The notes under the pieces: generated by a model | Told to the model about the DNA's origin: nothing | Seen by the model: the letters and a program-made list of their open reading frames with translations, nothing else | Database searches by the model: none | Shown here: positions 1-64,000 of the stretch, piece after piece | How the letters are laid out: every line of letters starts with the position of its first letter | How positions within the stretch are numbered: the stretch's first letter is position 1 | Source of the DNA: a virus | Lineage: Duplodnaviria > Caudoviricetes | Direction: 5' to 3' (one strand) | Virus record (IMG/VR): IMGVR_UViG_3300017991_000056 | Location: 1-64,000 of that record | DNA: 64,000 nucleotides | Position numbers and translations under genes: made by a program

Positions 1-3000
1 ATTCAGGGGTGGCAGGGTGTCCAGGGATGGCAAGGCGCTCAGGGTTGGCAGGGAGATGTTGGGTTCCAGGGAGTCGATGGCATTCAGGGGTGGCAGGGCG
101 TCCAGGGATGGCAAGGCGCTCAGGGTTGGCAGGGAGATGTTGGGTTCCAGGGAGTCGATGGCATTCAGGGGTGGCAGGGCGTCCAGGGATGGCAGGGAAC
201 GGGTCTTCAGGGACCAGGCGGGGCCACTGGGCCGGTAGGCGATCGGGGTGCTCAGGGAAGCCAGGGTGTCGAAGGTTCCCAGGGCGTTCAGGGAAGTCAT
301 GGCCTCACGGGTCCGCAGGGCTACGAGGGTCCCCAGGGTCCGGGGCCTGCCGGTCCTCAGGGAAACCAGGGCGCTCAGGGTTGGCAGGGCAATCAGGGTG
401 CTCGAGGTCCTCAGGGATGGCAGGGCGCTCAAGGATCTCAGGGTGTCCAGGGCCTCCGGGGTTTTCAGGGTGTTCGTGGGCTTCAGGGCGTGCAGGGCCT
501 TGGAGGCTTTCAGGGTTTCCAGGGTGTTCGTGGCTTCCAAGGCTGGCAGGGCAATCAGGGATGGCAGGGTTTCCGTGGCTTCCAGGGCGTTCAGGGTTTT
601 CAGGGGAATCGGGGTAGCCAGGGTGTCCAGGGGCCGCAGGGTTTCCAGGGATGGCAGCGTGTTCGTGGCTTCCAAGGCTGGCAGGGCAATCAGGGCCTTC
701 GTGGCAACCAGGGCGAGAGGGGTTTCCAAGGTGTCCAGGGGCTTCGCGGCTTCCAGGGATGGCAGGGAAGACAGGGCGATCAGGGCTGGCAGGGTTTTAT
801 GGGTCCGCAGGGTGTTCGTGGCTTCCAAGGCTGGCAGGGTGTCCAAGGCGCCAGGGGACTTCAGGGGGACCAGGGCATCCAGGGTGCCCAGGGGTCGCAG
901 GGCTTCAGGGGCTTCCAGGGAAATCAAGGATGGCAAGGCCACCAGGGCTGGCAGGGTCCGCGAGGCTTCCAGGGCGATCAGGGATGGCAGGGCGTCCAGG
1001 GTCCCCAAGGCTTCCAGGGCTACCAGGGCGTCCAGGGTCTTCAGGGTGTTCGTGGTCTTCAGGGAAACCAGGGATGGCAGGGCGTTCAGGGTGCTCGTGG
1101 TCCTCAGGGCGACCAGGGATGGCAGGGCGTCCAGGGCGCTCGTGGCTTTCAGGGGTGGCAGGGCGTCCAGGGTGCTCGTGGTTTTCAGGGCAATCAGGGA
1201 TGGCAAGGGCCCAGAGGCTACCAGGGCGTTCAGGGAGTGCGTGGGTATCAAGGATGGCAAGGGAATCAGGGGAGCCAAGGGTGGCAAGGCGTCCAGGGAC
1301 TCCAGGGTCTTCGTGGTCTTCAGGGCAATCAGGGCCTGCGTGGGTTGCAAGGTTGGCAAGGAAGCCAGGGCAACCAAGGCATTCAGGGGGCGCAGGGCTG
1401 GCAGGGCGACTTCGGTGAGACAGGGTTCCAGGGCGAAGTGGGGTTCCAGGGGAGCCAGGGCTGGCAAGGTGTCGGACTTCAAGGGCCAGGTGGAACAACG
1501 GGACCGGTCGGAGATCAAGGACCACAAGGCAGCCAAGGCTTCGATGGAGACCAGGGTGTCCAGGGACCTGGTGGAGCAACTGGTCCCCAGGGCTATGAAG
1601 GCTCTCAGGGACCTGGTCCGGCAGGTCCACAAGGCCATCAAGGCCCGCAGGGCAACCAGGGCTTCCGTGGGTTCCAGGGGAGTCAGGGCAGTCAGGGTAG
1701 TCAGGGCTGGCAGGGTTTCGGATTCCAGGGAGCCGAGGGGAACCAGGGGTGGCAGGGAGTTGCCGGCAATCAGGGTCTTCGTGGGTTTCAGGGCTGGCAA
1801 GGTGAAAGAGGCCATCAGGGGGTCAGAGGCTATCAGGGCAATCAGGGTCGTCAGGGGTTTCAGGGCGTTCGTGGTTTTCAAGGTGTTCAGGGCTGGAGGG
1901 GCTTCCAGGGCTGGCAAGGGAACCAGGGATGGCAGGGGTCGATCGGGATTACAGGTGTCCAGGGGCCTCGCGGTCTCCAGGGCGTCCAGGGAGTCCGTGG
2001 GCATCAAGGCTATCAAGGAAATCAGGGTTGGCAGGGTGAGCGCGGCTATCAAGGTGTTCAAGGGGCCAGGGGCAACCAGGGCTGGCAGGGTCCGCGAGGC
2101 TTCCAGGGCGACCAGGGATGGCAGGGCGTCCAGGGTCCTCAAGGCTTCCAGGGCTACCAGGGCGTCCAGGGTCTTCAGGGTGTTCGTGGTCTTCAGGGAA
2201 ACCAGGGATGGCAGGGCGTTCAGGGGTTTCAGGGCGCCCAGGGTCTCCGTGGCTTCCAGGGAAACCAGGGTGCTCAGGGTATCCGGGGTCTTCAGGGCAA
2301 CCAGGGTTGGCAGGGGAATCAGGGCTGGCAGGGTCTTCAGGGCAACCAGGGTTGGCAGGGCGCTCAGGGTCCTCAGGGCCTTCGGGGTGTTAGGGGTTTC
2401 CAGGGGGTTCGTGGCTTCCAGGGCAATCAGGGCGTGCAGGGATGGCAAGGCGTTCAGGGTGTTCGTGGGCTCCAGGGCAACCAGGGACGGCAAGGCGTTC
2501 AGGGGCCGCAGGGCTTCAGGGGATTCCAGGGCTGGCAGGGTCTTCAGGGCGTTCGTGGCCACCAGGGAACTCAGGGAGTCCGGGGTCTTCAAGGCTACCA
2601 GGGTTGGCAAGGTGTTCGGGGTGTTCAGGGGTGGCAGGGGGTTCAGGGGAATCATGGTCCCCAGGGTGTCCAGGGTCTCCGGGGTTTCCAGGGAAATCAG
2701 GGAAGCCAAGGCGTCCAGGGTCTCCAGGGTTTCCAGGGAAATCAGGGAAGCCAAGGCGTCAGGGGTTTCCAGGGCAATCAAGGCCTTCGCGGGCTTCAGG
2801 GTGTTCGTGGGCCCCAGGGCAATCAGGGTGTTCAGGGAGTTAGAGGTTTCCAGGGTTGGCAGGGCGTTCAGGGCCTGCGAGGTCTCCGAGGTTTCCAGGG
2901 GAGCCAGGGATGGCAGGGGAATCAAGGCAACCGGGGGCTTCAGGGAGTTTGGGGCTTCCAGGGATGGCAAGGCGTCCAGGGCGTCCGAGGGCTTCAGGGA

Positions 3001-6000
3001 TCCCAGGGGCTTCGTGGTTTCCAGGGCAACCAGGGACGGCAAGGCGTTCAGGGTCTCCGTGGTTTCCAGGGAAACCAGGGACGGCAAGGCTGGCAGGGTT
3101 CGCAGGGCGAGCGCGGGCTCCAAGGGAATCACGGTCTTCAAGGTGTTCGTGGCTGGCAGGGAAACCAGGGCGCCCAGGGCTGGCAGGGTCTTTGGGGCTC
3201 CCAGGGCAATCAGGGCTCTCAGGGATGGCAGGGAAATCAGGGCTGGCAGGGCGCTCAGGGCGCTCGTGGCCTTCAGGGGTGGCAGGGCTTCCAGGGCAGG
3301 CAGGGAGTTCAGGGTCCTCAGGGTGTTCGTGGTCTTCAGGGAAACCAGGGGGTCAGAGGCTTTCAGGGCTGGCAGGGCTGGCAGGGCTGGCAGGGCGTCC
3401 AGGGGAATCAGGGTTTCCAGGGCAATCAAGGTGTCCAAGGCGTTCGTGGCTTCCAGGGAAATCAGGGAGTCCGTGGCTTCCAGGGCAATCAAGGTGTCCA
3501 AGGCGTTCGTGGCTTCCAGGGTTGGCAGGGTCCTCGTGGCCTCCAGGGCAATCAGGGCTGGCAGGGTGATCAGGGTGTTCAAGGTGTCCAGGGCAACCAT
3601 GGAAGGCAGGGCGTCCAGGGCTGGCAGGGAACAGGTCTTCAGGGACCTGGTGGAGTTACGGGGCCGGTAGGAGATCAGGGTGCCCAGGGAAGCCAGGGTG
3701 TCGAGGGGACGCAGGGGAACCAGGGCTGGCAGGGCCTCACGGGTCCCCAGGGCTACGAGGGTCCTCAGGGTCCGGGTCCGGCCGGCCCCCAGGGAGTCCG
3801 TGGTTTCCAGGGCAATCAAGGCCTCCGCGGGTTCCAGGGCGTTCAAGGCGTCCGCGGGCCTCAGGGCAATCAGGGTGTTCAGGGAGTCAGAGGTTTCCAA
3901 GGCCCTCAGGGCAATCAGGGCTTCCAGGGCTCGCAGGGCGTTCGTGGCCTCCAGGGAAATGAGGGAGTCCGTGGCTTCCAGGGTTTCCGAGGCTTTCAGG
4001 GGAATCAGGGCCGGCAGGGGCTTCAGGGAGTTCAAGGAGTTCGAGGCCTCCAGGGCAACCAGGGCTGGCAAGGCGTTCGGGGAGTTCAGGGGCTTCGTGG
4101 CTTCCAGGGCGTTCAGGGCAGCCAGGGCTGGCAGGGTGTTAAGGGCTGGCAGGGCAACCAGGGAGTTCAGGGCGTTCAGGGCTGGCAGGGCGACCAGGGT
4201 TTCCAGGGCGACCAGGGTTTCCAGGGTTCGCAGGGCGTTCGAGGTTTCCAGGGCGTTCAGGGGTGGCAAGGTGTTCAGGGTTCGCAGGGTCCTCGGGGCT
4301 TTCAGGGAAACCAAGGTTGGCAAGGTGCTCAGGGCCCTCGGGGCAACCAGGGCGTTCAGGGGGCTAGGGGCCTCCAGGGCTGGCAGGGCTGGCAAGGAGC
4401 CCAGGGTCCGCAGGGTCTCCGTGGCAACCAGGGCGCACAGGGCCCTCGGGGCAATCAGGGCTTCCAGGGTTCGCAGGGAGTTCGTGGCTTCCAGGGCAAC
4501 CAGGGAAGTCAGGGAATCAGGGGCCTCCAGGGCAACCAGGGCTGGCAGGGCGTTGGGGGGACTCAGGGCCTCCTGGGCTTCCAGGGCAACCAGGGAAGCC
4601 AGGGCTGGCAGGGGAATCAGGGCCTTCGTGGTTTCCAAGGGAACCAGGGAGCTCAGGGTTCTCAGGGGCTTCGAGGGTTCCAGGGCAACCAGGGAAGCCA
4701 GGGCTGGCAGGGCGCTCAGGGTCCTCAGGGCCTCCGGGGCGTCCAGGGTTTCCAGGGTCCTCAGGGTCTAAGAGGCTTCCAGGGATGGCAGGGCAACCAG
4801 GGCGTTCAGGGCAACCAGGGCGAGAGAGGTTTCCAAGGTGTCCAGGGCGTTCGTGGTTTCCAGGGCGACCAGGGTTTTCAGGGCGACCAGGGTTTCCAGG
4901 GTAATCAGGGCGCCCAGGGCGAGAGAGGTTTCCAAGGTGTCCAGGGCGTTCGTGGTTTCCAGGGCTACCAGGGTTTCCAGGGCGACCAGGGTTTCCAGGG
5001 TAATCAGGGCGCCCAGGGCGAGAGAGGTTTCCAGGGTAATCAGGGCGCCCAGGGCGAGAGAGGTTTCCAGGGCAACCAGGGCGCCCAGGGCCTCCGAGGC
5101 TTCCAGGGCAATCAAGGTGCCCAGGGTCTAAGAGGCTTCCAGGGATGGCAGGGCAACCAGGGCGTTCGTGGTTTCCAGGGCAACCAGGGCGTTCAGGGCA
5201 ATCAGGGTGTCCAGGGTCTAAGAGGCTTCCAGGGTATCCAGGGAGTTCAGGGGCTTCGTGGCTTCCAGGGCAACCAGGGCGTCCAGGGCCTTCGAGGCTT
5301 CCAGGGATGGCAGGGCAACCAGGGTATCCAGGGAGTTCAGGGGCTTCGTGGCTTCCAGGGCAACCAGGGATGGCAGGGTTGGCAGGGGGATATTGGGTTC
5401 CAGGGAGTTGATGGCGTTCAGGGCTGGCAGGGCGTCCAGGGCTGGCAGGGAACAGGTCTTCAGGGACCTGGTGGAGCTACGGGGCCGGTAGGAGATCAGG
5501 GTGCCCAGGGAAGCCAGGGTGTCGAGGGGACGCAGGGGAACCAGGGCTGGCAGGGCCTCACGGGTCCCCAGGGCTACGAGGGTCCCCAGGGTCCGGGTCC
5601 GGCCGGCCCCCAGGGCGCTCAGGGATGGCAAGGTGTTCGCGGCTTCCAGGGTGTTCGTGGGCTTCAGGGTGTCCAGGGCAACCAGGGAGTGGATGGGTCG
5701 CAGGGCGCTCAGGGATGGCAGGGTCTTCGCGGCTTTCAGGGTGCTCAGGGCAACCAGGGCTGGCAGGGCGTTCGGGGAATTCAGGGTTTTCAGGGCCTTC
5801 GAGGTTTCCAAGGTTGGCAGGGCGTTGGGGAGACCGGTGTTCAGGGTTCTCAGGGTCCGCAAGGCGTTCGTGGTTTTCAGGGCAACCAGGGCAACCAGGG
5901 CTGGCAGGGCAACCAAGGTTGGCAAGGCGTTCAGGGTGTTCATGGCTTCCAGGGCTGGCAGGGCGCTCAGGGCTTCCAGGGTCTGCAGGGTCCGCAGGGG

Positions 6001-6579
6001 CCCCAGGGCTTCCAGGGCTGGCAGGGGCTCCAGGGCCCGCAGGGGCTCACCGGGCCGTTCGAGGCGGTATCCGAGATCATCACGGAGCCGACGCATGGTT
6101 TCACGGCGGGCGACGTGGTGCGGTTCGACGGGGCGAACTACGTCAAGGCGCAGGCGGACAGCGAGACGAACGCCGAGGTCATCGGGATAGTCAAGAACGT
6201 CATCGATCCCGACACTTTCGAGCTTGCCTACATCGGTGATCTGACGGGGCTGTCGGGCTTGACGCCGGGTGAGGTGTACTACCTCTCGGACGTCACGGCT
6301 GGGCTGCTGACGACGACGGAGCCGACGGCCAACGGGACGGTCTCCAAGCCGCTCCTGATCGCGAACTCCTCGACGACCGGGGTCATGTTCAATTTCCGAG
6401 GCTTCGTCAATGGCGGGATAACGGGTACGACGCAGCAGCTGGCGGTGGTGACGGACATGGTGTACTATCCGTCCACCGGAAACTTCGACAAGATATACAG
6501 GACGATCACGTTCACGGGCTCGATAGGCGCGCAGGGTGCCCAGACAGTGTTCACGGCGACCGGCTGTCAGGGTGGTTGA
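1..6579 (+). CDS. Giant Gly-X-Gln collagen-like fibre protein, 5'-truncated by the window edge, with a C-terminal capsid-decoration-like domain
   Basis: Frame 1 reads as G-X-Q/R triplets from base 1 ([15 protein letters not shown]...) and is in frame with the 490..6579 ORF. Triplets run to ~6054 (~2000 aa). A globular tail follows ([45 protein letters not shown]). Confidence 0.9.
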
Positions 6580-6618
6580 CGCACCTTCGGGTTCTGTCCT
6601 GGCGGGCGGGTTCCGGGA

Positions 6619-6801
6619 ATGCTATACATTCAACGAAGAAGTTCAGATGGCTTGATCCTGAAGTTCACTACCACTGACGAGATCATGGGCGAATGCTGCT
6701 GCAACTTCGAGTATGAACCCTGCGATCCGATCCCGACTCCGACGCCCACCGTGACTCCGACGCCGACCGTCACGCCGACTCCGACCCCGACGCCGACCTG
6801 A
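6619..6801 (+). CDS. Small Cys-rich (CCC) protein ending inside a PT repeat; possibly a truncated paralogue of the PT-repeat gene
   Basis: [40 protein letters not shown].. that stops at TGA TAG directly after the PT repeat. Confidence 0.55.
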   Translation: MLYIQRRSSDGLILKFTTTDEIMGECCCNFEYEPCDPIPTPTPTVTPTPTVTPTPTPTPT

Positions 6802-6900
6802 TAGGTGGTCCTCCGAATTGTGACGAGTGCGGAGGAAGGTGGGCGACGGCCGACTTCGACCTGGCGGGTGCCGGGTCGGCGATGGACGAGAAGGAGGTGG

Positions 6901-7002
6901 ATGAAAGCAATCGCATTGGCAGTGGAGCGTCACTGGGTCCTATCGTATTGGGGTGACATATTACGGGACATGGCCCGTAGGGACGGAGAATGGCGAACGT
7001 AA
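6901..7002 (+). pseudogene. 33-aa remnant carrying a duplicated 5' end (MKAIALA) of the glycosyltransferase gene at 9648
   Basis: RBS AAGGAGGTGG, then ATGAAAGCAATCGCATTGGCA, identical to 9648-9668. Confidence 0.5.
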
Positions 7003-9461
7003 TCATAAGTGAAAAGGTCGCGGAAGTGATCCGGGTGGGTGGCGTCTGTTACGTCTTCAAGCAGAGCACCTCGTTGCAGGTCACGAACCCGCTTGAGGAC
7101 GTTCAGGCCGAGTACGACACTTGCATCCAGTGCACTCCGACCCCTACTCCGACCGTTACGCCGACGCCGACCGTGACACCGACGCCCACCGTGACACCGA
7201 CTCCGACCCCGACGCCGACCGTGACACCCACGCCGACCCCGACTCCGACCGTGACACCCACGCCGACCGTGACACCGACTCCGACCGTCACGCCTACGCC
7301 GACTCCCACTGCGTCGGTGACACCCACGCCGACTCCGACACCGACCGTGACACCCACGCCGACTCCGACACCGACCGTCACTCCGACTCCGACCGTGACA
7401 CCCACGCCGACGCCCACCGTGACGCCGACGCCCACCGTCACGCCGACTCCGACCGTGACCCCGACTCCCACCGTGACCCCGACTCCCACCGTCACGCCGA
7501 CTCCGACTGTCACGCCGACTCCGACTGTCACGCCGACCGTGACTCCGACGCCCACCGTGACCCCGACTCCCACCGTCACGCCGACGCCGACCGTCACGCC
7601 GACTCCCACCGTGACTCCGACGCCGACCGTGACACCGACGCCCACCGTGACACCTACGCCGACTGTTACCCCGACGCCCACCGTCACGCCGACGCCGACC
7701 GTGACTCCGACGCCCACCGTTACTCCGACGCCGACCGTTACCCCGACGCCGACCGTGACTCCGACGCCCACCGTGACTCCGACGCCGACTGTTACCCCGA
7801 CTCCCACCGTTACGCCGACGCCGACTGTCACGCCGACACCGACCGTGACTCCGACGCCCACCGTTACGCCGACTCCGACCGTGACACCTACGCCGACCGT
7901 GACTCCGACGCCCACCGTTACTCCGACGCCCACCGTTACGCCGACGCCTACCCCGACTCCGACTGTCACGCCTACTCCGACTGTCACGCCGACTTCGACC
8001 GTCACGCCTACGCCGACCCCGACGCCCACCGTGACCCCGACGCCCACACCTACGCCCACCCCGACGGTGACGCCCACCGTGACCCCGACTCCGACTGTCA
8101 CACCTACCCCGACTCCGACGGTGACGCCGACTCCGACACCTACGCCGACGCCGACCGTGACACCTACGCCGACGCCTACCGTGACGCCGACCGTGACACC
8201 GACGCCGACTGTCACGCCTACTCCGACTCCGACACCGACCGTTACACCGACACCGACATTGACACCGACGCCTACTTTGACCCCGACTCCGACCGTGACG
8301 CCGACGCCGACCGTGACACCGACGCCCACCGTCACGCCGACTCCGACCGTGACTCCGACTCCGACCGTCACGCCGACACCGACCGTCACGCCGACACCGA
8401 CCGTCACACCGACATCGACCGTGACTCCGACCGTCACGCCTACGCCGACCGTCACGCCGACGCCGACCGTGACACCGACGCCCACCGTCACGCCTACGCC
8501 GACCGTGACACCTACGCCGACTGTCACGCCGACACCGACCGTTACTCCGACTCCCACCGTGACACCTACGCCGACTGTCACGCCGACACCGACCGTTACT
8601 CCGACTCCCACCGTGACACCTACGCCGACTGTCACGCCGACACCAACCGTGACTCCGACCGTCACGCCGACGCCCACCGTGACTCCGACGCCCACCGTGA
8701 CACCGACTCCGACCCCGACGCCGACCGTGACCCCGACTCCGACTGTCACACCTACGCCGACTCCGACCGTGACGCCGACACCGACGCCGACACCGACGGC
8801 GACCTCCACGGTCACTCCGACTCCGACCTCCACGGTCACCCCGACTCCGACTCCTTGGCCCAGCGTCACTCCGACGTGCTGCACGGCCGATACCGATCCT
8901 GCTGACAATGACTGGATAGTTCAGTCGGGAGGCTACGACACCTATGCCGAGGCTTGTGCGGCTCTTGGGGCGGGGAATGTTGCCCTTGGCACCTGGAACG
9001 GCGATAGCTACTATGTCGATTTGAATTGCAGCACGAACCTGCGTGTCTGCCTCGGGTCCGGCCTCAGTTGCAGTGGCTGGACGGCCGCTGACGGCTGCGT
9101 CTGGAAGGTCTTCAATCCGGCCGGCGTCAGCCCCGGGGTCGGCGGCATAGTCGAAATCGAAAAGCCGGTCGGGGAGGGTGGCGGTCATTGCCGGTTCAAG
9201 TTCGTCGCGGCTCCCGCCTTCACGGCCTGCGTGGATCAGGGGGCTTGGTATTGCGTGGCAGCTTTTCATTGTACTGCGGAGGGTTGCCTGGACTGTGAGG
9301 TTGTTACGAGGGAGTGTCTCCTTCTGACTCAGGCGGAAGTAGATGATTATCCCACAGAGTGCAAAGAGGAGGCGGAAATCTGGGGCTATGGTGACATCGT
9401 GGGTGGTCCGTGGTGTACTGAGGCTATTTGTGAGGTGACAGAGAATTGCGACGAGCTGTAG
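6990..9461 (+). CDS. Mucin-like Pro-Thr repeat protein with Cys-rich N- and C-terminal domains; probable virion fibre or surface protein
   Basis: 823-aa ORF with ~575 aa of (TPTPTV)n flanked by Cys-rich globular segments; GGAG upstream of the ATG. Confidence 0.85.
7134..8856 (+). repeat. Degenerate 6/18-bp coding tandem repeat (ccgacg/ccgact/accgtg) encoding PT/TV
   Basis: Periodicity is directly visible; variation falls at third codon positions of the PT frame. Confidence 0.95.
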
Positions 9462-9519
9462 CACGACGAGGCTGAAGGGACAGATGGGTTGGTCGTGAAA
9501 AGATGGCTTAGGCAGAATA

Positions 9520-9636
9520 ATGGCGAACGTCATCATAAGTGAAAAGGTCGCGGAGGTCATCCGGGTGGACGGGACCTGCAAGGCCGTAGGCGGGATTGTT
9601 GATCCTCCGCCACGTGGCGGGAAATATGAGACTTGA
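9520..9636 (+). pseudogene. 38-aa remnant carrying a duplicated 5' end ([16 protein letters not shown]) of the PT-repeat gene
   Basis: 9520-9568 matches 6990-7038 apart from 3 synonymous changes; the ORF stops at TGA 9634-9636. Confidence 0.55.
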
Positions 9637-9647
9637 GAAAGGTGGAA

Positions 9648-11960
9648 ATGAAAGCAATCGCATTGGCAACTGACAGCGTTCTCGGGAACCCGCTCGGGCG
9701 GTCCCTGAAGTATTGCTGCATGACGTGCGGGATCGAGCTCGACACGCACTCCGTGACGGCCGGGTGCGCCGAGTACAAGCCGCTGTTCGAGAAGTACGAC
9801 CAGGTCATCACGTGGAACTGCCGCATGCCTCACAACTGGCCGACGGCCCGGGGCAAGAACGTCCTCTTCGTCGAGAACGCCCTCTTGTCCCAGGGCTGCG
9901 GGGCCTTCGTCGACGCGAGGGGCTTCTTCTCGCAGTCGAACCTTTGCAGGGAGAGGCACTGGGACTCGGTCTCGTACGAGGCTCACGCCGGCCGTGTCAG
10001 GGACTTCGTCCGGGACAAGTTCAAGTGGGAGGCCTTCTCTGGGGGGACGCCCGGCGGCCCGGTCCTGGTGGCGCTCCAGAACTCGCTCGACTGCAACATG
10101 AGGTACGAGTTCCCGTTCGGGGCGAAGAGGGGAGGGGACCGGCTGCTGTCGAGCCTGGAGGTGCTGGCGACGCACCTTCCGAGGTTCGGGGACCGGAAGG
10201 TGCTCATACGGCCGCATCCGCGGTTCATGGCCTGGTGGGACGAGCATTTTGAGGAGTACAGGGGCAAGTTCTGGAGGGACGAGTGGGAGCTCAACCTGGG
10301 GGGCAGCATCTACGAGCTCATGCCGAGCTGCTCGGCGCTGGTGGCGGTGAACTCGACGGTCATCAGCGAGGGCATGACGCTGGGGCTTCCGATAGCCGCC
10401 ATCGGGACGGGCGCCTTCAGCGGGTGCGGGGGAATCCTCGAGTGCGCCGCCGACCCGTCGAGGCTGGGAGAGATCGGGTCATTCGAGCCGGACGTCGAGG
10501 CCTGCAAGAAGTACGTGGCGGCCGTGCTCACGAGGCACCAGATGATGTACGCCTGGAAGCCGACGGAGGTGTTTGCCAACGAGGAGTTCCAGAAGTGGGT
10601 CAAGAGGGGCCGGAGCATGTTCCGGCCGAAGGCCCTCAACATCGGGGTGGACTGGCAGAAGAAGATAGCGGAGAGCAGGAAGGCGAACCCGTTCACGGTC
10701 GACGTCCTGGACAGGCTGAGGAACGAGGGCATGCAGTATCTCGACGCCGACGCCGGAAGCAGAAAGAGGAAGCGGTGCTGCGGGGGCAAGATCAGGAGCG
10801 TGTACCTGGAGCGATGGGAGAGGGAGAGCAAGAGGGGGGATGTCCAGAGGTACGCCAGGCTCGACGAGCTGAAAAGTGGAGGGAGGGTGGTCCTTGGGTA
10901 TTTCGGGAGTGCCCACCTGGGTGACTGCGTCGTCACGACCACGCTGCCTCGGAAGCTCAAGGAGAAGTACGGCTGCGAGGTGATGGTGGTCAGGCACAGG
11001 AGGACCATCGAGGTCTTCGGGAACAACCCGCACTTCGACGGGCACTTCGTCGCCGGCCGCGTCGCGCTCGGGGGGGCGCAGTGCGGGAACGGCACGCATG
11101 TCCAGCGGGTCGAGCGCTATTTCGATCTTCCGGAGGAGCCTTTCTCGAAAGGGGAGATATACTTGACGGAGGGCGAGCAGAGATGGGCGAACGACCTGAG
11201 GGCCAGCTTGCCGGACAGGCCGATCGTCGTCCTCTGCAACGGCTCCGGGACCAACAACACCGAGGACCCGTTCAACCTGCGCCCGTGGCAGGCGTGGGCC
11301 GACGTCATCGGGGAGGGCGCCACGGTGATCCAGCTGGCCATGAAGAGCAAGGCGGCGTACCAGGAGAGGAAGAACCGGCAGGGGATGGCGGACGTGGAGG
11401 CGATCCTGGACGGGCACCTGGTCCTGGCGAACCTGCCGACGAGGATGTTCCTCGCGGTCTTCAGCGTGGCCGACGCCTATTTCGGGACGTGGGCAGCGGG
11501 GTCGCACGCGGCGGCGGCGTTCGGGCTTCATTCGATCGTTCACCTGAACAGCCACTTGAAGGGCTGGCCGGAGTTCCCGGGCAGTACGCGCCTGGAGCAG
11601 TTCCTCTACCCGCAGCACTCGTTCGCGAGGTGGGGCGACGAGGTTCCGCTCCCTCCGGACGAGCTGCCCGCGAGGAAATCCCCGAAGAGGGCGACCCCGG
11701 AGGAGGCCGCGAAAGCGACGGAGGCCGTGGCGGGGGCGGGGGACCAGAAGAGGGCGGCGGCCGAATACGAGGAGGTCGCGGCAGAGATAGACGCCTCCAT
11801 AGATTCCGAGATGCAGGCGCTTCTGACGGCGCATCGAGAGGCTGTTGAGAGGCCAGGCATGGACCCGGCCATATTGGCGGCCGGTAGGTCGGACGTGGTG
11901 AGCGTCTGGCGCCTGAAGAGGCCTCCCGAGGAAGAGAAGGATTGGCCCGCCGGGTCCTGA
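9648..11960 (+). CDS. Two-domain glycosyltransferase: KpsS/KpsC-like (capsule synthesis) N-domain plus GT9 heptosyltransferase-like C-domain
   Basis: IRPHPR and LVAVNSTVISEGMTLGLPIAAIG (KpsS/C-like GT-B motifs); HLGDCVVTTTLPRKLK and ADAYFGTWAAGSHAAAAFG (GT9 motifs). ATG 9648 follows GAAAGGTGG. Confidence 0.75.
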   Translation: MKAIALATDSVLGNPLGRSLKYCCMTCGIELDTHSVTAGCAEYKPLFEKYDQVITWNCRMPHNWPTARGKNVLFVENALLSQGCGAFVDARGFFSQSNLCRERHWDSVSYEAHAGRVRDFVRDKFKWEAFSGGTPGGPVLVALQNSLDCNMRYEFPFGAKRGGDRLLSSLEVLATHLPRFGDRKVLIRPHPRFMAWWDEHFEEYRGKFWRDEWELNLGGSIYELMPSCSALVAVNSTVISEGMTLGLPIAAIGTGAFSGCGGILECAADPSRLGEIGSFEPDVEACKKYVAAVLTRHQMMYAWKPTEVFANEEFQKWVKRGRSMFRPKALNIGVDWQKKIAESRKANPFTVDVLDRLRNEGMQYLDADAGSRKRKRCCGGKIRSVYLERWERESKRGDVQRYARLDELKSGGRVVLGYFGSAHLGDCVVTTTLPRKLKEKYGCEVMVVRHRRTIEVFGNNPHFDGHFVAGRVALGGAQCGNGTHVQRVERYFDLPEEPFSKGEIYLTEGEQRWANDLRASLPDRPIVVLCNGSGTNNTEDPFNLRPWQAWADVIGEGATVIQLAMKSKAAYQERKNRQGMADVEAILDGHLVLANLPTRMFLAVFSVADAYFGTWAAGSHAAAAFGLHSIVHLNSHLKGWPEFPGSTRLEQFLYPQHSFARWGDEVPLPPDELPARKSPKRATPEEAAKATEAVAGAGDQKRAAAEYEEVAAEIDASIDSEMQALLTAHREAVERPGMDPAILAAGRSDVVSVWRLKRPPEEEKDWPAGS

Positions 11961-11977
11961 TCCTGAGGAGATAGAAG

Positions 11978-14900
11978 ATGAGCGGTTCAGCATTTCCATT
12001 GCAGAGGGTCGGCCCTCAGGGCTGGCAGGGTCTTCGTGGCTGTCAGGGTCTCGTCGGAGACCAGGGTCTTCGCGGGTTTCAAGGCAATCAGGGCGTCCAA
12101 GGTCTCCAGGGCTGGCAGGGTTGGCAGGGCAACCAGGGCGACCAGGGCCTACAGGGGACGAACCCGGGGCCGCGCGGCTTTCAGGGCCCTCAGGGCAACC
12201 AGGGCTGGCAGGGAGCTCAGGGTCCCCAGGGCCTTCGGGGCGTCCAGGGTTTCCAGGGAGCTCGTGGCCTTCAGGGTAACCAGGGCCTTCAGGGCTGGCA
12301 GGGTCCCCAGGGTCCCCAGGGCCTTCGGGGCGTCCAGGGTTTCCAGGGAGTTCGTGGCCTTCAGGGTAACCGGGGCTTTCAGGGCTGGCAGGGTCCCCAG
12401 GGCCTGCGGGGCTTCCAGGGAGCTCGTGGCTTTCAGGGTAACCAGGGCCTTCAGGGCTGGCAGGGTCCCCAGGGCCTTCGGGGCTTCCAGGGCTTCCAGG
12501 GAGCTCGTGGCTTTCAGGGCAACCAGGGCTGGCAGGGAGTTCAGGGTCCCCAGGGTTTCCAGGGCAACCAGGGCCTCCAGGGTCCTCAGGGTTCCCAGGG
12601 CAACCAGGGTCCTATTGGCATTACGGGGGTGACAAGGTTCTACGGTCTTCCCGAGACTGTGTTGCTGCTCCATATGGATGGGGTAGATGAATCAACAGAC
12701 TTCCCTGACTCTGCCCTCGGGGGGAATGCGCCTCACACGGTGACCGCAGTGGGGGATGCCCAGGTGGATACCGCCTTGAAGGAGTATGGGTCGGGATCGG
12801 CACTGTTTGATGGCAATGACTATCTGTCCGTGCCGGATAGTGACGACTGGGACTTTGGCACAGGCGACCTGACGATGGAGGCTTGGGTCTACCTGGAGGA
12901 TAACATTGCCAATAACAATGAACAGCCTGTTCTGGGCATATACGTAGACAGCAGCAACTATTGGGGCCTCTGGCACGACGGCACCACCAATGGGTGGACC
13001 TTCAAGATAAAAGTGGGGGGTGCGTACCTACTGAATGACCTTCTCAAGCAGGGAGGGTCAACCATAACCAAGCAAACCTGGACCCACGTAGCTGTTGTTC
13101 GAGATGGCAATGATTGGTATATCTATGAAGATGGCACCCAGGTTGCCTCCACCACTGGCGACATAACTTTTCCAGATTTCTCCACGACCGACCTGTACAT
13201 AGGAAGGTTTGATCGGAATAGCAACACCCATATCAAGGGCAACATCGATGAGCTGAGAGTCACGAAGGGTGTTGCCGAGTACACCGGAGCTTTTACGCCT
13301 GCCGGGCCATTCTCTCCATACCTCCAGGGCAACCAAGGCTTTCGTGGTTTCCAGGGCAACCAGGGCTGGCAGGGGATGGGTCTTCAGGGCCCGGGAGGCG
13401 CGACCGGCTCGGTTGGCGACCAGGGCGCGCAGGGCGTTGCGGGCAGTCAGGGGGTCGAGGGCGCGCAGGGCTATCAAGGGCCGCAGGGGGTCGGGGGGGA
13501 CCAGGGCTATCAAGGGCCGCAGGGTACCGCCGGAATGCAGGGTTGGGTGATGGATGAGTATGGGAACCTGCTTCCCCCCAATGACAACCAGGAAGACCTC
13601 GGCACGCAGGCGCGACGTGTGCGTTCTCTCTATCTTGGCCCGCAGAGTCTCCATCTTGGCTCCCAGACAGTCACCGAGAACGACGGCGAGCTGTATGTCG
13701 GCCTTCAGGTGATTCCCCGCATTCAGGACAGCGCCCGCGTCGGGGCCATAACGAAGGTCCTCTCGGCAGACAGGCTCGCCCCGAGAATCATTTACAACAG
13801 AAGCAACGAGATTCTCGCGACCGACAACGACAAGCTAGTCGCCGCCTACTACGATGCCAGCGGGTACGGAGGAAACGACGCCAACACCGTTCTTCTTCTC
13901 CATTTCAATGGCCCTTCGGGTTCCACCGAGATTGCCGATGACGCCCTGGGTGGGTCGGCCCCTCACGTCGTGACGGCGGTTGGCAACGCCAGAATCAGCG
14001 GTTCGCAGGTCAAGTTCGGGAGCGGCGCGATTTTCTTTGACGGTTCCGGGGACAATCTCGTCGCCGTGGACAGCCCCGACTTTGCCTTTGGCGCTGACAA
14101 CTTCGTTATCGACTTCTGGACATATGCCACTGGCTATTCGAACCAGAGGCTTTTCGGGCAGTACGAGAGCGCGGACAACTTCGTTTCGTGCTTCGTCGGC
14201 TCTGTTGGTCCGGAATTCCAGCTCAAGGTCAGTGGGGGTACCCTTATCAGTCTGTCGGATTCGGGGATTCCGTCGGCTGGCTGGCACCACTGGGCGATAC
14301 TGAGGAGTGCCAACACCTGGCGCATGATGCTGGACGGGGTGTCCATAGCGGCCACGTCGCAGGCTGGCACGTATCCAGACCTTGACGCGCCCTTCCTGAT
14401 AGGCGACGACACTCTCGGCAGCGGTACCCCGTTCTCCGGCTGGATGGACGAGTGGAGGGTTTCCTCGGACACGGACCGCGGGTGGGCTAGTGGTTTCACT
14501 CCTCCCGATCACGAGTACGAGGAGGCGGGCATCGTCCAGCGGTGGGCCATGCTGTCGACGAAGGTCACCGAGCTGGTAAAGGGTCCAGAGGGGGTCACGC
14601 CGGGCTACCTTCCGTCGTGGACGGGGAACCAGACCGTAAATCAGGGGTTTCAGGTCGTGTATCTCCTAGGGATACAGGGGAGCCAGGGGCAGGTGCCGAC
14701 CGCCCATGCCGTCACGGAGGCCATTGCCGCAGCGCAGAGTACTGGGCCGCAGGGAGCGCAAGGCTCGACAGGTGACACGGGTGCCGCGGGAGCCCAAGGA
14801 GTTGATGGTTCGCAGGGCGTTCAGGGTCCTCAGGGCCTCCGAGGTTTCCAGGGAGTTCGTGGCTTTCAGGGCTGGCAGGGCGTCCAGGGTGTTCAGGGAA

Positions 14901-15670
14901 ACCAGGGCAACCAGGGATTCCAGGGTCCTCAAGGCCTCCGTGGCTTCCAGGGTGTTCAGGGCAACCAGGGTGTTCAGGGAAACCAGGGCAACCATGGATT
15001 CCAGGGTCCGCAAGGCCTCCGTGGCTTCCAGGGTGTCCAGGGCAACCAGGGATTTCAGGGTCCGCAAGGCCTCCGTGGCTTCCAGGGTGTCCAGGGCAAC
15101 CAAGGCTGGCAGGGCGTCCAGGGTGTTCAGGGAAACCAGGGCAACCAGGGATTCCAGGGTCCTCAAGGCCTCCGTGGCTTCCAGGGTGTCCAGGGCAACC
15201 AGGGATTCCAGGGCTGGCAGGGAAACCAGGGTCCTCAGGGCAACCAGGGTTGGCAGGGATTTGGAGAAGAGGGAGTCCAGGGTCCGCAAGGGGACAAGCT
15301 GGCCATCGTCGAGACGTCGCAGGGATACCGGGCGCTCTACTGCATGGAGTCCCCGGAGGTGCTGTTCGTCGACGTGGTGAGGGTTGGGCATCGAGGCGAC
15401 CTCTCGACGCACGTGCTCGACGGGATTTTCGTGGAGGCGTGCGAGCCGGATTCCATATTCGTGATGTCGGTGGTGGCGGGGAGGCCGGTCGCTGTCTCGG
15501 CGAACGTGGAGGGCGAGATTCTGACGGTGAGGACGGAGAGGGAGGTTGACACGAAGGTGGTCGTGGCGGTAGTCGGGACGAGGAAGGGGGCCGCTGGTCG
15601 AAGGTTCGAGGGGCATACCGAGGAGGAGGCGAAGCGGAACGCCTCGTTCTGGAACGGCTGGAGGGGCTGA
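11978..15670 (+). CDS. Collagen-like fibre with two LamG/concanavalin-A-like domains and a C-terminal phage-fibre domain
   Basis: Three G-X-Q blocks; two copies of TVLLLH(M/F)(D/N)G..H.VTAVG.A....K.GSG...FDG..(D/E).W...W.H.A..R....DE.RV; C-terminal [19 protein letters not shown]. Confidence 0.85.
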
Positions 15671-15729
15671 GGTGGCCCCGAGCGTGGCGAGCTGCCCCAT
15701 GGGGCGGGCAATATGAGAAGGAGAGCGAG

Positions 15730-16800
15730 ATGATCGTGGTGACAGGATGTCCGAGGTCCGGGACGAGTCTGATGATGTTCACCCTCCGAGGGGCGCTCGG
15801 GGAGGACCGCATCATGGGGGCGGAGTTCCCCCAGGACGAGGGGCTCAAGCGCTTCTTGGAGAAGCATGAGGACGAGACCGACAGCGAGTACGACGCCAGG
15901 ATGTACGTCCGGGAGCAGAGGGTGGACCTGGGGCGGGAGGAGGAGGACAGGAGGCTCATCCGGGAGATGAACCCGAACGGCTTCTGGGAATGCCGGTATT
16001 CCGTCCAGGTGGTCGACTGGCATCTCGGGATCGAGGAGGAGTGTCTGCCTGACAAGGTGTGCAAGATCGTGAGCCAGGGTCTCGCCAGGACCGATCCGCA
16101 GTTCGTTGACAAGGTGATCTTCATGGCGAGGAGCCCGAGGCAGGTGGCCAAGTCGCAGGAGAACCTGAGGCACATGCCGGTCGGGACGATTCAGGAGCAG
16201 AGGGACATGAAGATCCACACTCCGCTGATGTTCTGCAACGTGACGGCGGCCGTGGCCATGTGGCTGAAGGCCTATCCGGACGTCCCGGTCCACATGGTCG
16301 TGTTCGACGATTTCATAGAGAGGCCGGACGAGGTCCTGGAAGGGGTTCGCGAGTTTCTCGGCGAGGGTGACTTCTCGGGCCATCCGGTCAATCCGAAGCT
16401 GAGGCGCAGCTACCCCGAGGACATCGAGCACTACCTCTGGCCCTACGCCGACCACATGTACGAGTTGCTTCTCCGCAAGGACTGGGCGGCCATTGTCGAG
16501 TATTTCCAGGAGAACGCGCGCGACATTCATAAGAAGGAGACGTCGGTCTATTGCGCCAGGAGGGCCACGCCGGCGCCCTATGGGGAGTGCGTGCTCTGCC
16601 GCGGCGACAAGCTGACCAGGGACAACTTCCGCCGGCAGGCGGAGTCGTCCGGGATCGACTGGCGCACGGAGCCCTGCATGTTCGAGTGTTTGAGCCCTTC
16701 CTGCGAGGGGCACGTCTCGATGGCCGAGAGCGTCGAGAGGAACTTCTGGGTCGAGGAGGTTCCGGCCAGGGCCGAGGGCGACAAGGCCCTGTTGGTTTGA
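15730..16800 (+). CDS. Sulfotransferase-family protein (PAPS-binding P-loop) with a Cys-rich C-terminus
   Basis: N-terminal IVVTGCPRSGTSLMM, NPNGFWE, KVIFMARSPR and VFDDFIERP match sulfotransferase motifs. Confidence 0.8.
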   Translation: MIVVTGCPRSGTSLMMFTLRGALGEDRIMGAEFPQDEGLKRFLEKHEDETDSEYDARMYVREQRVDLGREEEDRRLIREMNPNGFWECRYSVQVVDWHLGIEEECLPDKVCKIVSQGLARTDPQFVDKVIFMARSPRQVAKSQENLRHMPVGTIQEQRDMKIHTPLMFCNVTAAVAMWLKAYPDVPVHMVVFDDFIERPDEVLEGVREFLGEGDFSGHPVNPKLRRSYPEDIEHYLWPYADHMYELLLRKDWAAIVEYFQENARDIHKKETSVYCARRATPAPYGECVLCRGDKLTRDNFRRQAESSGIDWRTEPCMFECLSPSCEGHVSMAESVERNFWVEEVPARAEGDKALLV

Positions 16801-16905
16801 GGTTCGGGTGCTGCCCCGCGACCATCCGAGCGGGGAGCAGGAACGCGAACAGGCCGCTGCCGGACGATGGTCTGGCGAGGCCGTGCGGGAACTAGGAGGT
16901 CGATT

Positions 16906-17103
16906 ATGCTGGCGTGGTTCTACGACGTGGCGAAGAGGCAGAAGGTGCAGCGGCCGGTGATCGGCAAGCTGGTTGTGATGGGCAAGGACAAGAATCCCAG
17001 GTTCTCGATGGTCGGCAAGACCGTGGACGGCCGGCGCCTGGTTCTCATGGTGAGCAAGAAGGCCTACAAGCAGTCCGATGTCCCGAGGCTGAAGAGGAGG
17101 TGA
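16906..17103 (+). CDS. Small basic protein (65 aa) with a Cc1/DUF5679-like chromatin-protein pattern
   Basis: AGGAGG RBS; FYDVAKRQKV...RFSMVGKTVDGRRLVLMVSK; followed by a terminator. Confidence 0.55.
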   Translation: MLAWFYDVAKRQKVQRPVIGKLVVMGKDKNPRFSMVGKTVDGRRLVLMVSKKAYKQSDVPRLKRR

Positions 17104-17121
17104 CTTCCGGCTCCCCTTTCG

Positions 17122-17152
17122 GGCCCGCTCGAACGACGAGCGGGCCTTTTTT
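17122..17152 (+). terminator. Intrinsic terminator
   Basis: GGCCCGCTCG-aacga-CGAGCGGGCC followed by TTTTTT. Confidence 0.85.
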
Positions 17153-17181
17153 GTCGAAAGTCCGACCTGGAGGTGTATAAT
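17151..17181 (+). promoter_or_regulatory. Sigma70-like promoter
   Basis: TTGTCG ... perfect TATAAT (17176-17181) immediately after a terminator and before an AGGAGGT RBS; the spacer is long (19 bp). Confidence 0.55.
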
Positions 17182-17200
17182 AGGGCGTGACAGGTAGGAG

Positions 17201-18415
17201 GTGGATATGGCGGACATGAGGAATGTGCTTATTCGCGGCGTGGTCGAGCTGACGCGCAGCAAGGAGTTCTACGGCCATGTCGTCCAGCAGTTTGAGAAGG
17301 TTTACCTGGAGGGGGACTCCGGAATGGCCAGGAAGGTGCAGACGGCCGCTGTCGGCCGCGTTCCGGGCGACCGCTTCGTCAAGCTGTACCTGAACAAGGA
17401 CTACTTCGGGTCGATCTACGACGACCATGGCGCCGACAAGGGGTGGGAGTACGTCCTCGGGGCCATGGAGCACGAGACGTTGCACGTGGTCCTGGACCAT
17501 CTCTTCCTGGAGTTCGAGGACGAGGTGAGGGGAGGGGTCGCCGTCGACTGCGTGGTCAACCAGCTGATTCCGAAAAGCAGGGTCATGGACGCGTGGGCGC
17601 ACCCCATCAAGTACGGCCTGCCGGAAGGCAAGTCGTCGATCTGGTACTACAAGAACCTGGCCGGCAATTCCGAGTTCCAGAAGCAGCTGGCGTCGGGGGC
17701 GTTCGGGCCCGGAGGCGTCATGGAGTGGCTGAGGAGCTCGCATGGCCTGTGGGGCGACGTGGGGAAGGACGAGCTGGCCCACGAGATCATGAAGGACATA
17801 ATCCGGAAGGCGAGGGACATGTGCGACGGGAACTACGGGGACATTCCCGGGTGCGTCGCCGAGAGTATCGAGGAGCTCCTGAGGCGAAAACCTCCGAGGA
17901 TTTGCTGGGGGAGGGTCCTGAGGATGTTCTGCGCTTCCGCGATAGAGAGCGTCCTGGACTACACGATGAAGAGGGTGAGCAGGAGGTTCGGCACCCGGCC
18001 GGGGACGGTCCACGGCGACGTCCTGGACGTGGCGGTCATCGTTGACACGTCGATGTCGATCGACAAGTGGCAGGTGGCGGCCTTCTTCAACGAGATCGAG
18101 TGGATACGCCGGAACGGGGCGGTCATAACCGTCTACGAGGCGGACGCGAGCCTGAAGAGGACCTACCGCTACACCGGCAGGTTCGACGGCGAGGTTCATG
18201 GGCGTCGCGGGACGTGCCTGGACCCGGCCCTGGAGGAGGCGGAGAGGAGGCGCCACGACGCGGCGATCTACTTCACCGACTTCGAGGCGCCGGCGCTGAA
18301 GAGGAGATACGGGCTCCCCGTGCTGTGGGTCCTGACGAGGGACATGGCCAAGGAGGAGCGGCCCTGTGACTGGGGCACGGTTATCGTGCTGGACGAGCCG
18401 AGAAGGGTGGCGTGA
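17201..18415 (+). CDS. DUF2201-type metallopeptidase plus vWA domain protein
   Basis: HETLH (HExxH), AVDCVVNQLI, MIDAS VDTSMS, GRRGT and IYFTD. Confidence 0.85.
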   Translation: MDMADMRNVLIRGVVELTRSKEFYGHVVQQFEKVYLEGDSGMARKVQTAAVGRVPGDRFVKLYLNKDYFGSIYDDHGADKGWEYVLGAMEHETLHVVLDHLFLEFEDEVRGGVAVDCVVNQLIPKSRVMDAWAHPIKYGLPEGKSSIWYYKNLAGNSEFQKQLASGAFGPGGVMEWLRSSHGLWGDVGKDELAHEIMKDIIRKARDMCDGNYGDIPGCVAESIEELLRRKPPRICWGRVLRMFCASAIESVLDYTMKRVSRRFGTRPGTVHGDVLDVAVIVDTSMSIDKWQVAAFFNEIEWIRRNGAVITVYEADASLKRTYRYTGRFDGEVHGRRGTCLDPALEEAERRRHDAAIYFTDFEAPALKRRYGLPVLWVLTRDMAKEERPCDWGTVIVLDEPRRVA

Positions 18416-18813
18416 GGCATTGGGAGCATGACATGAAGACTTTGTTCGTGTGCGCGACGAGGAACATCGACAGGCACGTCGGCGAGGAGTACGACGACAT
18501 CCTGGAGGTGGAGGACCAGCCGACGACCGAGACGATCAAGCTGTGGGCCGACCGCGTGATGGACCACATCAGGAAGGTGCACGCCATGGACGCGGGGTCC
18601 GACGACCGCGGCGTCTCCGTCCATCTGGACGCGGCGAGCCCTTTCAACGCGATGCTCGTCAACCTGCAGATCAGGATGGGCCAGGACGAGGGTGTCAAGA
18701 TTGACCTGCCGTACCTTGACTCCGCGATCCGGACGACGAGCGATCCGGAGGCGTTGGCGGCGATAGGGAAGCTGGAGGCAAGGGAAAGGAGAAAGCGAGA
18801 TGGCGAGGAATAG
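18412..18813 (+). CDS. Hypothetical protein
   Basis: ORF overlaps neighbours (GTGA coupling); codon style matches neighbouring genes. Confidence 0.65.
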   Translation: MRHWEHDMKTLFVCATRNIDRHVGEEYDDILEVEDQPTTETIKLWADRVMDHIRKVHAMDAGSDDRGVSVHLDAASPFNAMLVNLQIRMGQDEGVKIDLPYLDSAIRTTSDPEALAAIGKLEARERRKRDGEE

Positions 18814-19405
18814 CGACTGGACTCAGAGCGTCGAGGTCCAGAACATCATGGAGGAGTTCGTTGACAAGTTCCCCCAGGTGTTCGAGACCTTCGATCCGCA
18901 GGGCCTTCATGTGATCCACACCCAGAAGAAGAAGAGGGGGCCGGTCGTCACGCTGCGCAGCGTGACCTATCCGAACGAGGTCTTCGTTGGGAAGCCGTAC
19001 ATCGTCGAGGTGCTGGAGGAGAGGTGGAAGGGCCTCGACAAGAAGAGGAAGCGCCTGTGGGTCTTTCGGACCATGTGCTCGATCCCGCTCGGCGGCTTCG
19101 ACCAGGAGAGCAAGTTCTACGCCAAGAAGTGCAAGCCGGACATCCAGATGTTCAGCCTGGAGTTCGCCGCGTGCGGAGGGGTTCCGAACTGGATGGAGAA
19201 TCCGGCGGCGACCGATCCGCTGGAGGTGTCGCAGGAGGAGATGACGGAGCGGGCGAAGGCGCTGGCTGCCGGCGCGGAGGCCATTCCGCCGCTGGAGGAC
19301 GCGGGGGACGACGTTGTCCCGGAAGAGGGTTCCGACGGCGTCACTAGGGTTCCGATGACCGTGGGTGACATCGTCGACGAGCCGCGGCAGAGGAAGACGG
19401 GGTGA
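18800..19405 (+). CDS. Phage metallopeptidase-like protein, apparently lacking HExxH
   Basis: YIVEVLEERWKGLDKKRKRLWVFRTMCSI..KPDIQMF follows the pattern of the putative phage metallopeptidase family, with RTMCS where HExxH is expected. Confidence 0.5.
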   Translation: MARNSDWTQSVEVQNIMEEFVDKFPQVFETFDPQGLHVIHTQKKKRGPVVTLRSVTYPNEVFVGKPYIVEVLEERWKGLDKKRKRLWVFRTMCSIPLGGFDQESKFYAKKCKPDIQMFSLEFAACGGVPNWMENPAATDPLEVSQEEMTERAKALAAGAEAIPPLEDAGDDVVPEEGSDGVTRVPMTVGDIVDEPRQRKTG

Positions 19406-20031
19406 GCAGCAAGCGAGACCTGAAGCTGGACGACCTTCGGCGCATGTCCGACATGGAGGTTCGGAACTTGAACCTCGGGCGTCGCAGGCGTCGTCGCGGG
19501 CGCTACAAGAGGCATCCGCGGGAGAAGATGTCCAGGAAGGAGCTGATTGCCTATCTCCGGAAGACGGGGATCACGACCCAGAGCGGTCTCCGGGCCAGTC
19601 GCGGGGAGGGTGATCCGACGGACTACGACTACCAGGTCGAGTTCGGGAGCTGGACGAGGGCCCGGGAGATCGCTTTCGGGATTGACCTGAGGCTGCCGGT
19701 GGACCAGGTCGACGTTGCCGAGAGCATTGTCCGCTTCAAGCTCTGGAGCAGGGAGGGGTATCTGCGCTTCAGGAATGCCCACATGTCGCTTCCGTCGTAT
19801 CACGCGATCCGGAAGAAGTGGGGTTCCTGGAGCAATCTGGTGCACGTGGCCAGGAGGGTGGCCGTGTCGGCGGCGCTTGAGAAGTACATGAGCCTGATGA
19901 GGCGTTTCGGCCGGCTGCCGACGGAGGAGGAGTGCAGGGATGCCGGGCTCTCCATGGCAGATGCCGTTGAGTTTTTCGGAAGCAAGGCCGAGATGGACGA
20001 GTACGTCTCCGGCCTCAAGGGGGTCGTATGA
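19402..20031 (+). CDS. Homing-endonuclease-associated repeat (FGSW repeat) DNA-binding protein
   Basis: Three repeats: YQVEFGSWTRAR, IRKKWGSWSNL and VEFFGSK. Confidence 0.65.
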   Translation: MSSKRDLKLDDLRRMSDMEVRNLNLGRRRRRRGRYKRHPREKMSRKELIAYLRKTGITTQSGLRASRGEGDPTDYDYQVEFGSWTRAREIAFGIDLRLPVDQVDVAESIVRFKLWSREGYLRFRNAHMSLPSYHAIRKKWGSWSNLVHVARRVAVSAALEKYMSLMRRFGRLPTEEECRDAGLSMADAVEFFGSKAEMDEYVSGLKGVV

Positions 20032-20477
20032 GAACGGAAGAGGAAGTCCTGGCGCGGTTCGACGACCTGCGGTCCAGGAGGCTCAAGGCCAGGAAGGCCA
20101 GGTACCTCTCGAGAGAGCCTATCAACTGCCGGTGGAACAGGCGCCTGCGGGTGAAGGGTGACGGGAAGGTGGGCTTCTGCGCGCATCCCATCGTCATGTC
20201 CAGGGCTGGGGACAAGGGCATCTCCGTCTGCAACGAGGACCGCGTCGCCAAGAAATGCAGGCTGTTCGACTGCGCCCATGTGCCGGAGTCCGTCGAGAAT
20301 AGTTTCGAGGAGGTGTTGCGGTCACCTTCGAGGTGCGGCAACGAATATCCGAAGCTGGCGATCCTGATTTGGTTCCTCCAGAACCAGAGGCGCCCGTCGA
20401 GAGGCGCTCGTCTGAAGGGGGCGGTGATGGACGTTGGGAGATCGCTGTGGCGCGCGGTCACGTTTGGATGGTGGTGA
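20028..20477 (+). CDS. Hypothetical Cys-rich (probably Zn-binding) protein
   Basis: ATGA overlap with the upstream gene; C/H clusters (INCRWN, FCAH, VCN, KCRLFDC). Confidence 0.65.
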   Translation: MRTEEEVLARFDDLRSRRLKARKARYLSREPINCRWNRRLRVKGDGKVGFCAHPIVMSRAGDKGISVCNEDRVAKKCRLFDCAHVPESVENSFEEVLRSPSRCGNEYPKLAILIWFLQNQRRPSRGARLKGAVMDVGRSLWRAVTFGWW

Positions 20478-21087
20478 CGTGGATGGGTGGGTCTGTCTGG
20501 TCGTAGGCGGCAGTGACCATGACAGGATGGTTGCCGAGGTCACGAGGATTTTTGGCGACGACCTGGTCGAGGTCAGGGTTGTTACGCCCCTGGACGATTC
20601 CTCCGAGTCGTATTGCCTTGTTAGGTGCCGGGACTACCTTCCGCATGTCGGCGAGCTTATGTCGTCGTCGGTGGTCCGAGCCGCGCTTCCCTCCTATGAG
20701 CGCCCCCAGCCCCTGACCGACGAAGAGGTGGAGGAGTTCTGTCTGTCGATGGAGCCGAAGGCGTCGAAGCGTCCTTGCAGGGGGGACCTCGTGAGGGTGC
20801 TGGACGGCTACCTCTCCGGCCTTTTCGGGATCGTCGCGGGGCCGGGGAAGGGGGATGGCTGGAGGGTCTTGTTCAGGTTCCACGTCAAGGATTTCGAGGA
20901 GGAGCTGATGCCGCTCCAGCTGGAAATCCTGGACAATGTGTTTCGGAGCTTGAAAATGCCCGTAACGTCTGATACGGTAGATGAAAGAGGGATGAGGGTG
21001 ATGGCGCAGGCGATGGGGGAAAAGCTCTTCATGGAATACATGGTGGAGCGTCGTGGCATCAATAAAGTACGTGGGAAGGAAAGTTGA
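20434..21087 (+). CDS. NusG-like transcription elongation/antitermination factor (true start probably ~20479)
   Basis: NGN-like N-part (W....ESYCLVR...PLTDEEVE) plus KOW motif RGDLVRVLDGYLSGLFGIV. Confidence 0.75.
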   Translation: MGDRCGARSRLDGGDVDGWVCLVVGGSDHDRMVAEVTRIFGDDLVEVRVVTPLDDSSESYCLVRCRDYLPHVGELMSSSVVRAALPSYERPQPLTDEEVEEFCLSMEPKASKRPCRGDLVRVLDGYLSGLFGIVAGPGKGDGWRVLFRFHVKDFEEELMPLQLEILDNVFRSLKMPVTSDTVDERGMRVMAQAMGEKLFMEYMVERRGINKVRGKES

Positions 21088-21646
21088 GGAGCTCGGGGCA
21101 GGCGTCCGCTTCGAGGGTGCCGTAGCCGCGCCGGGGTTCTCCGTTGAGCAGGTCCGGACGTTCAGGCCGATCATGAGCTTCCTGAACGAGAAGGACCGCG
21201 ACATCCTGCATCTGATCTTCGTCGCCGGCAAGAAGCAGAAGGAGGTGCAGCGCATCCTCGGGCGCTCTCAGCCGTCGCTCTGCTACGACATCAAGCGCAT
21301 CCGGCGCAGGCTCAAGTTCGTCTTCTACCTCCATTCCGTCTTCGACATCTTCGTCGAGTTCCTGACCAGGTCCAGGGAGGACGACTCCTTCGAGCTGGAG
21401 GAGCTTGACGTTCTCACCATGATGTTCTACACGACCTCGTTCACCCTGGCGGCCAGGGTGCTTGGAATGTCCCAGGTCCGCGTCCGTTATCTCTACGACA
21501 GGTGCCTCCGGCGCATGCGGGAGGAGGAGCTCTGGGACGTCTATGAGATATTCGTGGTGGTGAGGTCGAACCTGAACATCGTCCGAAGGCTCTATTGCCA
21601 CGAGGAGCCCGGCGTCGACCTTCGGCACGCGTTTATCCCTTATTAG
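21053..21646 (+). CDS. Sigma-70 region-4-like double-HTH transcription factor
   Basis: LNEKDRDILHLIFVAGKKQKEVQRILGRSQPSLCYDIKRIRRRL, and a second HTH AARVLGMSQVRVRYLYDRCLRRM. Confidence 0.75.
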   Translation: MASIKYVGRKVEELGAGVRFEGAVAAPGFSVEQVRTFRPIMSFLNEKDRDILHLIFVAGKKQKEVQRILGRSQPSLCYDIKRIRRRLKFVFYLHSVFDIFVEFLTRSREDDSFELEELDVLTMMFYTTSFTLAARVLGMSQVRVRYLYDRCLRRMREEELWDVYEIFVVVRSNLNIVRRLYCHEEPGVDLRHAFIPY

Positions 21647-21658
21647 GGCGCATGTGCT

Positions 21659-21677
21659 CATTTCCTTTTATATTCGC
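21659..21677 (+). promoter_or_regulatory. Phage late-promoter-like motif, copy 1
   Basis: CATTTCCTTTTATATTCGC, intergenic, ~25 bp before ATG 21702. Confidence 0.7.
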
Positions 21678-21701
21678 GGCCTTGATAGGAGGACGTGTGC
21701 A

Positions 21702-21965
21702 ATGAATGACATTTTCAAAGATTTCGTCTGGCATAGCGCCATCGGCATCGACATGGACCTCGACGGGAACAAGAAGTTCGTCACCAGGGTGGCGAACACC
21801 AAGGAGGCAAGGAGGATGTTCGTCGCTTCCGGCGACAGTCTTCTGATCCACAAGACGACCAAGGCCCTCTGGAAGTTCTCGGAGGACAACAAGTGCATAG
21901 AGCCCGTGTTCAGCGCCGACGTCCTGACGGAGGACGAGGTGCGGGAGGCCATGGAGGAGAGTTGA
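21702..21965 (+). CDS. Hypothetical protein at the start of the head/packaging operon
   Basis: AGGAGG RBS before ATG 21702. Confidence 0.7.
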   Translation: MNDIFKDFVWHSAIGIDMDLDGNKKFVTRVANTKEARRMFVASGDSLLIHKTTKALWKFSEDNKCIEPVFSADVLTEDEVREAMEES

Positions 21966-21966
21966 G

Positions 21967-23070
21967 ATGAACCTGACTGAGATCTTGAAGGACGCCTCGC
22001 TCCAGAATCACTCGTGGATGGCCGACGGCCTCACGAGGCCCGGCGAGTTCACGTTCGACCCGGAGGCGCACGACGTTAAGAACCCCAACAACACCAAGCC
22101 CGAGCTGGAGATGGAATGGGGGTATGGCGGCATGGAGCCGATATTCATGGAGGACCCGTCCGCCGGAGAGGTGCGGAGAAACTTGCCGCCCGACGCCGTC
22201 GAGGATGCCGGGGAGGTCATCCGCTTCGCCCGTGACATGATGAATCGCGGACACTCCAGGGAGTTCGTGGCGAAGGCGATCACGTCCTCGTTCCCGATGA
22301 GGACCCTGGCGCGGGCGACTGACGAGCTCAGAAGCCTTTTCTCGCTTGACGGCATCGTGGGAAGGATCGCCGTGGACGCCCGAGGCTATGACAGCTGCAA
22401 GGACGCCCTGAAGGCGGCGGCCAGGTCGCCCTACAAGCGCTTCATCAAGTACGTGATCGGCTGCGACTGCGGCGACCCGCAGATGATCCACGACCATCGC
22501 GACGGAGGCCTGGTGGCCTCGGACGATGTGGGGTTTGACGGTTTTCTGAAGGAGGACGAGAGGCGTCCGTACGAGGCGAGTCTCCGGCCGCATTGCCGGT
22601 CGACCATGCTCCCGATCCTGGCCGGGATGGGGGACCTTGACGAGTCCGAGATGGACAGCACGCTCATTGATCTCATGAACCTGACGAACCTTCCGGAGTC
22701 GATCGTGGAGGAGGATGCCGGGAGGACGCCGCTGGCGAGGGTCCGTGACGCCTTCAGGGCCATCGACAGGATGGCGGCGAAGGCGCGGGCTGCCGCCTAC
22801 GACGAGCAGCCGGACGCGTCGGAGTTCGTGGTCCGGATGGCTGACAACGAGGTCGAGATCGACGCGCCGGCGCGGCCCCCCATCGAGCTGGATGACACGA
22901 GGGCGGCGAAGGTGGAGCTGGACGTGATCGAGTTCGAGGGCATCGACGTCGACATGGCGCAGGGGATGCCCGGCATCTTCGCCGGCGTGGACGAGATCAG
23001 CCTTGATGACGTCGTGGAGCCGGTTTCGGCGCTCGACGTCGACACGAGGTACCAGATGGTGGTGGAATGA
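21967..23070 (+). CDS. Hypothetical acidic protein
   Basis: 367-aa ORF with RBS, translationally coupled to the next gene. Confidence 0.75.
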   Translation: MNLTEILKDASLQNHSWMADGLTRPGEFTFDPEAHDVKNPNNTKPELEMEWGYGGMEPIFMEDPSAGEVRRNLPPDAVEDAGEVIRFARDMMNRGHSREFVAKAITSSFPMRTLARATDELRSLFSLDGIVGRIAVDARGYDSCKDALKAAARSPYKRFIKYVIGCDCGDPQMIHDHRDGGLVASDDVGFDGFLKEDERRPYEASLRPHCRSTMLPILAGMGDLDESEMDSTLIDLMNLTNLPESIVEEDAGRTPLARVRDAFRAIDRMAAKARAAAYDEQPDASEFVVRMADNEVEIDAPARPPIELDDTRAAKVELDVIEFEGIDVDMAQGMPGIFAGVDEISLDDVVEPVSALDVDTRYQMVVE

Positions 23071-23645
23071 GCGACTTCGACGACATGGACGCCCAGGCAG
23101 CCGTCATGACGTCTCCAGCGCGCCAGCCGGGGACGCCGGTGCAGGGTGGCGTGAGCGAGTTCCGGGCCGATCTGGTCAGGAGCTACCACGGCGGCCAGCC
23201 GTCGCTCGTCGGGCGCCTGGAGAAGGATGGCCGGAACGACGTGATGTCCATGGCGGTGGAGCTCCTGAGGGAGATGGTCCAGGAGACGGACCACCTTCTG
23301 GGCAACGAGCTGGTGGCGACGCAGAACGGCGACCTGCGGGACTCGTCGGTCATCTCCTACAAGAGGGCCGAGGTCCTGGAGAAGGCCATCAAGGCGGCGC
23401 ACGCCAGGATGAGGTTCGAGCGGGAGACCAGCGGCTTCGACCTGGACTCCCCGGCGATGATAGTGGTCTTCAGGTTCTTCATGGGCAAGGTCCGGGACGT
23501 CTTCGAGCGCATAGGCGTGGACGCGGAGATGTCCGACATCTTCTTCCGGCAGCTGGGGGAGGAGATGGAGAACTGGAAGAAGGAGCTGCGAGAGCAGGTC
23601 GAGGCGGCCGGCGGCGCTACCGTGGCGCCCGCGAGAGGGGCCTAG
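23067..23645 (+). CDS. Probable terminase small subunit
   Basis: Helical 192-aa ORF immediately upstream of the large terminase (positional inference). Confidence 0.5.
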   Translation: MSDFDDMDAQAAVMTSPARQPGTPVQGGVSEFRADLVRSYHGGQPSLVGRLEKDGRNDVMSMAVELLREMVQETDHLLGNELVATQNGDLRDSSVISYKRAEVLEKAIKAAHARMRFERETSGFDLDSPAMIVVFRFFMGKVRDVFERIGVDAEMSDIFFRQLGEEMENWKKELREQVEAAGGATVAPARGA

Positions 23646-25511
23646 ATGCCGAACAACCTCATAGCCCAGATCGCCAACGAGTTCGTCTCGGGGCCGACCG
23701 AGGATGTCGTCGACATCGTCACCTTCGCGGAGGCGCCCTGGGGGCTGGGGCTCTCCCTGTACCCGGTTCAGAAGTTCATCTTGCGGTGCCTGTACGGGAT
23801 GGCGCTGGATGGAAGCTCCAAGACTATCAAGATCAACGACGTGGTCAACGAGCATCTTCTCTACACCTTCACCGAGAAGCAGTTCCTGAAGTGGCTCTAC
23901 GAGGAGGGGCGCTGCAACACGGACGAGGTCGAGGGCAAGATATTCCAGGAGCTCGTGCTGGTGCTCGGGCGCCGCGGGACAAAATCCAGCCTGGCCTCGG
24001 TCCTCTCCAACTACGAGCTCTACAAGCTGGTTCGGAGGGGTGACCCGTCCGAGTTTTATGGCTTCCCGCGTCAGACGGAGATCGCGATCTTGAACGTCGC
24101 GCCGACCGACGAGCAGTCCGGGATCGTCTTCAACATGATCCAGGCGATGGCGATGCAGTGCCCCTACCTGAGGGACCGCTCGCTCAACCAGACGATGACC
24201 TACTTCAACCTTCAGACCGACGCCGACATGAAGGCGCACGGCAAGCCGAAGGCGAGCCTGGTCTCCATCGCGGGCGGCTGCTCGTCGAATTCCCTCCGCG
24301 GCAGGAACGGGCTGACGGTCATCATGGACGAGATGGCGTTCTTCATCGACAACGGGGGACGCTTCTCCGGCGACGAGGTGTACAAGGCCCTGACGCCGTC
24401 CATCGCCGACTTCAGGCGCGACGGGAAGGTCCTCTGCCTGTCGAGTCCGTATGCCAAGTTCGGAAGGTTCTACGAGCGCTTCGACGAGTCCTTCCAGGAG
24501 CCGGACTACACGCTGATGTTCAAGATGTGGAGCTCGATGGTCAACCCGTCGATCCCGTCTGAGATTCTGAAGGCCGCGAGAAGGCGCGACAGGGTCTCGT
24601 TCATGTGCGAGTACGGCGGGGAGTTCTCCGACCGGGTGACGGCCTGGATCGACGACGAGCACGAGTTCAGGAGGTGCGTGAGCAAGAGGCCGGCCCAGTC
24701 CAGGGGGACCGGGGACGTGGAATACTTCTACGGCGTCGATCTCGGCTTCCGGAACGACGGGACGGCCATCGCGATCGTCCATCGGGAAGGGCAGAGGATC
24801 GTCCTGGACTACGCCGACGTCTGGTTCTCGGGCTCCTCCGACGTGTGGGAGTTCGACAACTCGATCTACTCCGGGTGCAACAAGTACGCCAAGCACGAGC
24901 TTCTCAGGATGGCCGACATCGTCGAGGAGCTCAAGTGCCTGGCCAGGTGGTTCCCGCCGAAGGCCGGGGTCTTCGACCAGTCCAACGGCTACGGCCTCGC
25001 CGAGCTGCTCGGGAAGGCGAAGCTGACGAGCCTGGAGATGAAGCATTTCACGGACGCCCTGAACGACGAGGTGTACCGGCTCGTGAAGCACCTCTACGCC
25101 GGGAGGCTCGTGGAGATGTTCGACCATCCGGTTCTGATCCCCGAGATGCTGGCGCTGGAGGCGGAGAGGAAGAGCGGCCTCAACAACAGGATGGTTGCCG
25201 GGTCCGAGGTGAGGGGCAAGGTGATGGTCCAGGCTCCGAACAGGAGGGGCGCGCACGACGACATTTCGGATGCCTACGTGAGGGCGGTGTGGTCTTGCCA
25301 CAACCACACCCACGGGAAGCCGCAGAACGTGGCGGTCGGGGCTGGCGGGCGTCTTGGGGCGCACGGGGATGTCAGGATTCCCGGGCAGCCGTTCGCCAGG
25401 CAGGAGAGCCAGGCTTCCTTCATGATGCGCAAGGTCAAGATGCACGGCGCCCATCCGAGAGGACTTCACAAGATCAAGAGGCAGCGTGGGCCAGTCCGGA
25501 ACATGAGGTGA
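23646..25511 (+). CDS. terL: Terminase large subunit
   Basis: Walker A LGRRGTKS, Walker B VIMDEMAFF, coupling motif LSSP, nuclease motifs YGVDLG..D and HDDISDA. Confidence 0.92.
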   Translation: MPNNLIAQIANEFVSGPTEDVVDIVTFAEAPWGLGLSLYPVQKFILRCLYGMALDGSSKTIKINDVVNEHLLYTFTEKQFLKWLYEEGRCNTDEVEGKIFQELVLVLGRRGTKSSLASVLSNYELYKLVRRGDPSEFYGFPRQTEIAILNVAPTDEQSGIVFNMIQAMAMQCPYLRDRSLNQTMTYFNLQTDADMKAHGKPKASLVSIAGGCSSNSLRGRNGLTVIMDEMAFFIDNGGRFSGDEVYKALTPSIADFRRDGKVLCLSSPYAKFGRFYERFDESFQEPDYTLMFKMWSSMVNPSIPSEILKAARRRDRVSFMCEYGGEFSDRVTAWIDDEHEFRRCVSKRPAQSRGTGDVEYFYGVDLGFRNDGTAIAIVHREGQRIVLDYADVWFSGSSDVWEFDNSIYSGCNKYAKHELLRMADIVEELKCLARWFPPKAGVFDQSNGYGLAELLGKAKLTSLEMKHFTDALNDEVYRLVKHLYAGRLVEMFDHPVLIPEMLALEAERKSGLNNRMVAGSEVRGKVMVQAPNRRGAHDDISDAYVRAVWSCHNHTHGKPQNVAVGAGGRLGAHGDVRIPGQPFARQESQASFMMRKVKMHGAHPRGLHKIKRQRGPVRNMR

Positions 25512-25512
25512 C

Positions 25513-26610
25513 GTGTTGCCGAAGCCGATGACCAAGGAAGAGCAGACGCGTCGCCGGAAGAAGACCGACTCGGTCAGGAGGCTGGCCCAGAAGATATTGG
25601 GTCTCCGCCAGAAGGTGACGAGGGACCTGAAGTCTGACGACGAGAAGACTCGCCTGACGGCTCTCGCCGTGGCGCTCATGGACAAGACGGCCGAGAGGGT
25701 CGGGAACGAGGCGTCGGCCAGGGACGGCCACGTCGGCGTCACCGGGTTCAAGAAGAGCCATGTCGAGGTCGACGGCAACACGGTCAGCCTGAAGTACACG
25801 GGAAAGTCGGGCGTGAAGCAGGAGAAGCAGTTCTCGGACGAGGCCGTGGCGAAGGTCGTCAAGGAGTGCCTGAGGAACTGCAAGGGCGACTCGCCGATCC
25901 TCGTGACGTCGGACGGCTTCAAGGTGAGGGCCGACAAGGTCAACCGGTACCTCAAGGAGTTCGAGGTCACGGCGAAGGACATCCGGGGCCACGCGGCCAA
26001 CGACCTGGTCGTGAGGCTCCTGAGGGGCTCCATGGTCCCGTCGGACCCGGACGAGCGGAAGAAGAAGTTCCGCGAGGTGATGAAGACGGTGGCCGAGAAG
26101 GTCGGGCATCAGCAGGCGACGCTGAAGAGGCACTACTTGCTGCCGGGCTTCGAGGAGCAGTATGTCGGGAAGGGCACCGTGCCCTCCGTGAAGGAGGCGT
26201 CGGTGTCCCAGGTGGTGCTCGAGAGGCTTTTGTCCGTCAGGGTGGCGCGGGGTCTCCTGCGGGGGCGGATGGAGGAGATGGTTGCCGACCTGGTCGGCGA
26301 AATATCCGGCAAGGTCGACAGGGCGTGCAGGGAGGTGGTCGGGCGCGAGTCCGAGATGCCGGACGAGATCGACGTCGAGATCGACGGGGTGCCGACAGGC
26401 AAGGTAGCCCAGTTCGTGCCGCCGGGCTCGGGACCCGCGGTGCTGCGGGTGAGCTCGAAGCTGTTCGACGAGCCCGGCAAGGTCAGGATAGCCGTGACGC
26501 ACGAGCTCTGTCACGCGGCGCTCGGGCATGAGAGGAACGCGGGCTCGCATGACGAGGAGTTCCAGAAGCTGGCGCGGGCAATGGGCGTGCCGGAGAGGAT
26601 GAGGGACTGA
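25513..26610 (+). CDS. DNA topoisomerase IB catalytic domain fused to a SprT-like HExxH metalloprotease
   Basis: RVGNE, Y.GKSG, VNRYL, TAKDIR, VGH..AT.KRHY (R-K-R-H-Y pentad); C-terminal THELCH..SHDEEFQK. Confidence 0.85.
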   Translation: MLPKPMTKEEQTRRRKKTDSVRRLAQKILGLRQKVTRDLKSDDEKTRLTALAVALMDKTAERVGNEASARDGHVGVTGFKKSHVEVDGNTVSLKYTGKSGVKQEKQFSDEAVAKVVKECLRNCKGDSPILVTSDGFKVRADKVNRYLKEFEVTAKDIRGHAANDLVVRLLRGSMVPSDPDERKKKFREVMKTVAEKVGHQQATLKRHYLLPGFEEQYVGKGTVPSVKEASVSQVVLERLLSVRVARGLLRGRMEEMVADLVGEISGKVDRACREVVGRESEMPDEIDVEIDGVPTGKVAQFVPPGSGPAVLRVSSKLFDEPGKVRIAVTHELCHAALGHERNAGSHDEEFQKLARAMGVPERMRD

Positions 26611-26611
26611 C

Positions 26612-27226
26612 GTGGGCGACCAGGTATACAAGCTGAAGGATGGCGAGGAGGTTCCTGTCGAGCCGGCTGACAGCCTTGTCGCCACTGGCTGGCTTCAGGG
26701 CACGTGGGTCCGGTACGCGTCCGGCGCCCCGACCTTCTCGCCAGGCGTCATCGGCGTGGTGGAGAGGTCCGACGGCGAGGGTGTCATGTGCGGGTTCCTG
26801 ATCCGGGGCCCGCAGCACGTGACGCCGATGCAGCGGCTCAGCGACATGTGGGACGCGGACATCCTCCAGCGCCCGGGCGGCGACAGCGTCTCGGACTGGA
26901 CGGCCCACGATCCGGGAGGGCCGCTCCACTTCGACAACGAGAAGCAGCTCCAGAGGCTGGGCAGCCGGGTGGTGACGATGTACGTGCCTCCGACCGGCTA
27001 TTTCAGATGGTACACGTTCGAGACCGAGGACCTGGCGGAGAGGACGACCCCGGGCACCGGGGCGCCGCTGGTCTATGTGCCGAACGACAAGCTGTACGTG
27101 AGCGACCAGGGCCTTCTGACGAACGAGCAGGAGGGCGTGGCGCATGCGTGGACGGGATACGTGGTGGCCAGGGCGACCTCCGACCAGGAGGGCAGCTTCC
27201 TGGTTGTCACGGCGGCTGTCGGATGA
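26612..27226 (+). CDS. Capsid decoration-protein paralogue
   Basis: FET..LVYVPNDKLYVSDQGLLTNE aligns with YET..LTYSVGDLLYCSAQGFLTNE of 51482..51976. Confidence 0.6.
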   Translation: MGDQVYKLKDGEEVPVEPADSLVATGWLQGTWVRYASGAPTFSPGVIGVVERSDGEGVMCGFLIRGPQHVTPMQRLSDMWDADILQRPGGDSVSDWTAHDPGGPLHFDNEKQLQRLGSRVVTMYVPPTGYFRWYTFETEDLAERTTPGTGAPLVYVPNDKLYVSDQGLLTNEQEGVAHAWTGYVVARATSDQEGSFLVVTAAVG

Positions 27227-27256
27227 TGGTCGTTGCAACCCAGAAGGGTTGAGATT

Positions 27257-27787
27257 ATGGATGCGAGTTTGCTTGAGAGCGCGAGGGCGGCCGAGGAGTC
27301 GCTGAGGAGGCGGGAGATCGAGGGCGTCGTCGAGGGCGTGCCGGAGGACCACCCGCTGAAGGATGCGATGCGGAAGAACCGGCTCCGGGCGCAGGACCTT
27401 GAGGGACTGCCGGAGGGCCATCCGCTCCTGGCTGCCTTGGCGGCGGCCAAGGAGCGTCACGATCTCGGCGAGGCCATGGGGCGGGAGCAGGTTCGGACGT
27501 CCGAGGTCCATAAGGCGAGGAAGATAGAGCGTCGCGAGGCCAGGGAGCGTGAGAGGGCGACTGAGCGAGAGGGCAGAAGGATGGCGGCCGACGCGGCCGA
27601 GGTGGTGAATCGGAGCCTGGACAGGGCGACGGAGGCAGTCAAGGTCCTGGTGGGGGCCTTGGAGGAAGGAGCGGGACCGTTGTCGGCCATGCCGGAGTCT
27701 AGGGTCAAGATCAGGCGACTGGAGAGGTTGGCGAACGCCGCATTGTCGGGGTTCGCCTCTTCCCGCGTCAGGGTTAGGAGGACTTGA
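27257..27787 (+). CDS. Hypothetical coiled-coil protein
   Basis: ORF between the decoration paralogue and the portal; duplicated (V/L)PE(D/G)HPL motif. Confidence 0.6.
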   Translation: MDASLLESARAAEESLRRREIEGVVEGVPEDHPLKDAMRKNRLRAQDLEGLPEGHPLLAALAAAKERHDLGEAMGREQVRTSEVHKARKIERREARERERATEREGRRMAADAAEVVNRSLDRATEAVKVLVGALEEGAGPLSAMPESRVKIRRLERLANAALSGFASSRVRVRRT

Positions 27788-27789
27788 CC

Positions 27790-29754
27790 ATGGCCCGTGG
27801 GCAGATAGTGAGAACTCCGGTGAGGGACGCGGATATCAGAAGCCTGTCCGGGAACGGGTTCAGGGGCGGCGTGAGGCGCCCGGCCGTGACCACCGGGAAG
27901 GCTGATCCGATGAAGGCGAGGATGGCGAAGGTGGCCACGGGCACGGCCATGGGCGGCAGCATGTTCAGGAACGCCGGGATGCTGGTGGACTTGACGCCGA
28001 ACAGGCCGTACACGTCCGGGTACGCCCTGGAGGCCTACCGGACGTCCTACGCCAACGGCCTCTCGGACATGTCGGGGACCTTCGACGTCCCGACCTACTT
28101 CGTTCAGATGAACGAGCAGAACGGCGGGATGATCTACTGGCCCGTGACCCTTAGGGAGAAGTACCAGTGGTATAGATACTGGACTAGGAGCGATGCCTAC
28201 GTGGGCCGCGCGCTGGAGATGCTCGCGGACCTTCCGATGAGCAAGCTCACGCTGAACATCCCCAAGCACGTCCCTGAGGACCGGCGCGAGGAGATGAAGG
28301 ACTTCTTCACCTACCAGCTGGAGGTGGTCAGGGGCTTCGAGCTCTGCCAGAGCATCCTGTGGGAGCTCAACATGATCGGGAACTGCCATCTCTTCCACGA
28401 ATGGAACGATGTCAGGAAGATGTGGAAGAAGGTGGTCATGCTGCCGCCCGAGGAGGTCTACGTCTTCCAGTACCCGTTTTCCGACACGAAGCGGGTCGAG
28501 TACAGGCCGGAGAGGCTCATCTCGCTGATCGAGGGGGAGCGCGGCCATGGCGGCGTCTCGGCCTCCTCGCTTCCGGGCTCGTCGTCGAAGTGCGACAACG
28601 CGGACCTGGACCAGAAGATCGTCGAGAACATCCCCGAGGAGATCGTCGAGATGGTCAAGAACGAGGGGTGCATCGTCATGGACAGCGATCCCATGACCGG
28701 CTCCTTCGTCCACACGATCTCCCGGCGCCGCTCGCCGTACCTCGATCTCGGGTCGTCCGTCCTGGAGCGCGTGCTGGTGCCGATGCTCCAGAAGGAGCAC
28801 TTCCGGTACACCCAGCTCAGCCTGGCGAGCCGGAACATGACGCCGAAGAACCTCATCACCGCCCCGGGCCTGACGCCGGAGCAGGTCGACGAGCTCAGGA
28901 CGCAGGTCGACCTGTCCTTCATGGACCCGGAGTACAGCATCATAACCAACTACGACGTGACGTGGGAGCAGATCGGCGCCCAGGACCGGCTGCTGGACCT
29001 GGACAGGGAGTACGAGAGGATCGAGAACCAGGTCTTCGCGGCGCTCGGGGTGACGAGGGAGCTCCTGACGGGGGAGACCACGTTCTCGGGGAGCAAGATC
29101 ACGGTCGAGATCCTGAACAGCATGTTCCTGCTGACGCGGGAGATACTGACCGACTACATCGAGCGGCAGCTGTTCGTGCCGATCTGCGAGAGGCGGGGAT
29201 GGTTCACGGAGGACAAGAACGGGGTGAAGAAGTATTGGCACCCGCGCGTGGGCTTCAACCGTCTCACGATCCGGGACAATGCCGAGGTCTTCGACAGCCT
29301 GTTCCAGCTCTACCAGAAGGGCAGCCTCGACGTCGATGTCATCCTGGAGCTGTTCAACATCGACAGCGAGGAGCAGGCGGTGAAGCTCAAGGGGCAGTTG
29401 TTCACGGTCAAGGACGCCAACTTCAACAGGCTCGTCGAGGAGGTGTGCAGCGACGTCGGGCGCAATCTCGTGGAGAACAGCAACGTGGCCGAGAAGATCG
29501 CCACGTACCTGGGGCTGGAGTTCGACGGGCCGGCGGAGGACGAGGGTGGTTTCGGCGGCGGTTTCGGGGGAGACGACCAGCAGTCGTTCGGCGAGTCCGG
29601 CGGTGCCGGAGGGGCCGAGGCTGACGCGCAGCCGGCGGAGGAGCCGGGCGGGGAGGGCGGCAGGTCGACCGACGACATGGCCGTGGCCATAGCGGACGCG
29701 TTGCCGGAAGGCGTGGACGAGGAAGATGTCAGGAGCGTCGTGGAGGCGCTTTGA
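27790..29754 (+). CDS. Portal protein
   Basis: ~650-aa ORF downstream of terL; ..YVGRALEMLADLPMSK..ELNMIGN..AALGVTRELLTGE..Y IERQLF.PIC pattern of large-phage portals; acidic Gly-rich tail. Confidence 0.8.
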   Translation: MARGQIVRTPVRDADIRSLSGNGFRGGVRRPAVTTGKADPMKARMAKVATGTAMGGSMFRNAGMLVDLTPNRPYTSGYALEAYRTSYANGLSDMSGTFDVPTYFVQMNEQNGGMIYWPVTLREKYQWYRYWTRSDAYVGRALEMLADLPMSKLTLNIPKHVPEDRREEMKDFFTYQLEVVRGFELCQSILWELNMIGNCHLFHEWNDVRKMWKKVVMLPPEEVYVFQYPFSDTKRVEYRPERLISLIEGERGHGGVSASSLPGSSSKCDNADLDQKIVENIPEEIVEMVKNEGCIVMDSDPMTGSFVHTISRRRSPYLDLGSSVLERVLVPMLQKEHFRYTQLSLASRNMTPKNLITAPGLTPEQVDELRTQVDLSFMDPEYSIITNYDVTWEQIGAQDRLLDLDREYERIENQVFAALGVTRELLTGETTFSGSKITVEILNSMFLLTREILTDYIERQLFVPICERRGWFTEDKNGVKKYWHPRVGFNRLTIRDNAEVFDSLFQLYQKGSLDVDVILELFNIDSEEQAVKLKGQLFTVKDANFNRLVEEVCSDVGRNLVENSNVAEKIATYLGLEFDGPAEDEGGFGGGFGGDDQQSFGESGGAGGAEADAQPAEEPGGEGGRSTDDMAVAIADALPEGVDEEDVRSVVEAL

Positions 29755-29766
29755 CGGGAGACGGAA

Positions 29767-32700
29767 ATGGATTTCGAGGTGGTCAGGAACAGCGTGGCGA
29801 GAGGTTTCGGGGTGGTCCTTCGCGTGGCGAAGGATTTCAAGACCCAGAACGCCTTGGACGAGTACCTGAAGAGCCATCCTGGCGCCAAGAGGACCGACCA
29901 CGGGGTGGTCTCCCCCGCCGAGCGCGACTTCCAGAAGAAGGAGCAGCGCGAGCGCGAGCAGGACGACCGCGCCTCCGCCGGCGCCGAGACGAGGAAGGAT
30001 GACGAGAAGAAGCAGGAAGGTGGCGCCCCGGCAGGGGAGCGGGGCGACGCCGAGCCGCGGCAGCCGCAGCGGGGCGACCCGTCGCAGCCGGAGGACGTCG
30101 GGGAAGGGATGATAGTCCTTCTGGACCAGGAGCCGGGCTCGAAGGAGGCTCGCGTGGCGGAAGCCTTCTTGGCGTCCGCGAGGATGGCGGCGCAGTGGGA
30201 GCCCGTGCGTGGCAACCCGAACCGTCAGCGCAGGCGCAAGCCTGGTGGCGGATACGCCTATCGTGACAAGCCGGCCGACGACCAGGGGAAGGCCAGGGAC
30301 GAGACGGGTCCGGCCAAGGGCCCGGCCAAGGACGGGGCTCCGGCGCCCGCCAAGGGCGCGCCGATGGAGGTGAGGCTGAAGCAGGTCCTGGGCGAGGACC
30401 CGGGCGACGGGTGGGGGCAGCATCCCATCGCCGAGCATCAGTTGACGCACGGGGTCCAGGTCAGGTTTCCGGACGGGAGCTCCAAGAAGTACGGGGAGCT
30501 GTCCGACGACGAGAAGGCCAGGGTCCAGAAGGCCCTGGCAGACGGCAATGCGGCGACCAGGGGGATGAACGACTACTCCAAGGTGGACGTCGAGACCCTG
30601 AAGGCCAACATGGCCCGGAACCTGGGCTTCTACGACTCGGGCTCGGAGGAGAAGGCCAACTCGGACGCGTCGCCTGTGACGAAGGAGAACGCGAAGCAGG
30701 TGGCGGACTCCATCAGGGAGAATGCCAAGAGCGTGCTGGAGAAGTATTCGAAGGCCATGTCGAGCGTGTCGAGGCCGATGGCCGAGGCCTATGTCGACGA
30801 CATGGCCTCCGCCGTGGAGGAGGCGGCCAGGGACGGCTCGTTGGGCGACGTGTCCCAGGCCGACGTCGACGCGTTGGTTCGCGAGGACGTGAGGAGGATG
30901 CTGCACCAGGAGGTCGAGACCAGGCGCCGGTCGCTTGGGGACCACGGCATCCGGCACGCGACGACCAACGCGGCGAACACGGAGGCGATGCTGGGGGAGC
31001 TCCAGAAGGCCGGGCTGCCGGTCACGGGCAAGGACAAGCTGATGGCCATGACGATCCAGGCCAACCACGACGTCGGGTACACGGTCGGCGACCCGGCCAC
31101 AGGCTTCAAGGGGAGCCACAAGGACAACTCCGAGGAGCTCTTCAACCAGGAGAGGGGCAGGTTCGACAAGGTCTTCGGGGCCGATTCCATGGACGACATG
31201 GCGAAGATCATCAAGACGCACGACGCGAACGACGTGGACTGGGACAAGGACCCGGTCGGGTCGGCGGTCAGGCTCTCCGACTCGACGGCTCTCTTCGGGC
31301 AGGAGAAGGTCCAGGAGCTGTTCGTCCGGCAGCCGAGGACCATGGAGCTGGCCTGCAAGCTGAGGCTGGCGGCGGAGGCGGACCCGGGGAACGACCAGCT
31401 GATCGAGTCGATCAAGAAGCAGATGCACCAGGCCGTGGAGGACGGCGACTTCGACGAGGTCGACAAGAAGCTCCTGAACGACCAGGTGAGCGAGATGGGG
31501 GAGAAGGGGTTCAGCGCCTCGAAGGACATCCTGTCGAGGTTCAGCGGCCGCATCGACGACTTCAGCTTCGACAAGGATCGGAAGGTCATGACGGTGGGGA
31601 TGAGATACTCGCCGGAGGGCCAGACCGTCGACATGCTGTTCGGGGACAAGCTGGCGGCAAAGAAGTTCAACAGCTTCATCGAGGACATGGGCGGCAAGCC
31701 GGTGGAGGGGCAGGCCCGTGGCGAGATGGAGTTCGAGAGCAACGGCAAGCCGGCCTTCAGGCTGGAGATGCGCGGCTTCGACGACGATCCGGCGGAGACC
31801 GCCCATACCGAGGCCATGAAGGGGTTCGTGGAAAAGACGGCCAGGGCCGGGTTCAACTCGGCGAAGAGGAGCATCATCCCGCCTCCGGGCATGGTCGAGG
31901 ACGACGTGGACAAGGCCTTCGAGTACGTGAAGAAGGAGAGGGGCAAGTTCAACGACGCGGAATGGGCCTCCATGGAGAAGCTGTTCAAGGACGGGCGAGG
32001 AAATCCCGCGTCCATCGTCGAGGCGCTCGGTAAGTGGCCCCTGCTGGAGTCGGAGAAGGCGTATCTCGGGACGTCCGGGGCCGCGCCGTCCGGAGGTGCT
32101 GGCGACGTGTCTGGAAAGGCCGACGACCTGATGGGCAGGATCAAGGAGTTCGAGGGAGAGGACAAGGACCGGGTCGTCAAGCTGGTCGAGCGGCTCGAAG
32201 CTGTGAAGGACAAAATGATGGGCAAGGCGGCGTCGATTCCGAGACATGCGGCCCGGATGCTCCTGGCGTCCGTGGCGACCAAGGGCGTCTTCAGGCGGCT
32301 GGCGCAGCTCTCCGACGAGGAGAAGGCGGAGGTCGTCAAGAAGGTGATGGAGAAGATTCAGGGTGGCGGGCAGGAGGCAGAGGGAGATGCGCCGGCGGAT
32401 GCCGGAGACGCCAAGGGGCTCGACGCCATGGAGAAGGAGGTCGAGGCCCTGGAGCAGGAGGCCGCTGCGGACGTGGCGCCTCCGGAGGGCGGCGACGAGG
32501 CACCGGAGGCAGACGCGCCAGGGCCAGAGGAAGATGTCCCGGAGGCAGATGCTCCGGCCATGTCCGACGACGACGGGGAGGGTGGCCTCCTGAAGGTCGT
32601 CGAGGACCTGGCTGCCGAGGTTGAGCAGATCAGGTCCGACGGCAGGGTCGATCCCTCCGAGGTGCTCGGCCTGTTCGACAACATGATGCAGATGGTGACG

Positions 32701-33006
32701 TTCCTGGTTGACACGAAGGCGCCGGCCAAGAGGCGGCGCAGGCGCAAGTCGTCGCTCGGCGTCGTCGACTTCGAGATGATGGTGGGTCGGGTGGCCGCGT
32801 CGTTCGCGGCGACCAGGGGCTTGCAGGTCCGCCGGAAGGACAAGGACACGATGGCGGACACGGGCGGCGTCTCCAAGGGCCGCGAGCGGGAGCCGGAGTT
32901 GAAGCCCCCGCGCGAGGACGGCAAGAAGACGCACCGGACCAAGGACAAGCCTGCCGGCGAGCGGGACCGGGATACTGACAGCGATCCCGATATTCGGAAG
33001 GATTGA
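29767..33006 (+). CDS. Large multi-module protein with a central HD-superfamily domain; probable head-associated protein
   Basis: DHGIRH, ANHDVGY, SH, KTHD and RLSD; low-complexity linkers. Confidence 0.7.
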   Translation: MDFEVVRNSVARGFGVVLRVAKDFKTQNALDEYLKSHPGAKRTDHGVVSPAERDFQKKEQREREQDDRASAGAETRKDDEKKQEGGAPAGERGDAEPRQPQRGDPSQPEDVGEGMIVLLDQEPGSKEARVAEAFLASARMAAQWEPVRGNPNRQRRRKPGGGYAYRDKPADDQGKARDETGPAKGPAKDGAPAPAKGAPMEVRLKQVLGEDPGDGWGQHPIAEHQLTHGVQVRFPDGSSKKYGELSDDEKARVQKALADGNAATRGMNDYSKVDVETLKANMARNLGFYDSGSEEKANSDASPVTKENAKQVADSIRENAKSVLEKYSKAMSSVSRPMAEAYVDDMASAVEEAARDGSLGDVSQADVDALVREDVRRMLHQEVETRRRSLGDHGIRHATTNAANTEAMLGELQKAGLPVTGKDKLMAMTIQANHDVGYTVGDPATGFKGSHKDNSEELFNQERGRFDKVFGADSMDDMAKIIKTHDANDVDWDKDPVGSAVRLSDSTALFGQEKVQELFVRQPRTMELACKLRLAAEADPGNDQLIESIKKQMHQAVEDGDFDEVDKKLLNDQVSEMGEKGFSASKDILSRFSGRIDDFSFDKDRKVMTVGMRYSPEGQTVDMLFGDKLAAKKFNSFIEDMGGKPVEGQARGEMEFESNGKPAFRLEMRGFDDDPAETAHTEAMKGFVEKTARAGFNSAKRSIIPPPGMVEDDVDKAFEYVKKERGKFNDAEWASMEKLFKDGRGNPASIVEALGKWPLLESEKAYLGTSGAAPSGGAGDVSGKADDLMGRIKEFEGEDKDRVVKLVERLEAVKDKMMGKAASIPRHAARMLLASVATKGVFRRLAQLSDEEKAEVVKKVMEKIQGGGQEAEGDAPADAGDAKGLDAMEKEVEALEQEAAADVAPPEGGDEAPEADAPGPEEDVPEADAPAMSDDDGEGGLLKVVEDLAAEVEQIRSDGRVDPSEVLGLFDNMMQMVTFLVDTKAPAKRRRRRKSSLGVVDFEMMVGRVAASFAATRGLQVRRKDKDTMADTGGVSKGREREPELKPPREDGKKTHRTKDKPAGERDRDTDSDPDIRKD

Positions 33007-33281
33007 AGATGGACAGGGAGAGGATCGCAGCCATGGCTATGAATGTCGCGAGAAGCGTGTCCGCGGTGGATGGCGAAGACGAGAAGGCGCTCGCGAACGT
33101 GGACGGGGCTGTCGACGCCATGATCGCGGGGATACAGACCATCGAGGAGAACCTTCCCGGCGTCCGGGCGGACACCGTCCCGGAGAAGGCGGCCAAGGAG
33201 GCCATCCAGGAGCTTTTGGACGAGGCCATAAAGCCGTACCTCGCCGACCTGGTGAAGGCGCTGGAGTCGTTCGGCGGTTGA
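33003..33281 (+). CDS. Small helical hypothetical protein
   Basis: Coupled ORF; N-terminal RIAAMAMNVARS motif. Confidence 0.7.
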   Translation: MKMDRERIAAMAMNVARSVSAVDGEDEKALANVDGAVDAMIAGIQTIEENLPGVRADTVPEKAAKEAIQELLDEAIKPYLADLVKALESFGG

Positions 33282-33282
33282 C

Positions 33283-33300
33283 GATTCCTTTTATATTTCG
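33283..33300 (+). promoter_or_regulatory. Phage late-promoter-like motif, copy 2
   Basis: GATTCCTTTTATATTTCG, followed by AAGGAGG and ATG 33328. Confidence 0.65.
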
Positions 33301-33327
33301 TCCCTTGGTAAAGAAAAGGAGGACGTT

Positions 33328-33726
33328 ATGGCTATCAACGAACGCGTCCAGTGGGACATCAACGACATACCCTATGGCCAGCTCGCGCCCTCTCAGGCTG
33401 GCAGGACGGACTTCACGCCGGGCACGGCATCGGCTCGGCCTCTCGACATGAACTGGCCGAAGGACTTCCGCATTCCGACCGGCGTTCCGGCGCTCGATGC
33501 TCCGTCTCCATGCGAGGTGGAGCGCGTGCGCGTGCTCAAGCTGAAGAGGAACACCATCTGCGACCAGACGGTTCTTGAGCCCGTGGTGGTGAAGACCGTG
33601 GTCTCGACGGTGGAGTGTGACTGTGGGGGAACCTGTGGCACGCATATCTTCGTGGAGACCGAGACTCCCGAGAACCTGGCTGAGCGTGAGAGGCGGACGG
33701 GCTCTGACTGGGCCAAAGGAGCGTGA
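33328..33726 (+). CDS. Hypothetical protein
   Basis: Strong RBS; Cys cluster ECDCGGTCGTH. Confidence 0.7.
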   Translation: MAINERVQWDINDIPYGQLAPSQAGRTDFTPGTASARPLDMNWPKDFRIPTGVPALDAPSPCEVERVRVLKLKRNTICDQTVLEPVVVKTVVSTVECDCGGTCGTHIFVETETPENLAERERRTGSDWAKGA

Positions 33727-34613
33727 TCGTGCGCGTTTACCGTGTTGTCAGGGAATTCCATTACAGGTCGCTTGGGAAGTCGATCCCAACCGGGTCCGTC
33801 GTTTACACCGAGGACGATCTGGCTGGCTGGGTTGCCGTGAGCCCTCCTTCCGTCCCGGACCCGCTGACGACCTTCGTCGGTGGTATGGAGATCGCCGGTT
33901 TGCGGAATTTCGTGAGCGCGGGGCTTCTTGAGCTCCATGGTGCGATTGCAGAGGGCCATGAGCAGGAGGAAGAGGTGGAGGCACGGCAGGATAGGCCCGT
34001 CAACTTGGGGCTGTCTACGTGGGAGGAAGAGAGCAAGCCGGTATTGCGGGCAGCTCCGCAGCCCAACCGACCTGGATACTATCCGTGTGGTCGGCATATC
34101 GAGCTTCGGACGGCCACGCTTGAAGACTCGTTCACGGACACCAAGATTGACTTGAAGACCATGCGGCGTGTGGACTGGGGCGAGGTGAGGCTGGTGGGTG
34201 TCTATCGTGACGACAATGGTAGCCTCGTCAAGTGTGAGAAGGGTGCTGAGAATGCGGTGCTGTCGGTGTGGGATTTTCAGCCGAACGACCAGACTCCGGA
34301 TAGGACTCCTGTCAACTGGGACCTCAAGGAGTGTGTCGTGCTGGCTGGAGAGAAAAGCAAAGGGTGTTGTCGGGTAGACATGGTGCTGGGTCCTGAGGTC
34401 CATGAAGGCCGGGGAGGTGGTATCCGATTCGCCAGTGGGGCCATCGGTGACATCAACAGGAGTGTCGGGGTTGATTGTCCGGCAGCGCTGCAGCTTGATG
34501 CGGAGTCGCGTCACTCCTCTTCGGTGGTGCGCGTGTTTGTGTCTTACCCCCTTGGCCAAAAGGAAACGTATGTGCTTAGGCTGGCGACGTATCGACGTCT
34601 TGGCACATTCTAG
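33723..34613 (+). CDS. Virion-associated two-domain protein; N-domain paralogous to the 34622 collagen N-terminus, C-domain paralogous to 42216
   Basis: Direct pairwise similarity visible in the translations (see findings). Confidence 0.7.
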   Translation: MIVRVYRVVREFHYRSLGKSIPTGSVVYTEDDLAGWVAVSPPSVPDPLTTFVGGMEIAGLRNFVSAGLLELHGAIAEGHEQEEEVEARQDRPVNLGLSTWEEESKPVLRAAPQPNRPGYYPCGRHIELRTATLEDSFTDTKIDLKTMRRVDWGEVRLVGVYRDDNGSLVKCEKGAENAVLSVWDFQPNDQTPDRTPVNWDLKECVVLAGEKSKGCCRVDMVLGPEVHEGRGGGIRFASGAIGDINRSVGVDCPAALQLDAESRHSSSVVRVFVSYPLGQKETYVLRLATYRRLGTF

Positions 34614-34621
34614 GAGGCGTC

Positions 34622-37600
34622 GTGCTCGTTTACGAAGTAGTCAAGGAGTTCTACCTTGAGCAGATACGACAGACGGTCACTGTCGGGTCTGTAATCTATT
34701 GTGTGGAGAGCGACGGCCGGGCCTATGTCGCCATTGATCCTCCTCCCGTCCCGGACCCTCTTGCCAACTTCGTCGGCGGCATTGAGCTGGGTTGCGAGGG
34801 GGACTGCTTCTGCGAGTGGGTGGCGCGTCCCGACGGCCAAGAGTTTACCGAATACAGGAACACCCTTCCAGACCCGCCTCCAGACGGAGAGGGAGCAACA
34901 GGTCCCCAAGGGCCGCAGGGGAGTGGCGGCGGCCCCACCGGACCTCCAGGCCCCCAGGGTCCTCCGGGTGGCGCCACCGGGCCTGTCGGGCCTCAGGGAT
35001 TGCAGGGAGCCCAAGGCAGCCAGGGCTGGGAGGGCGAGCTTGGCCAACAGGGCTACGTCGGGGACCAGGGGGTTGTCGGCCCCCAGGGCCCGGGGCCGGT
35101 TGGCCCGCAAGGCAATCAGGGATGGCAGGGCGCCGGCCTTCAGGGGCCGGTCGGAGGGCAGGGGTCGCAGGGGCTTGTCGGGTCCGACGGGAGCCAGGGG
35201 AGCGACGGACCCACAGGAGTCGGTCTTCAGGGGCCCATTGGCCATCAGGGCGCAGATGGGTTGCAAGGAAGCGTCGGAGCCCAAGGGCCAGATGGGTTTC
35301 AGGGCTGGCAGGGAGCCGCCGGAGCCGATGGCACTCAGGGTGCCCAGGGCAATCAGGGAACTCGGGGCACCCAGGGCAATCAGGGTGGTCAGGGCGTCCA
35401 GGGCTTCCAGGGCTGGCAGGGCGCCCAGGGTCCGCAGGGCGTTGAGGGTCTTTCGGGCTGGCAGGGACCTTCGGGCAACCAGGGCTTGCAGGGTGTTGGG
35501 GATCGCGGTTTTCAAGGTGATGCCGGAAGCGTTGGCGCGACCGGCGACCAGGGGTCCCAAGGCTATGCCGGGTCGCAGGGGAAGATCGGACTCCAGGGAG
35601 TCGACGGGGCAACGGGTGTCGGGTTCCAAGGTTATGCCGGGGCACAAGGCTTGGATGGTCCGGTTGGGCCGCAGGGGTTTCAGGGCGATGGCCATCAAGG
35701 CCCGCAGGGCTCTCGGGGGCAGACGGGCGCGGACTCGACGGTGCCTGGGCCTCAAGGTTCGATCGGGGTGGGGCTTCAGGGGCCGCAGGGGAGCGCGGGA
35801 GCGACAGGTGTCGGGACGATTGGCGCGCAGGGCTCTCGTGGGCCGCAGGGCTACGATGGGGAGCGCGGCTTCCAGGGCTTGAAGGGTGCCGTCGGCGAAG
35901 ATGGGGTGCAGGGACCGGTTGGGGCTCAGGGCTTCCAGGGCGCTCAGGGCTTTGGCGTTCAAGGTTCGCGTGGTCCTCAGGGCGACACCGGCTTTCAAGG
36001 CACGCAAGGTCAGGGAGCTCAAGGCCCGCAGGGTACTCAGGGTGCCGACTCGGCGACACCGGGTCCGCAGGGGCCTCAGGGTGATGGCTATCAGGGTCCG
36101 CAGGGCTCTCAGGGTTCTGGCGCTGATGGTTCCCAGGGGCCGCAGGGTCCTGAAGGGGTTCAGGGGTCAGAGGGTGACGGTGTCCAGGGCGCCCAGGGCG
36201 TGGTTGGCTCTCAGGGACACCAGGGAGTGGTCGGTTCCGGGACTCAGGGGTTTCAAGGTTCGGACGGAACGGGTCTTCAAGGGGTGGTTGGCCCTCAGGG
36301 AGGCCAGGGGCTCACGGGTATCGGCGTTCAGGGTCCGCAGGGGATCGTCGGACAGGATGGAGTTCAGGGAGGCCAGGGCGAGCAGGGGGCCACCGGAGCC
36401 GAGGGGGTAGGAGTACAAGGGCCTGTTGGTAGCCAAGGGCCTCTTGGCAGTCAGGGTTCGCAGGGAAGTGGGGCTCAGGGCGCTCAGGGTCCGGTTGGCT
36501 TGACAGGGGTCGGAGCACAGGGAGCCGTGGGTCCGCAGGGAACAGGCGGGAGCCAGGGAGTTCCTGGGGTTCAGGGCCCGTTGGGGCCTCGGGGCCTTCA
36601 GGGTGCCCAGGGTCTTGAAGGCGTTCAGGGTTCCGCGGGCGCGACGGGGGTCGGGGTTCAGGGGCCTGTTGGCGTTCAGGGCGTGACGGGAAATCAGGGC
36701 CCGGTTGGCGCCGTTGGCGGTTTCGGGCCGCAGGGCTTGCAGGGATGGCAGGGCAATCAGGGCGTGGCTGGACAGGATGGCTCTCAGGGCGTGGTTGGCT
36801 CTCAGGGTGATCGGGGCTCGACGGGCGTCGGTGTTCAGGGGCCGCAGGGATTGGACGGCCAGGACGGCGTTCAGGGGCCTCAGGGGGCCGCAGGAGACGC
36901 AGGGGCGACCGGGGCTGGGTTCCAGGGTCCGCAGGGCTTGGAGGGCCAGGGCGGGGCACAGGGGGCTCCTGGGACGCAGGGATGGCAGGGTTCCGGTCTT
37001 CAGGGTCCGGTTGGCTTCCAGGGAGTTGTCGGCCAGGACGGGGCTCAGGGCTCGGTTGGCTTCCAGGGCGTTGTCGGAGCCCAGGGCCATCAGGGGGCCA
37101 CCGGTGTCGGGGTGCAGGGCGATTCCGGTATTCAGGGGTCGGATGGCCAGGACGGGGCTCAGGGTGCCCAGGGCGTCGCCGGACAGGACGGATTGCAGGG
37201 GCCGGCTGGCGCTCGGGGCTATCAGGGCGATGTGGGATCGACCGGGGCCGACGGCGTTCAGGGCCCGGCTGGTCCGCAGGGCATCGCCGGCCAGGACGGG
37301 GCCATCGGCTTCCAGGGTGTTCGTGGTTTCCAGGGAGATGTCGGGTCCACGGGAGCCGCCGGGGTCGGCGTTCAGGGCACTCAGGGAATCGAAGGCCAGG
37401 ATGGCGTTCAAGGGGCTCAGGGACCGCAGGGCGAGATCGGCTTGCAGGGTGTTGCCGGGCAGGACGGGTCGCAGGGAGCTCAGGGGCTTGCCGGACAGGA
37501 TGGCGACCAGGGCTTGCAGGGTGTTGCCGGGCACGACGGGAGTGACGGTTCGCAGGGCTCGGCTGGGGTTCAGGGATTTCAGGGTCGAGATGGGCAGGAT

Positions 37601-39883
37601 GGGGTCCAAGGCCTTCGCGGCCTCCAGGGCGATCTGGGATGGCAGGGCGTTGCGGGAGATGACGGCGTTCAGGGCGTCCAGGGTTGGCAGGGGTCGGGGC
37701 TTCAGGGGCCTGGTGGCATAACCGGCCCGGCGGGCGACCAGGGGCCGCAGGGCAGCCAGGGCGTCGAGGGAGCCCAGGGATATCAGGGCTATGAAGGCGA
37801 GACTGGTCCTCAGGGCTACGAGGGTCCGCAGGGTCCGGGCCCGGCGGGACCTCAAGGCCTTCAGGGTCCGCAGGGGGTTGTCGGCCAGGAAGGGGCCCAG
37901 GGCGCTCAGGGGGCTCGGGGACCGCAGGGTCTTCGGGGCTTGCAGGGCTGGCAGGGGGTCGCCGGCCAGGACGGTTCCGATGGGGCGCAGGGGGTTGTTG
38001 GGCCGCAGGGTTTCCAGGGTTGTCAAGGCCCCCGGGGTGTTCGGGGGCTTCAAGGTGGCATCGGCCAGGATGGAGCTCAAGGCGTCCAGGGTTCCGTTGG
38101 CCTTCAGGGTCTCGTGGGCCAGGACGGGGCTCAGGGCTTCCAGGGAGTCGTCGGCCAGGACGGCGTCCAGGGAGCCAAGGGGGATGTCGGGAGCCAGGGG
38201 CCTGTTGGCCCACAGGGCCTTCGTGGCTTCCAGGGCAATCAGGGCGTTCGGGGATTCCAGGGAGCCGCAGGCCAGGATGGGGCCGATGGGGCTCAGGGCT
38301 CTCAGGGAGCTGATGGCCAGGACGGGGCTCAGGGATATCAGGGTTTAGTTGGAGTGGGTTTCCAGGGGAATCAGGGGTGGCAGGGCGTGGCCGGGGAGAC
38401 TGGTGTCGGCGTTCAGGGGGCAGCTGGGCCGCAGGGTGTTCGGGGGACGCAAGGGAATCAGGGCGAGATTGGGGCTCAAGGAGTTGTCGGCGACACTGGC
38501 GTTCAGGGGGCGCAGGGTTTTCGGGGCCATCAAGGTGCTGCGGGGCAGGATGGGACACAGGGTTCCCAAGGTTCGGTTGGCTACCAGGGTGTTCGTGGCT
38601 TTCAGGGTGTTGCTGGCCAGGATGGTTTCCAAGGAAGTCAGGGACATCAAGGGTCGCAGGGTAACGCCGGACAAGACGGAGCTCAAGGCCCTCAGGGTCA
38701 AGCGGGTACAGATGGGACTCAGGGCAACCAGGGCTGGCAGGGTTTTGGCGATCAGGGAGTTCCGGGCTATCAGGGATGGCAGGGTCCGGGTGAGATTGGG
38801 GTTCAAGGACCAGATGGGGCTGTTGGCAGTCAGGGCTCGCAAGGGCCTGTCGGCAATCAAGGATATCAGGGTTCGGTTGGTGTTCAGGGTGTTGTCGGGT
38901 TTCAGGGCGTCCAGGGCCTGGTTGGCGATCAGGGAGTTCAAGGGCCACAAGGAAATCAAGGCATGGTCGGACAGGTTGGCGCTCAGGGGGATCAGGGGCT
39001 TGCTGGTCAAGATGGGGCGCAGGGAAGTCAAGGGCCTATCGGGCACCAGGGCAATCAAGGTGTTGCCGGCCTTCAGGGGTTTGTCGGCTTCCAGGGTTCG
39101 GCGGGGAGCCAGGGGCTTGCCGGGGCTCAAGGTCCGCAGGGCTTTATGGGCTTTCAGGGCAGCCAGGGCAATCAGGGCTGCCAGGGTGTTGCCGGTCAGG
39201 TGGGTGCCCAGGGCAATGACGGTTCACAGGGCGAGCGTGGTTCTCAGGGGAATCAGGGATTCCAGGGGCTGACGGGCGCTGACTCGACGGTGGCTGGTCC
39301 TCAAGGGGTCGCCGGACAAGATGGGGCTCAGGGCTGGCAGGGCAATCAGGGCTGGCAAGGGCTGTCGGCGATTGGGGTTCAAGGCCCGGATGGGTCTGTC
39401 GGCAGTCAGGGTCCGCAGGGCAACCGGGGTTGGCAAGGCGTCCAGGGAGGGCAGGGGCTGCTTGGCGGGACGGGGTATCAGGGTTCGCAGGGGCTCACGG
39501 GGTCGGGCGGCATTCAGGGGCCTCAGGGTTTCGGTATCCAGTTCGATGTTATTGCCTTGACTGCCGGAAAGAGACTCGACACGACGGGTACGTATCTTCG
39601 CGGTCCAGGGAATGTCGCGACGAACGTGGCAGGTCTTGTTGTCGCGTGTGACGCCACCATAATTGGCATCGGGGTGGCCACGAGGGGCGCCGAGACGTGG
39701 ACAGCCGAGGTAGAGAAGAACAACCTCGGAGTCACGCTGGCGTCGCTTTCGATCAGCGCCGCGCAGAGAGGCAGCCGTTTCGATCTGAATGTCGACGTCG
39801 ACGCCGGTGATGAGCTCCAGATTTACTGCAATGGCACGAACATAGCCGACCCGGTGGTCACTGTGTATTTGAAGAGGAGGTAG
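34622..39883 (+). CDS. Long collagen-like fibre protein (1753 aa)
   Basis: ~90-aa globular N-domain, ~1540 aa of G-X-Y (QG-rich, with many GxG interruptions) and a ~115-aa beta-rich C-domain (..VDAGDELQIY). Confidence 0.9.
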   Translation: MLVYEVVKEFYLEQIRQTVTVGSVIYCVESDGRAYVAIDPPPVPDPLANFVGGIELGCEGDCFCEWVARPDGQEFTEYRNTLPDPPPDGEGATGPQGPQGSGGGPTGPPGPQGPPGGATGPVGPQGLQGAQGSQGWEGELGQQGYVGDQGVVGPQGPGPVGPQGNQGWQGAGLQGPVGGQGSQGLVGSDGSQGSDGPTGVGLQGPIGHQGADGLQGSVGAQGPDGFQGWQGAAGADGTQGAQGNQGTRGTQGNQGGQGVQGFQGWQGAQGPQGVEGLSGWQGPSGNQGLQGVGDRGFQGDAGSVGATGDQGSQGYAGSQGKIGLQGVDGATGVGFQGYAGAQGLDGPVGPQGFQGDGHQGPQGSRGQTGADSTVPGPQGSIGVGLQGPQGSAGATGVGTIGAQGSRGPQGYDGERGFQGLKGAVGEDGVQGPVGAQGFQGAQGFGVQGSRGPQGDTGFQGTQGQGAQGPQGTQGADSATPGPQGPQGDGYQGPQGSQGSGADGSQGPQGPEGVQGSEGDGVQGAQGVVGSQGHQGVVGSGTQGFQGSDGTGLQGVVGPQGGQGLTGIGVQGPQGIVGQDGVQGGQGEQGATGAEGVGVQGPVGSQGPLGSQGSQGSGAQGAQGPVGLTGVGAQGAVGPQGTGGSQGVPGVQGPLGPRGLQGAQGLEGVQGSAGATGVGVQGPVGVQGVTGNQGPVGAVGGFGPQGLQGWQGNQGVAGQDGSQGVVGSQGDRGSTGVGVQGPQGLDGQDGVQGPQGAAGDAGATGAGFQGPQGLEGQGGAQGAPGTQGWQGSGLQGPVGFQGVVGQDGAQGSVGFQGVVGAQGHQGATGVGVQGDSGIQGSDGQDGAQGAQGVAGQDGLQGPAGARGYQGDVGSTGADGVQGPAGPQGIAGQDGAIGFQGVRGFQGDVGSTGAAGVGVQGTQGIEGQDGVQGAQGPQGEIGLQGVAGQDGSQGAQGLAGQDGDQGLQGVAGHDGSDGSQGSAGVQGFQGRDGQDGVQGLRGLQGDLGWQGVAGDDGVQGVQGWQGSGLQGPGGITGPAGDQGPQGSQGVEGAQGYQGYEGETGPQGYEGPQGPGPAGPQGLQGPQGVVGQEGAQGAQGARGPQGLRGLQGWQGVAGQDGSDGAQGVVGPQGFQGCQGPRGVRGLQGGIGQDGAQGVQGSVGLQGLVGQDGAQGFQGVVGQDGVQGAKGDVGSQGPVGPQGLRGFQGNQGVRGFQGAAGQDGADGAQGSQGADGQDGAQGYQGLVGVGFQGNQGWQGVAGETGVGVQGAAGPQGVRGTQGNQGEIGAQGVVGDTGVQGAQGFRGHQGAAGQDGTQGSQGSVGYQGVRGFQGVAGQDGFQGSQGHQGSQGNAGQDGAQGPQGQAGTDGTQGNQGWQGFGDQGVPGYQGWQGPGEIGVQGPDGAVGSQGSQGPVGNQGYQGSVGVQGVVGFQGVQGLVGDQGVQGPQGNQGMVGQVGAQGDQGLAGQDGAQGSQGPIGHQGNQGVAGLQGFVGFQGSAGSQGLAGAQGPQGFMGFQGSQGNQGCQGVAGQVGAQGNDGSQGERGSQGNQGFQGLTGADSTVAGPQGVAGQDGAQGWQGNQGWQGLSAIGVQGPDGSVGSQGPQGNRGWQGVQGGQGLLGGTGYQGSQGLTGSGGIQGPQGFGIQFDVIALTAGKRLDTTGTYLRGPGNVATNVAGLVVACDATIIGIGVATRGAETWTAEVEKNNLGVTLASLSISAAQRGSRFDLNVDVDAGDELQIYCNGTNIADPVVTVYLKRR

Positions 39884-39889
39884 GCGGCA

Positions 39890-41818
39890 ATGGCCTACGA
39901 ACTTCTGCTGTCGACGACGGGGACTCAGGACCCTGTCGTGATTGAGGACCTGGGTGGCCGTTCGTTCTCCCATCCCACAACGGACTTCGATCTGCTCGCC
40001 GAGTTCCTTCCGAACGAGGTGATGAACTCGGACGACCTTCAGAGCGCGCTTGACAGTGGCTACGTGACGCTCAAGTGCAACAATGTCAGCATTGACTCTC
40101 TGATGGAGGAGGTGGTTCCGTACTTCGCGGTCCTGGCCGACGATGTCTTTGCTGCGGCGCATGAGAGGACCGGCTTCCCGAATCGCGACGAGACGACGGT
40201 TGCCTTCTCGGACTCGTCGCCGGACAGGACGTATACCATCTCCCCGGTATCGTCGGAGTTCCGGTTCTACATCAACGGGAGGAAGCATGTCAAGACCTCC
40301 GCCCAGTCGATTCAGATGGCCGACACCGAGGGTGTCCATTACATCTACTTCGACAAGGACACCCAGGTTCTGACGGAGACCACGACGTTCGTCCTGGCGA
40401 TCATCACCGAGCATGTCCTCTGCGCCATTGTCTACTGGGACGCGTCCAACAGCCAGCATGTGATTTTCGGTGACGAGCGTCATGGCATGACGATGGATGG
40501 CCAGACGCACGCCCACCTTCACACGTCGTGGGGCACCCGGTACATAAGCGGACTCGCCCTGGAGGATATAACGCCGGACGAGGATGGGAGTACCGACTCG
40601 CACGCCCAGTTCGGAGTCGAGAGCGGCGTCATCCGGGATGAGGATTTGGTCCACAGCTTGCCAGCGGAGGCCAAGCCGGCCCAGCTGCCGGTGCTCTATA
40701 AAGATGGCGCGAGCGGCTATTGGCGGTTCGACGCCGCTGACAACTTTCCGGTCAAGAACTACTCTGGCGGCAGTGGCTTTCTCGCCTATAACGAGTACAC
40801 CGGCTCGACTTGGCAGCAGGCGGAGGTGCCGGAGGGGAGCTACGTCCTTGCGCACATTGTCGCGACCAACGATCCGAACAACCCGTTCGTGGCCATACAG
40901 GGGACGTTTTTCTATACCAATATCTCGATCGCTAGAAGGGAGGCTCTGAATGAGTTCGCGGAGTTGAACCGCACGGGCATCCCTCTGATTGAGTTCGTGC
41001 TGATCGGGATTGTGATATATCAGACGAGCACGTCATACGCGAACACCCCCAAGGCGAGGATTGTCCGGACGGACGAGGGCGAAGATTACATTGACACGCG
41101 CGAGGACAAGATCGGCGTCCGCTACCTCCCGCAGGAGATCGGCTCCGTCTCGAAGTTCGTCTGGGCGCAGGCGCCGACCTTCAACGGACAGGTTGACCTT
41201 GTGGGCTGGTTCGCCGAGACGGATACTGCCGCGGCGCTGGCCAGCGGCTCCCCGGTGACCGCCTCCGAGGAGGCCTACAATTCGAGATGGGCCGTAGAAG
41301 TGGCTTCCGCTTCGGGGGCTCCCTTTACGATCCGGGTGGCGGGGACCTCCGTTGATCGCATAACTGGTGCCACGACGGCAAGCGATACCGAGGACATTTC
41401 CGTTGCTGGCAATGGCAACTACTTCACTCAGAAGGCGTGGCTCGACGCCTCGCAGTTCTCTATTGTGGAGGGCGGCAAGTCCTGTGACGTGACGCTGACC
41501 AAGGTGTCCGCATGGAACAATGCGGGGAAGAGGTTTGTCGTCACGGGGTGCCATCTTGAATGGACTCCGTCGTCCACCACATGGGGCATGCAGATACTCC
41601 TCTATAAGATCAACGCGGACGGGACGAGGACGGCCATCGATACGACTGCCTTCGCGAGCACAGACTCGATAAAGAGAGCCAAAAAGGACATCCGCGGCAG
41701 GTACAGCGTGGAGAACTACAACGAGATAGTTGACGGTGATGGGTTTGAGGGCATCGTTGTGGCTGTTCTCCAACAGTCGCTGATCGACTTCTTCCTGGAG
41801 GTCTACTACTATGAGTGA
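39890..41818 (+). CDS. Probable virion structural or fibre-associated protein
   Basis: 642-aa beta-rich ORF with RBS, directly after the collagen fibre gene. Confidence 0.65.
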   Translation: MAYELLLSTTGTQDPVVIEDLGGRSFSHPTTDFDLLAEFLPNEVMNSDDLQSALDSGYVTLKCNNVSIDSLMEEVVPYFAVLADDVFAAAHERTGFPNRDETTVAFSDSSPDRTYTISPVSSEFRFYINGRKHVKTSAQSIQMADTEGVHYIYFDKDTQVLTETTTFVLAIITEHVLCAIVYWDASNSQHVIFGDERHGMTMDGQTHAHLHTSWGTRYISGLALEDITPDEDGSTDSHAQFGVESGVIRDEDLVHSLPAEAKPAQLPVLYKDGASGYWRFDAADNFPVKNYSGGSGFLAYNEYTGSTWQQAEVPEGSYVLAHIVATNDPNNPFVAIQGTFFYTNISIARREALNEFAELNRTGIPLIEFVLIGIVIYQTSTSYANTPKARIVRTDEGEDYIDTREDKIGVRYLPQEIGSVSKFVWAQAPTFNGQVDLVGWFAETDTAAALASGSPVTASEEAYNSRWAVEVASASGAPFTIRVAGTSVDRITGATTASDTEDISVAGNGNYFTQKAWLDASQFSIVEGGKSCDVTLTKVSAWNNAGKRFVVTGCHLEWTPSSTTWGMQILLYKINADGTRTAIDTTAFASTDSIKRAKKDIRGRYSVENYNEIVDGDGFEGIVVAVLQQSLIDFFLEVYYYE

Positions 41819-42206
41819 TCGGCGGTTTAAGTTCGCGTTTGAAGATGAATATGCCGAGGTGCTTGGTGAGTCGCAGACTAGCGACACGAGTTGGAGCGAC
41901 AAGGTGGTGTTGGTCACTTCCTCGTTTCCGGCCGGCGACTATCTTGTTGGGTGGAGTGCTGAGCTGTACTCCTCGAAGACTAACAACGAGTGCGAGGCGC
42001 AGGTGGTCGTTGACGGGGTGGGAGACCCCATTTTTGAAGGTGCCCACGACCGTAAAAGCTGGCTGTCCTGTTCTGGTTTTGGCGAGGTGGCGCTGACGGG
42101 CAATGGCGTTCGCACAGTTCGTTTCCAATACCGTAAGTCGCCTGATGCTGTGTCGCAGGCAGCAGCTTACATTCGGCGCGCGTCACTGAAAATACGTCCT
42201 TTGTAG
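41811..42206 (+). CDS. Small beta-sandwich virion protein
   Basis: Coupled ORF; AGDYLVGWSAE..TVRFQYR pattern. Confidence 0.6.
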   Translation: MSDRRFKFAFEDEYAEVLGESQTSDTSWSDKVVLVTSSFPAGDYLVGWSAELYSSKTNNECEAQVVVDGVGDPIFEGAHDRKSWLSCSGFGEVALTGNGVRTVRFQYRKSPDAVSQAAAYIRRASLKIRPL

Positions 42207-42215
42207 GAGTGGGCC

Positions 42216-43091
42216 ATGAGCACGAAGTATGTATACCCGGTCAGCGACACGGCCAATGACCTTGTTGATGTTGGTAGTCTGACGCAGGAGATTGCCGATT
42301 CGACGATTGCCATTGCGCTTGACTACATTGCCGTGGATGGTGTCGACGTGGACATCTGGTTCAAGGCGGCCATCTCGGGCGCGGAGGAGACGACGTTGGA
42401 CGGGATCGTGGCGGCTCACACGGGCGAGCCGTTGCCCGACGTGCAGGACGTCAGCATCGACAACTTCGGGACGCTGGAGGACCCTACCAAGAACATCCAG
42501 CGCGTGGTCGTCCAGCCGGGCCGCACCGGCTACTACATGTGCGACCGGGACGTGAAAGTCTGCACGTCGATGTACGCGGCGGCGGACGCTTTGGAGGACC
42601 TCAAGGTCATCGTGTCCGACAACACCCAGGAGCCGTGGGGGGAGTTCAGCCTGGTGGGGTGCTACAAGCTGTCCGAGGGGGCCTACGTCTCTTGCGACGA
42701 CCAGGACGACGCGAACGCCAACGCGGTCCTGTCGGTCTTCGACTTCCTCGTCGTCGACCAGACCACCGAGGAGGAGATCGAGTACGACTTCAAGGGCGGC
42801 TGCCTGTGGAGCGACGCCGCCCTTGAGGCTCCCGTGTGGGATCATCGCCTGTACGCCATGATGGCCCCGAACATCCCGCCGGCCAATGGGGGCGGCGTCC
42901 GCTTCTTCGACGGGTACCTCTACCCCTATCAGGGGAAGTGGCAGGAGTGCATCAGCAGCCTGTCGCTGAAGGTCGACCCGTCCGTCTCCGTCGAGGCGGC
43001 GAGGATCAGGTTCTGGATTTACTACCCGGCGGGCGCGAAGCAGACTCACGTCCTCCGGACCATCACCTACAGGCAGCCGGCGACGTTCTAG
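42216..43091 (+). CDS. Virion-associated protein, paralogue of 33723..34613
   Basis: RBS AGGAG; shared C-domain ending YRQPATF versus YRRLGTF. Confidence 0.7.
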   Translation: MSTKYVYPVSDTANDLVDVGSLTQEIADSTIAIALDYIAVDGVDVDIWFKAAISGAEETTLDGIVAAHTGEPLPDVQDVSIDNFGTLEDPTKNIQRVVVQPGRTGYYMCDRDVKVCTSMYAAADALEDLKVIVSDNTQEPWGEFSLVGCYKLSEGAYVSCDDQDDANANAVLSVFDFLVVDQTTEEEIEYDFKGGCLWSDAALEAPVWDHRLYAMMAPNIPPANGGGVRFFDGYLYPYQGKWQECISSLSLKVDPSVSVEAARIRFWIYYPAGAKQTHVLRTITYRQPATF

Positions 43092-43101
43092 GAGGCCTTC
43101 G

Positions 43102-43677
43102 ATGAAGAGGGTGTGGTTCAAGATACTCCGATTCTTCCTGGGCGCGTTCGGGAGCTTCCAGCTTCACTGGTGGCCGATGTGGTTCATGTGCGGCGACACC
43201 CACTACAAGGTAAAGGGGCCGGAGACGAGAGCCGTTCTCAGCAAGCTCAGGAGGGGCGACATCCTTCTTCGGAGGTATCGCAACTACATGACGAGCTGGT
43301 TCATTCCAGGATACTACACCCATGCGGCGATAATGGTGGACGACGAGACCGTCATCCATTCGGTGACACCCTGCGTGACGAGGGAGGACATCCTCACGTT
43401 CCTGCGGTGTGATGACGTTGCCGTTCTCCGTCCCAACGTCACTCCGGACGAGATTGACAAGGGTGTTGCAGAGGCGATCGGGATGCTTGGGAGGGACTAC
43501 GACTACTTTTTCGAGCCGGAGAACGACAAGCTGTATTGCAGCGAGGTGATTCTTCATTGTTATCCGATGCTGTTTCCTGGTCTGGAGAAGGTGGTTCTAC
43601 CTGAAGCCATTATGGGCTTGGATGTGGAGCTTATCCATGAGAGCTTAAAGTGGCGCAAGGAACAGTGCGAGGCGTAG
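43102..43677 (+). CDS. Permuted papain-like NlpC/P60 (YiiX/YebB-type) enzyme
   Basis: RGDILL, GYYTHAAI, YDYFF and LYCSEVI. Confidence 0.85.
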   Translation: MKRVWFKILRFFLGAFGSFQLHWWPMWFMCGDTHYKVKGPETRAVLSKLRRGDILLRRYRNYMTSWFIPGYYTHAAIMVDDETVIHSVTPCVTREDILTFLRCDDVAVLRPNVTPDEIDKGVAEAIGMLGRDYDYFFEPENDKLYCSEVILHCYPMLFPGLEKVVLPEAIMGLDVELIHESLKWRKEQCEA

Positions 43678-43678
43678 C

Positions 43679-44038
43679 GTGCCGAATCCGGTCATATCGG
43701 ACCCGAACCCTTTCAATCTGACCTTCCCCTATCCCCTGATCGGGACGACGGTGAGGCCGACGGGGCACGGGTGCTCGTCCTGCGTTCACACGACCTACTG
43801 CCCGGCCCTCTACTGGTTCAGGCGGGGAGCGGACTCGAAGGGGTTCGTGGAGCAGCCGGTGGACGATGAGAACTTGGGTCGCGCGTGCGAGTCGTGGAGT
43901 GACGATCCGGCGCAGAAGGTCACGGCGGTGACGGCCGACGACCTGGCGGAGAACGAGTACATCTACAACCAGGGCATCGGCTCCGAGGCGAACAGGAACG
44001 GGATAACGGCGCCGGTGACGGGCAAGGCGGGATACTGA
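43679..44038 (+). CDS. Hypothetical Cys-containing protein
   Basis: ORF with CSSCVH..YC..AC, tightly packed between neighbours. Confidence 0.65.
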   Translation: MPNPVISDPNPFNLTFPYPLIGTTVRPTGHGCSSCVHTTYCPALYWFRRGADSKGFVEQPVDDENLGRACESWSDDPAQKVTAVTADDLAENEYIYNQGIGSEANRNGITAPVTGKAGY

Positions 44039-44039
44039 C

Positions 44040-44447
44040 ATGCCGAGATCGTACCAGGAGGTGGTCGAGCGAGGGGTCCGACGGGCCCTCTGGCTCCAGG
44101 AGCAGGAGGCCAAGGCGCCGAGGAGGCGTCCGCGGAGGGTCGGCATGCGGCCGGCGACCGGCACGCTCTTCGCCATGAGGAACAAGCGCCTGGCGATCAG
44201 GGAGGCGGCCCTTCGCCTTTCCGAGATCGTCATCACCTACCGGAAGACGACGACCGGGGAGACCAAGAAGTACGTGGTGGCCCCGTACGAATGGAAATAT
44301 CGCCGACTGAGAGTCGGGCTGAGGAAGATGCTCTATGCTTATGACATGAGGGATAAGCATATCAAGTCCTTCGCGCAGAGAAACATTCGGAACGTTGCCA
44401 TAACCGACAGGAAGTTCAGACCGAAATGGCCGGTCAGAATAGCGTAG
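44040..44447 (+). CDS. Stand-alone WYL-like (SH3-fold) domain protein
   Basis: IVITYRK..GETKKYVVAPYE..LYAYD...IKSF...IRNV. Confidence 0.65.
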   Translation: MPRSYQEVVERGVRRALWLQEQEAKAPRRRPRRVGMRPATGTLFAMRNKRLAIREAALRLSEIVITYRKTTTGETKKYVVAPYEWKYRRLRVGLRKMLYAYDMRDKHIKSFAQRNIRNVAITDRKFRPKWPVRIA

Positions 44448-44529
44448 GGGCTCTTGATGCCGGGGCGTGACTCGCCCCGGCCGGCATTGGCGGTCGGCTG
44501 GCTGGTCGAGATCGCCTGGGTGGTTGCTA

Positions 44530-44547
44530 CAATTCTTTGATATTCGC
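44530..44547 (+). promoter_or_regulatory. Phage late-promoter-like motif, copy 3
   Basis: CAATTCTTTGATATTCGC, followed by AGGAGG and ATG 44570. Confidence 0.7.
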
Positions 44548-44569
44548 TCCTGTGAGTAGGAGGATTGAC

Positions 44570-46207
44570 ATGCGAACAAGACGCGGCGCGAGCTATTGGC
44601 CGGGACCCCTCGGCAACATGATCGACCAGTTCCGGCCCGGGGACATCGTCGACTCCATCGTCACGGGGTCGTCGGACCTCTGGGGGGTCGTCGTGAGCGT
44701 GGACCGGAAGTGCAACAAGGTCGTCGTCGCCTGGGCCGGGGGCTCCGAGGTCCAGCACGACCCCGACGAGATCCAGCCCGCCCTCCTCGTGGGCGAGGAG
44801 CTCAAGGAGAGGATGAGGACGATCGCGACCAGGGACTCCAGGCTGGCGAGCAGGCGCGCGAAGGTCGCCGATCCCGGCGACGCGTTCCCGGCGCCGTCTC
44901 CGCTCAGGAGCCGCAGGGACCTCGGGGCCGGTCCGGTGAATGCCGCGATGTCGGGTGAGAGTTTCGCCAGGTTCAGGAAGATAAGGAACAACGGCAAGCT
45001 GATCGGCCACGGGAAGTTCAAGAACGAGTTCGAGCTTGACGACTACTACCTTCATGACGGGAACGTCTGGAGGGTGACGAATCGGAGCGTCGTCAATCAG
45101 GGGAGCCCGGCCGATTTCGAGAAGAAGGGCATCAAGCTCAAGAAGGCCGCGGTCAGCATCGGCGAGCCGCAGGCGGACGACCCGCAGTACGTCGGCGACC
45201 CGAAGACGCACGGCCTCGACGCCCCCCGGGGCGGTGGCTTCTCCATCATGCAGAACCTCCAGAAGGACCTGCACGAGGAGTCGTACGAGGAGAGCGGCGC
45301 CGACGGGAGGGTGGGCTCCAGGCGTGCCTCGCTCGGCCTGGCGGGAAGGTCGACGCACGTCCACTGGGGGCGTCGCGGAGGCTCCGACGGGAAGACGTTC
45401 GGGAGCGGGGCCGAGGCGACCTACTCGTTCGAGGACGGCGACAAGAAGCTCCGCGTCTATGTCGGCAAGGACATCGCGAGCGTCGACGACAGCCCCGACC
45501 GGACGGTGGGCGTCGCGAGCTTCGCGGAGGCCATGGACGCCTCCGAGGACATCGAGCGGGACCTCCAGAGCGGCCGCGTGGCCAGGATGCTGACGGCCAA
45601 GAAGAAGACGCTCCGGACGACGGTCGAGGACAACAACGGCCAGACCTTCGTGGCGACGCTGGAGTCGGGAGTGAAGGGTGGCGTCATCCTCCGGCTCCGG
45701 GAGAAGACCGGGGCGACTGGCGGGACCTGGACGTGGCGCGTTTCCACCCTCATGGGGCTGGACGGCTGGAGCGATCCGGTCGGCGACAAGCTCGCCCTCG
45801 ACGCCGGGAGGGGTTGGTACGTGACCGGCATGAGCCGCGTCATGGACGAGGTCGAGAAGTCCGTCAGGATGGAGCCGGTCCTGGCTTCCAGGCGCGACCG
45901 GAAGGCGATGTACTGGTGCTCCCCGGAGCGGACCTACCGCCTGACGAAGGGCGACCAGGAGACCGGCGCGGCCAGGTGTCCGTCGTGTGGCGGGGAGATG
46001 GCCGTCGAGCCCTACACCAGGAGCGAGAAGATGTGGCGCTGCGGCGACTGCGGCTTCAAGGTGCCGTCGGGCAAGGCCGTGACCAGGAAGGTCGAGATCG
46101 AGATTGAGCCGTCTGGCGAGATGGAGGTCGAGGTCGTGGCCTCCCTGAGGTCCAGGCGCTCGGTCGCGAAGGCGGCGAAGAAGGAGCTCAAGAAGAGACT
46201 CGGGTAG
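44570..46207 (+). CDS. Multi-module hypothetical head-region protein with a C-terminal Zn ribbon
   Basis: RBS before ATG 44570; CPSCGG...WRCGDCG; modules separated by xxSRR linkers. Confidence 0.7.
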   Translation: MRTRRGASYWPGPLGNMIDQFRPGDIVDSIVTGSSDLWGVVVSVDRKCNKVVVAWAGGSEVQHDPDEIQPALLVGEELKERMRTIATRDSRLASRRAKVADPGDAFPAPSPLRSRRDLGAGPVNAAMSGESFARFRKIRNNGKLIGHGKFKNEFELDDYYLHDGNVWRVTNRSVVNQGSPADFEKKGIKLKKAAVSIGEPQADDPQYVGDPKTHGLDAPRGGGFSIMQNLQKDLHEESYEESGADGRVGSRRASLGLAGRSTHVHWGRRGGSDGKTFGSGAEATYSFEDGDKKLRVYVGKDIASVDDSPDRTVGVASFAEAMDASEDIERDLQSGRVARMLTAKKKTLRTTVEDNNGQTFVATLESGVKGGVILRLREKTGATGGTWTWRVSTLMGLDGWSDPVGDKLALDAGRGWYVTGMSRVMDEVEKSVRMEPVLASRRDRKAMYWCSPERTYRLTKGDQETGAARCPSCGGEMAVEPYTRSEKMWRCGDCGFKVPSGKAVTRKVEIEIEPSGEMEVEVVASLRSRRSVAKAAKKELKKRLG

Positions 46208-46257
46208 GATCGAAGGCCGGGACGGAGACGAGTCCGGCTTGAACAGGAGGTAGAGAG

Positions 46258-46497
46258 ATGTACAGCAAGGCGTATCAGACGGTGACGGCCGGACGCGTCC
46301 GAGAAGACGAGGCGATCGCCTTCTTCGGCGACAACAAGGTGGCGACTCCGGCGCGGGTCACGAGCTTCAGTCCGCAGGGCGGCAGCCCGACCCCGCACCT
46401 CGAGATCGACCCGCTGAACCATGAGGGCGTGGGCAAGCCGGGCACCGAGTCCGACGTGATCGACGCCTACGTGAATCCGCCCTGCAACTTGTCGTAG
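46258..46497 (+). CDS. Hypothetical protein
   Basis: AGGAGGT RBS; 79 aa. Confidence 0.65.
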   Translation: MYSKAYQTVTAGRVREDEAIAFFGDNKVATPARVTSFSPQGGSPTPHLEIDPLNHEGVGKPGTESDVIDAYVNPPCNLS

Positions 46498-46519
46498 GCG
46501 GTTCCGCGGAGCTTGGGTG

Positions 46520-46548
46520 CCGGCGCGGTTTTCCGCGCCGGGACTTTT
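46520..46548 (+). terminator. Probable intrinsic terminator
   Basis: CCGGCGCGG-tttt-CCGCGCCGG followed by GACTTTT (weak U-tract). Confidence 0.5.
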
Positions 46549-46596
46549 CGCATTCGGGCCTGACGGGTCTGGCAATATTACAACAGGAGGTCCGGC

Positions 46597-46965
46597 GTGA
46601 CGGTGCACGGGATCAACAACGGGCAGTACGCGAGATGGGTCACGGTGGTCGGCAGGACGATGAGGATGAACCCTCTGGTCGAGGGCTCCCTGGAGGAGCT
46701 GGCGGCGAGGTCCTTCATCGCCTTCATGTACAAGGAGCGGCCATGGCTCCGGGGCAGGCTCCACAGCAACTCGGAGCGGCTCCAGGGCCTGGTGCGGGCG
46801 GACAACCCGCAGGCCTACGGCAAGAACGTCGAGGTCGTCGGGCGGGACATCCTGAGGGTGCCGATCCGCGACGAGGCGGAGAAGGCGCAGGTGGACACGC
46901 TGCTGGCGGCGACCGGGGGCAGGATGCACGGAGGCGGTCCGGAGTTCGTCGAGCGACTGGCATGA
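46597..46965 (+). CDS. Hypothetical protein
   Basis: AGGAGGT RBS before the GTG start. Confidence 0.6.
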   Translation: MTVHGINNGQYARWVTVVGRTMRMNPLVEGSLEELAARSFIAFMYKERPWLRGRLHSNSERLQGLVRADNPQAYGKNVEVVGRDILRVPIRDEAEKAQVDTLLAATGGRMHGGGPEFVERLA

Positions 46966-46969
46966 GGAG

Positions 46970-47203
46970 GTGGACATGGACGGCAAGATGATCGCGAGCG
47001 AGCTTCTCCTGGCGGCGAGGGACCTGGTCGGCGGCAAGGACGACAAGTGCGGCGAGAAGGGCTGCATCCGGCAGGTCGACGGGAAGTGGCGCGTGATGTC
47101 GGGCAAGACCGGCAAGCTGTGGCCCGCAAAGTACGACTCCGAGGGGTCCGCCAAGGACGCCCTGGACGCGTGGCACGCCAGCAGGTTCAAGGGAGCCAAG
47201 TGA
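46970..47203 (+). CDS. Small head-region protein with N-terminal IASELLLAARDL motif
   Basis: RBS GAGGAGGT; IRQVDGKWRVMSGKTGK..YDSE..AK.AL module; TGATG coupling to the protease. Confidence 0.7.
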   Translation: MDMDGKMIASELLLAARDLVGGKDDKCGEKGCIRQVDGKWRVMSGKTGKLWPAKYDSEGSAKDALDAWHASRFKGAK

Positions 47204-49464
47204 TGGACTCCAGAAGGTGCACGTCCGAGAGCTGCCAGGTCGCCGCGGCCAGGATGGCCCGGTTCGACGTCCCGGTTGCCTCCGTCCTGTTCGACCCGCA
47301 GGTCGAGTGGGCCAGGACGGCCTACGGCGGCGGCCGACGGGTGGCCAGGGCCATCGAGGTCGACTGGGACGAGTTCAACAGGGACGACTACCTTTTCAGC
47401 CATTGCACCATCGTCTCGTCCGTCCAGGTCGAGACCGACGAGTCCAAGCCCGGGGCCGGCTACTACATCGACCCGGTCTGTTCGGGCCTCGTGAACAACA
47501 ACGGCAATGCCTGGACCGACCCGGTCCTGCTGGCGACCTTCGGGACCTTCAGGGGCGCCCAGAACTACCTGGAGCACGTTCAGATACCGGAGCTGTCGAA
47601 GGGCAGGATACTGGACGCGGTCGTCAGGCCGGTCAGGTACAAGGACGACGAGGGGCGCGAGGCCAGTGTGAGCTACGTGGACATCCTGGTGGCGACCAGC
47701 AAGCGCCACGGCGGCCTCGTGGGCAAGATTGCCAGCGGCGAGATGAACGCGATGAGCATGGGGTGCTTCATGTCCGGCACGAGGGTGTTGATGGCTGATG
47801 GGACCACAAAGGCCATTGAAGATGTGATGGTTGGGGAGCGGGTTCGCACGCATAGCGGAGCTTCAGCCGAGGTCGAGTCGTGCAGGGTAAGATTTACGTC
47901 CGATGGCGAGACGAGACGCCTCGGGGTGAGCGGTGTGCCAGACACCTTCGTGACGGGAGAACATCCCTACTGGACGCTTACGGGCCATGATCGTTGTCCG
48001 GGATGTGGTGGCGATCTTCCGAAGAAGAGGGCTATTGCGAGCAACGGGTTGTCTGCCTTGGATAAGAAATCGTGGTGCTCTCATTCGTGTATGCAGTCCA
48101 ATTTCAACTCGTACTCGCCAGCGATGCAGGAGGTTGCGGTGTTGGTCGAGCAGGAGGTGAAGTTTGACTGGGTGAAAACAGAGGACCTTTTGGTGGGGGA
48201 TTACGTGGCGGTGCCGCTGGGGAGGCCAAAGGCCGAAAGGTCGTGTCTCGACAAGGCAAGGTGTCAGATACTTGGGTTCTATGCGGCGGAGGGGAACATC
48301 CAGAGAGACGCGAACGGCCTGGCGAGAGCGACGGAGTTCACTTTCGGGCTCGGCGAGTCGGTCGTGGAGGATTTGATCTCGGCTCTTCGCGATTGTGGGG
48401 TTGCGGATGAGGCGGTTTATCGCCAGGATAGGAAAAGGGATACCGGGGACAGCACTCGCGTTGTGGTTCATGATGCCGGGCTTGCCCTCTGGCTCCTAGA
48501 GTCCTGCGGGGAGCATTGTGATGGAAAGGTTCTGGCTCCGTGGGTGATGGGGCTTGACGACAATAGTCTCTTGGTGATTCTTGGAGCTTACATCGACGGA
48601 GACGGTCATTGTCGAAAGGACTCGGCAAGGTTTTCGACCTCGTCGTGCAGTAGGCGTCTCTCCGAGCAGGTCTGGAGCATGATGACGGCGCTCGGTATTC
48701 CGGCCTCTTTCAACGGGCCTTACGAGAAGGATGGGCGCAGGCCGTATTGGATGGTTGTGTCGCGGAAGGGCCATGCGTCGCGTTTGGAGGGTCGTTGTCG
48801 AAAGTATCGAAAGCAGCGAGCTGGTAGAGATCGCATCTCGTCTTTCCATGGGCACATGTTGAGGCGCGTGACCACCAACGAGCGCCTGGCAGGTTGCTAT
48901 CCGGTCTACAACATGCACGTGGTCAACGACCGTGGAGACCATTCCTACGTCGCGAACTGGAATGCGGTTCACAACTGCCTGGCTCATAAAATCCAGTGCT
49001 CCAAGTGCGGGGTGATCCTGGCCGACGAGGACCCCAACTGCGTCTGCATCGAGAGCGAGCTCATGCGCCCGTTCGTGGACGAGAACGGGGTGCGCAGGAT
49101 GACGGCCGAGCTGTGCGGCGTGTGCCTCTACGACCAGAACACCGGCAAGCTGGCCCGGGACGAGAACGGGAACCTGGTCGGCGATCCGAAGAGCCTGGAC
49201 TTCATCGAGGCGTCCTGGGTCGGGAGGCCGGCGTTCGGCGGGGCGGTCCTCAACCACTTCCTGTCCGACGTTCCGATGTCCGCGGCCAAGGTGCTGCGGA
49301 TGGACGCCCCGGACCTGGAGCTGGTGGCGAACGACATCTTCAGGATGCGCGTGGCGGACGCCGCGGGCATGATGGTTCTGAGGGTCGCGCGCGCGGAGAT
49401 GATCCGGCGCCGGCGGATGGAAATGGCCATGCGCGTGGCCCGGGGTTTCTGGAGGTTCGACTGA
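47203..49464 (+). CDS. Prohead (capsid maturation) protease with Zn finger, interrupted by an intein
   Basis: YLEH..SKGRILDAV, AMSMG|C..CSKCG..C and FIEASWVGRPAF (HK97/S78-like motifs); start ATG 47203 overlaps the upstream TGA. Confidence 0.85.
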   Translation: MDSRRCTSESCQVAAARMARFDVPVASVLFDPQVEWARTAYGGGRRVARAIEVDWDEFNRDDYLFSHCTIVSSVQVETDESKPGAGYYIDPVCSGLVNNNGNAWTDPVLLATFGTFRGAQNYLEHVQIPELSKGRILDAVVRPVRYKDDEGREASVSYVDILVATSKRHGGLVGKIASGEMNAMSMGCFMSGTRVLMADGTTKAIEDVMVGERVRTHSGASAEVESCRVRFTSDGETRRLGVSGVPDTFVTGEHPYWTLTGHDRCPGCGGDLPKKRAIASNGLSALDKKSWCSHSCMQSNFNSYSPAMQEVAVLVEQEVKFDWVKTEDLLVGDYVAVPLGRPKAERSCLDKARCQILGFYAAEGNIQRDANGLARATEFTFGLGESVVEDLISALRDCGVADEAVYRQDRKRDTGDSTRVVVHDAGLALWLLESCGEHCDGKVLAPWVMGLDDNSLLVILGAYIDGDGHCRKDSARFSTSSCSRRLSEQVWSMMTALGIPASFNGPYEKDGRRPYWMVVSRKGHASRLEGRCRKYRKQRAGRDRISSFHGHMLRRVTTNERLAGCYPVYNMHVVNDRGDHSYVANWNAVHNCLAHKIQCSKCGVILADEDPNCVCIESELMRPFVDENGVRRMTAELCGVCLYDQNTGKLARDENGNLVGDPKSLDFIEASWVGRPAFGGAVLNHFLSDVPMSAAKVLRMDAPDLELVANDIFRMRVADAAGMMVLRVARAEMIRRRRMEMAMRVARGFWRFD
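47764..48975 (+). mobile_element. Intein (404 aa) with LAGLIDADG homing endonuclease
   Basis: Block A CFMSGTRVLMADG, block B VTGEHPY, endonuclease blocks LGFYAAEG and LGAYIDGDG, block F/G VYNMHV..HSYVANWNAVHN followed by +1 Cys. Confidence 0.93.
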
Positions 49465-49484
49465 CCAAGAAGGAGGATGACAGG

Positions 49485-49811
49485 ATGAGACGCAGGATGA
49501 CGAGCAGGAAAAGGACGGCGAGCGAGCCGAGGAGCATTCTCGCCGAGATCAGGGATGTCGAGAGGATGATCGAGGCCGTCGACGACGAGGAGCTGGCCAA
49601 GGACGCCCAGGGCCTGGCGAACGAGGACGAGGAGATCGTCAAGGAGTCGACGCCGGCGGACGTGGACGTGCCGTCCGGGGACATCCTCGACGAGAACGCC
49701 AAGGCGATGGACAACTGGCCGACCACGGCCCGACGGAAGTTCGCGGCCCGCCTCCTGAGGATCGCCGACATGATTCTCGCCGAGGAGGAAGAGGAGGAAT
49801 GCGGCGACTGA
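49485..49811 (+). CDS. Small acidic head/scaffold-associated protein
   Basis: AAGGAGG RBS, ATG 49485 (3' part of the listed 48996 ORF); ILAEIRDVE shared with 49915 (VMAEIRDME). Confidence 0.7.
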   Translation: MRRRMTSRKRTASEPRSILAEIRDVERMIEAVDDEELAKDAQGLANEDEEIVKESTPADVDVPSGDILDENAKAMDNWPTTARRKFAARLLRIADMILAEEEEEECGD

Positions 49812-49827
49812 CGGGTCGGAAGTGTAA

Positions 49828-49845
49828 CAATTCTTTTATATTCGC
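49828..49845 (+). promoter_or_regulatory. Phage late-promoter-like motif, copy 4
   Basis: CAATTCTTTTATATTCGC upstream of the scaffold-decoration-capsid genes. Confidence 0.75.
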
Positions 49846-49914
49846 CTCATTTGATGAGAGCGGTGCGTCCGCAGGATGGAATGAAGAGATGTGGTTGAGC
49901 AATAGGAGAGTCCA

Positions 49915-50460
49915 ATGAGCAAGGCTGTGATTGCAACCCTTCGAGGGGAAATCCGGGAGCTCGAACGGACGCTCTCCGGTCCTACTCGGAAGGCTTCTCG
50001 GGAACCTCGCCGGCGCGTGAGCGCAAGGGACAAGGTGATGGCCGAGATCAGGGACATGGAGGAGCGTCTCGGGTGCACGTACATGGAGGACGACGTGGAG
50101 GAGGAAGCCTTTCCCCTCATGGGTGTTGACGAGCTCGAGATGGCTCCCGCGTGCGGCGACCCGATGACGGCCTCCGAGACGGAGTCCGGAGTCGAGGACG
50201 AGATCACCCAGGACTACCTCTCCGACGTCGAGGACGAGGAGCACGGCACGGAGTTGGCGACCGATCCGACGACGCTGGCCGTCGGCGAGAAGGTCGGCGA
50301 CGGTTCCAAGCCCATGTTGGCGCGGTGGAAGAGGGCCTCGGCTCGTCTCGACCGCGTGTCTGACTATCTGGAGAAACACGGACAGGAGCGGCTCGCCCTG
50401 CGTATCGACCAGATCGCGGATCGCGTCGACGCCGCCATCAAAGAAGAGGAGGGCGAGTAG
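49915..50460 (+). CDS. Acidic head/scaffold-associated protein
   Basis: AGGAG RBS; C-terminal RLDRVSDYLEKHG.ERLALRIDQIAD. Confidence 0.7.
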   Translation: MSKAVIATLRGEIRELERTLSGPTRKASREPRRRVSARDKVMAEIRDMEERLGCTYMEDDVEEEAFPLMGVDELEMAPACGDPMTASETESGVEDEITQDYLSDVEDEEHGTELATDPTTLAVGEKVGDGSKPMLARWKRASARLDRVSDYLEKHGQERLALRIDQIADRVDAAIKEEEGE

Positions 50461-50462
50461 TC

Positions 50463-51467
50463 ATGGCAAAGAGAGTACGACTCACCCAGAGGCAGGCGCG
50501 GAGCAAGCGTGCGGTCGAGGACGGCATTCCCTATCCGGGGACGGTGAACCAGCCCGACAGGCAATTCAAGCGTCGCGACGAGTATGACAACTGGCAGGAG
50601 GTGGTCAACCACCCGCTGCCGGACATGAGGCACGACTGGAACTCCGACGAGCGCGACGACATCGGCTTCGGCATTCCAGAGGCCTGGGGCACGTCTCCGA
50701 CGACGGCCTCCGTGAAGGTCGGAGCCCACAAGGCGGTTCGCCTGGCGGTCCTGCTGCTCGGCGAGAAGACCCCAGAGGAAGTCGTCGAGGCGCAGGCCAT
50801 GGACTTCATGATGCTGGGGCCCGAGATCATGGACAAGACCCTGGAGCGCTACGCCGAGACGGCCAAGCTCTACCAGGCGTCCGAAGAGGACGAGGAGGCC
50901 ACCGAGGCCTCCGAGAAACCCAAGACCGCCAAGGCCGAGCCCAAGAAGGCCCAGGACGAAGAAGAGGAGGACGAGGAGGTCGTCGAGGAGGCCACCGAGG
51001 CTTCCGAGAAGCCCAAGACCGCCAAGGCCGAGCCCAAGAAGGCCCAGGACGAAGAAGAGGAGGACGAGGAGGCCACCGAGGCTTCCGAGAAGCCCAAGAC
51101 CGCCAAGGCCGAGCCCAAGAAGGCCCAGGACGAAGAAGAAGAGGACGAGGAGGTCGTCGAGGAGACCACCGAGGCGTCCGACGTCATGCCGAAGAAGCGG
51201 CTTGGCGAGTTCGACATCGAGCTCACGGGCTCGATTGACGGAGAAGACGACGTTGATCCGAAGACGGCCCGGGAACTGGGCGAGGCGCTCTTCGGGTCCG
51301 ACGACGTCGAGCCGGACCTCCCGCAGGTGCGGGAGGCGTCCGAAAAGAAGGGGATCGTGAAACTGGGCGGGCAGCCTCGTGTTGCCAGCGCCGGTGGAGC
51401 CGCTCCCGGTATTGGTGACATCTGGGGCAACCTCGACGCCCCCGACGTCAGCGCAGTGTTCAACTAG
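50463..51467 (+). CDS. Probable scaffold protein
   Basis: Acidic and repetitive, directly upstream of the decoration and MCP genes; C-terminal PDVSAVF. Confidence 0.7.
   Translation: MAKRVRLTQRQARSKRAVEDGIPYPGTVNQPDRQFKRRDEYDNWQEVVNHPLPDMRHDWNSDERDDIGFGIPEAWGTSPTTASVKVGAHKAVRLAVLLLGEKTPEEVVEAQAMDFMMLGPEIMDKTLERYAETAKLYQASEEDEEATEASEKPKTAKAEPKKAQDEEEEDEEVVEEATEASEKPKTAKAEPKKAQDEEEEDEEATEASEKPKTAKAEPKKAQDEEEEDEEVVEETTEASDVMPKKRLGEFDIELTGSIDGEDDVDPKTARELGEALFGSDDVEPDLPQVREASEKKGIVKLGGQPRVASAGGAAPGIGDIWGNLDAPDVSAVFN
50886..51179 (+). repeat. Three tandem copies of EATEASEKPKTAKAEPKKAQDEEEEDEE
   Basis: Near-identical 81-93-bp units visible in the DNA. Confidence 0.9.
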
Positions 51468-51481
51468 AGGAGGATTGAGAC

Positions 51482-51976
51482 ATGGCATTGACTATTCTCA
51501 TCCGCGGGCAGCTCAACGCGATTCCGGTGCTGAGTGACGAGTGCTTCACGAAGCAGAACTACGGAGTCAACACCAACACCACCCTGTCGGTCAACACGCC
51601 CCGCGGCGTGCTCGGCGGCAGCGTGGCCGGCGTCAGCGCGGGTCTGGACTACACGGCGGTCCCCTGCACCGACGAGCTTCGGCCGATCGGGCTTTTCGTC
51701 AACGACGCGGCTGGCGCGGCGTTCGAGAACGCCCCGGCCGTGGCGTCCGGCAAGGTTACCGTGATGAAGGCCCAGGCCTCGGTCGAGGTCGACGTCTACG
51801 AGACCAGGAACGCGGCCGGCCTGGCGGACCTCACCTACTCGGTGGGCGACCTGCTGTACTGCTCGGCGCAGGGCTTCCTGACGAACGAGACCAGCTCCGA
51901 GGGCACGGTTATCGGGGTGTGCACGAAGGCACCGTCCACCGCGTCGCCGACGTTGGGACTTGACGAGCGCATCTGA
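51482..51976 (+). CDS. Capsid decoration (cement) protein
   Basis: Immediately upstream of the MCP; PIGLFVND..ASGKVTV..YET..YSVGDLLYCSAQGFLT. Confidence 0.75.
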   Translation: MALTILIRGQLNAIPVLSDECFTKQNYGVNTNTTLSVNTPRGVLGGSVAGVSAGLDYTAVPCTDELRPIGLFVNDAAGAAFENAPAVASGKVTVMKAQASVEVDVYETRNAAGLADLTYSVGDLLYCSAQGFLTNETSSEGTVIGVCTKAPSTASPTLGLDERI

Positions 51977-52027
51977 CGCCGGAAGGCGTGGTGCGCGAAA
52001 CGCAACCACTAGAAGGAGGGTTTCAAC

Positions 52028-52888
52028 ATGGCAGTTGACAACCAGACCAAGCAGGAAATCATTTCCCAGCACATCCGCACGGCAGCCGGCCGCGCTCGCC
52101 TCGCTGCGAGCATGATTCAGCCGCTCAGGCGGCGCAGGGACTACACGAGCGTAGGGAGAAAGGCGTTTTACGTCGAGGCGTTGCCCGATGGCGCCCTGCC
52201 TATCTACGACAAGGACCCGAACGTGGTGGCCTACGTCATCGGCGAAGAGGGCGAGAACATCGTCTCGGTCGCGAAGCCGAAGCGCGTGATGTTCCCGCTG
52301 TTCGAGATCGCCTCGAACCCCGAGATCCAGCTGACCGAGATCAAGCAGCGGCGCTTCGACCTGATCGAGCGCTCCGTCGACCTCGGCAAGAGCGAGATCC
52401 AGGCCGAGGAGGACCGCAAGGTCTTCGCCGTCATGGACGCGCTCGCGGCCGACCCGACGAACCCGAACCCGCCGATCCCCGTCACGGGCAACCTGACGGC
52501 GAACGCGCTGGCCGACGCCTTCGCGAACATCGAACGCACCGACATCCGTGTCGCGACCGTGTTCCTGAACGCCAAGGACTACGCCGACCTGCGCAAGTGG
52601 GACCGGGACACGCTGGACATCGAGACCCAGGCGATCCTGCTGAAGACCGGGCTCATGGCCACCCTCTGGGGCGCCAAGCTCATGGTCAGCCGCATCGTCC
52701 CCGAGGGAACGGTGTACTGCTGCGGCGAGGCCGAGTTCTTCGGCCGCATGCCCGTCCGGACGGAGCTCACGGTCCTGTCCGCCGACGACCCCAAGAACAG
52801 GCTGATCGGCTTCAGCATGTTCGAGCAGCTCGGAATTGGGGCGTATAACCCCTTTTCCCTGCAGGTCCTTCAAATTACTCGTGTTTGA
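52028..52888 (+). CDS. Major capsid protein (HK97 fold, Bxz1-like family)
   Basis: GRARLAASMIQPLRRRRDY..LPDGALPIYD..KRV..PLFEIASNPEI...IQAEEDRK; strong RBS; terminator downstream. Confidence 0.9.
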   Translation: MAVDNQTKQEIISQHIRTAAGRARLAASMIQPLRRRRDYTSVGRKAFYVEALPDGALPIYDKDPNVVAYVIGEEGENIVSVAKPKRVMFPLFEIASNPEIQLTEIKQRRFDLIERSVDLGKSEIQAEEDRKVFAVMDALAADPTNPNPPIPVTGNLTANALADAFANIERTDIRVATVFLNAKDYADLRKWDRDTLDIETQAILLKTGLMATLWGAKLMVSRIVPEGTVYCCGEAEFFGRMPVRTELTVLSADDPKNRLIGFSMFEQLGIGAYNPFSLQVLQITRV

Positions 52889-52927
52889 CGTTACAAACGT
52901 CTAAGCGCGAAAGGTTTGTGACCTTTC

Positions 52928-52963
52928 AAGCCCCTGGTCAATCCGACCAGGGGCTTTTCTTTT
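52928..52963 (+). terminator. Intrinsic terminator after the MCP gene
   Basis: AAGCCCCTGGTC-aatcc-GACCAGGGGCTT followed by TTCTTTT. Confidence 0.85.
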
Positions 52964-53279
52964 GTTGGCTAAGGAGTGGTTCCAGCCCGAGACGGCCAAG
53001 GCCCATCGTCAGAAGTGCGTCTCCGACCATCCCGACGCCTACGAGGAGGGCGTGGACCACGTGAGGTGCCCGGAGTGCCAGGCGCCGATGCTGCGCCTCG
53101 GAAGGCATCTCCGGGTCGAGCATGGGTGGGGTGACGACTCCGGCCCGGTTGAGGTCAAGGAGAAGCCGAGTTGTGGCAATGATGGCACCTCCTGGCACCG
53201 GTTGGACGCGGCGTATAATGGGGTTGAGTTGATGACCGCGGCCTGTGTGGAGGAAGCATGGAAACGCCGAGAGAGCTAA
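52962..53279 (+). CDS. Possible small C2H2 zinc-finger protein or remnant
   Basis: EGVDHVRCPECQ..RLGRHLRVEHG; start codon uncertain. Confidence 0.45.
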   Translation: MLAKEWFQPETAKAHRQKCVSDHPDAYEEGVDHVRCPECQAPMLRLGRHLRVEHGWGDDSGPVEVKEKPSCGNDGTSWHRLDAAYNGVELMTAACVEEAWKRRES

Positions 53280-53500
53280 TCGAGGAACATCTTCAAGGAC
53301 GGATGACTGTAGAGAAGTTTATGGAGGGTGTGGTCGAAGAGTTTCAGCTAGCCGAAAAAGACATCGCCGAGCGACGTTTCGGGGTGGTTGCGATGCTGGC
53401 AAGTCGGTGTCTTCGACTACAGCACGAGATGAAGTGCGAGATGCGCCTACAACCCGTTGGATGCAAGGATGGCCTCATTTACTACCTGCTGAGAGGATAG
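53258..53500 (+). CDS. Hypothetical protein
   Basis: GGAGG RBS; TATAAT at 53214-53219 upstream. Confidence 0.55.
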   Translation: METPRELIEEHLQGRMTVEKFMEGVVEEFQLAEKDIAERRFGVVAMLASRCLRLQHEMKCEMRLQPVGCKDGLIYYLLRG

Positions 53501-53501
53501 C

Positions 53502-54809
53502 GTGGAGGAAGCGATGATTTCAAAGGCAGTTTTGGGAGGGGGCGCCATCATCGGGGTGATTGCGGGCTTCTGGGGCAGCATCAAGCTCTATCTGACGAAG
53601 ATGTGTTCCCTTTTTGTCATACGCGCCCGTCTTGACGGCCACAACCCGACGTCGGCCATGTCTCATCTTCTCTGGACCGAGTTCAGGTGCTCCAGGCTCA
53701 CGAAGAAGTGCTACCGGGGCATCACCGACTACGTGAGGCCGAATCGGCGCAACGAGCTAGTCCTGTACGAGCGCCTGCCCGTGGAGCAGACGATCTTTTG
53801 GCGTGGGTGGAAGCCTCTGGCCGTGAAGGGTGATTCGTGGGGGGAAGGCTACTATCTTGACATCGTCTTCCTTCGGTGGACGTTTGACTCGGACGATCTC
53901 TTCACCGAGGCCATCAAGAAGTTCAACGCTCGCGGGCATAAAGAGGAGGCCCGTTTCTTCGTGAAGCGGATGACGGGCTCGATCGGGGACAAGATGGACA
54001 GCTTGGCGCTTCTCAGCTCGAAGGGGGAGGGCGCCGACATGGCGAGGTTCGCGGGCAACTCTGTCTCCAAATTGAACTCCCGTCCGGTCGGGTGGGGGTA
54101 TGATCAGCTGGGGCTTCCGAGAGCGGACAACGCCTTGGGGGCCTTGGCCCTTCCGAACGACGCGGAGCCCGCGATTGAGGAGGCGAAATGGTGGTTGGGC
54201 AATGAGGAGTGGTTCAAGGATCATCTCGTGCCCTGGAAGTACGGGTTGATGTTCGAGGGCCCGAGCGGCACCGGGAAGACCGCCACGGCTCGGTCGATCG
54301 GCCAGCATCTCGATCTTCCGATCTTCGTTTTCGACGTGGCCACCATGAACAACTCGGACTTCGTGGAGAAGTGGGGCGAGATGATTGAGAAGAGCCCGTG
54401 CATTGCCTTGTTCGAGGACCTCGACAATGTCTTCGAGGGCCGCGTGAACATCGTGAAGAGCGGCAACGAGGCCGTGCTGACGTTCGACTGCTTCCTGAAC
54501 TGCCTGGACGGCGTCGACAGCACTGACGGGGTCTTCGTCATCATCACGACCAACCACATCGACAAGTTGGATGCAGCTCTCGGGGTGAACAATGGGGGCG
54601 ACATATCGACGCGACCGGGCCGCGTTGATCGGGTTGTTCATTTTGGGCCGCTCGACGAGATGGGTAGGAGAAAGATTGCCGCTCGCATCTTCGAAGGCTT
54701 CGAGGTAAGCGAGTGGGAGCATCTTGTTGCAGAGGGGGATGGCGATACGGGGGCTCGGTTTCAGGCACGTTGCTGCCGCCTCGTGAGAAAGTTGAAAGGG
54801 AGGCGATGA
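53502..54809 (+). CDS. BCS1-like membrane-anchored AAA+ ATPase
   Basis: N-terminal TM; GLMFEGPSGTGKT, LFEDLD, LNCLDGV, ITTNHIDKLDAAL and RPGRVD. Confidence 0.85.
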   Translation: MEEAMISKAVLGGGAIIGVIAGFWGSIKLYLTKMCSLFVIRARLDGHNPTSAMSHLLWTEFRCSRLTKKCYRGITDYVRPNRRNELVLYERLPVEQTIFWRGWKPLAVKGDSWGEGYYLDIVFLRWTFDSDDLFTEAIKKFNARGHKEEARFFVKRMTGSIGDKMDSLALLSSKGEGADMARFAGNSVSKLNSRPVGWGYDQLGLPRADNALGALALPNDAEPAIEEAKWWLGNEEWFKDHLVPWKYGLMFEGPSGTGKTATARSIGQHLDLPIFVFDVATMNNSDFVEKWGEMIEKSPCIALFEDLDNVFEGRVNIVKSGNEAVLTFDCFLNCLDGVDSTDGVFVIITTNHIDKLDAALGVNNGGDISTRPGRVDRVVHFGPLDEMGRRKIAARIFEGFEVSEWEHLVAEGDGDTGARFQARCCRLVRKLKGRR

Positions 54810-55041
54810 GCGTTCCGATCTCGTCGGTGCTTGGTGCGCGAAGGCGATCGGGGACCTGAACGCGAAGCCTGTCTGGCGTAGGGGGAGGTGTGTGGTTCGT
54901 GTTCCGGTGATTTCCTGTGGGCGCTGCGTCCTTTGTTCGGCGGTAATTTTCTCGCGCGTGCTTGGGAACGGTGACTCGTACCGTATTATAGGGTTGGAGT
55001 AGACTGACGAAAACGCAAGCAGCAACGAGGAGGACAAGAAA

Positions 55042-55419
55042 ATGAACAAGACGACGACTGTGGTAATGGCTCCCGGCATTGAGCCCGAGCAGTTGGAAGG
55101 ACTGAAGGTCGAAATCGAGAAGTCCATGGAGGACGCGGCCCATGTTGTCTGCGTCCCTTACGTGTTCAGCGTGGAGCAGATGGAGCTACGGCAAGACGAA
55201 ATGGCGATAATGGCTCCCGGCATTGAGCCCGAGCAGTTGGAGGGACTGAAGGTCGAAATCGAGAAGTCCATGGAGGACGCGGCCCATATCATCTTTACCA
55301 ATTACGCGTTCAGCGTGGAGCGCATGGAGCTGCGGGGCGAAGGCGATCAAGGACCTGAACGAAAACCCAGTGTGGATGAAATGAGAGAAAAGATTGCGCG
55401 AGCGTTTGAAGGAGGTTGA
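55042..55419 (+). CDS. Hypothetical protein made of two 48-aa tandem repeats
   Basis: GAGGAGG RBS; 144-bp period duplication; TTGGGA-16-TATTAT promoter-like site at 54962-54989. Confidence 0.7.
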   Translation: MNKTTTVVMAPGIEPEQLEGLKVEIEKSMEDAAHVVCVPYVFSVEQMELRQDEMAIMAPGIEPEQLEGLKVEIEKSMEDAAHIIFTNYAFSVERMELRGEGDQGPERKPSVDEMREKIARAFEGG

Positions 55420-55630
55420 TGAGGATCGGCGCGGATGCGCTTATCCTGGTGCCTCGGAGATGCGGGAAGCATTGGAGGCCGTCGACAAGGATTTGGCTTC
55501 CTGTCGGGCTTCTGACAAGGGGCCTGCGTATCTGGGGCTTTTGATGGCGGTTCAGGACTTGTTGGCGGAGTTTCGCATTGACGGGTTCTGTTTGGAGATG
55601 ATGGCGAAGGGCCATGCGCGTCCTGGATGA
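55394..55630 (+). CDS. Hypothetical protein
   Basis: Short ORF in a run of coupled small genes; start uncertain. Confidence 0.45.
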   Translation: MRERLKEVDEDRRGCAYPGASEMREALEAVDKDLASCRASDKGPAYLGLLMAVQDLLAEFRIDGFCLEMMAKGHARPG

Positions 55631-55877
55631 CGTGGAGTGGGTCGACAGCATCACGGACGATCACGATCCCAACATGTGTCCGTCCTGCGGCGGTTTCCAG
55701 AGCCATCGGCACTCGCAGGAGAACGTCGGGCACAGGGAGGGCTGCGAGCTTGTCGGGGCGAGGCGCGAGCTGTTCCGGCAGGCTGTGGACGTCGCGTCGG
55801 GGATGCCGGACGGGAATCTTTTTCTCAACATGGTTGTCGGGCTGCATCTGGCGAGGCCGGTCCCGAGGTTCGGATGA
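55614..55877 (+). CDS. Small Zn-binding hypothetical protein
   Basis: CPSCGG...GH.EGCEL. Confidence 0.55.
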   Translation: MRVLDDVEWVDSITDDHDPNMCPSCGGFQSHRHSQENVGHREGCELVGARRELFRQAVDVASGMPDGNLFLNMVVGLHLARPVPRFG

Positions 55878-55943
55878 GGGGAGGCGAGGAGGGCGGCCAC
55901 TGTTCCTTGCACGGCTGCATGAGGGCAATCTGCGGCTGCGAAT

Positions 55944-56198
55944 ATGACTAGTGGGATCGTCGAGACCAGGATGGTGCGTCTTCGTGACCGGGACGTCGAG
56001 GTGTCCTTCCGCGGGGACGGCAGGGGATCGTGGAAGATATCCATGGTGGGCGGGAGGAGGTTTCGGTCGGCGTCCAGGTTCGAGTCGTTGGGGTCGGCGG
56101 TCGTCGGGGTGCAGATGCTGGACTGGGAGTTCCGTGGGGGTCGCGACGACGGGGAGGTTCTCTCCGTCGGGGAGGTTCTCTCCGTCGATGACGCATAG
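55944..56198 (+). CDS. Hypothetical protein
   Basis: ATG ORF of 84 aa. Confidence 0.45.
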   Translation: MTSGIVETRMVRLRDRDVEVSFRGDGRGSWKISMVGGRRFRSASRFESLGSAVVGVQMLDWEFRGGRDDGEVLSVGEVLSVDDA

Positions 56199-56214
56199 CG
56201 TAGGAGGTGGCCGG

Positions 56215-56601
56215 ATGTCAACGAAGCGGAAGCAGGACAAGAGGCGCGCCCGCGCCAAGAGCGTGGTCAAGGCGAAGAACAGGCTGAAGGCGAAGCCGAG
56301 GCCGAGGTTCTATCTGGAGGCGGACCTTCCCGGGGGCGTCGGGTGGAAGAAGGTCATGGCCTTCAGGAAGATGGAGGACGTGGACGCCTATGTCGAGTCC
56401 GTCGAGGACATCAGGAGGAGGAATGCCTCCGAGATCGTGAGGGGGCGCGTGGTCATGGCCTCGACTGGGCGAGTGGTGGCGGTGATCGAGCCGCACGAGA
56501 TCGAGGGGCCGGAAATCCTGGGGGCTTCCGGGCATGTCCGGGGCCGAGGGAAGAAGGAAAATGCCGAGGGGGCTTTGGAAAAGGAGGCCGAAGGTGTATA
56601 A
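56215..56601 (+). CDS. Basic hypothetical protein
   Basis: TAGGAGGT RBS before ATG 56215 (3' part of the listed 55951 ORF). Confidence 0.65.
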   Translation: MSTKRKQDKRRARAKSVVKAKNRLKAKPRPRFYLEADLPGGVGWKKVMAFRKMEDVDAYVESVEDIRRRNASEIVRGRVVMASTGRVVAVIEPHEIEGPEILGASGHVRGRGKKENAEGALEKEAEGV

Positions 56602-56602
56602 T
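56575..56602 (+). promoter_or_regulatory. Sigma70-like promoter of the RNA operon
   Basis: TTGGAA-16 bp-TATAAT (56597-56602). Confidence 0.6.
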
Positions 56603-56697
56603 GTCCGTGAGAGGGCGACGGTTTCCCAGAGCTTCTTTGAGAAAATCTTCTCGCCGCGTGGAAAACCGTCCTCTTTTGGCAATATGGTTGGTGAGCG

Positions 56698-56711
56698 AGT
56701 TCTTTGAAAAT
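56698..56711 (+). promoter_or_regulatory. boxA-like antitermination element
   Basis: AGTTCTTTGAAAAT resembles the rRNA-leader boxA; a weaker copy GCTTCTTTGAGAA lies at ~56631 inside a leader stem. Confidence 0.6.
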
Positions 56712-56720
56712 CGAATGAGA

Positions 56721-57028
56721 CAGCGTTCCTGGCTCGGGGTGCCGTTCTGAGTGCAACGAAGCCAGGGGGTCTGGGAGAGAGGACGCGCACCCCGGCGGCT
56801 AGCGTCCAAGTAGCGAATCGAGCTGCGCCATAGAGCGTGGCCGCCCCTTCGGGAGGGCTGGCGAACGGAACGGCGGGATCGGGCTCTGCGAAAAGTGGGC
56901 ATGCCGAAGCGAGGCAGGTTGCCGGTAGGCGAGAGCCACGCCGGAATCGTACGTGGCCCATGACCGAGCCTCCGAACGAAGGGTTCAAGGGTGGACATGG
57001 AGAAGGACGCTCCGAACCAGGGACGCTG
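56721..57028 (+). ncRNA. Unannotated ~308-nt highly structured RNA
   Basis: Ends pair over 20 bp (56721-56740 with 57009-57028; G-U pairs and one mismatch); many nested helices with UUCG and GAGA tetraloops; no credible CDS. Confidence 0.65.
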
Positions 57029-57042
57029 GAGAATGAACAAGA

Positions 57043-57313
57043 TTTTCCGGCACCGGCCCGACCCGGACAGCTCCGGGCTCAGGGCGGTGAGCGCGAAAGG
57101 GGTCCTCTAGTAGGGATCGGGACAGCGATGCGCGGTTTGAGTCCGTCGCCCGAAGCACGCATGGGCAAGCGTACCACGATCGGGACAGCGATGCGCGGTT
57201 TGAGTCCGTCGCCCGAAGCACGCATGGGCAAGCGTACCACGACCGAACGCGGGTTCCGAGTACGACGCGTCGTCACTCTCGGACAAGGCCGAGGCGGGCG
57301 GGTTGCCGGGATT
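57043..57313 (+). ncRNA. Second unannotated structured RNA domain with a duplicated T-loop-like module
   Basis: TTCCGGCACC..GCCCG pairs with CGGGC.GG.TGCCGGGA; several internal hairpins. Confidence 0.5.
57115..57240 (+). repeat. Perfect 63-bp tandem duplication
   Basis: 57115-57177 is identical to 57178-57240. Confidence 0.95.
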
Positions 57314-57318
57314 AACTT

Positions 57319-57713
57319 GGGGGCGAAATGGTATCGACTGGCGCGGCTGAGCTTGAGACTGCATGTGGAGGATGACCGTTGGCCTCCTGAATCATCGGTC
57401 GCAGAGACAACTGCAAAAAACATTCTTTCCTTCCCTGGTCGGCCTCGGCTGGCCATCGCTGCCTGAGAAGGCGGCGCGGGTGTCCCTGCCTGACGCCGAT
57501 AGGGGTCGGGGGCAACGACATCGGTGGACAAGCCATGGAGAGACATGCTGACGAGGAGCACGGAAAGACGTCTCTGGCAGCCTGGAAAGACGGGACGGGG
57601 CCTGCCGACGGGGCCTGAGCCGGACTAGACATCCGGCAAGCCTTCGGCTAAGCATGTAGATGTCCGAGGGACGTCCGTTCAGGACCCGGGTTCGACTCCT
57701 GGCGCCTCCACCA
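57319..57713 (+). ncRNA. ssrA: tmRNA; tag ORF 57413-57466 encodes AKNILSFPGRPRLAIAA*
   Basis: 5' GGGGGCGAAATGGTATCGAC and 3' GACCCGGGTTCGACTCCTGGCGCCTCCACCA; acceptor stem with G3-U wobble; tag ends in Ala-Ala-stop. Confidence 0.95.
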
Positions 57714-57756
57714 AGTTTTCGATCATGAGCATTATCGCGAGAGGTACTTTTTTAAT

Positions 57757-57833
<77 letters not shown>

Positions 57834-57834
57834 A

Positions 57835-57880
57835 ACTTTTAGTACCGTAGGTCGCAGGTTCGATTCCTGCCGGGGGTGCC
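57835..57880 (+). pseudogene. 3' half of a tRNA (possibly Lys-UUU)
   Basis: CTTTTAG loop remnant, AGGTC variable loop, GCAGG-TTCGATT-CCTGC T arm and acceptor 3' strand CGGGGGTGCC; no 5' half. Confidence 0.65.
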
Positions 57881-57951
57881 GATGATGCGGCTCTGGCAAG
57901 TTACCCTCCCCTCCCCTCCCCCCTTCCCTACTTGCCAGGGCCCTTTTTTTT

Positions 57952-57985
57952 TGGCCGTCGGTTCGCCGACGGCCATTTTTTCTTT
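57952..57985 (+). terminator. Intrinsic terminator ending the RNA operon
   Basis: TGGCCGTCGG-ttcg-CCGACGGCCA followed by TTTTTTCTTT. Confidence 0.9.
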
Positions 57986-58029
57986 GATACGGGGGACTGT
58001 GGTAGAGACCACCTTCAAAGGAGGATGAT

Positions 58030-58158
58030 ATGAGACCGCAGCCGACCGCGACCAGGCCCCAGGGCCTTCTCCGACCCCGTCCGGCCCGGGCCGAGCTCTC
58101 CGCCGGCCCCGTCGTCCAGGGCACGTGCGTGGCCCAGGTGATCGGAGGTGGCCGATGA
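58030..58158 (+). CDS. 42-aa small ORF (MRPQPTATRPQG..VIGGGR), not in the ORF track
   Basis: AAAGGAGG RBS; ATGA overlap with the next gene. Confidence 0.45.
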   Translation: MRPQPTATRPQGLLRPRPARAELSAGPVVQGTCVAQVIGGGR

Positions 58159-59426
58159 GCGACCTGGCGGAATGGCGCTGGAGGTCCTTCGAGTCGGTGC
58201 TGAGGCACGTATGCGTGAAGCGTCGGCCCAGGAGGGTCCTGGAGTGGGGCCCGGGCCTCTCGACCGAGATCGTCCTGGAGACGTGCCCGGACGCCTCGGT
58301 CCTGACTGTCGAGCATGATCCGAAGTGGGAGGCGAAGGCGAAGGAGCGCCTGGCCGGCAAGGGCGACGTCGAGATCGCCAAGCGGGTCATCAGCATGAAG
58401 GGGGGGCTGTCGGACGGCTACGTGAACCATCCTGTCCTGAGGAACCTCCGGGAGAACGGAGGGGTCGTGGCCCCCGAGTACGACCTGGTCTTCGTGGACG
58501 GCCGATTCAGGTGCGACTGCCTGGTCGCGGCCCATCTCCTGGTGAGGCCCGACGGCGTGGTCGTCGTCCACGACACTCACCGCGGCAACTACTTGGACGC
58601 CATCAGGCTGTTTCGGCACTGGCAGCAGTTCGCGGAGCTGAGGACGGCCGTCATGTCCAAGTCGCCGATGCCGTGGCTGGAGGGCGCCGGGAAGGGGATC
58701 GGGGGCGTCCTGTCCGACGTGGACACCCTCGACGACCTGGAGAGGCGCCTGGTGTCCGGGAAGCCGTTCACCTACCTCCGGTTCGGGGACGCGGACCTCT
58801 ACTTCATGGTGGACCCGAACTTCGGCGGGAACCGGCGCCACGATCCGGTCCCGGGGCTTTCCAGGGAGCTCCGAGGGTCGTTCGCCATCGACCATCCCGA
58901 CTACCTGATCGGGTGCGTGGCCGGTGGAAGGGTCTTCAAGAGCAAGGAGGACGAGCTGAAGGAGATCGCGGCCCGCTTCCACACGGGGAGGACGTACCAT
59001 AGCGCGGTGGCCCTCCACATGGCCTATGGCCGCGATCCGGAGAGGTTCGCGGCCTTTTGCAGGAACAGCTTCGGGGGACGTCGCGTCCTGATGGTGGGAG
59101 GCGCGGCGATATGCAGGGACCTTCTGGTCAGGAAGGTGTTCAACGTGACGGCGACCATAGAGCTGACGGACAGGAACGCCTACCAGGGGCTCGACGCCCA
59201 GATGGAGCGGATAAGGAGGAACGTGCCGAAGTTCGACGTGATGGTGAGCGCCCTCGGGCAGGCGACCAGGGTCCTCGGGGGGCGTCTCTGGGACGAGGGG
59301 GCCAGGGACATTCAGTATTTCGACGTGGGGTCGGCGGTGGACGCCCTTGCCGGGAGGGAGCTCCGGAGCTGGATCAGGAAGTACGCCGGGAGGCGCGAGG
59401 AGTACCGGCGCATGTTCCTCGGGTGA
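58155..59426 (+). CDS. Class I SAM methyltransferase-like domain fused to a GT-D-fold (DUF1792-like) glycosyltransferase
   Basis: VLEWGPGLST, VEHDPKW and DLVFVDGRFR; then FTYLRFGDAD, SALGQATRVL and FDVGSAVD. Confidence 0.75.
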   Translation: MSDLAEWRWRSFESVLRHVCVKRRPRRVLEWGPGLSTEIVLETCPDASVLTVEHDPKWEAKAKERLAGKGDVEIAKRVISMKGGLSDGYVNHPVLRNLRENGGVVAPEYDLVFVDGRFRCDCLVAAHLLVRPDGVVVVHDTHRGNYLDAIRLFRHWQQFAELRTAVMSKSPMPWLEGAGKGIGGVLSDVDTLDDLERRLVSGKPFTYLRFGDADLYFMVDPNFGGNRRHDPVPGLSRELRGSFAIDHPDYLIGCVAGGRVFKSKEDELKEIAARFHTGRTYHSAVALHMAYGRDPERFAAFCRNSFGGRRVLMVGGAAICRDLLVRKVFNVTATIELTDRNAYQGLDAQMERIRRNVPKFDVMVSALGQATRVLGGRLWDEGARDIQYFDVGSAVDALAGRELRSWIRKYAGRREEYRRMFLG

Positions 59427-59431
59427 TGTGA

Positions 59432-59447
59432 CAATCTTTTTATATCG
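59432..59447 (+). promoter_or_regulatory. Phage late-promoter-like motif, copy 5
   Basis: CAATCTTTTTATATCG, intergenic, upstream of the receiver/lysis cluster. Confidence 0.6.
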
Positions 59448-59533
59448 TTGCCCGTAGTAGGAGAACGAAGCGATTCTCCCGCCTAGCGGTTGATTGTTAG
59501 GGCGGTTCTTTGGCCGTCGGCGGAAAGGTCGCC

Positions 59534-59911
59534 ATGAACGATGCGGCAATGGATGGAAACCCCCTCAAGAGGGTTTTGATACTTGACGACGACAGAAAGC
59601 TCCGAGATATCATGTCGAGGATCGTGAGGCGTCTCGGCATGGAGCCGTTTTCGACCGACGACGGAAGGGCGGCGATCCATGAGCACTCGGAGAGGCGGTT
59701 CTCCGCTATGTTCGTCGACCTTCTGATGCCGAAGATGCGAGGCGAGGAGTTCATCTTGGAGGCGCGCCAGGTCAATGGGAGTCCGGATCGGCCCTTGGTG
59801 GTCGTGATGACGGGACTCCAGGACGTGACGCTGGCGGGCCTCGACGTTGACGGCGTTATCCTGAAGCCTTTCGGGGTCCGCGAGGTCGCGAAGGTGCTTG
59901 AGGAGATATAG
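59534..59911 (+). CDS. Single-domain response-regulator receiver (CheY-like)
   Basis: VLILDDD, FVDLLMPKMRG, VVMTG and ILKPF; all catalytic residues present. Confidence 0.88.
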   Translation: MNDAAMDGNPLKRVLILDDDRKLRDIMSRIVRRLGMEPFSTDDGRAAIHEHSERRFSAMFVDLLMPKMRGEEFILEARQVNGSPDRPLVVVMTGLQDVTLAGLDVDGVILKPFGVREVAKVLEEI

Positions 59912-59920
59912 GAGGCGGAC

Positions 59921-60214
59921 ATGAGCCCGTTGACCCAGGCGGAGAGGATGTCTCGGCTGCTCCAGGTATACGGAGGGTGGGGTATGTGCGCGATACTGAT
60001 CATTGGCATCGTCGCCCTCTACTGGAGCATGGGAAGGGTGATATCCCAGCAGAACGCCCAGCTCCAGGCCCTCCTGCGGGAGACGGCTACGGTCTTGGCG
60101 GAGGCCAGGGATACCAATCGCGATGTCGCGGAGACCAACAGGACGACCAGCAACACGCTGGAGAGGGTGGGTCCTCAGCTCGTTGTCCTTGAGCAGCTCC
60201 AGCGAAATCGCTAG
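59921..60214 (+). CDS. Single-TM plus coiled-coil membrane protein (holin/BhlA-like)
   Basis: YGGWGMCAILIIGIVALYW followed by a heptad-rich tail. Confidence 0.55.
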   Translation: MSPLTQAERMSRLLQVYGGWGMCAILIIGIVALYWSMGRVISQQNAQLQALLRETATVLAEARDTNRDVAETNRTTSNTLERVGPQLVVLEQLQRNR

Positions 60215-60224
60215 GAGGATTGAG

Positions 60225-60767
60225 ATGACTTTGACACTGAGGTCGGGGTTCGTGAGTGGGTTGAGGGATCTCGACAGCGAACTGCGAAACTTCTTTGCTG
60301 CCTCGACGTCGTACCGGGCGGCTTCCGGCAGGGGGAGTGTCATCCTGATCCTGGATGAGGACGAGGAGCTGGGCCGGCTTGTCAGGTTCCTGGCGGACCG
60401 GACGAAGATGGAGGTGCGCGTGGTGTGCATGTCGGACCCGCGTGCCGCCAGGAAGTTTATCGAGGATTCCGGCGAGTCGTCCGTGAAGGCGGTCATCGTC
60501 GACGTCGAGCTGCTGAGCGGGACGGGCGCGTCGTTCTACTCGTGGGTTCGGAGTGAGGAGCCTGACGTGCCGATCTTTATGAAGGGCACGAGGAAGCAGA
60601 TAGTTGAGTTCACCGGCAACGGCAACGGCAGCGGCAACGGCAATGGCTGGAGGTTCGGGACGTTCGTCCTGGAGGACACGACGGACATGGACTATGTCAG
60701 GGCGCTGGGGTTCCCGAGCAGGTGTGACAAGCTCGTGCGGGAGTTCCGGCACGAGCATGCCGGATGA
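60225..60767 (+). CDS. Atypical receiver-domain protein
   Basis: AGGAGG RBS; VILILDEDE, VIVDVELLSGTG and PDVPIF; the conserved T and K-P are not evident. Confidence 0.65.
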   Translation: MTLTLRSGFVSGLRDLDSELRNFFAASTSYRAASGRGSVILILDEDEELGRLVRFLADRTKMEVRVVCMSDPRAARKFIEDSGESSVKAVIVDVELLSGTGASFYSWVRSEEPDVPIFMKGTRKQIVEFTGNGNGSGNGNGWRFGTFVLEDTTDMDYVRALGFPSRCDKLVREFRHEHAG

Positions 60768-60786
60768 GTGAACAGGAGGTGTCGAG

Positions 60787-61026
60787 ATGCCGACGGACAG
60801 AAGCAACGTGACCAACAAGCAGCAGAGCGACCTCGAGGAGGCGGAGTTCGACGGGGGCTCGCCGGTCTTCGTCGAGCAGAGGACCAGGGTCGTGGCCAAG
60901 GGCGTGCAGACGGCGTCCTACAGGACCGCGAATGCCGGGTCGACCATCCGGAACAACGCCGGCGTGTGCATGCCGCACGACGACGTCCCGGGTCGTTTCG
61001 TGGAGACGAGCCAGGGCAAGCCGTAG
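60787..61026 (+). CDS. Hypothetical protein
   Basis: AGGAGGT RBS; 79 aa. Confidence 0.6.
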   Translation: MPTDRSNVTNKQQSDLEEAEFDGGSPVFVEQRTRVVAKGVQTASYRTANAGSTIRNNAGVCMPHDDVPGRFVETSQGKP

Positions 61027-61041
61027 TCCGAGGAGAGTCGC

Positions 61042-61596
61042 ATGCAGGAGGAGCCCAGGAAGAGCGGGAAGGTCTTGATTGCCAAGGCGGTCGGCCTTGG
61101 AGGTTGCCTTGTTGCCTTGCTCGGGTTCTTCGGCGAGCAGACCTGGAGCCAGTTCGTCGGGATGCGGAGCGGCATCCATACGCTCGATGCCAGGCTTGCT
61201 GGCGTCGAGGGCAGGCTGGATGACAGGGACGGCGACAGGAGAGAGGACTCGGCCCAGTGGAGAGCCTTGAACAAAGCCGACCAGCGACTGGCAGAGGTCT
61301 TCATTCGGGTCAGGGTGGTCGAGGAGCTCATCAGGCATCATGACGTCCTGGGGCGCGCGGGGCGGCACGGCATGGCCGAGCCGGAGAAGGCTGCCGAGGA
61401 GCTTCCTCCGCCTCCTCCGCCTCCCCCGGAGTCCGATCCGGAGTCTTTGGAGCAGGCCGAGGAGACGCGGATGGCGCCCGAGCGGCAGAGGGCGCTCATG
61501 AACGAGGTTCGCACGATGAGGTCGATGAGGCGTGGCGACAGCGAGTACCGAAGCGACATGATGCGCCAGCAGCCGGCGAACAAGGGAGACATGTGA
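61042..61596 (+). CDS. Membrane protein with coiled coil and poly-Pro stretch
   Basis: N-terminal hydrophobic segment AVGLGGCLVALLGFFG. Confidence 0.6.
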   Translation: MQEEPRKSGKVLIAKAVGLGGCLVALLGFFGEQTWSQFVGMRSGIHTLDARLAGVEGRLDDRDGDRREDSAQWRALNKADQRLAEVFIRVRVVEELIRHHDVLGRAGRHGMAEPEKAAEELPPPPPPPPESDPESLEQAEETRMAPERQRALMNEVRTMRSMRRGDSEYRSDMMRQQPANKGDM

Positions 61597-61874
61597 TGTC
61601 CTTGTCACTTGCGGCCGGAACCGTTCTGGGGAAGCTCCTCAAGAGCCTCGTGGAGGGCGTGTATTGCATCTTCAGCAAGGAGCGCAGGCGCATGAGGGCG
61701 GAGAAGGCGGAGGCCCTCATGAAGGCCAACGAGAGCGTCGAGGAGAGCCTGGACGTGGAGAAGGCGGTCAGGGACAAGCAGGACGCGGTCGACAAGCCCG
61801 GGAGCAGGTCGGACGTCGAGGACAAGGATGGCGGCCTGGGCTTCGGATCGTTCAACGACGGGGACGGCAAATGA
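61593..61874 (+). CDS. Possible inner-membrane spanin-like protein
   Basis: Hydrophobic N-terminus plus charged helix; overlaps the downstream lipoprotein gene. Confidence 0.45.
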   Translation: MMSLSLAAGTVLGKLLKSLVEGVYCIFSKERRRMRAEKAEALMKANESVEESLDVEKAVRDKQDAVDKPGSRSDVEDKDGGLGFGSFNDGDGK

Positions 61875-62155
61875 ACAAGCGCGCGATCATCTTGCTCTTG
61901 CTCCTGGCTCCGTTTTGCCCGAGCTGTACCACCTACTACCAGAACCGGTTCCCCGTCCTGGAGCGCCCCGAGAGGCCGCGGCTGGCCGACGTCCCGGCCG
62001 CGGAGATGACGAAGATGGGGGAGCAGGCCAGGCACGACGTCGCGGGCAACTTCAACTCCTTGATAGACTACGCCAGGAAGCTGGAGGTCGCCATTGACGA
62101 GTACAACGTCTTCGCGACCAGGAAGAACAGGCAGTTCAGGGAGGGCGGCCCATGA
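61871..62155 (+). CDS. Lipoprotein, possible outer-membrane spanin
   Basis: MNKRAIILLLLLAPFCPSC signal peptide/lipobox, Pro-rich segment, then helix; start ATG 61871. Confidence 0.6.
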   Translation: MNKRAIILLLLLAPFCPSCTTYYQNRFPVLERPERPRLADVPAAEMTKMGEQARHDVAGNFNSLIDYARKLEVAIDEYNVFATRKNRQFREGGP

Positions 62156-62793
62156 GTTTCCGGAAGCCGAGCGGCAGGATGGAGAGGACGATCTTCGACG
62201 AGCTGGTCAGCAAGACCAACGCCTTCGGGGCCAGGTGGTTCACCGTGGCCGACCTGGCGGGCGACGTCGGGGCCGAGGGGCGGGAGGCCGCGACCTCCCT
62301 CTTCAGGAAGGCGCTGGCGGAGCGCCGGGACGGCAGGGGCGGCATGGAGCTGAGGCTCCCGCTGGACGTGCACGAGAGGCTGTACGAGCCCAGGATCGCC
62401 CGGAGGGTGGCGAGGAGGTTTGCTGGCGATGATGACGAGTTGTACGACGCCGTGACCGACTTCCTCTCGACCCATCCCGAACCGGATGACAAGGTCTTTC
62501 ACGAATGGGCCGAGGCTCATGGCTATGACACGCACGAGGCCGAGGCCGCGGCCTACAAGCTGGCGACTAAGGCGGCCAACTTCCTCAAGGGCGGGAGGGC
62601 CAGTGCGGTTGGTTTCACAAGGGAAGATGCCGATCCCGACGAGCTGGCCATGGGCATCGAGATCGAGTACGAGCACACGCCAGATAAGTCCACGGCTCAG
62701 AGGATCGCTCTCGACCACCTGGCCGAGCTGGACGACTACTACACCAGGCTCAAGGCCATGGAGGCCGAGGGCGAGGATGAAGGGGACGACTGA
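62152..62793 (+). CDS. DUF5661-like phage protein
   Basis: DPDELAMGIEIEYEHT...A.RIALDHLAE.DDYYTRLKAME. Confidence 0.75.
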   Translation: MSFRKPSGRMERTIFDELVSKTNAFGARWFTVADLAGDVGAEGREAATSLFRKALAERRDGRGGMELRLPLDVHERLYEPRIARRVARRFAGDDDELYDAVTDFLSTHPEPDDKVFHEWAEAHGYDTHEAEAAAYKLATKAANFLKGGRASAVGFTREDADPDELAMGIEIEYEHTPDKSTAQRIALDHLAELDDYYTRLKAMEAEGEDEGDD

Positions 62794-63473
62794 TGAACGG
62801 GATCAGGCTGGCATCTGAGCTGGTGACGCTGGCGAGGGAGATCGCGGCCAAGAGGATCACGGTCCACTACGATGCCGTCGACGGCTATCACGAGAAGCGG
62901 TCGTACTCGACGGTCGAGAAGGCGCGCAACTACGCCTGGAAGTGGGTTGGCAAGCATCCCGAGGTTGGTTTCGGGTATGCCGTGTCGACAGACGGCGTTG
63001 GCAAGGTCTCGGTGGACGGCATCACCATCGAGGAGTTGTTTCGCACGTCCGCCGACGAGAAGCGCCTGGAACGCGAGGAATACGAGAGCAACCTCAAGCG
63101 GGCCAAGGGGTTGTTCGCCGAGATTGCGAAGGTCGTGGCGAAGCCGGCTGTCGCGGTCTTGAAGAAGGCCGGACTGGACAATGTCAAGTCCGAGACCAGC
63201 TGGGACCGGAACGGCGGGTTCGTGACCGTTCACGGTGACCTGCCGGGGTGGACGAGGGGCAGCAACAACATGCTCCTTCAGGTTTTCGTGAACTACGAGC
63301 CGCAGGCCATCGGCAGGTTCTACGTCTTCTGGCGCGTGCTCGACAGGGAGAACACGATTTACGGCGACCTGGACTTCGATCCGAGGAGGTTGCGAGGGTT
63401 GGACAGGCTCCTGAAGGAGAAGGTCGACGAGAAGATCACAGAGAACCTAACAAAGACTCTCGGGAGAATGTGA
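62793..63473 (+). CDS. Hypothetical protein with N-terminal LASELVTLAREI motif
   Basis: TGATG-coupled ORF of 226 aa. Confidence 0.7.
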   Translation: MNGIRLASELVTLAREIAAKRITVHYDAVDGYHEKRSYSTVEKARNYAWKWVGKHPEVGFGYAVSTDGVGKVSVDGITIEELFRTSADEKRLEREEYESNLKRAKGLFAEIAKVVAKPAVAVLKKAGLDNVKSETSWDRNGGFVTVHGDLPGWTRGSNNMLLQVFVNYEPQAIGRFYVFWRVLDRENTIYGDLDFDPRRLRGLDRLLKEKVDEKITENLTKTLGRM

Positions 63474-64000
63474 TGGATGACAGGCCAGCCATAGCGGTCG
63501 ACCTGGACGGGACGATCCTGTCCTACGACCCGCCGGCCTATCCGGGGCTGGGCGAGCCGTTGCCGGGCGTGATAGAGGCGTTGACGGCCCTTCGGGACAT
63601 CGGCTATAGGATCATCGTGCACACCTGCCGGCTGAGGGGCGCGCCGGAGGAGGTCGGGGCCGAGGCGGCGAGGATAGCGGCGCACCTGACGGAGCGTGGC
63701 GTTCCGTTCGACGAGCTTTTTCTGCCAGGGGCCGGCAAGCCGATGGCGGAGTGGTACATTGACGACAAGGCCGTCGCCTTTCGGGGCGACTGGGATGAAG
63801 TGCTGGAGGAGATTGTGGAAGCTGACATTTCGAGGATGGCGAGCAGGGTGGCCTCGGCCTTCCTGACCGAGTTCGAGAAGGACCTGAAGTCGCGCGAGAA
63901 CAAGAAGACCGCCGGGGCCCGGGTGGCGGCCGACTGGGCCGTGAGGTTCGTCGACGACGCCATCGGCTCGATCCGCGAGCTGGAGACGAGGGCGCTGCCG
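63473..64000 (+). CDS. HAD-superfamily phosphatase-like N-domain of a longer protein running off the window (not in the ORF track)
   Basis: MDDRPAIAVDLDGTI..PLPGVIEAL..IIVHTCR..GKPMAEWYIDDKA; open to base 64000. Confidence 0.85.
   Translation, partial: MDDRPAIAVDLDGTILSYDPPAYPGLGEPLPGVIEALTALRDIGYRIIVHTCRLRGAPEEVGAEAARIAAHLTERGVPFDELFLPGAGKPMAEWYIDDKAVAFRGDWDEVLEEIVEADISRMASRVASAFLTEFEKDLKSRENKKTAGARVAADWAVRFVDDAIGSIRELETRALP

Follow-up and report, generated by a model that had tools for sequence, protein, structure and literature searches.

Why would a huge phage join a type IB topoisomerase (TopIB) and a SprT-like metalloprotease in one chain and encode it beside its packaging genes? The question was raised by one ORF in the window, a stretch of 64,000 nucleotides from an IMG/VR virus contig (133,403 bases, estimated 39% complete); the contig is a huge-phage record, and its source is a huge uncultured phage. 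A preliminary description of the ORF had offered two answers: a self-rescuing topoisomerase acting in packaging or injection, or two cargo domains linked by an RVARG tag. Our literature search found no report of a phage TopIB-SprT fusion or of TopIB in polyvalent proteins, cases of which may be held in the supplements of PMC5512222 and PMC7824862. Likewise, a search outside paper supplements found none of TopIB as a fixed resident of the terminase-portal region of huge phages.

Gene organization

The ORF is a single uninterrupted reading frame, and its third-position GC content (0.93) is like that of the neighbouring ORFs. The features of the region are as follows.

23067-23645 (+): 192-aa ORF, conserved directly before the large terminase gene in relatives; possibly the small terminase, going by position only
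23646-25511 (+): large terminase subunit (TerL), directly upstream of the fusion (phrog_9, E 9.9e-18; homologues directly before TopIB in 12 loci)
25506-25511 (+): AGGTGA, Shine-Dalgarno-like by sequence, overlapping the TerL stop codon (TGA, 25509-25511)
25513-26610 (+): whole ORF, 365 aa and stop: TopIB catalytic module, linker and mini-SprT zincin
25543-26184 (+): type IB topoisomerase catalytic domain, aa 11-224 (Pfam, PDB, Foldseek, catalytic pentad)
25696-25698, 25804-25806, 25984-25986, 26107-26109 and 26134-26136 (+): catalytic codons R62, K98, R158, H199 and Y208
26185-26298 (+): linker, aa 225-262 (about 40 residues), predicted to lie within one long helix
26299-26607 (+): mini-SprT zincin, aa 263-365 (about 103 aa; Pfam PF10263, AF2, fold matches, conserved residues)
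26500-26514 (+): HELCH (H330, E331, H334)
26548-26550 (+): third ligand H346, followed by F350
26605-26607 (+): terminal residue D365
26612-27226 (+): 204-aa conserved ORF, putative protein between fusion and portal
27233-27787 (+): 184-aa ORF just before the portal gene
27784-29754 (+): portal protein (phrog_16240, E 1.2e-16)
33263-33288 (+): first strong terminator-like hairpin downstream (consensus scan only)

The gene had been placed between terminase and portal. TerL does lie directly upstream, but the portal gene is not adjacent, because two small ORFs (26612-27226 and 27233-27787) separate it from the fusion. There are two start candidates, GTG at 25513 and TTG at 25516; the latter would agree with the N-termini of the homologues, M-P/T-K-P-M. 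The fusion therefore starts 1-4 nt downstream of the TerL stop codon. In the relatives ordered TerL, TopIB, portal, the gap between TerL and TopIB is at most 70 nt in 11 of 12. Because the AGGTGA overlaps the TerL stop and the gaps in relatives are short, the sequence suggests translational coupling of TerL and the fusion. A consensus scan found no promoter-like or terminator-like site inside 21967-33263, which leaves TerL, the fusion and the portal gene unseparated.

TopIB module

The complete TopIB catalytic set reported in the preliminary description was recovered, with RVGNE at residue 62, GKSG at 97, KDIR at 155, GH at 198-199 and HY at 207-208. Residues 11-207 matched Pfam Topoisom_I (PF01028) at E 4.4e-28; the score of 98.6 bits, or 100.7 in a six-frame search, lies above the cut-off of 23.7. 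R62, K98, R158, H199 and Y208 align with the catalytic residues of the vaccinia (fragment)/variola and Deinococcus enzymes. This pentad is invariant in all 27 aligned fusions as well as in all 196 TopIB domains, those of giant proteins included (for the tyrosine, 195 and one gap).

The closest PDB sequence match was 2f4q from Deinococcus radiodurans (E 9.7e-15, its residues 89-301). The AF2 model of the catalytic-domain fold (pLDDT 87) was matched by Foldseek to 3m4a (E 1.7e-12, rmsd 2.2, 215 columns), 2f4q (1.1e-11) and variola 2h7f (2.1e-10), and tyrosine recombinases entered the list only from E 1.8e-3. The N-terminal DNA-clamp domain is absent: the match begins at residue 11-15 of the query, compared with residue 89 in 2f4q and 100 in 2h7f, and the same catalytic-domain-only form is found in the modules of all 196 relatives. 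Judged by its sequence, the first module of the ORF is a type IB topoisomerase cut down to the catalytic domain, and TopIB activity is predicted for the fusion. Enzymes of this type work through a 3'-phosphotyrosyl intermediate and need neither ATP nor Mg.

Mini-SprT module

The C-terminal domain had been called SprT-like on account of its HELCH motif, and this assignment holds, with the motif at residue 330; the domain is slightly shorter than the 110 residues first estimated. It passes the cut-off of the SprT-like family PF10263 (25.6 bits) only marginally, with 26.3 bits, or 27.6 in the six-frame search; the match covers residues 310-358 and spans positions 45-96 of the 108 in the profile. 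Two of ten C-domain relatives scored above the same cut-off and seven below it, and one had no match. The AF2 model (pLDDT 91.8) has the three strands and three helices of a zincin core. In a VIA fold comparison, the model matched projannalysin (Z 9.6), proabylysin (9.5), selecase (8.7) and, on a par with these, SPRTN (6mdx, Z 8.6, rmsd 3.6, 99 aligned); Wss1 scored lower (Z 6.3/6.0). The top BFVD matches were mostly phage SprT-like proteins, and projannalysin was the sole match in a PDB sequence-profile search (E 1.4e-4). Because the Pfam and fold matches agree, the C-domain is truly SprT-like, and structure searches thus placed both halves of the protein as first described.

Across 98 mini-SprT instances, H330, E331 and H334 are present in all and H346 and F350 in 97. 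The domain forms the C-terminal end of the protein in 98/98 and ends in Asp in 96/98, the tail reading ...Y/F-Q/R-D (...YQD in the window protein). It is thus a compact, sharply defined subfamily of about 100 residues, for which protease activity is predicted. SPRTN carries the same HExxH…HGxxF pattern. Since the window protein stops 19 residues past the third His, with no further domain, the mini-SprT lacks DNA-binding and zinc-binding sub-domains of the SPRTN type. DNA binding could come only from the fused TopIB.

Linker

The model confidence of the linker falls below pLDDT 50 at aa 228-243 (26194-26241). In homologues, the linker varies in length and sequence, with 27-55 aa or, where a module is inserted, 160-205 aa. 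A docking prediction of aa 1-225 against aa 262-365 scored 0.00 but, as the controls did not fold either, counts neither for nor against contact of the two halves.

RVARG, proposed as a tag that links the two domains, occupies aa 243-247 (26239-26253). In the 51 window proteins, the pattern RVA[RSAKG].[FLIMV], chosen post hoc after looking, was counted 7 times where 2.5 were expected, a number that 9 of 500 shuffles attained, and plain RVA was counted 20 times where 18.5 were expected. Conservation of RVARG at the TopIB/SprT junction was not found in the aligned homologues, and in a short-word BLAST search no window ORF matched the linker below E 0.1. In view of the shuffle counts and the missing linker match, we do not regard RVARG as an established tag, although it is retained as a weak lead.

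Recurrence of the fusion

The architecture recurs: 65 of the best 120 homologues are TopIB-SprT fusions, as are 4 of 80 IMG/VR loci with a TopIB relative. The 65 fusions belong to a 99-row subclade of the TopIB tree, in which the fusion is kept down to about 45% identity. This persistence suggests selection for keeping both modules together. At larger distances, the TopIB homologues do carry unrelated C-domains, which is not the case among close relatives. The tree was built with FastTree only, with local supports and a midpoint root, and it omits P0001 (the window's own protein) and P0079, P0086, P0091 and P0098 (each with fewer than 180 profile positions). On this tree, the fusion label changes 10 times, with 7 changes forced by starred branches, so one gain with losses and several gains fit alike.

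The mini-SprT occurs alone (129-144 aa), behind TopIB, or behind an unrelated domain of about 150 aa without a Pfam match. This last N-domain, seen in P0122-type proteins, had no match in Pfam, PHROGs or the protein atlas. Thirty-eight TopIB proteins were classed as stand-alone. The lone forms of the mini-SprT or TopIB among metagenome proteins may be truncations at contig ends. Among 50,697 phage records searched by tblastn with the fusion, one matched, that of an uncultured 485-kb phage, and only in the TopIB part. The nearest cultured TerL relative, from Tunturiibacter phage Tunturi_5, shares 28.5% identity, and other genes are annotated between its TerL and portal. A MAG contig search matched only two loci and gave no host clue.

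TopIB at related loci

TopIB is a constant element of the terminase-portal block, with TerL or portal within 10 kb at 44 of the 80 IMG/VR loci; phmmer found neither within that distance at the other 36. At 12 loci, TopIB lies behind TerL and ahead of the portal gene; at 32 it follows the portal gene, in 12 of these at a distance of no more than 100 nt. At 47 of the 80 loci, the TopIB module lies within ORFs of 700-3098 aa. Pfam searches of 11 such giant ORFs detected NUDIX, InPase, 2H phosphoesterase, PolyA_pol/nucleotidyltransferase, GNAT and PRTase modules. HExxH occurs in 21 of 67 distinct TopIB ORFs (27 sites observed, about 2.9 expected).

A mini-SprT HMM found no match in cis or within 10 kb at 76 of the 80 loci. 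Of the 43 huge-phage records with TopIB, 14 contained a PF10263 match, usually tens of kb away from the TopIB gene; among the seven with a completeness of 90% or more, two did. These counts are frequencies among TopIB-bearing records (L059 is not in the set) and not an association test. With the mini-SprT at 4/80 loci and PF10263 in 14/43 records, TopIB and SprT are not an obligate pair. Three points favour a specific link between TopIB and protease: the retention of the fusion, the position of a TopIB gene and a different SprT-like gene 4 kb apart in the distant Pseudomonas phage PaBG, and a weak SprT-like match inside the giant TopIB protein of locus L058.

Discussion

Overall, we consider the fusion, with a probability of about 0.5, to be a minimal head-block protein of the polyvalent type: at the same place, related huge phages have genes for multi-enzyme proteins, of which it would be the smallest form. 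That two modules are simply joined in one head-block protein, as the preliminary description allowed, fits the comparative data best because the TopIB of relatives joins many enzymes and the mini-SprT joins other domains or stands alone; RVARG as the link is the part of that proposal that we did not retain.

In such a protein, a floppy helical linker would connect a catalytic-only TopIB to a SprT-like protease of about 100 residues that would need the extreme C-terminal position. The protein would be expressed together with the packaging and head genes, since it starts so close behind the TerL stop. We infer that TopIB would relax the very long phage DNA in packaging, after delivery with the DNA, or both, as the encapsidated poxvirus enzyme does. 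The zincin would be a portable C-terminal module that most likely cuts the protein in cis or nearby, for example in the disordered linker, releasing or switching off the topoisomerase, and the invariant tail of the zincin may hold it latent. We do not read it as a dedicated topoisomerase-adduct repair enzyme. Delivery of the fusion protein into the host with the DNA, as for polyvalent proteins, is putative. Several observations weigh against this overall reading: the window protein lacks a helix motif seen at other N-termini of the window, its linker resembles no other window ORF, PaBG, the one cultured phage whose particle proteome was compared, shows no TopIB or SprT-like band (see below), 36 of the 80 loci had no TerL or portal nearby, and the steady retention of the fusion is not that of a loose combination.

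The second answer given at the outset, self-rescue, we regard as doubtful. The SprT module would degrade its own TopIB when the latter is covalently trapped on phage DNA, so that the adduct neither blocks replication nor jams the portal in packaging, and TopIB would supply the DNA tether that the mini-SprT lacks. The protein would then be a viral analogue of SPRTN or Wss1 acting on Top1 cleavage complexes, and Wss1 is required after camptothecin-induced Top1cc (PMC4559962). The SprT-like sequence and fold of the C-domain, the coupling of the gene to TerL, and the three points listed above, with an MmcB-like nuclease gene accompanying the PaBG pair, all speak for such a role. However, at most TopIB loci a mini-SprT is missing both in cis and nearby, and no PF10263 match exists in 29 of the 43 TopIB-bearing records, among them 5 of the 7 most complete. 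The same mini-SprT also occurs alone or on a non-TopIB domain, and it has no zinc-binding or DNA-binding sub-domain of its own. Moreover, zincin peptidases are the commonest polyvalent-protein module in general, being present in about 36% of these proteins, for which autoprocessing has been proposed (Iyer et al. 2017, PMC5512222).

Two further possibilities place the protein at the packaging motor, and we think both unlikely. In the first, the cofactor-free TopIB would untwist the genome of about 300 kb at the motor, and the SprT domain, latent through its Asp tail, would digest an enzyme trapped on DNA and thereby spare the portal. If true, this would be a bacterial-virus counterpart, in one chain, of the SPRTN/Wss1 repair of Top1 cleavage complexes. 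In the second, no more probable, the fusion would be a packaging helper that is not injected: TopIB would serve as a swivel next to the terminase during packaging of the genome, and the protease would limit its lifetime or remove it before head completion. The start of the fusion next to the TerL stop, the position of TopIB directly behind TerL in 12 loci and its independence of cofactors agree with a helper, as does the absence from the window protein of the (I/L)ASEL..AR helix seen at two other N-termini of the window. Neither the TopIB (gp84) nor the SprT-like protein (gp89) of PaBG is among the 14 particle bands, in which only abundant proteins were detected (Table 1, PMC7412058). In contrast, at 32 loci TopIB comes after the portal, in giant proteins whose NUDIX, 2H, InPase and GNAT modules have no evident packaging role.

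A host-directed effector pair, in which the zincin would cut a host protein (e.g., a defence or DNA-bound factor) and TopIB would target the zincin to DNA or itself act on host DNA, seems very unlikely: SprT-like and ArdC-like peptidases of jumbo phages have been suggested to target host proteins (Iyer et al. 2021, PMC7824862), effector roles are one option raised for polyvalent-protein peptidases (PMC5512222), and the partner modules 2H, NUDIX and GNAT in relatives are typical counter-defence enzymes, but the strict C-terminal position and terminal Asp point to a self-directed or latent enzyme, and the fully conserved pentad argues that TopIB is not a mere DNA-binding handle.

If the reading as a minimal polyvalent-type protein holds, uncultured huge phages of a broad clade would have a permanent TopIB with intact catalytic residues in their terminase-portal region, often within giant multi-enzyme proteins. 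This suggests that, like poxviruses, they use a cofactor-free enzyme to deal with the twist of their DNA when it is packaged or enters the cell. The mini-SprT would then offer a tractable model for the latency and switching-on of minimal SprT/minigluzincin proteases. The 365-aa fusion would also be a ready-made test of cooperation between a SprT protease and a type IB topoisomerase outside eukaryotes.

Comparison with known systems

The closest solved relative of the window TopIB is the D. radiodurans enzyme (2f4q/3m4a), whose N-terminal domain has no counterpart in the window protein, the alignment beginning at bacterial residue 89. Poxvirus TopIB (vaccinia/variola) is likewise small, virus-encoded and equipped with the R-K-R-H-Y pentad; it is carried in the virion and helps early transcription. 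However, about 80 N-terminal residues of the poxvirus enzyme form a DNA-binding domain, and it has no protease, whereas the window protein lacks that domain and has a protease.

The best structural matches to the mini-SprT are the minigluzincins proabylysin, projannalysin and selecase (PDB 4jiu, 4jix and 4qhf), which are similar in size (about 105-110 residues) but archaeal and free-standing, whereas the mini-SprT here is viral and fused. PDB titles label two of the three as zymogens. Their C-terminal tail reportedly blocks the active site, as described in a 2013 paper, and by analogy the ...YQD tail of the mini-SprT may act as such a block. SPRTN and Wss1 share with the mini-SprT the HExxH…H-G/D-x-x-F signature and the zincin fold, and they are linked in concept to covalent topoisomerase I adducts (PMC4559962). 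Unlike them, the mini-SprT has no zinc-binding, basic DNA-binding, ubiquitin/SUMO or Cdc48/p97 motifs, is fused to the topoisomerase itself, and is always C-terminal, ending in Asp.

Like polyvalent proteins, the window protein combines unrelated catalytic modules, here TopIB and a zincin, in one chain encoded among late or virion genes, and its TopIB relatives carry 2H, InPase, NUDIX and GNAT modules, all four of which Iyer et al. 2017 (PMC5512222) list among the parts of injected polyvalent proteins. It differs in having just two modules in 365 aa and a His (H346) as third zincin ligand, where the polyvalent peptidase clades in the main text of that paper have Glu. In the same main text, "topoisomerase" occurs in the reference list only and "SprT" nowhere.

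Both TopIB and SprT-like families were noted in the jumbo-phage group of PaBG (Iyer et al. 2021, PMC7824862). In PaBG, the genes of gp84 and gp89 share a strand and lie in the interval from the portal gene (gp106) to the gene of the major capsid protein (gp80). Its TopIB, gp84, is 562 aa long, carries a long extension at the N-terminus and is only 24% identical to the window TopIB, and gp89 has 448 aa, a weak SprT-like profile match (E 0.0027) and the HExxH…HGxxF pattern. The two functions are thus separate genes in PaBG and a single fused gene in the window.

The fusion gene and its neighbourhood

The TopIB-SprT fusion is real. It is a new variation in architecture, assembled from known parts, for which we infer a mechanism. 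The preliminary description placed its ORF between the terminase and the portal, and the profile matches of both neighbours agree, with two small ORFs preceding the portal.

21967-23070: ORF 5' of the 192-aa ORF, 367 aa, kept in nearer relatives
23067-23645: ORF directly 5' of TerL, 192 aa, conserved clade-wide, candidate small terminase
23646-25511: large terminase (TerL), directly 5' of the fusion (phrog_9, E 9.9e-18)
25513-26610, + strand: TopIB-SprT fusion, 365 aa, GC3 0.93
Between fusion and portal: two small conserved ORFs
27784-29754: portal, 3' of the two small ORFs (phrog_16240, E 1.2e-16)
52028-52888: major capsid protein

The IMG/VR record, of which the window is the first 64 kb, has 133,403 bases and was judged 39% complete; a protein identical to the fusion is also encoded by a 298,395-base contig, and the source is therefore a huge phage. 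Almost all window genes lie on the + strand, with a third-position GC of 0.8-0.94. AGGTGA contains the TerL stop codon (TGA 25509-25511). The start codon of the fusion is GTG 25513 or TTG 25516; homologue N-termini read M-P/T-K-P-M, in agreement with TTG. No promoter- or terminator-like site was found from 21967 up to a hairpin at 33263-33288, and ORFs 23067-23645 and 21967-23070 had no Pfam or PHROG match. The 3' side of the portal adjoins an acidic, low-complexity 1079-aa ORF (29767-33006), conserved in relatives only in its N-terminal part and standing where relatives have TopIB polyproteins. A sulfotransferase-family protein (15730-16800) and a DUF2201 (VWA-like) protein (17201-18415) are encoded 5' of the packaging block.

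Domain composition of the fusion

Pfam Topoisom_I covers residues 11-207 (E 4.4e-28), and among solved structures TopIB of Deinococcus radiodurans is closest (E 9.7e-15). Because this alignment opens at Deinococcus residue 89, the clamp domain that bacterial and poxviral TopIB carry at the N-terminus is missing from the fusion. The aligned catalytic pentad (R62, K98, R158, H199 and Y208) is invariant in 27/27 fusions and in 196/196 related domains (Tyr in 195, one gap). The TopIB catalytic set noticed earlier is borne out. Against the AF2 model (pLDDT 87), TopIB structures score E 1.7e-12 to 1e-5, with tyrosine recombinases far behind.

The SprT-like Pfam match at residues 310-358 is barely above the cut-off (26.3 and 27.6 bits vs 25.6). 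Modelled alone with relatives, the C-terminal 141 residues (pLDDT 91.8) form a long helix, three strands and the HExxH helix. Projannalysin (Z 9.6), proabylysin (9.5), selecase (8.7) and human SPRTN (8.6) are tied as structural neighbours, and Wss1 comes next (6.3/6.0). The mini-SprT family profile picks up projannalysin by sequence (E 1.4e-4), and top matches in BFVD are mostly phage proteins named SprT-like. These matches are mutually consistent because Wss1 and Spartan are already grouped with minigluzincins in the account of Balakirev et al. (2015; PMC4559962). The SprT-like assignment therefore held, on the marginal Pfam match, the SPRTN neighbour and the BFVD names.

Among 98 mini-SprT instances, H330, E331 and H334 occur in all, and H346 and F350 are each kept in 97. 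The protein C-terminus coincides with the domain end in 98/98; the final residue is Asp in 96 of these and Asn in the other two. Such a retained free end suggests a role for the tail. Proabylysin and projannalysin carry "zymogen" in their PDB titles, and their active sites are reportedly blocked by their own C-terminal tails. By analogy, mini-SprT may be held latent by its tail.

Used as a query against 1.84 billion representatives, the last 141 residues of the fusion matched 33 proteins: some free-standing (129-144 aa), some with mini-SprT behind a ~150-residue N-domain, and the remainder TopIB fusions. This N-domain, the other recurrent N-terminal partner besides TopIB, had no match in Pfam, PHROG or the protein atlas. 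It is conserved in metagenome proteins P0122, P0124, P0127, P0129, P0130, P0132, P0135 and P0147 (alignment A2), with motifs W..GVE, DGKDWR and VNCHSLLHD..WTL.

The linker (residues 225-262) is the sole low-confidence stretch of the AF2 model, with pLDDT <50 at 228-243. RVARG, previously described as a tag, lies at the end of this disordered stretch (residues 243-247). The pattern as first defined has 7 occurrences across 51 window proteins, where 2.5 are expected (9/500 shuffles reach 7). Plain RVA was not enriched in those proteins, the homologous junction reads RVAS, RVAG, RVVA or nothing alike, and the linker matched no other window ORF; since the (I/L)ASEL..AR helix of ORFs 46970 and 62793 is also absent from the fusion, a tag is only weakly suggested by the sequences. 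Those two ORFs, 46970-47203 (..IASELLLAARDL..) and 62793-63473 (..RLASELVTLAREIAA..), are unrelated and alike in their N-terminal helix.

Recurrence and relatives

The question of how often the architecture recurs, raised in the preliminary description, was addressed with homologues of 200-639 aa (417 at E 0.001 or better). Mini-SprT is carried by 65 of the best 120 of these 417, behind a 27-55-aa linker in 56 and a 160-205-aa insert in 9; 38 are TopIB alone, some possibly cut at contig ends, and 17 have other extensions. On a FastTree phylogeny of 196 TopIB domains, the fusions are 65 rows of a 99-row subclade, and the label requires 10 changes, of which no fewer than 7 are forced.

Pattern scanning confirmed 110 TopIB relatives in IMG/VR, and gene order at the best 80 loci (contigs mostly 100-620 kb) was scored with the window TerL and portal as queries. 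TopIB lies between TerL and portal, in that order, at 12 (TerL-TopIB gap at most 70 nt in 11/12) and 3' of the portal at 32 (within 100 nt in 12); at 36, TerL and portal were both unmatched within 10 kb. Only four of these 80 (L002, L003, L005, L007) have mini-SprT. The TopIB ORF reaches at least 700 aa at 47 and at least 1000 aa at 43, the largest being 3098 aa.

Pfam searches of 11 giant ORFs returned NUDIX, InPase, 2H phosphoesterase, PolyA_pol/nucleotidyltransferase, GNAT and PRTase domains; at L036, an intein with a LAGLIDADG domain splits the PolyA_pol head domain. HExxH in a typical zincin context occurs in 21/67 distinct TopIB ORFs (27 sites vs ~2.9 expected), among them a different zincin type in the close relative L004, where TopIB has a 423-aa tail. 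Giant ORFs stand directly 3' of the portal at L036:5084-13498, L076:4247-13540, L046:9026-16063 and 44 further loci, and string TopIB with other enzymes and several HExxH modules (to 3098 aa).

Some TerL and portal homologues are 1.5-2.2 times longer than those of the window (L004:6999-9908 and 13940-18289; TerL of L042 and L044; portal of L008, L053, L076 and L081), with example portal ORFs of ~1000-1450 aa vs 656. These lengths suggest inteins or inserted domains in packaging genes.

Possible roles and comparison with known systems

We favor, with a probability of about 0.5, an interpretation of the fusion as a polyvalent protein, with a processing role. A protease serving its own topoisomerase, the self-rescue proposed beforehand, is unlikely. 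In favor of such a pairing, the fusion is stable across a large TopIB subclade, and weak SprT-like matches lie inside the giant TopIB protein of L058 and adjoin TopIB at L066. PaBG, a distantly related cultured jumbo phage, encodes gp84 (562-aa TopIB, 24% identity) and gp89 (448 aa, SprT-like by a weak profile match) 4 kb apart between portal and capsid genes, and Iyer et al. (2021; PMC7824862) report both families, encoded by separate genes, in its phage group. Against a dedicated pairing, the SprT-like profile PF10263 was found in only 14/43 TopIB-bearing huge-phage records (7 above cut-off) and 2/7 of those at least 90% complete, mostly tens of kb from TopIB, and mini-SprT is joined to other partners too. 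The PaBG locus (L089; KF147891 56209-61791) encodes, co-directionally, gp84, thymidylate kinase, an MmcB-like nuclease between the pair, and gp89; the neighbouring gp83 is a virion protein. Neither TopIB nor the SprT-like protein is listed in Table 1 of the shallow PaBG virion proteome (14 Coomassie bands; PMC7412058).

A helper acting in packaging only is still less likely, and an effector directed at the host is the least probable of these roles.

The polyvalent-protein interpretation draws on Iyer et al. (2017; PMC5512222), in whose main text neither TopIB nor SprT is named. That account describes polyvalent proteins with 2H, InPase, NUDIX and GNAT modules, ~36% of them having a zincin peptidase, for which autoprocessing, post-injection module release or host targets were proposed. 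The giant proteins, enzyme modules and zincins of our TopIB relatives are hallmarks of polyvalent proteins, and these ORFs share 2H, InPase, NUDIX, GNAT and zincin modules with those so described.

Follow-up and report, generated by a model that had tools for sequence, protein, structure and literature searches.

Phage tRNA and tmRNA clusters often carry orphan RNAs, and to our knowledge none of these has a known job. GOLLD and ROOL are large non-coding RNAs of unknown function that occur in phage and prophage tRNA neighbourhoods, and both are at least twice the size of the element described here. RNAC and RNAD of phage T4, with approximately 120-140 nt each, are much shorter than this element. 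They are reported as orphan stable RNAs in a phage tRNA cluster with roles that are unknown (PMC3014915). The manA RNA (RF01745) is a phage-borne structured RNA (Weinberg et al. 2010, PMC2864571) for which cage assemblies are reported in a preprint (10.64898/2026.07.01.735769). A bacterial system with a comparable layout is the leader of the rRNA operon, described as having boxB-boxA-boxC antitermination signals together with a leader-trailer helix (PMC10250234). The boxA consensus is given as GYTCTTTAANA, with the C at position 4 being critical (10.1101/091223).

The element that we investigated belongs to the known kind of orphan stable RNAs in phage tRNA clusters, with an unusually clear rRNA-style frame. 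Similar to RNAC and RNAD, it is a phage non-coding RNA beside tRNA-type genes, but its partner gene is a tmRNA. It is phage-borne like manA; however, it ends in a 25-bp stalk around a variable centre, and its three invariant blocks are not shared by the manA consensus. Compared to GOLLD and ROOL, it lies in the same type of neighbourhood, although it has no Rfam match and no evidence of an intricate conserved interior. Judged by comparison of two phage sequences, it is a real, conserved, uncatalogued and rare phage RNA element heading a tmRNA operon, and most likely a stable RNA that is set off by an rRNA-style leader-trailer stalk.

The window, i.e., the whole stretch of 64,000 nt that was analysed, is the first 64 kb of an IMG/VR record of 133,403 bases rated 39% complete, and codes for terminase, portal and major head protein. 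The major head protein shares 68% identity with its counterpart in LR745208.1 (a 485-kb uncultured phage), 48% with that of Tunturiibacter phage Tunturi_5 and 37% with that of Bacillus phage G. By these relatives and a GC content of 60-70%, the phage is a GC-rich jumbo phage of the phage-G type. Values of GC3 are 0.86-1.0 in the flanking genes, and the periodicity is gone from ~56500 to ~58100. The protein-free stretch here is ~1.4 kb long and contains a promoter-like site, a hairpin, a boxA-like site, the element, a spacer, the tmRNA, a tRNA-Arg and a terminator. The features, with the gene directly upstream and the parts of the element included, are as follows.

56215-56601, + strand: gene of a small basic protein (128 aa), directly upstream, called on the basis of GC3 periodicity
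56575-56602, + strand: promoter-like site of the sigma-70 type, TTGGAA-16-TATAAT, 10 of 12 positions matching
56617-56670, + strand: leader hairpin from the centroid fold, boxB-like by position only
56699-56709, + strand: boxA-like site GTTCTTTGAAA, followed by a conserved ATCGAAT to 56716
56721-57028, + strand: non-coding RNA element, flagged by the original prediction
56721-56752, + strand: 5' strand of the stalk (P1 and its extension)
56747-56763, + strand: block 1, CTGAGTGCAACGAAGCC, 17 nt identical in the second phage; it begins in the uppermost part of the stalk and continues into the junction
56778-56807, + strand: block 2, AGAGGACGCGC, identical in the second phage, with the hairpin GGACGC...GCGTCC
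56808-56952, + strand: variable centre, 145 nt versus 153 nt in the second phage
56965-56979, + strand: block 3, CGAGCCTCCGAACGA, identical in the second phage
56990-56995, + strand: conserved GGTGGA
56997-57028, + strand: 3' strand of the stalk
57029-57318, + strand: spacer or 'second domain' of 290 nt, outside the conserved element
57319-57713, + strand: tmRNA (Rfam, 107.2 bits, and ARAGORN), tag AKNILSFPGRPRLAIAA
57757-57833, + strand: tRNA-Arg(CCT) (Rfam and ARAGORN)
57952-57975, + strand: intrinsic-terminator-like hairpin of 10 pairs followed by TTTTTTCTTT, closing the non-coding operon

The tmRNA and the tRNA-Arg are the sole tRNA-type genes of the 133-kb record. The original prediction had the RNA begin right behind a promoter and a boxA, and both signals are indeed present, with TTGGAA-16-TATAAT at 56575-56602 and GTTCTTTGAAA at 56699-56709; the element starts 119 nt past the -10 box and 11 nt past boxA. 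One promoter-like site was found versus 0.2 expected in shuffles, and the boxA-like core of the window is unique in the 133-kb record. The boxA-like sites of the window and of the second phage (GCTCTTTGACA) each agree with 10 of the 11 consensus positions, C4 included, where the consensus is gamma-proteobacterial. The covarying 25-pair stalk that starts 11 nt past boxA is a helix of the leader-trailer type. The locus thereby shares with the rRNA operon leader a promoter, a hairpin, a boxA-like site, a helix made of the flanks of a non-coding RNA, and an untranslated operon with tRNA-type genes. It differs in that the enclosed RNA has ~250 nt, is not rRNA, and is carried by a phage.

The second phage was reached through the methyltransferase-like protein (433 aa) encoded downstream, which has 34 relatives in a large protein collection, the closer ones being on contigs of up to 56 kb. 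We aligned 24 of these 34 relatives (A1) and used the alignment as the basis of the IMG/VR and metagenome scans. The scan returned one IMG/VR locus, L002, whose methyltransferase-like protein is 59% identical, and 17 metagenome loci, one of which (L003) is the L002 contig again. Thirteen of the 16 other metagenome loci were scanned for RNA families, with the shortest three (L006, L016 and L019) left out; the scan gave four tRNA hits and no tmRNA. In L002, a homologue of the element lies at 1549-1851, directly upstream of the tmRNA of that contig (1897-2311), and a tRNA-Met at 3061-3136 is preceded by TTGGAA-16-TATAGT. The gene order there is a homologue of the small basic protein, the boxA-like GCTCTTTGACA-ATCGAAT, the element, and the tmRNA. 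The gap between element and tmRNA is 290 nt in the window versus ~45 nt in L002. In L002, no consensus promoter was found ahead of the element and behind the small basic protein gene, whose final codons overlap with the boxA-like site, so the L002 element may be transcribed by read-through from the mRNA.

Globally, the two elements are 54% identical and the neighbouring tmRNAs 51%. The identity is distributed unevenly: the core flanks reach 79% and 71%, the strands of the stalk 58-65% and the centre 42% (over alignment columns 76-245), and three blocks, 17, 11 and 15 nt long, do not differ at all. By comparison, neither the leader nor the spacer of the window matches the L002 contig significantly (best E-value 0.13), and no homologue of the leader hairpin was found there. 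Since the flanking proteins are approximately 35-60% identical, a distance at which unconstrained non-coding DNA would be unalignable, the element is under selection.

In the original prediction, a helix of 20 bp closes the RNA (56721-56740 with 57009-57028). In the window, 19 of these 20 positions pair, while 56733/57016 is a C/A mismatch; the G-U pairs that had been mentioned number three, next to 16 Watson-Crick pairs. When the same helix is placed on L002, 18 of the 20 column pairs form, although nine carry a different base on at least one side. L002 tests these first 20 pairs independently, since the prediction had drawn on the window only. RNAalifold gives a stalk of ~25 pairs (56722-56752 with 56997-57027) with 50 of 50 cells paired over the two sequences. 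Both partners changed in six pairs and a single partner in five, the one-sided changes always being to or from G-U. Slid controls, where the 3' partner was moved by 1-3 columns, had 35-45% of cells paired and zero double changes. The ~25-bp closing stalk is hence supported and covarying, where covariation stands for a single pairwise comparison between the two known members, which come from syntenic regions. Contigs from sequencing runs provided no population variation for a pairing test, since the two runs that span 55258-57144 have 0 differing letters and two more span parts of it; no RNA run was listed among the runs that hold the sequence.

Two inverted repeats of ~25 bp bounding ~250 bp, with GAGA on both outer flanks in the window, would also be expected of an element acting at the DNA level, such as a MITE-like insertion or a protein-binding site, in which case the RNA fold would be incidental. 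The mismatches argue for RNA. Over all 30 opposed columns of the stalk in both sequences, we counted 47 Watson-Crick pairs, six G-U, three A/C and four other combinations, so that G-U exceeds A/C by 6 to 3. The folding energies of the + strand are -145.2 (window) and -140.2 kcal/mol (L002) versus -129.1 and -129.5 kcal/mol for the - strand, an advantage of 16 and 11 kcal/mol, respectively. Both the excess of G-U over A/C and the strand advantage suggest an RNA transcribed off the + strand and speak against a DNA inverted repeat. Furthermore, the 133-kb record holds the element only once, no comparable repeat flanks it in L002, and the position between boxA and tmRNA was kept in both phages while the flanks diverged beyond recognition. 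We therefore regard a DNA-level element as very improbable.

Compared to shuffles, the 308-nt element folds at -143.6 kcal/mol with a z-score of -2.24 (3 of 100 shuffles as good), and the L002 element has a z-score of -3.29 (0 of 100). The full extended stalk, when enforced, costs 11 kcal/mol relative to the MFE structure in the window and 1.3 kcal/mol in L002; the MFE structure of the window prefers a 9-bp helix between GCCGUUCUG and CGGAACGGC. A further 9-bp hairpin, formed by the 5' strand of P1 with the region past block 1, was found in both sequences. It was rejected as not unusual because 505 of 2000 and 192 of 2000 shuffles matched it.

A multi-junction interior with many nested helices was part of the original prediction, and this part is not supported. 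When the stalk is removed, the z-scores of the interior against dinucleotide shuffles are +1.09 (window) and +1.24 (L002), and those of the centre +0.16 and +0.01, while both tmRNAs have z-scores of -2.12 and -1.53 in the same folding test. With the interior at shuffle level, the z-score of the whole element comes from the stalk. The complementary strings listed for the nested helices are all present and most of them are paired in the MFE structure; folding beyond chance, however, is not seen at an interior z-score of +1.09, and most of the listed helices have no counterpart in L002. The exception is GGACGC/GCGTCC, the only listed helix with a clear L002 counterpart (GACGC/GCGTT), where the hairpin reads GACGC-GCCTA-GCGTT and has a shorter loop. 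The helix GCCGTTCTG/CGGAACGGC is a perfect 9-bp match but competes with the covarying extension of the stalk. The predicted GGCTC/GAGCC helix fails in L002, where GGCTC does not occur, while GAGCC is invariant. Likewise, the hairpins listed with UUCG, GAGA, GAAUCGA and GAAGCGA loops lack aligned counterparts in L002.

The RNAalifold structure of the interior has 39 pairs, nine of them with double changes, but it is circular as it was derived from the same two sequences. Matching helices between both sequences returned, besides P1, dozens of equally good candidates. A structure-aware alignment of the centre gave z-scores of -0.26 and +0.56; the positive control on the tmRNA interior gave 0.27, hence the test has no power. 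With a StrAl-like alignment and a Sankoff-like aligner, block 3 came out in the wrong place or the interiors were unstable. At 62-65% GC, chance yields many nested helices by eye, and the closing helix alone survived testing.

Above the stalk lies a short invariant core that is probably unpaired. The CCTC of block 3 could pair with the GAGG of block 2, and the GGT of GGTGGA may pair with the GCC of block 1, where both partners are invariant and the pairings are without covariation. Several by-eye readings were dropped. They comprise a sarcin-ricin-loop mimicry of GAGAGGAC, T-loop readings of blocks 1 and 3 and RNase P CR-like readings, for which the elements did not come in a fitting order. 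A pairing of block 3 with the T arm of the tmRNA was dropped as well, being not above background.

The element is non-coding. Long open reading frames overlap it on both strands, which is expected at 62-65% GC and is the only feature that a protein-coding region or a gene remnant would account for. The GC of the codon positions shows no periodicity, and none of the three long ORFs over the element (two antisense, one sense) has a Pfam or PHROG match. The two antisense ORFs have no protein similarity to the L002 ORF on the matching stretch (best E-value 0.16), i.e., there is no conservation at the protein level. Gaps of 1, 2, 4 and 5 columns in the alignment with L002 break every frame. A coding origin can be set aside for practical purposes.

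The original prediction also had no signature of RNase P, SRP, 6S or group I and proposed ROOL, GOLLD, OLE and raiA for comparison; the Rfam 15 search agrees, with no match to any of the eight at E-value ≤ 10. At gathering threshold, the tmRNA and the tRNA are the only hits in the window. At E-value ≤ 10, the region 56300-57400 has three rows, none inside 56721-57028, with Y-type and group II RNAs also absent. The same threshold in L002 yields 21 rows, and the only one touching 1549-1851 is tmRNA_permuted (1826-2040, E-value 6.2, 16 bits versus a cut-off of 47 bits), which at the 3' end of the element is at chance level. In the literature that was searched, an RNA located ahead of phage tmRNA genes is not described. 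A catalogue of csRNAs is described as containing structures of 29-151 nt from IMG/VR 3 (PMC10690425), and a partial overlap with the element is possible.

The element might nevertheless be a very divergent, GC-rich member of a described family. The main candidate would be a manA-like RNA, with RNase P-like and Y-RNA-like RNAs also possible; manA and the element both have a purine-rich GAGUG towards the 5' side and a CCUCC towards the 3' side, a weak resemblance. The manA model RF01745, a multi-hairpin consensus of 192 positions, found nothing at E-value ≤ 10 in the window region, L002 or the 133-kb record, whereas the same model scored 169.6-184.1 bits in three of five cyanophage genomes used as positive control (syn9 gave none). 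In addition, the three invariant blocks are all absent from the manA consensus, the element of the window has no RNase P, SRP, 6S or Y-type row at E-value ≤ 10, and the sole L002 row is far under its gathering score. Membership in a described family is accordingly improbable in our view. In this context, the proposal of a new or compact large structured RNA class stands in so far as the element is non-coding, conserved and outside Rfam; an ornate interior as in GOLLD or ROOL is not supported, and the 'new class' amounts to two members.

We consider the element as a phage-specific non-coding RNA module of ~300 nt that is the first unit of an rRNA-operon-style untranslated transcription unit, a reading to which we give about an even chance. 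The host RNA polymerase would read the operon under Nus-factor (boxA) antitermination, which by analogy would keep Rho from stopping the untranslated transcript. The stalk would act as a helix similar to that of the rRNA leader and trailer and insulate the module. By the same analogy it could offer an RNase III site, by which an RNA of ~250-300 nt would be freed from the tmRNA precursor. The freed RNA may then act in trans via the invariant blocks 1-3 above the stalk, to which a protein or an RNA of the translation apparatus would bind as to a platform, with the variable centre being filler. We take these blocks, which adjoin the upper end of the stalk on both strands, as the probable working part. 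Observations counted against the module are the membership of two, the interior at shuffle level, the centre with 42% identity, the cost of 11 kcal/mol for the stalk in the window, and the possible read-through in L002.

The same frame may instead belong to a cis-acting leader of the tmRNA precursor, where the stalk would be an RNase III entry and an insulator, or an aid to tmRNA folding, as in the rRNA leader, and the enclosed 250 nt would have no role of their own. The element is directly upstream of the tmRNA in two of two members, the boxA and leader-trailer layout is that described for a processing signal (PMC10250234), the L002 element stands behind a protein gene and has no recognisable promoter of its own, and the interior has neither a folding signal nor a conserved centre, all of which speaks for a leader. 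However, a plain RNase III stem requires neither a loop of 250 nt nor invariant blocks of 17, 11 and 15 nt, and the element is self-closing. Complementarity between block 3 and the tmRNA ranks only 125th of 294 and 153rd of 289 among the 15-mers of the element in window and L002, respectively. The distance to the tmRNA also varies from ~45 to 290 nt. This variation, together with the background-level complementarity, makes an independent module somewhat likelier than a tmRNA leader, and we hold the leader as a possible but doubtful explanation.

Sequence scans covered IMG/VR, metagenomes and 185,579 species genomes. IMG/VR scans anchored on the methyltransferase-like protein, on the upstream AAA ATPase and on terminase found nothing. 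With DNA patterns, the 14-mer of block 1 matched at least 115 stretches, block 1 with block 2 matched 5 viral and 95 genome stretches, the 17-mer of block 1 two stretches, and the block 3 pattern six stretches. A two-sequence nhmmer profile on 134 and then 233 loci found only the stretch of the window and L002, L003 and L108, with the next E-value at 0.53, and it found nothing on six loci of the block 1 17-mer and block 3 scans. In GenBank phages, blastn gave nothing or chance hits inside genes, and tblastn gave nothing for the methyltransferase-like protein or for the small basic protein. LR745208.1 and Tunturi_5, the nearest relatives by head protein, have neither a tmRNA over the cut-off nor a match to the element. 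The element family is rare, or too divergent for exact-word scans.

The protein encoded directly upstream may be a protein partner of the element, for which its neighbouring position in both phages, which are syntenic here, is weak evidence. In its model (pLDDT 75.8), an Arg/Lys-rich N-terminal helix is followed by a small beta-alpha-beta domain. It has no Pfam or PHROG match. Protein searches returned three relatives, which were aligned as A4; relatives sit on the short contigs P0038 (692 nt) and P0039 (1,320 nt), and the L002 homologue is at the corresponding place (1064-1543). The model has no Foldseek match at E-value ≤ 0.001, the best Z in VIA is 5.0, and against Atlas only unnamed clusters were found, with TM values of 0.40-0.45. 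In a further, unlikely reading, the element would provide the RNA subunit of a small phage ribonucleoprotein that would be new. Its invariant core, carried on the long stalk, would be bound by this Arg/Lys-rich protein, and the particle would target the translation apparatus along with the tmRNA and tRNA of the same transcript, e.g., by docking tRNA-like RNAs, by processing them or as a decoy for a host factor that attacks them.

To the orphan RNAs of phage clusters, the element adds a GC-rich family with a clear anatomy that consists of a boxA-like site, a long covarying stalk and a short invariant core. Should RNase III cut the stalk and the boxA ahead of it be functional, the phage would copy the whole logic of the host rRNA operon to make stable RNAs of its own. 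Should the small basic protein or a translation factor bind to the core, this would be a first handle on the job of such RNAs. Outside the element, the 290-nt spacer holds a perfect tandem duplication of 63 nt (57115-57240) and has a folding z-score of +0.33, and the 3' half of the tRNA is duplicated between the tRNA-Arg and the terminator.

The conserved RNA, a non-coding element of about 300 nt closed by a long stalk, lies between the same two genes in the window and in L002, the contig locus of a related phage that holds its only homologue:

Window 56215-56601; L002 1064-1543: small basic protein gene, directly 5' of the element in both phages
Window 57319-57713; L002 1897-2311: phage tmRNAs
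Window 57029-57318, + strand: spacer ("second domain") that separates the tmRNA from the element
L002 2328-2852: region 3' of the tmRNA, with a promoter and a LAGLIDADG homing-endonuclease gene

The two tmRNAs have an overall identity of only 51%. The tags that they encode, AKNILSFPGRPRLAIAA in the window and AKDIVEFPGLQARAA in L002, are related and unusual. The upstream protein of the window is very basic (128 aa) and has a long N-terminal helix rich in Arg and Lys. Two more relatives of it were found, both on short metagenome contigs, and there was no family match in Pfam or PHROG and no fold match (Foldseek E <= 0.001, VIA Z > 5.0).

The spacer looks like a lineage-specific, recently duplicated segment outside the conserved RNA. 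It contains a perfect 63-nt tandem duplication (57115-57240) with a T-arm-like CGG-TTTGAGT-CCG, its folding was no better than that of shuffled sequences (z of +0.33), and no homologue of it was found in the L002 contig.

In the leader, between the promoter-like and boxA-like sites, other contigs join onto a 33-nt piece (56655-56687) in two sequencing runs, and the summed depth is roughly doubled in the bin 56661-56811. No second copy of the piece occurs within the 133-kb record; it seems to be repeated elsewhere in the same community or in a portion of the phage beyond that record. The promoter-like layout TTGGAA-16-TATA(A/G)T is common to the window RNA operon (56575-56602) and the L002 tRNA-Met gene (3018-3045) and may be a promoter type common to the stable-RNA genes of both phages.

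Immediately 3' of the L002 tmRNA is a strong promoter, TTGACA-17-TATATT, which belongs to the next gene, the LAGLIDADG homing endonuclease (Pfam E of 5e-07), and beyond that gene the final ~20 nt of the tmRNA occur once more. This order of own promoter, endonuclease gene and repeated tmRNA end suggests that an endonuclease cassette was inserted at the tmRNA 3' end. On the window side, the 3' half of tRNA-Arg has a 34-nt copy with 79% identity at 57847-57880, 14 nt past the tRNA; this copy is possibly what remains of a tRNA, or else a scar from old attachment or recombination.
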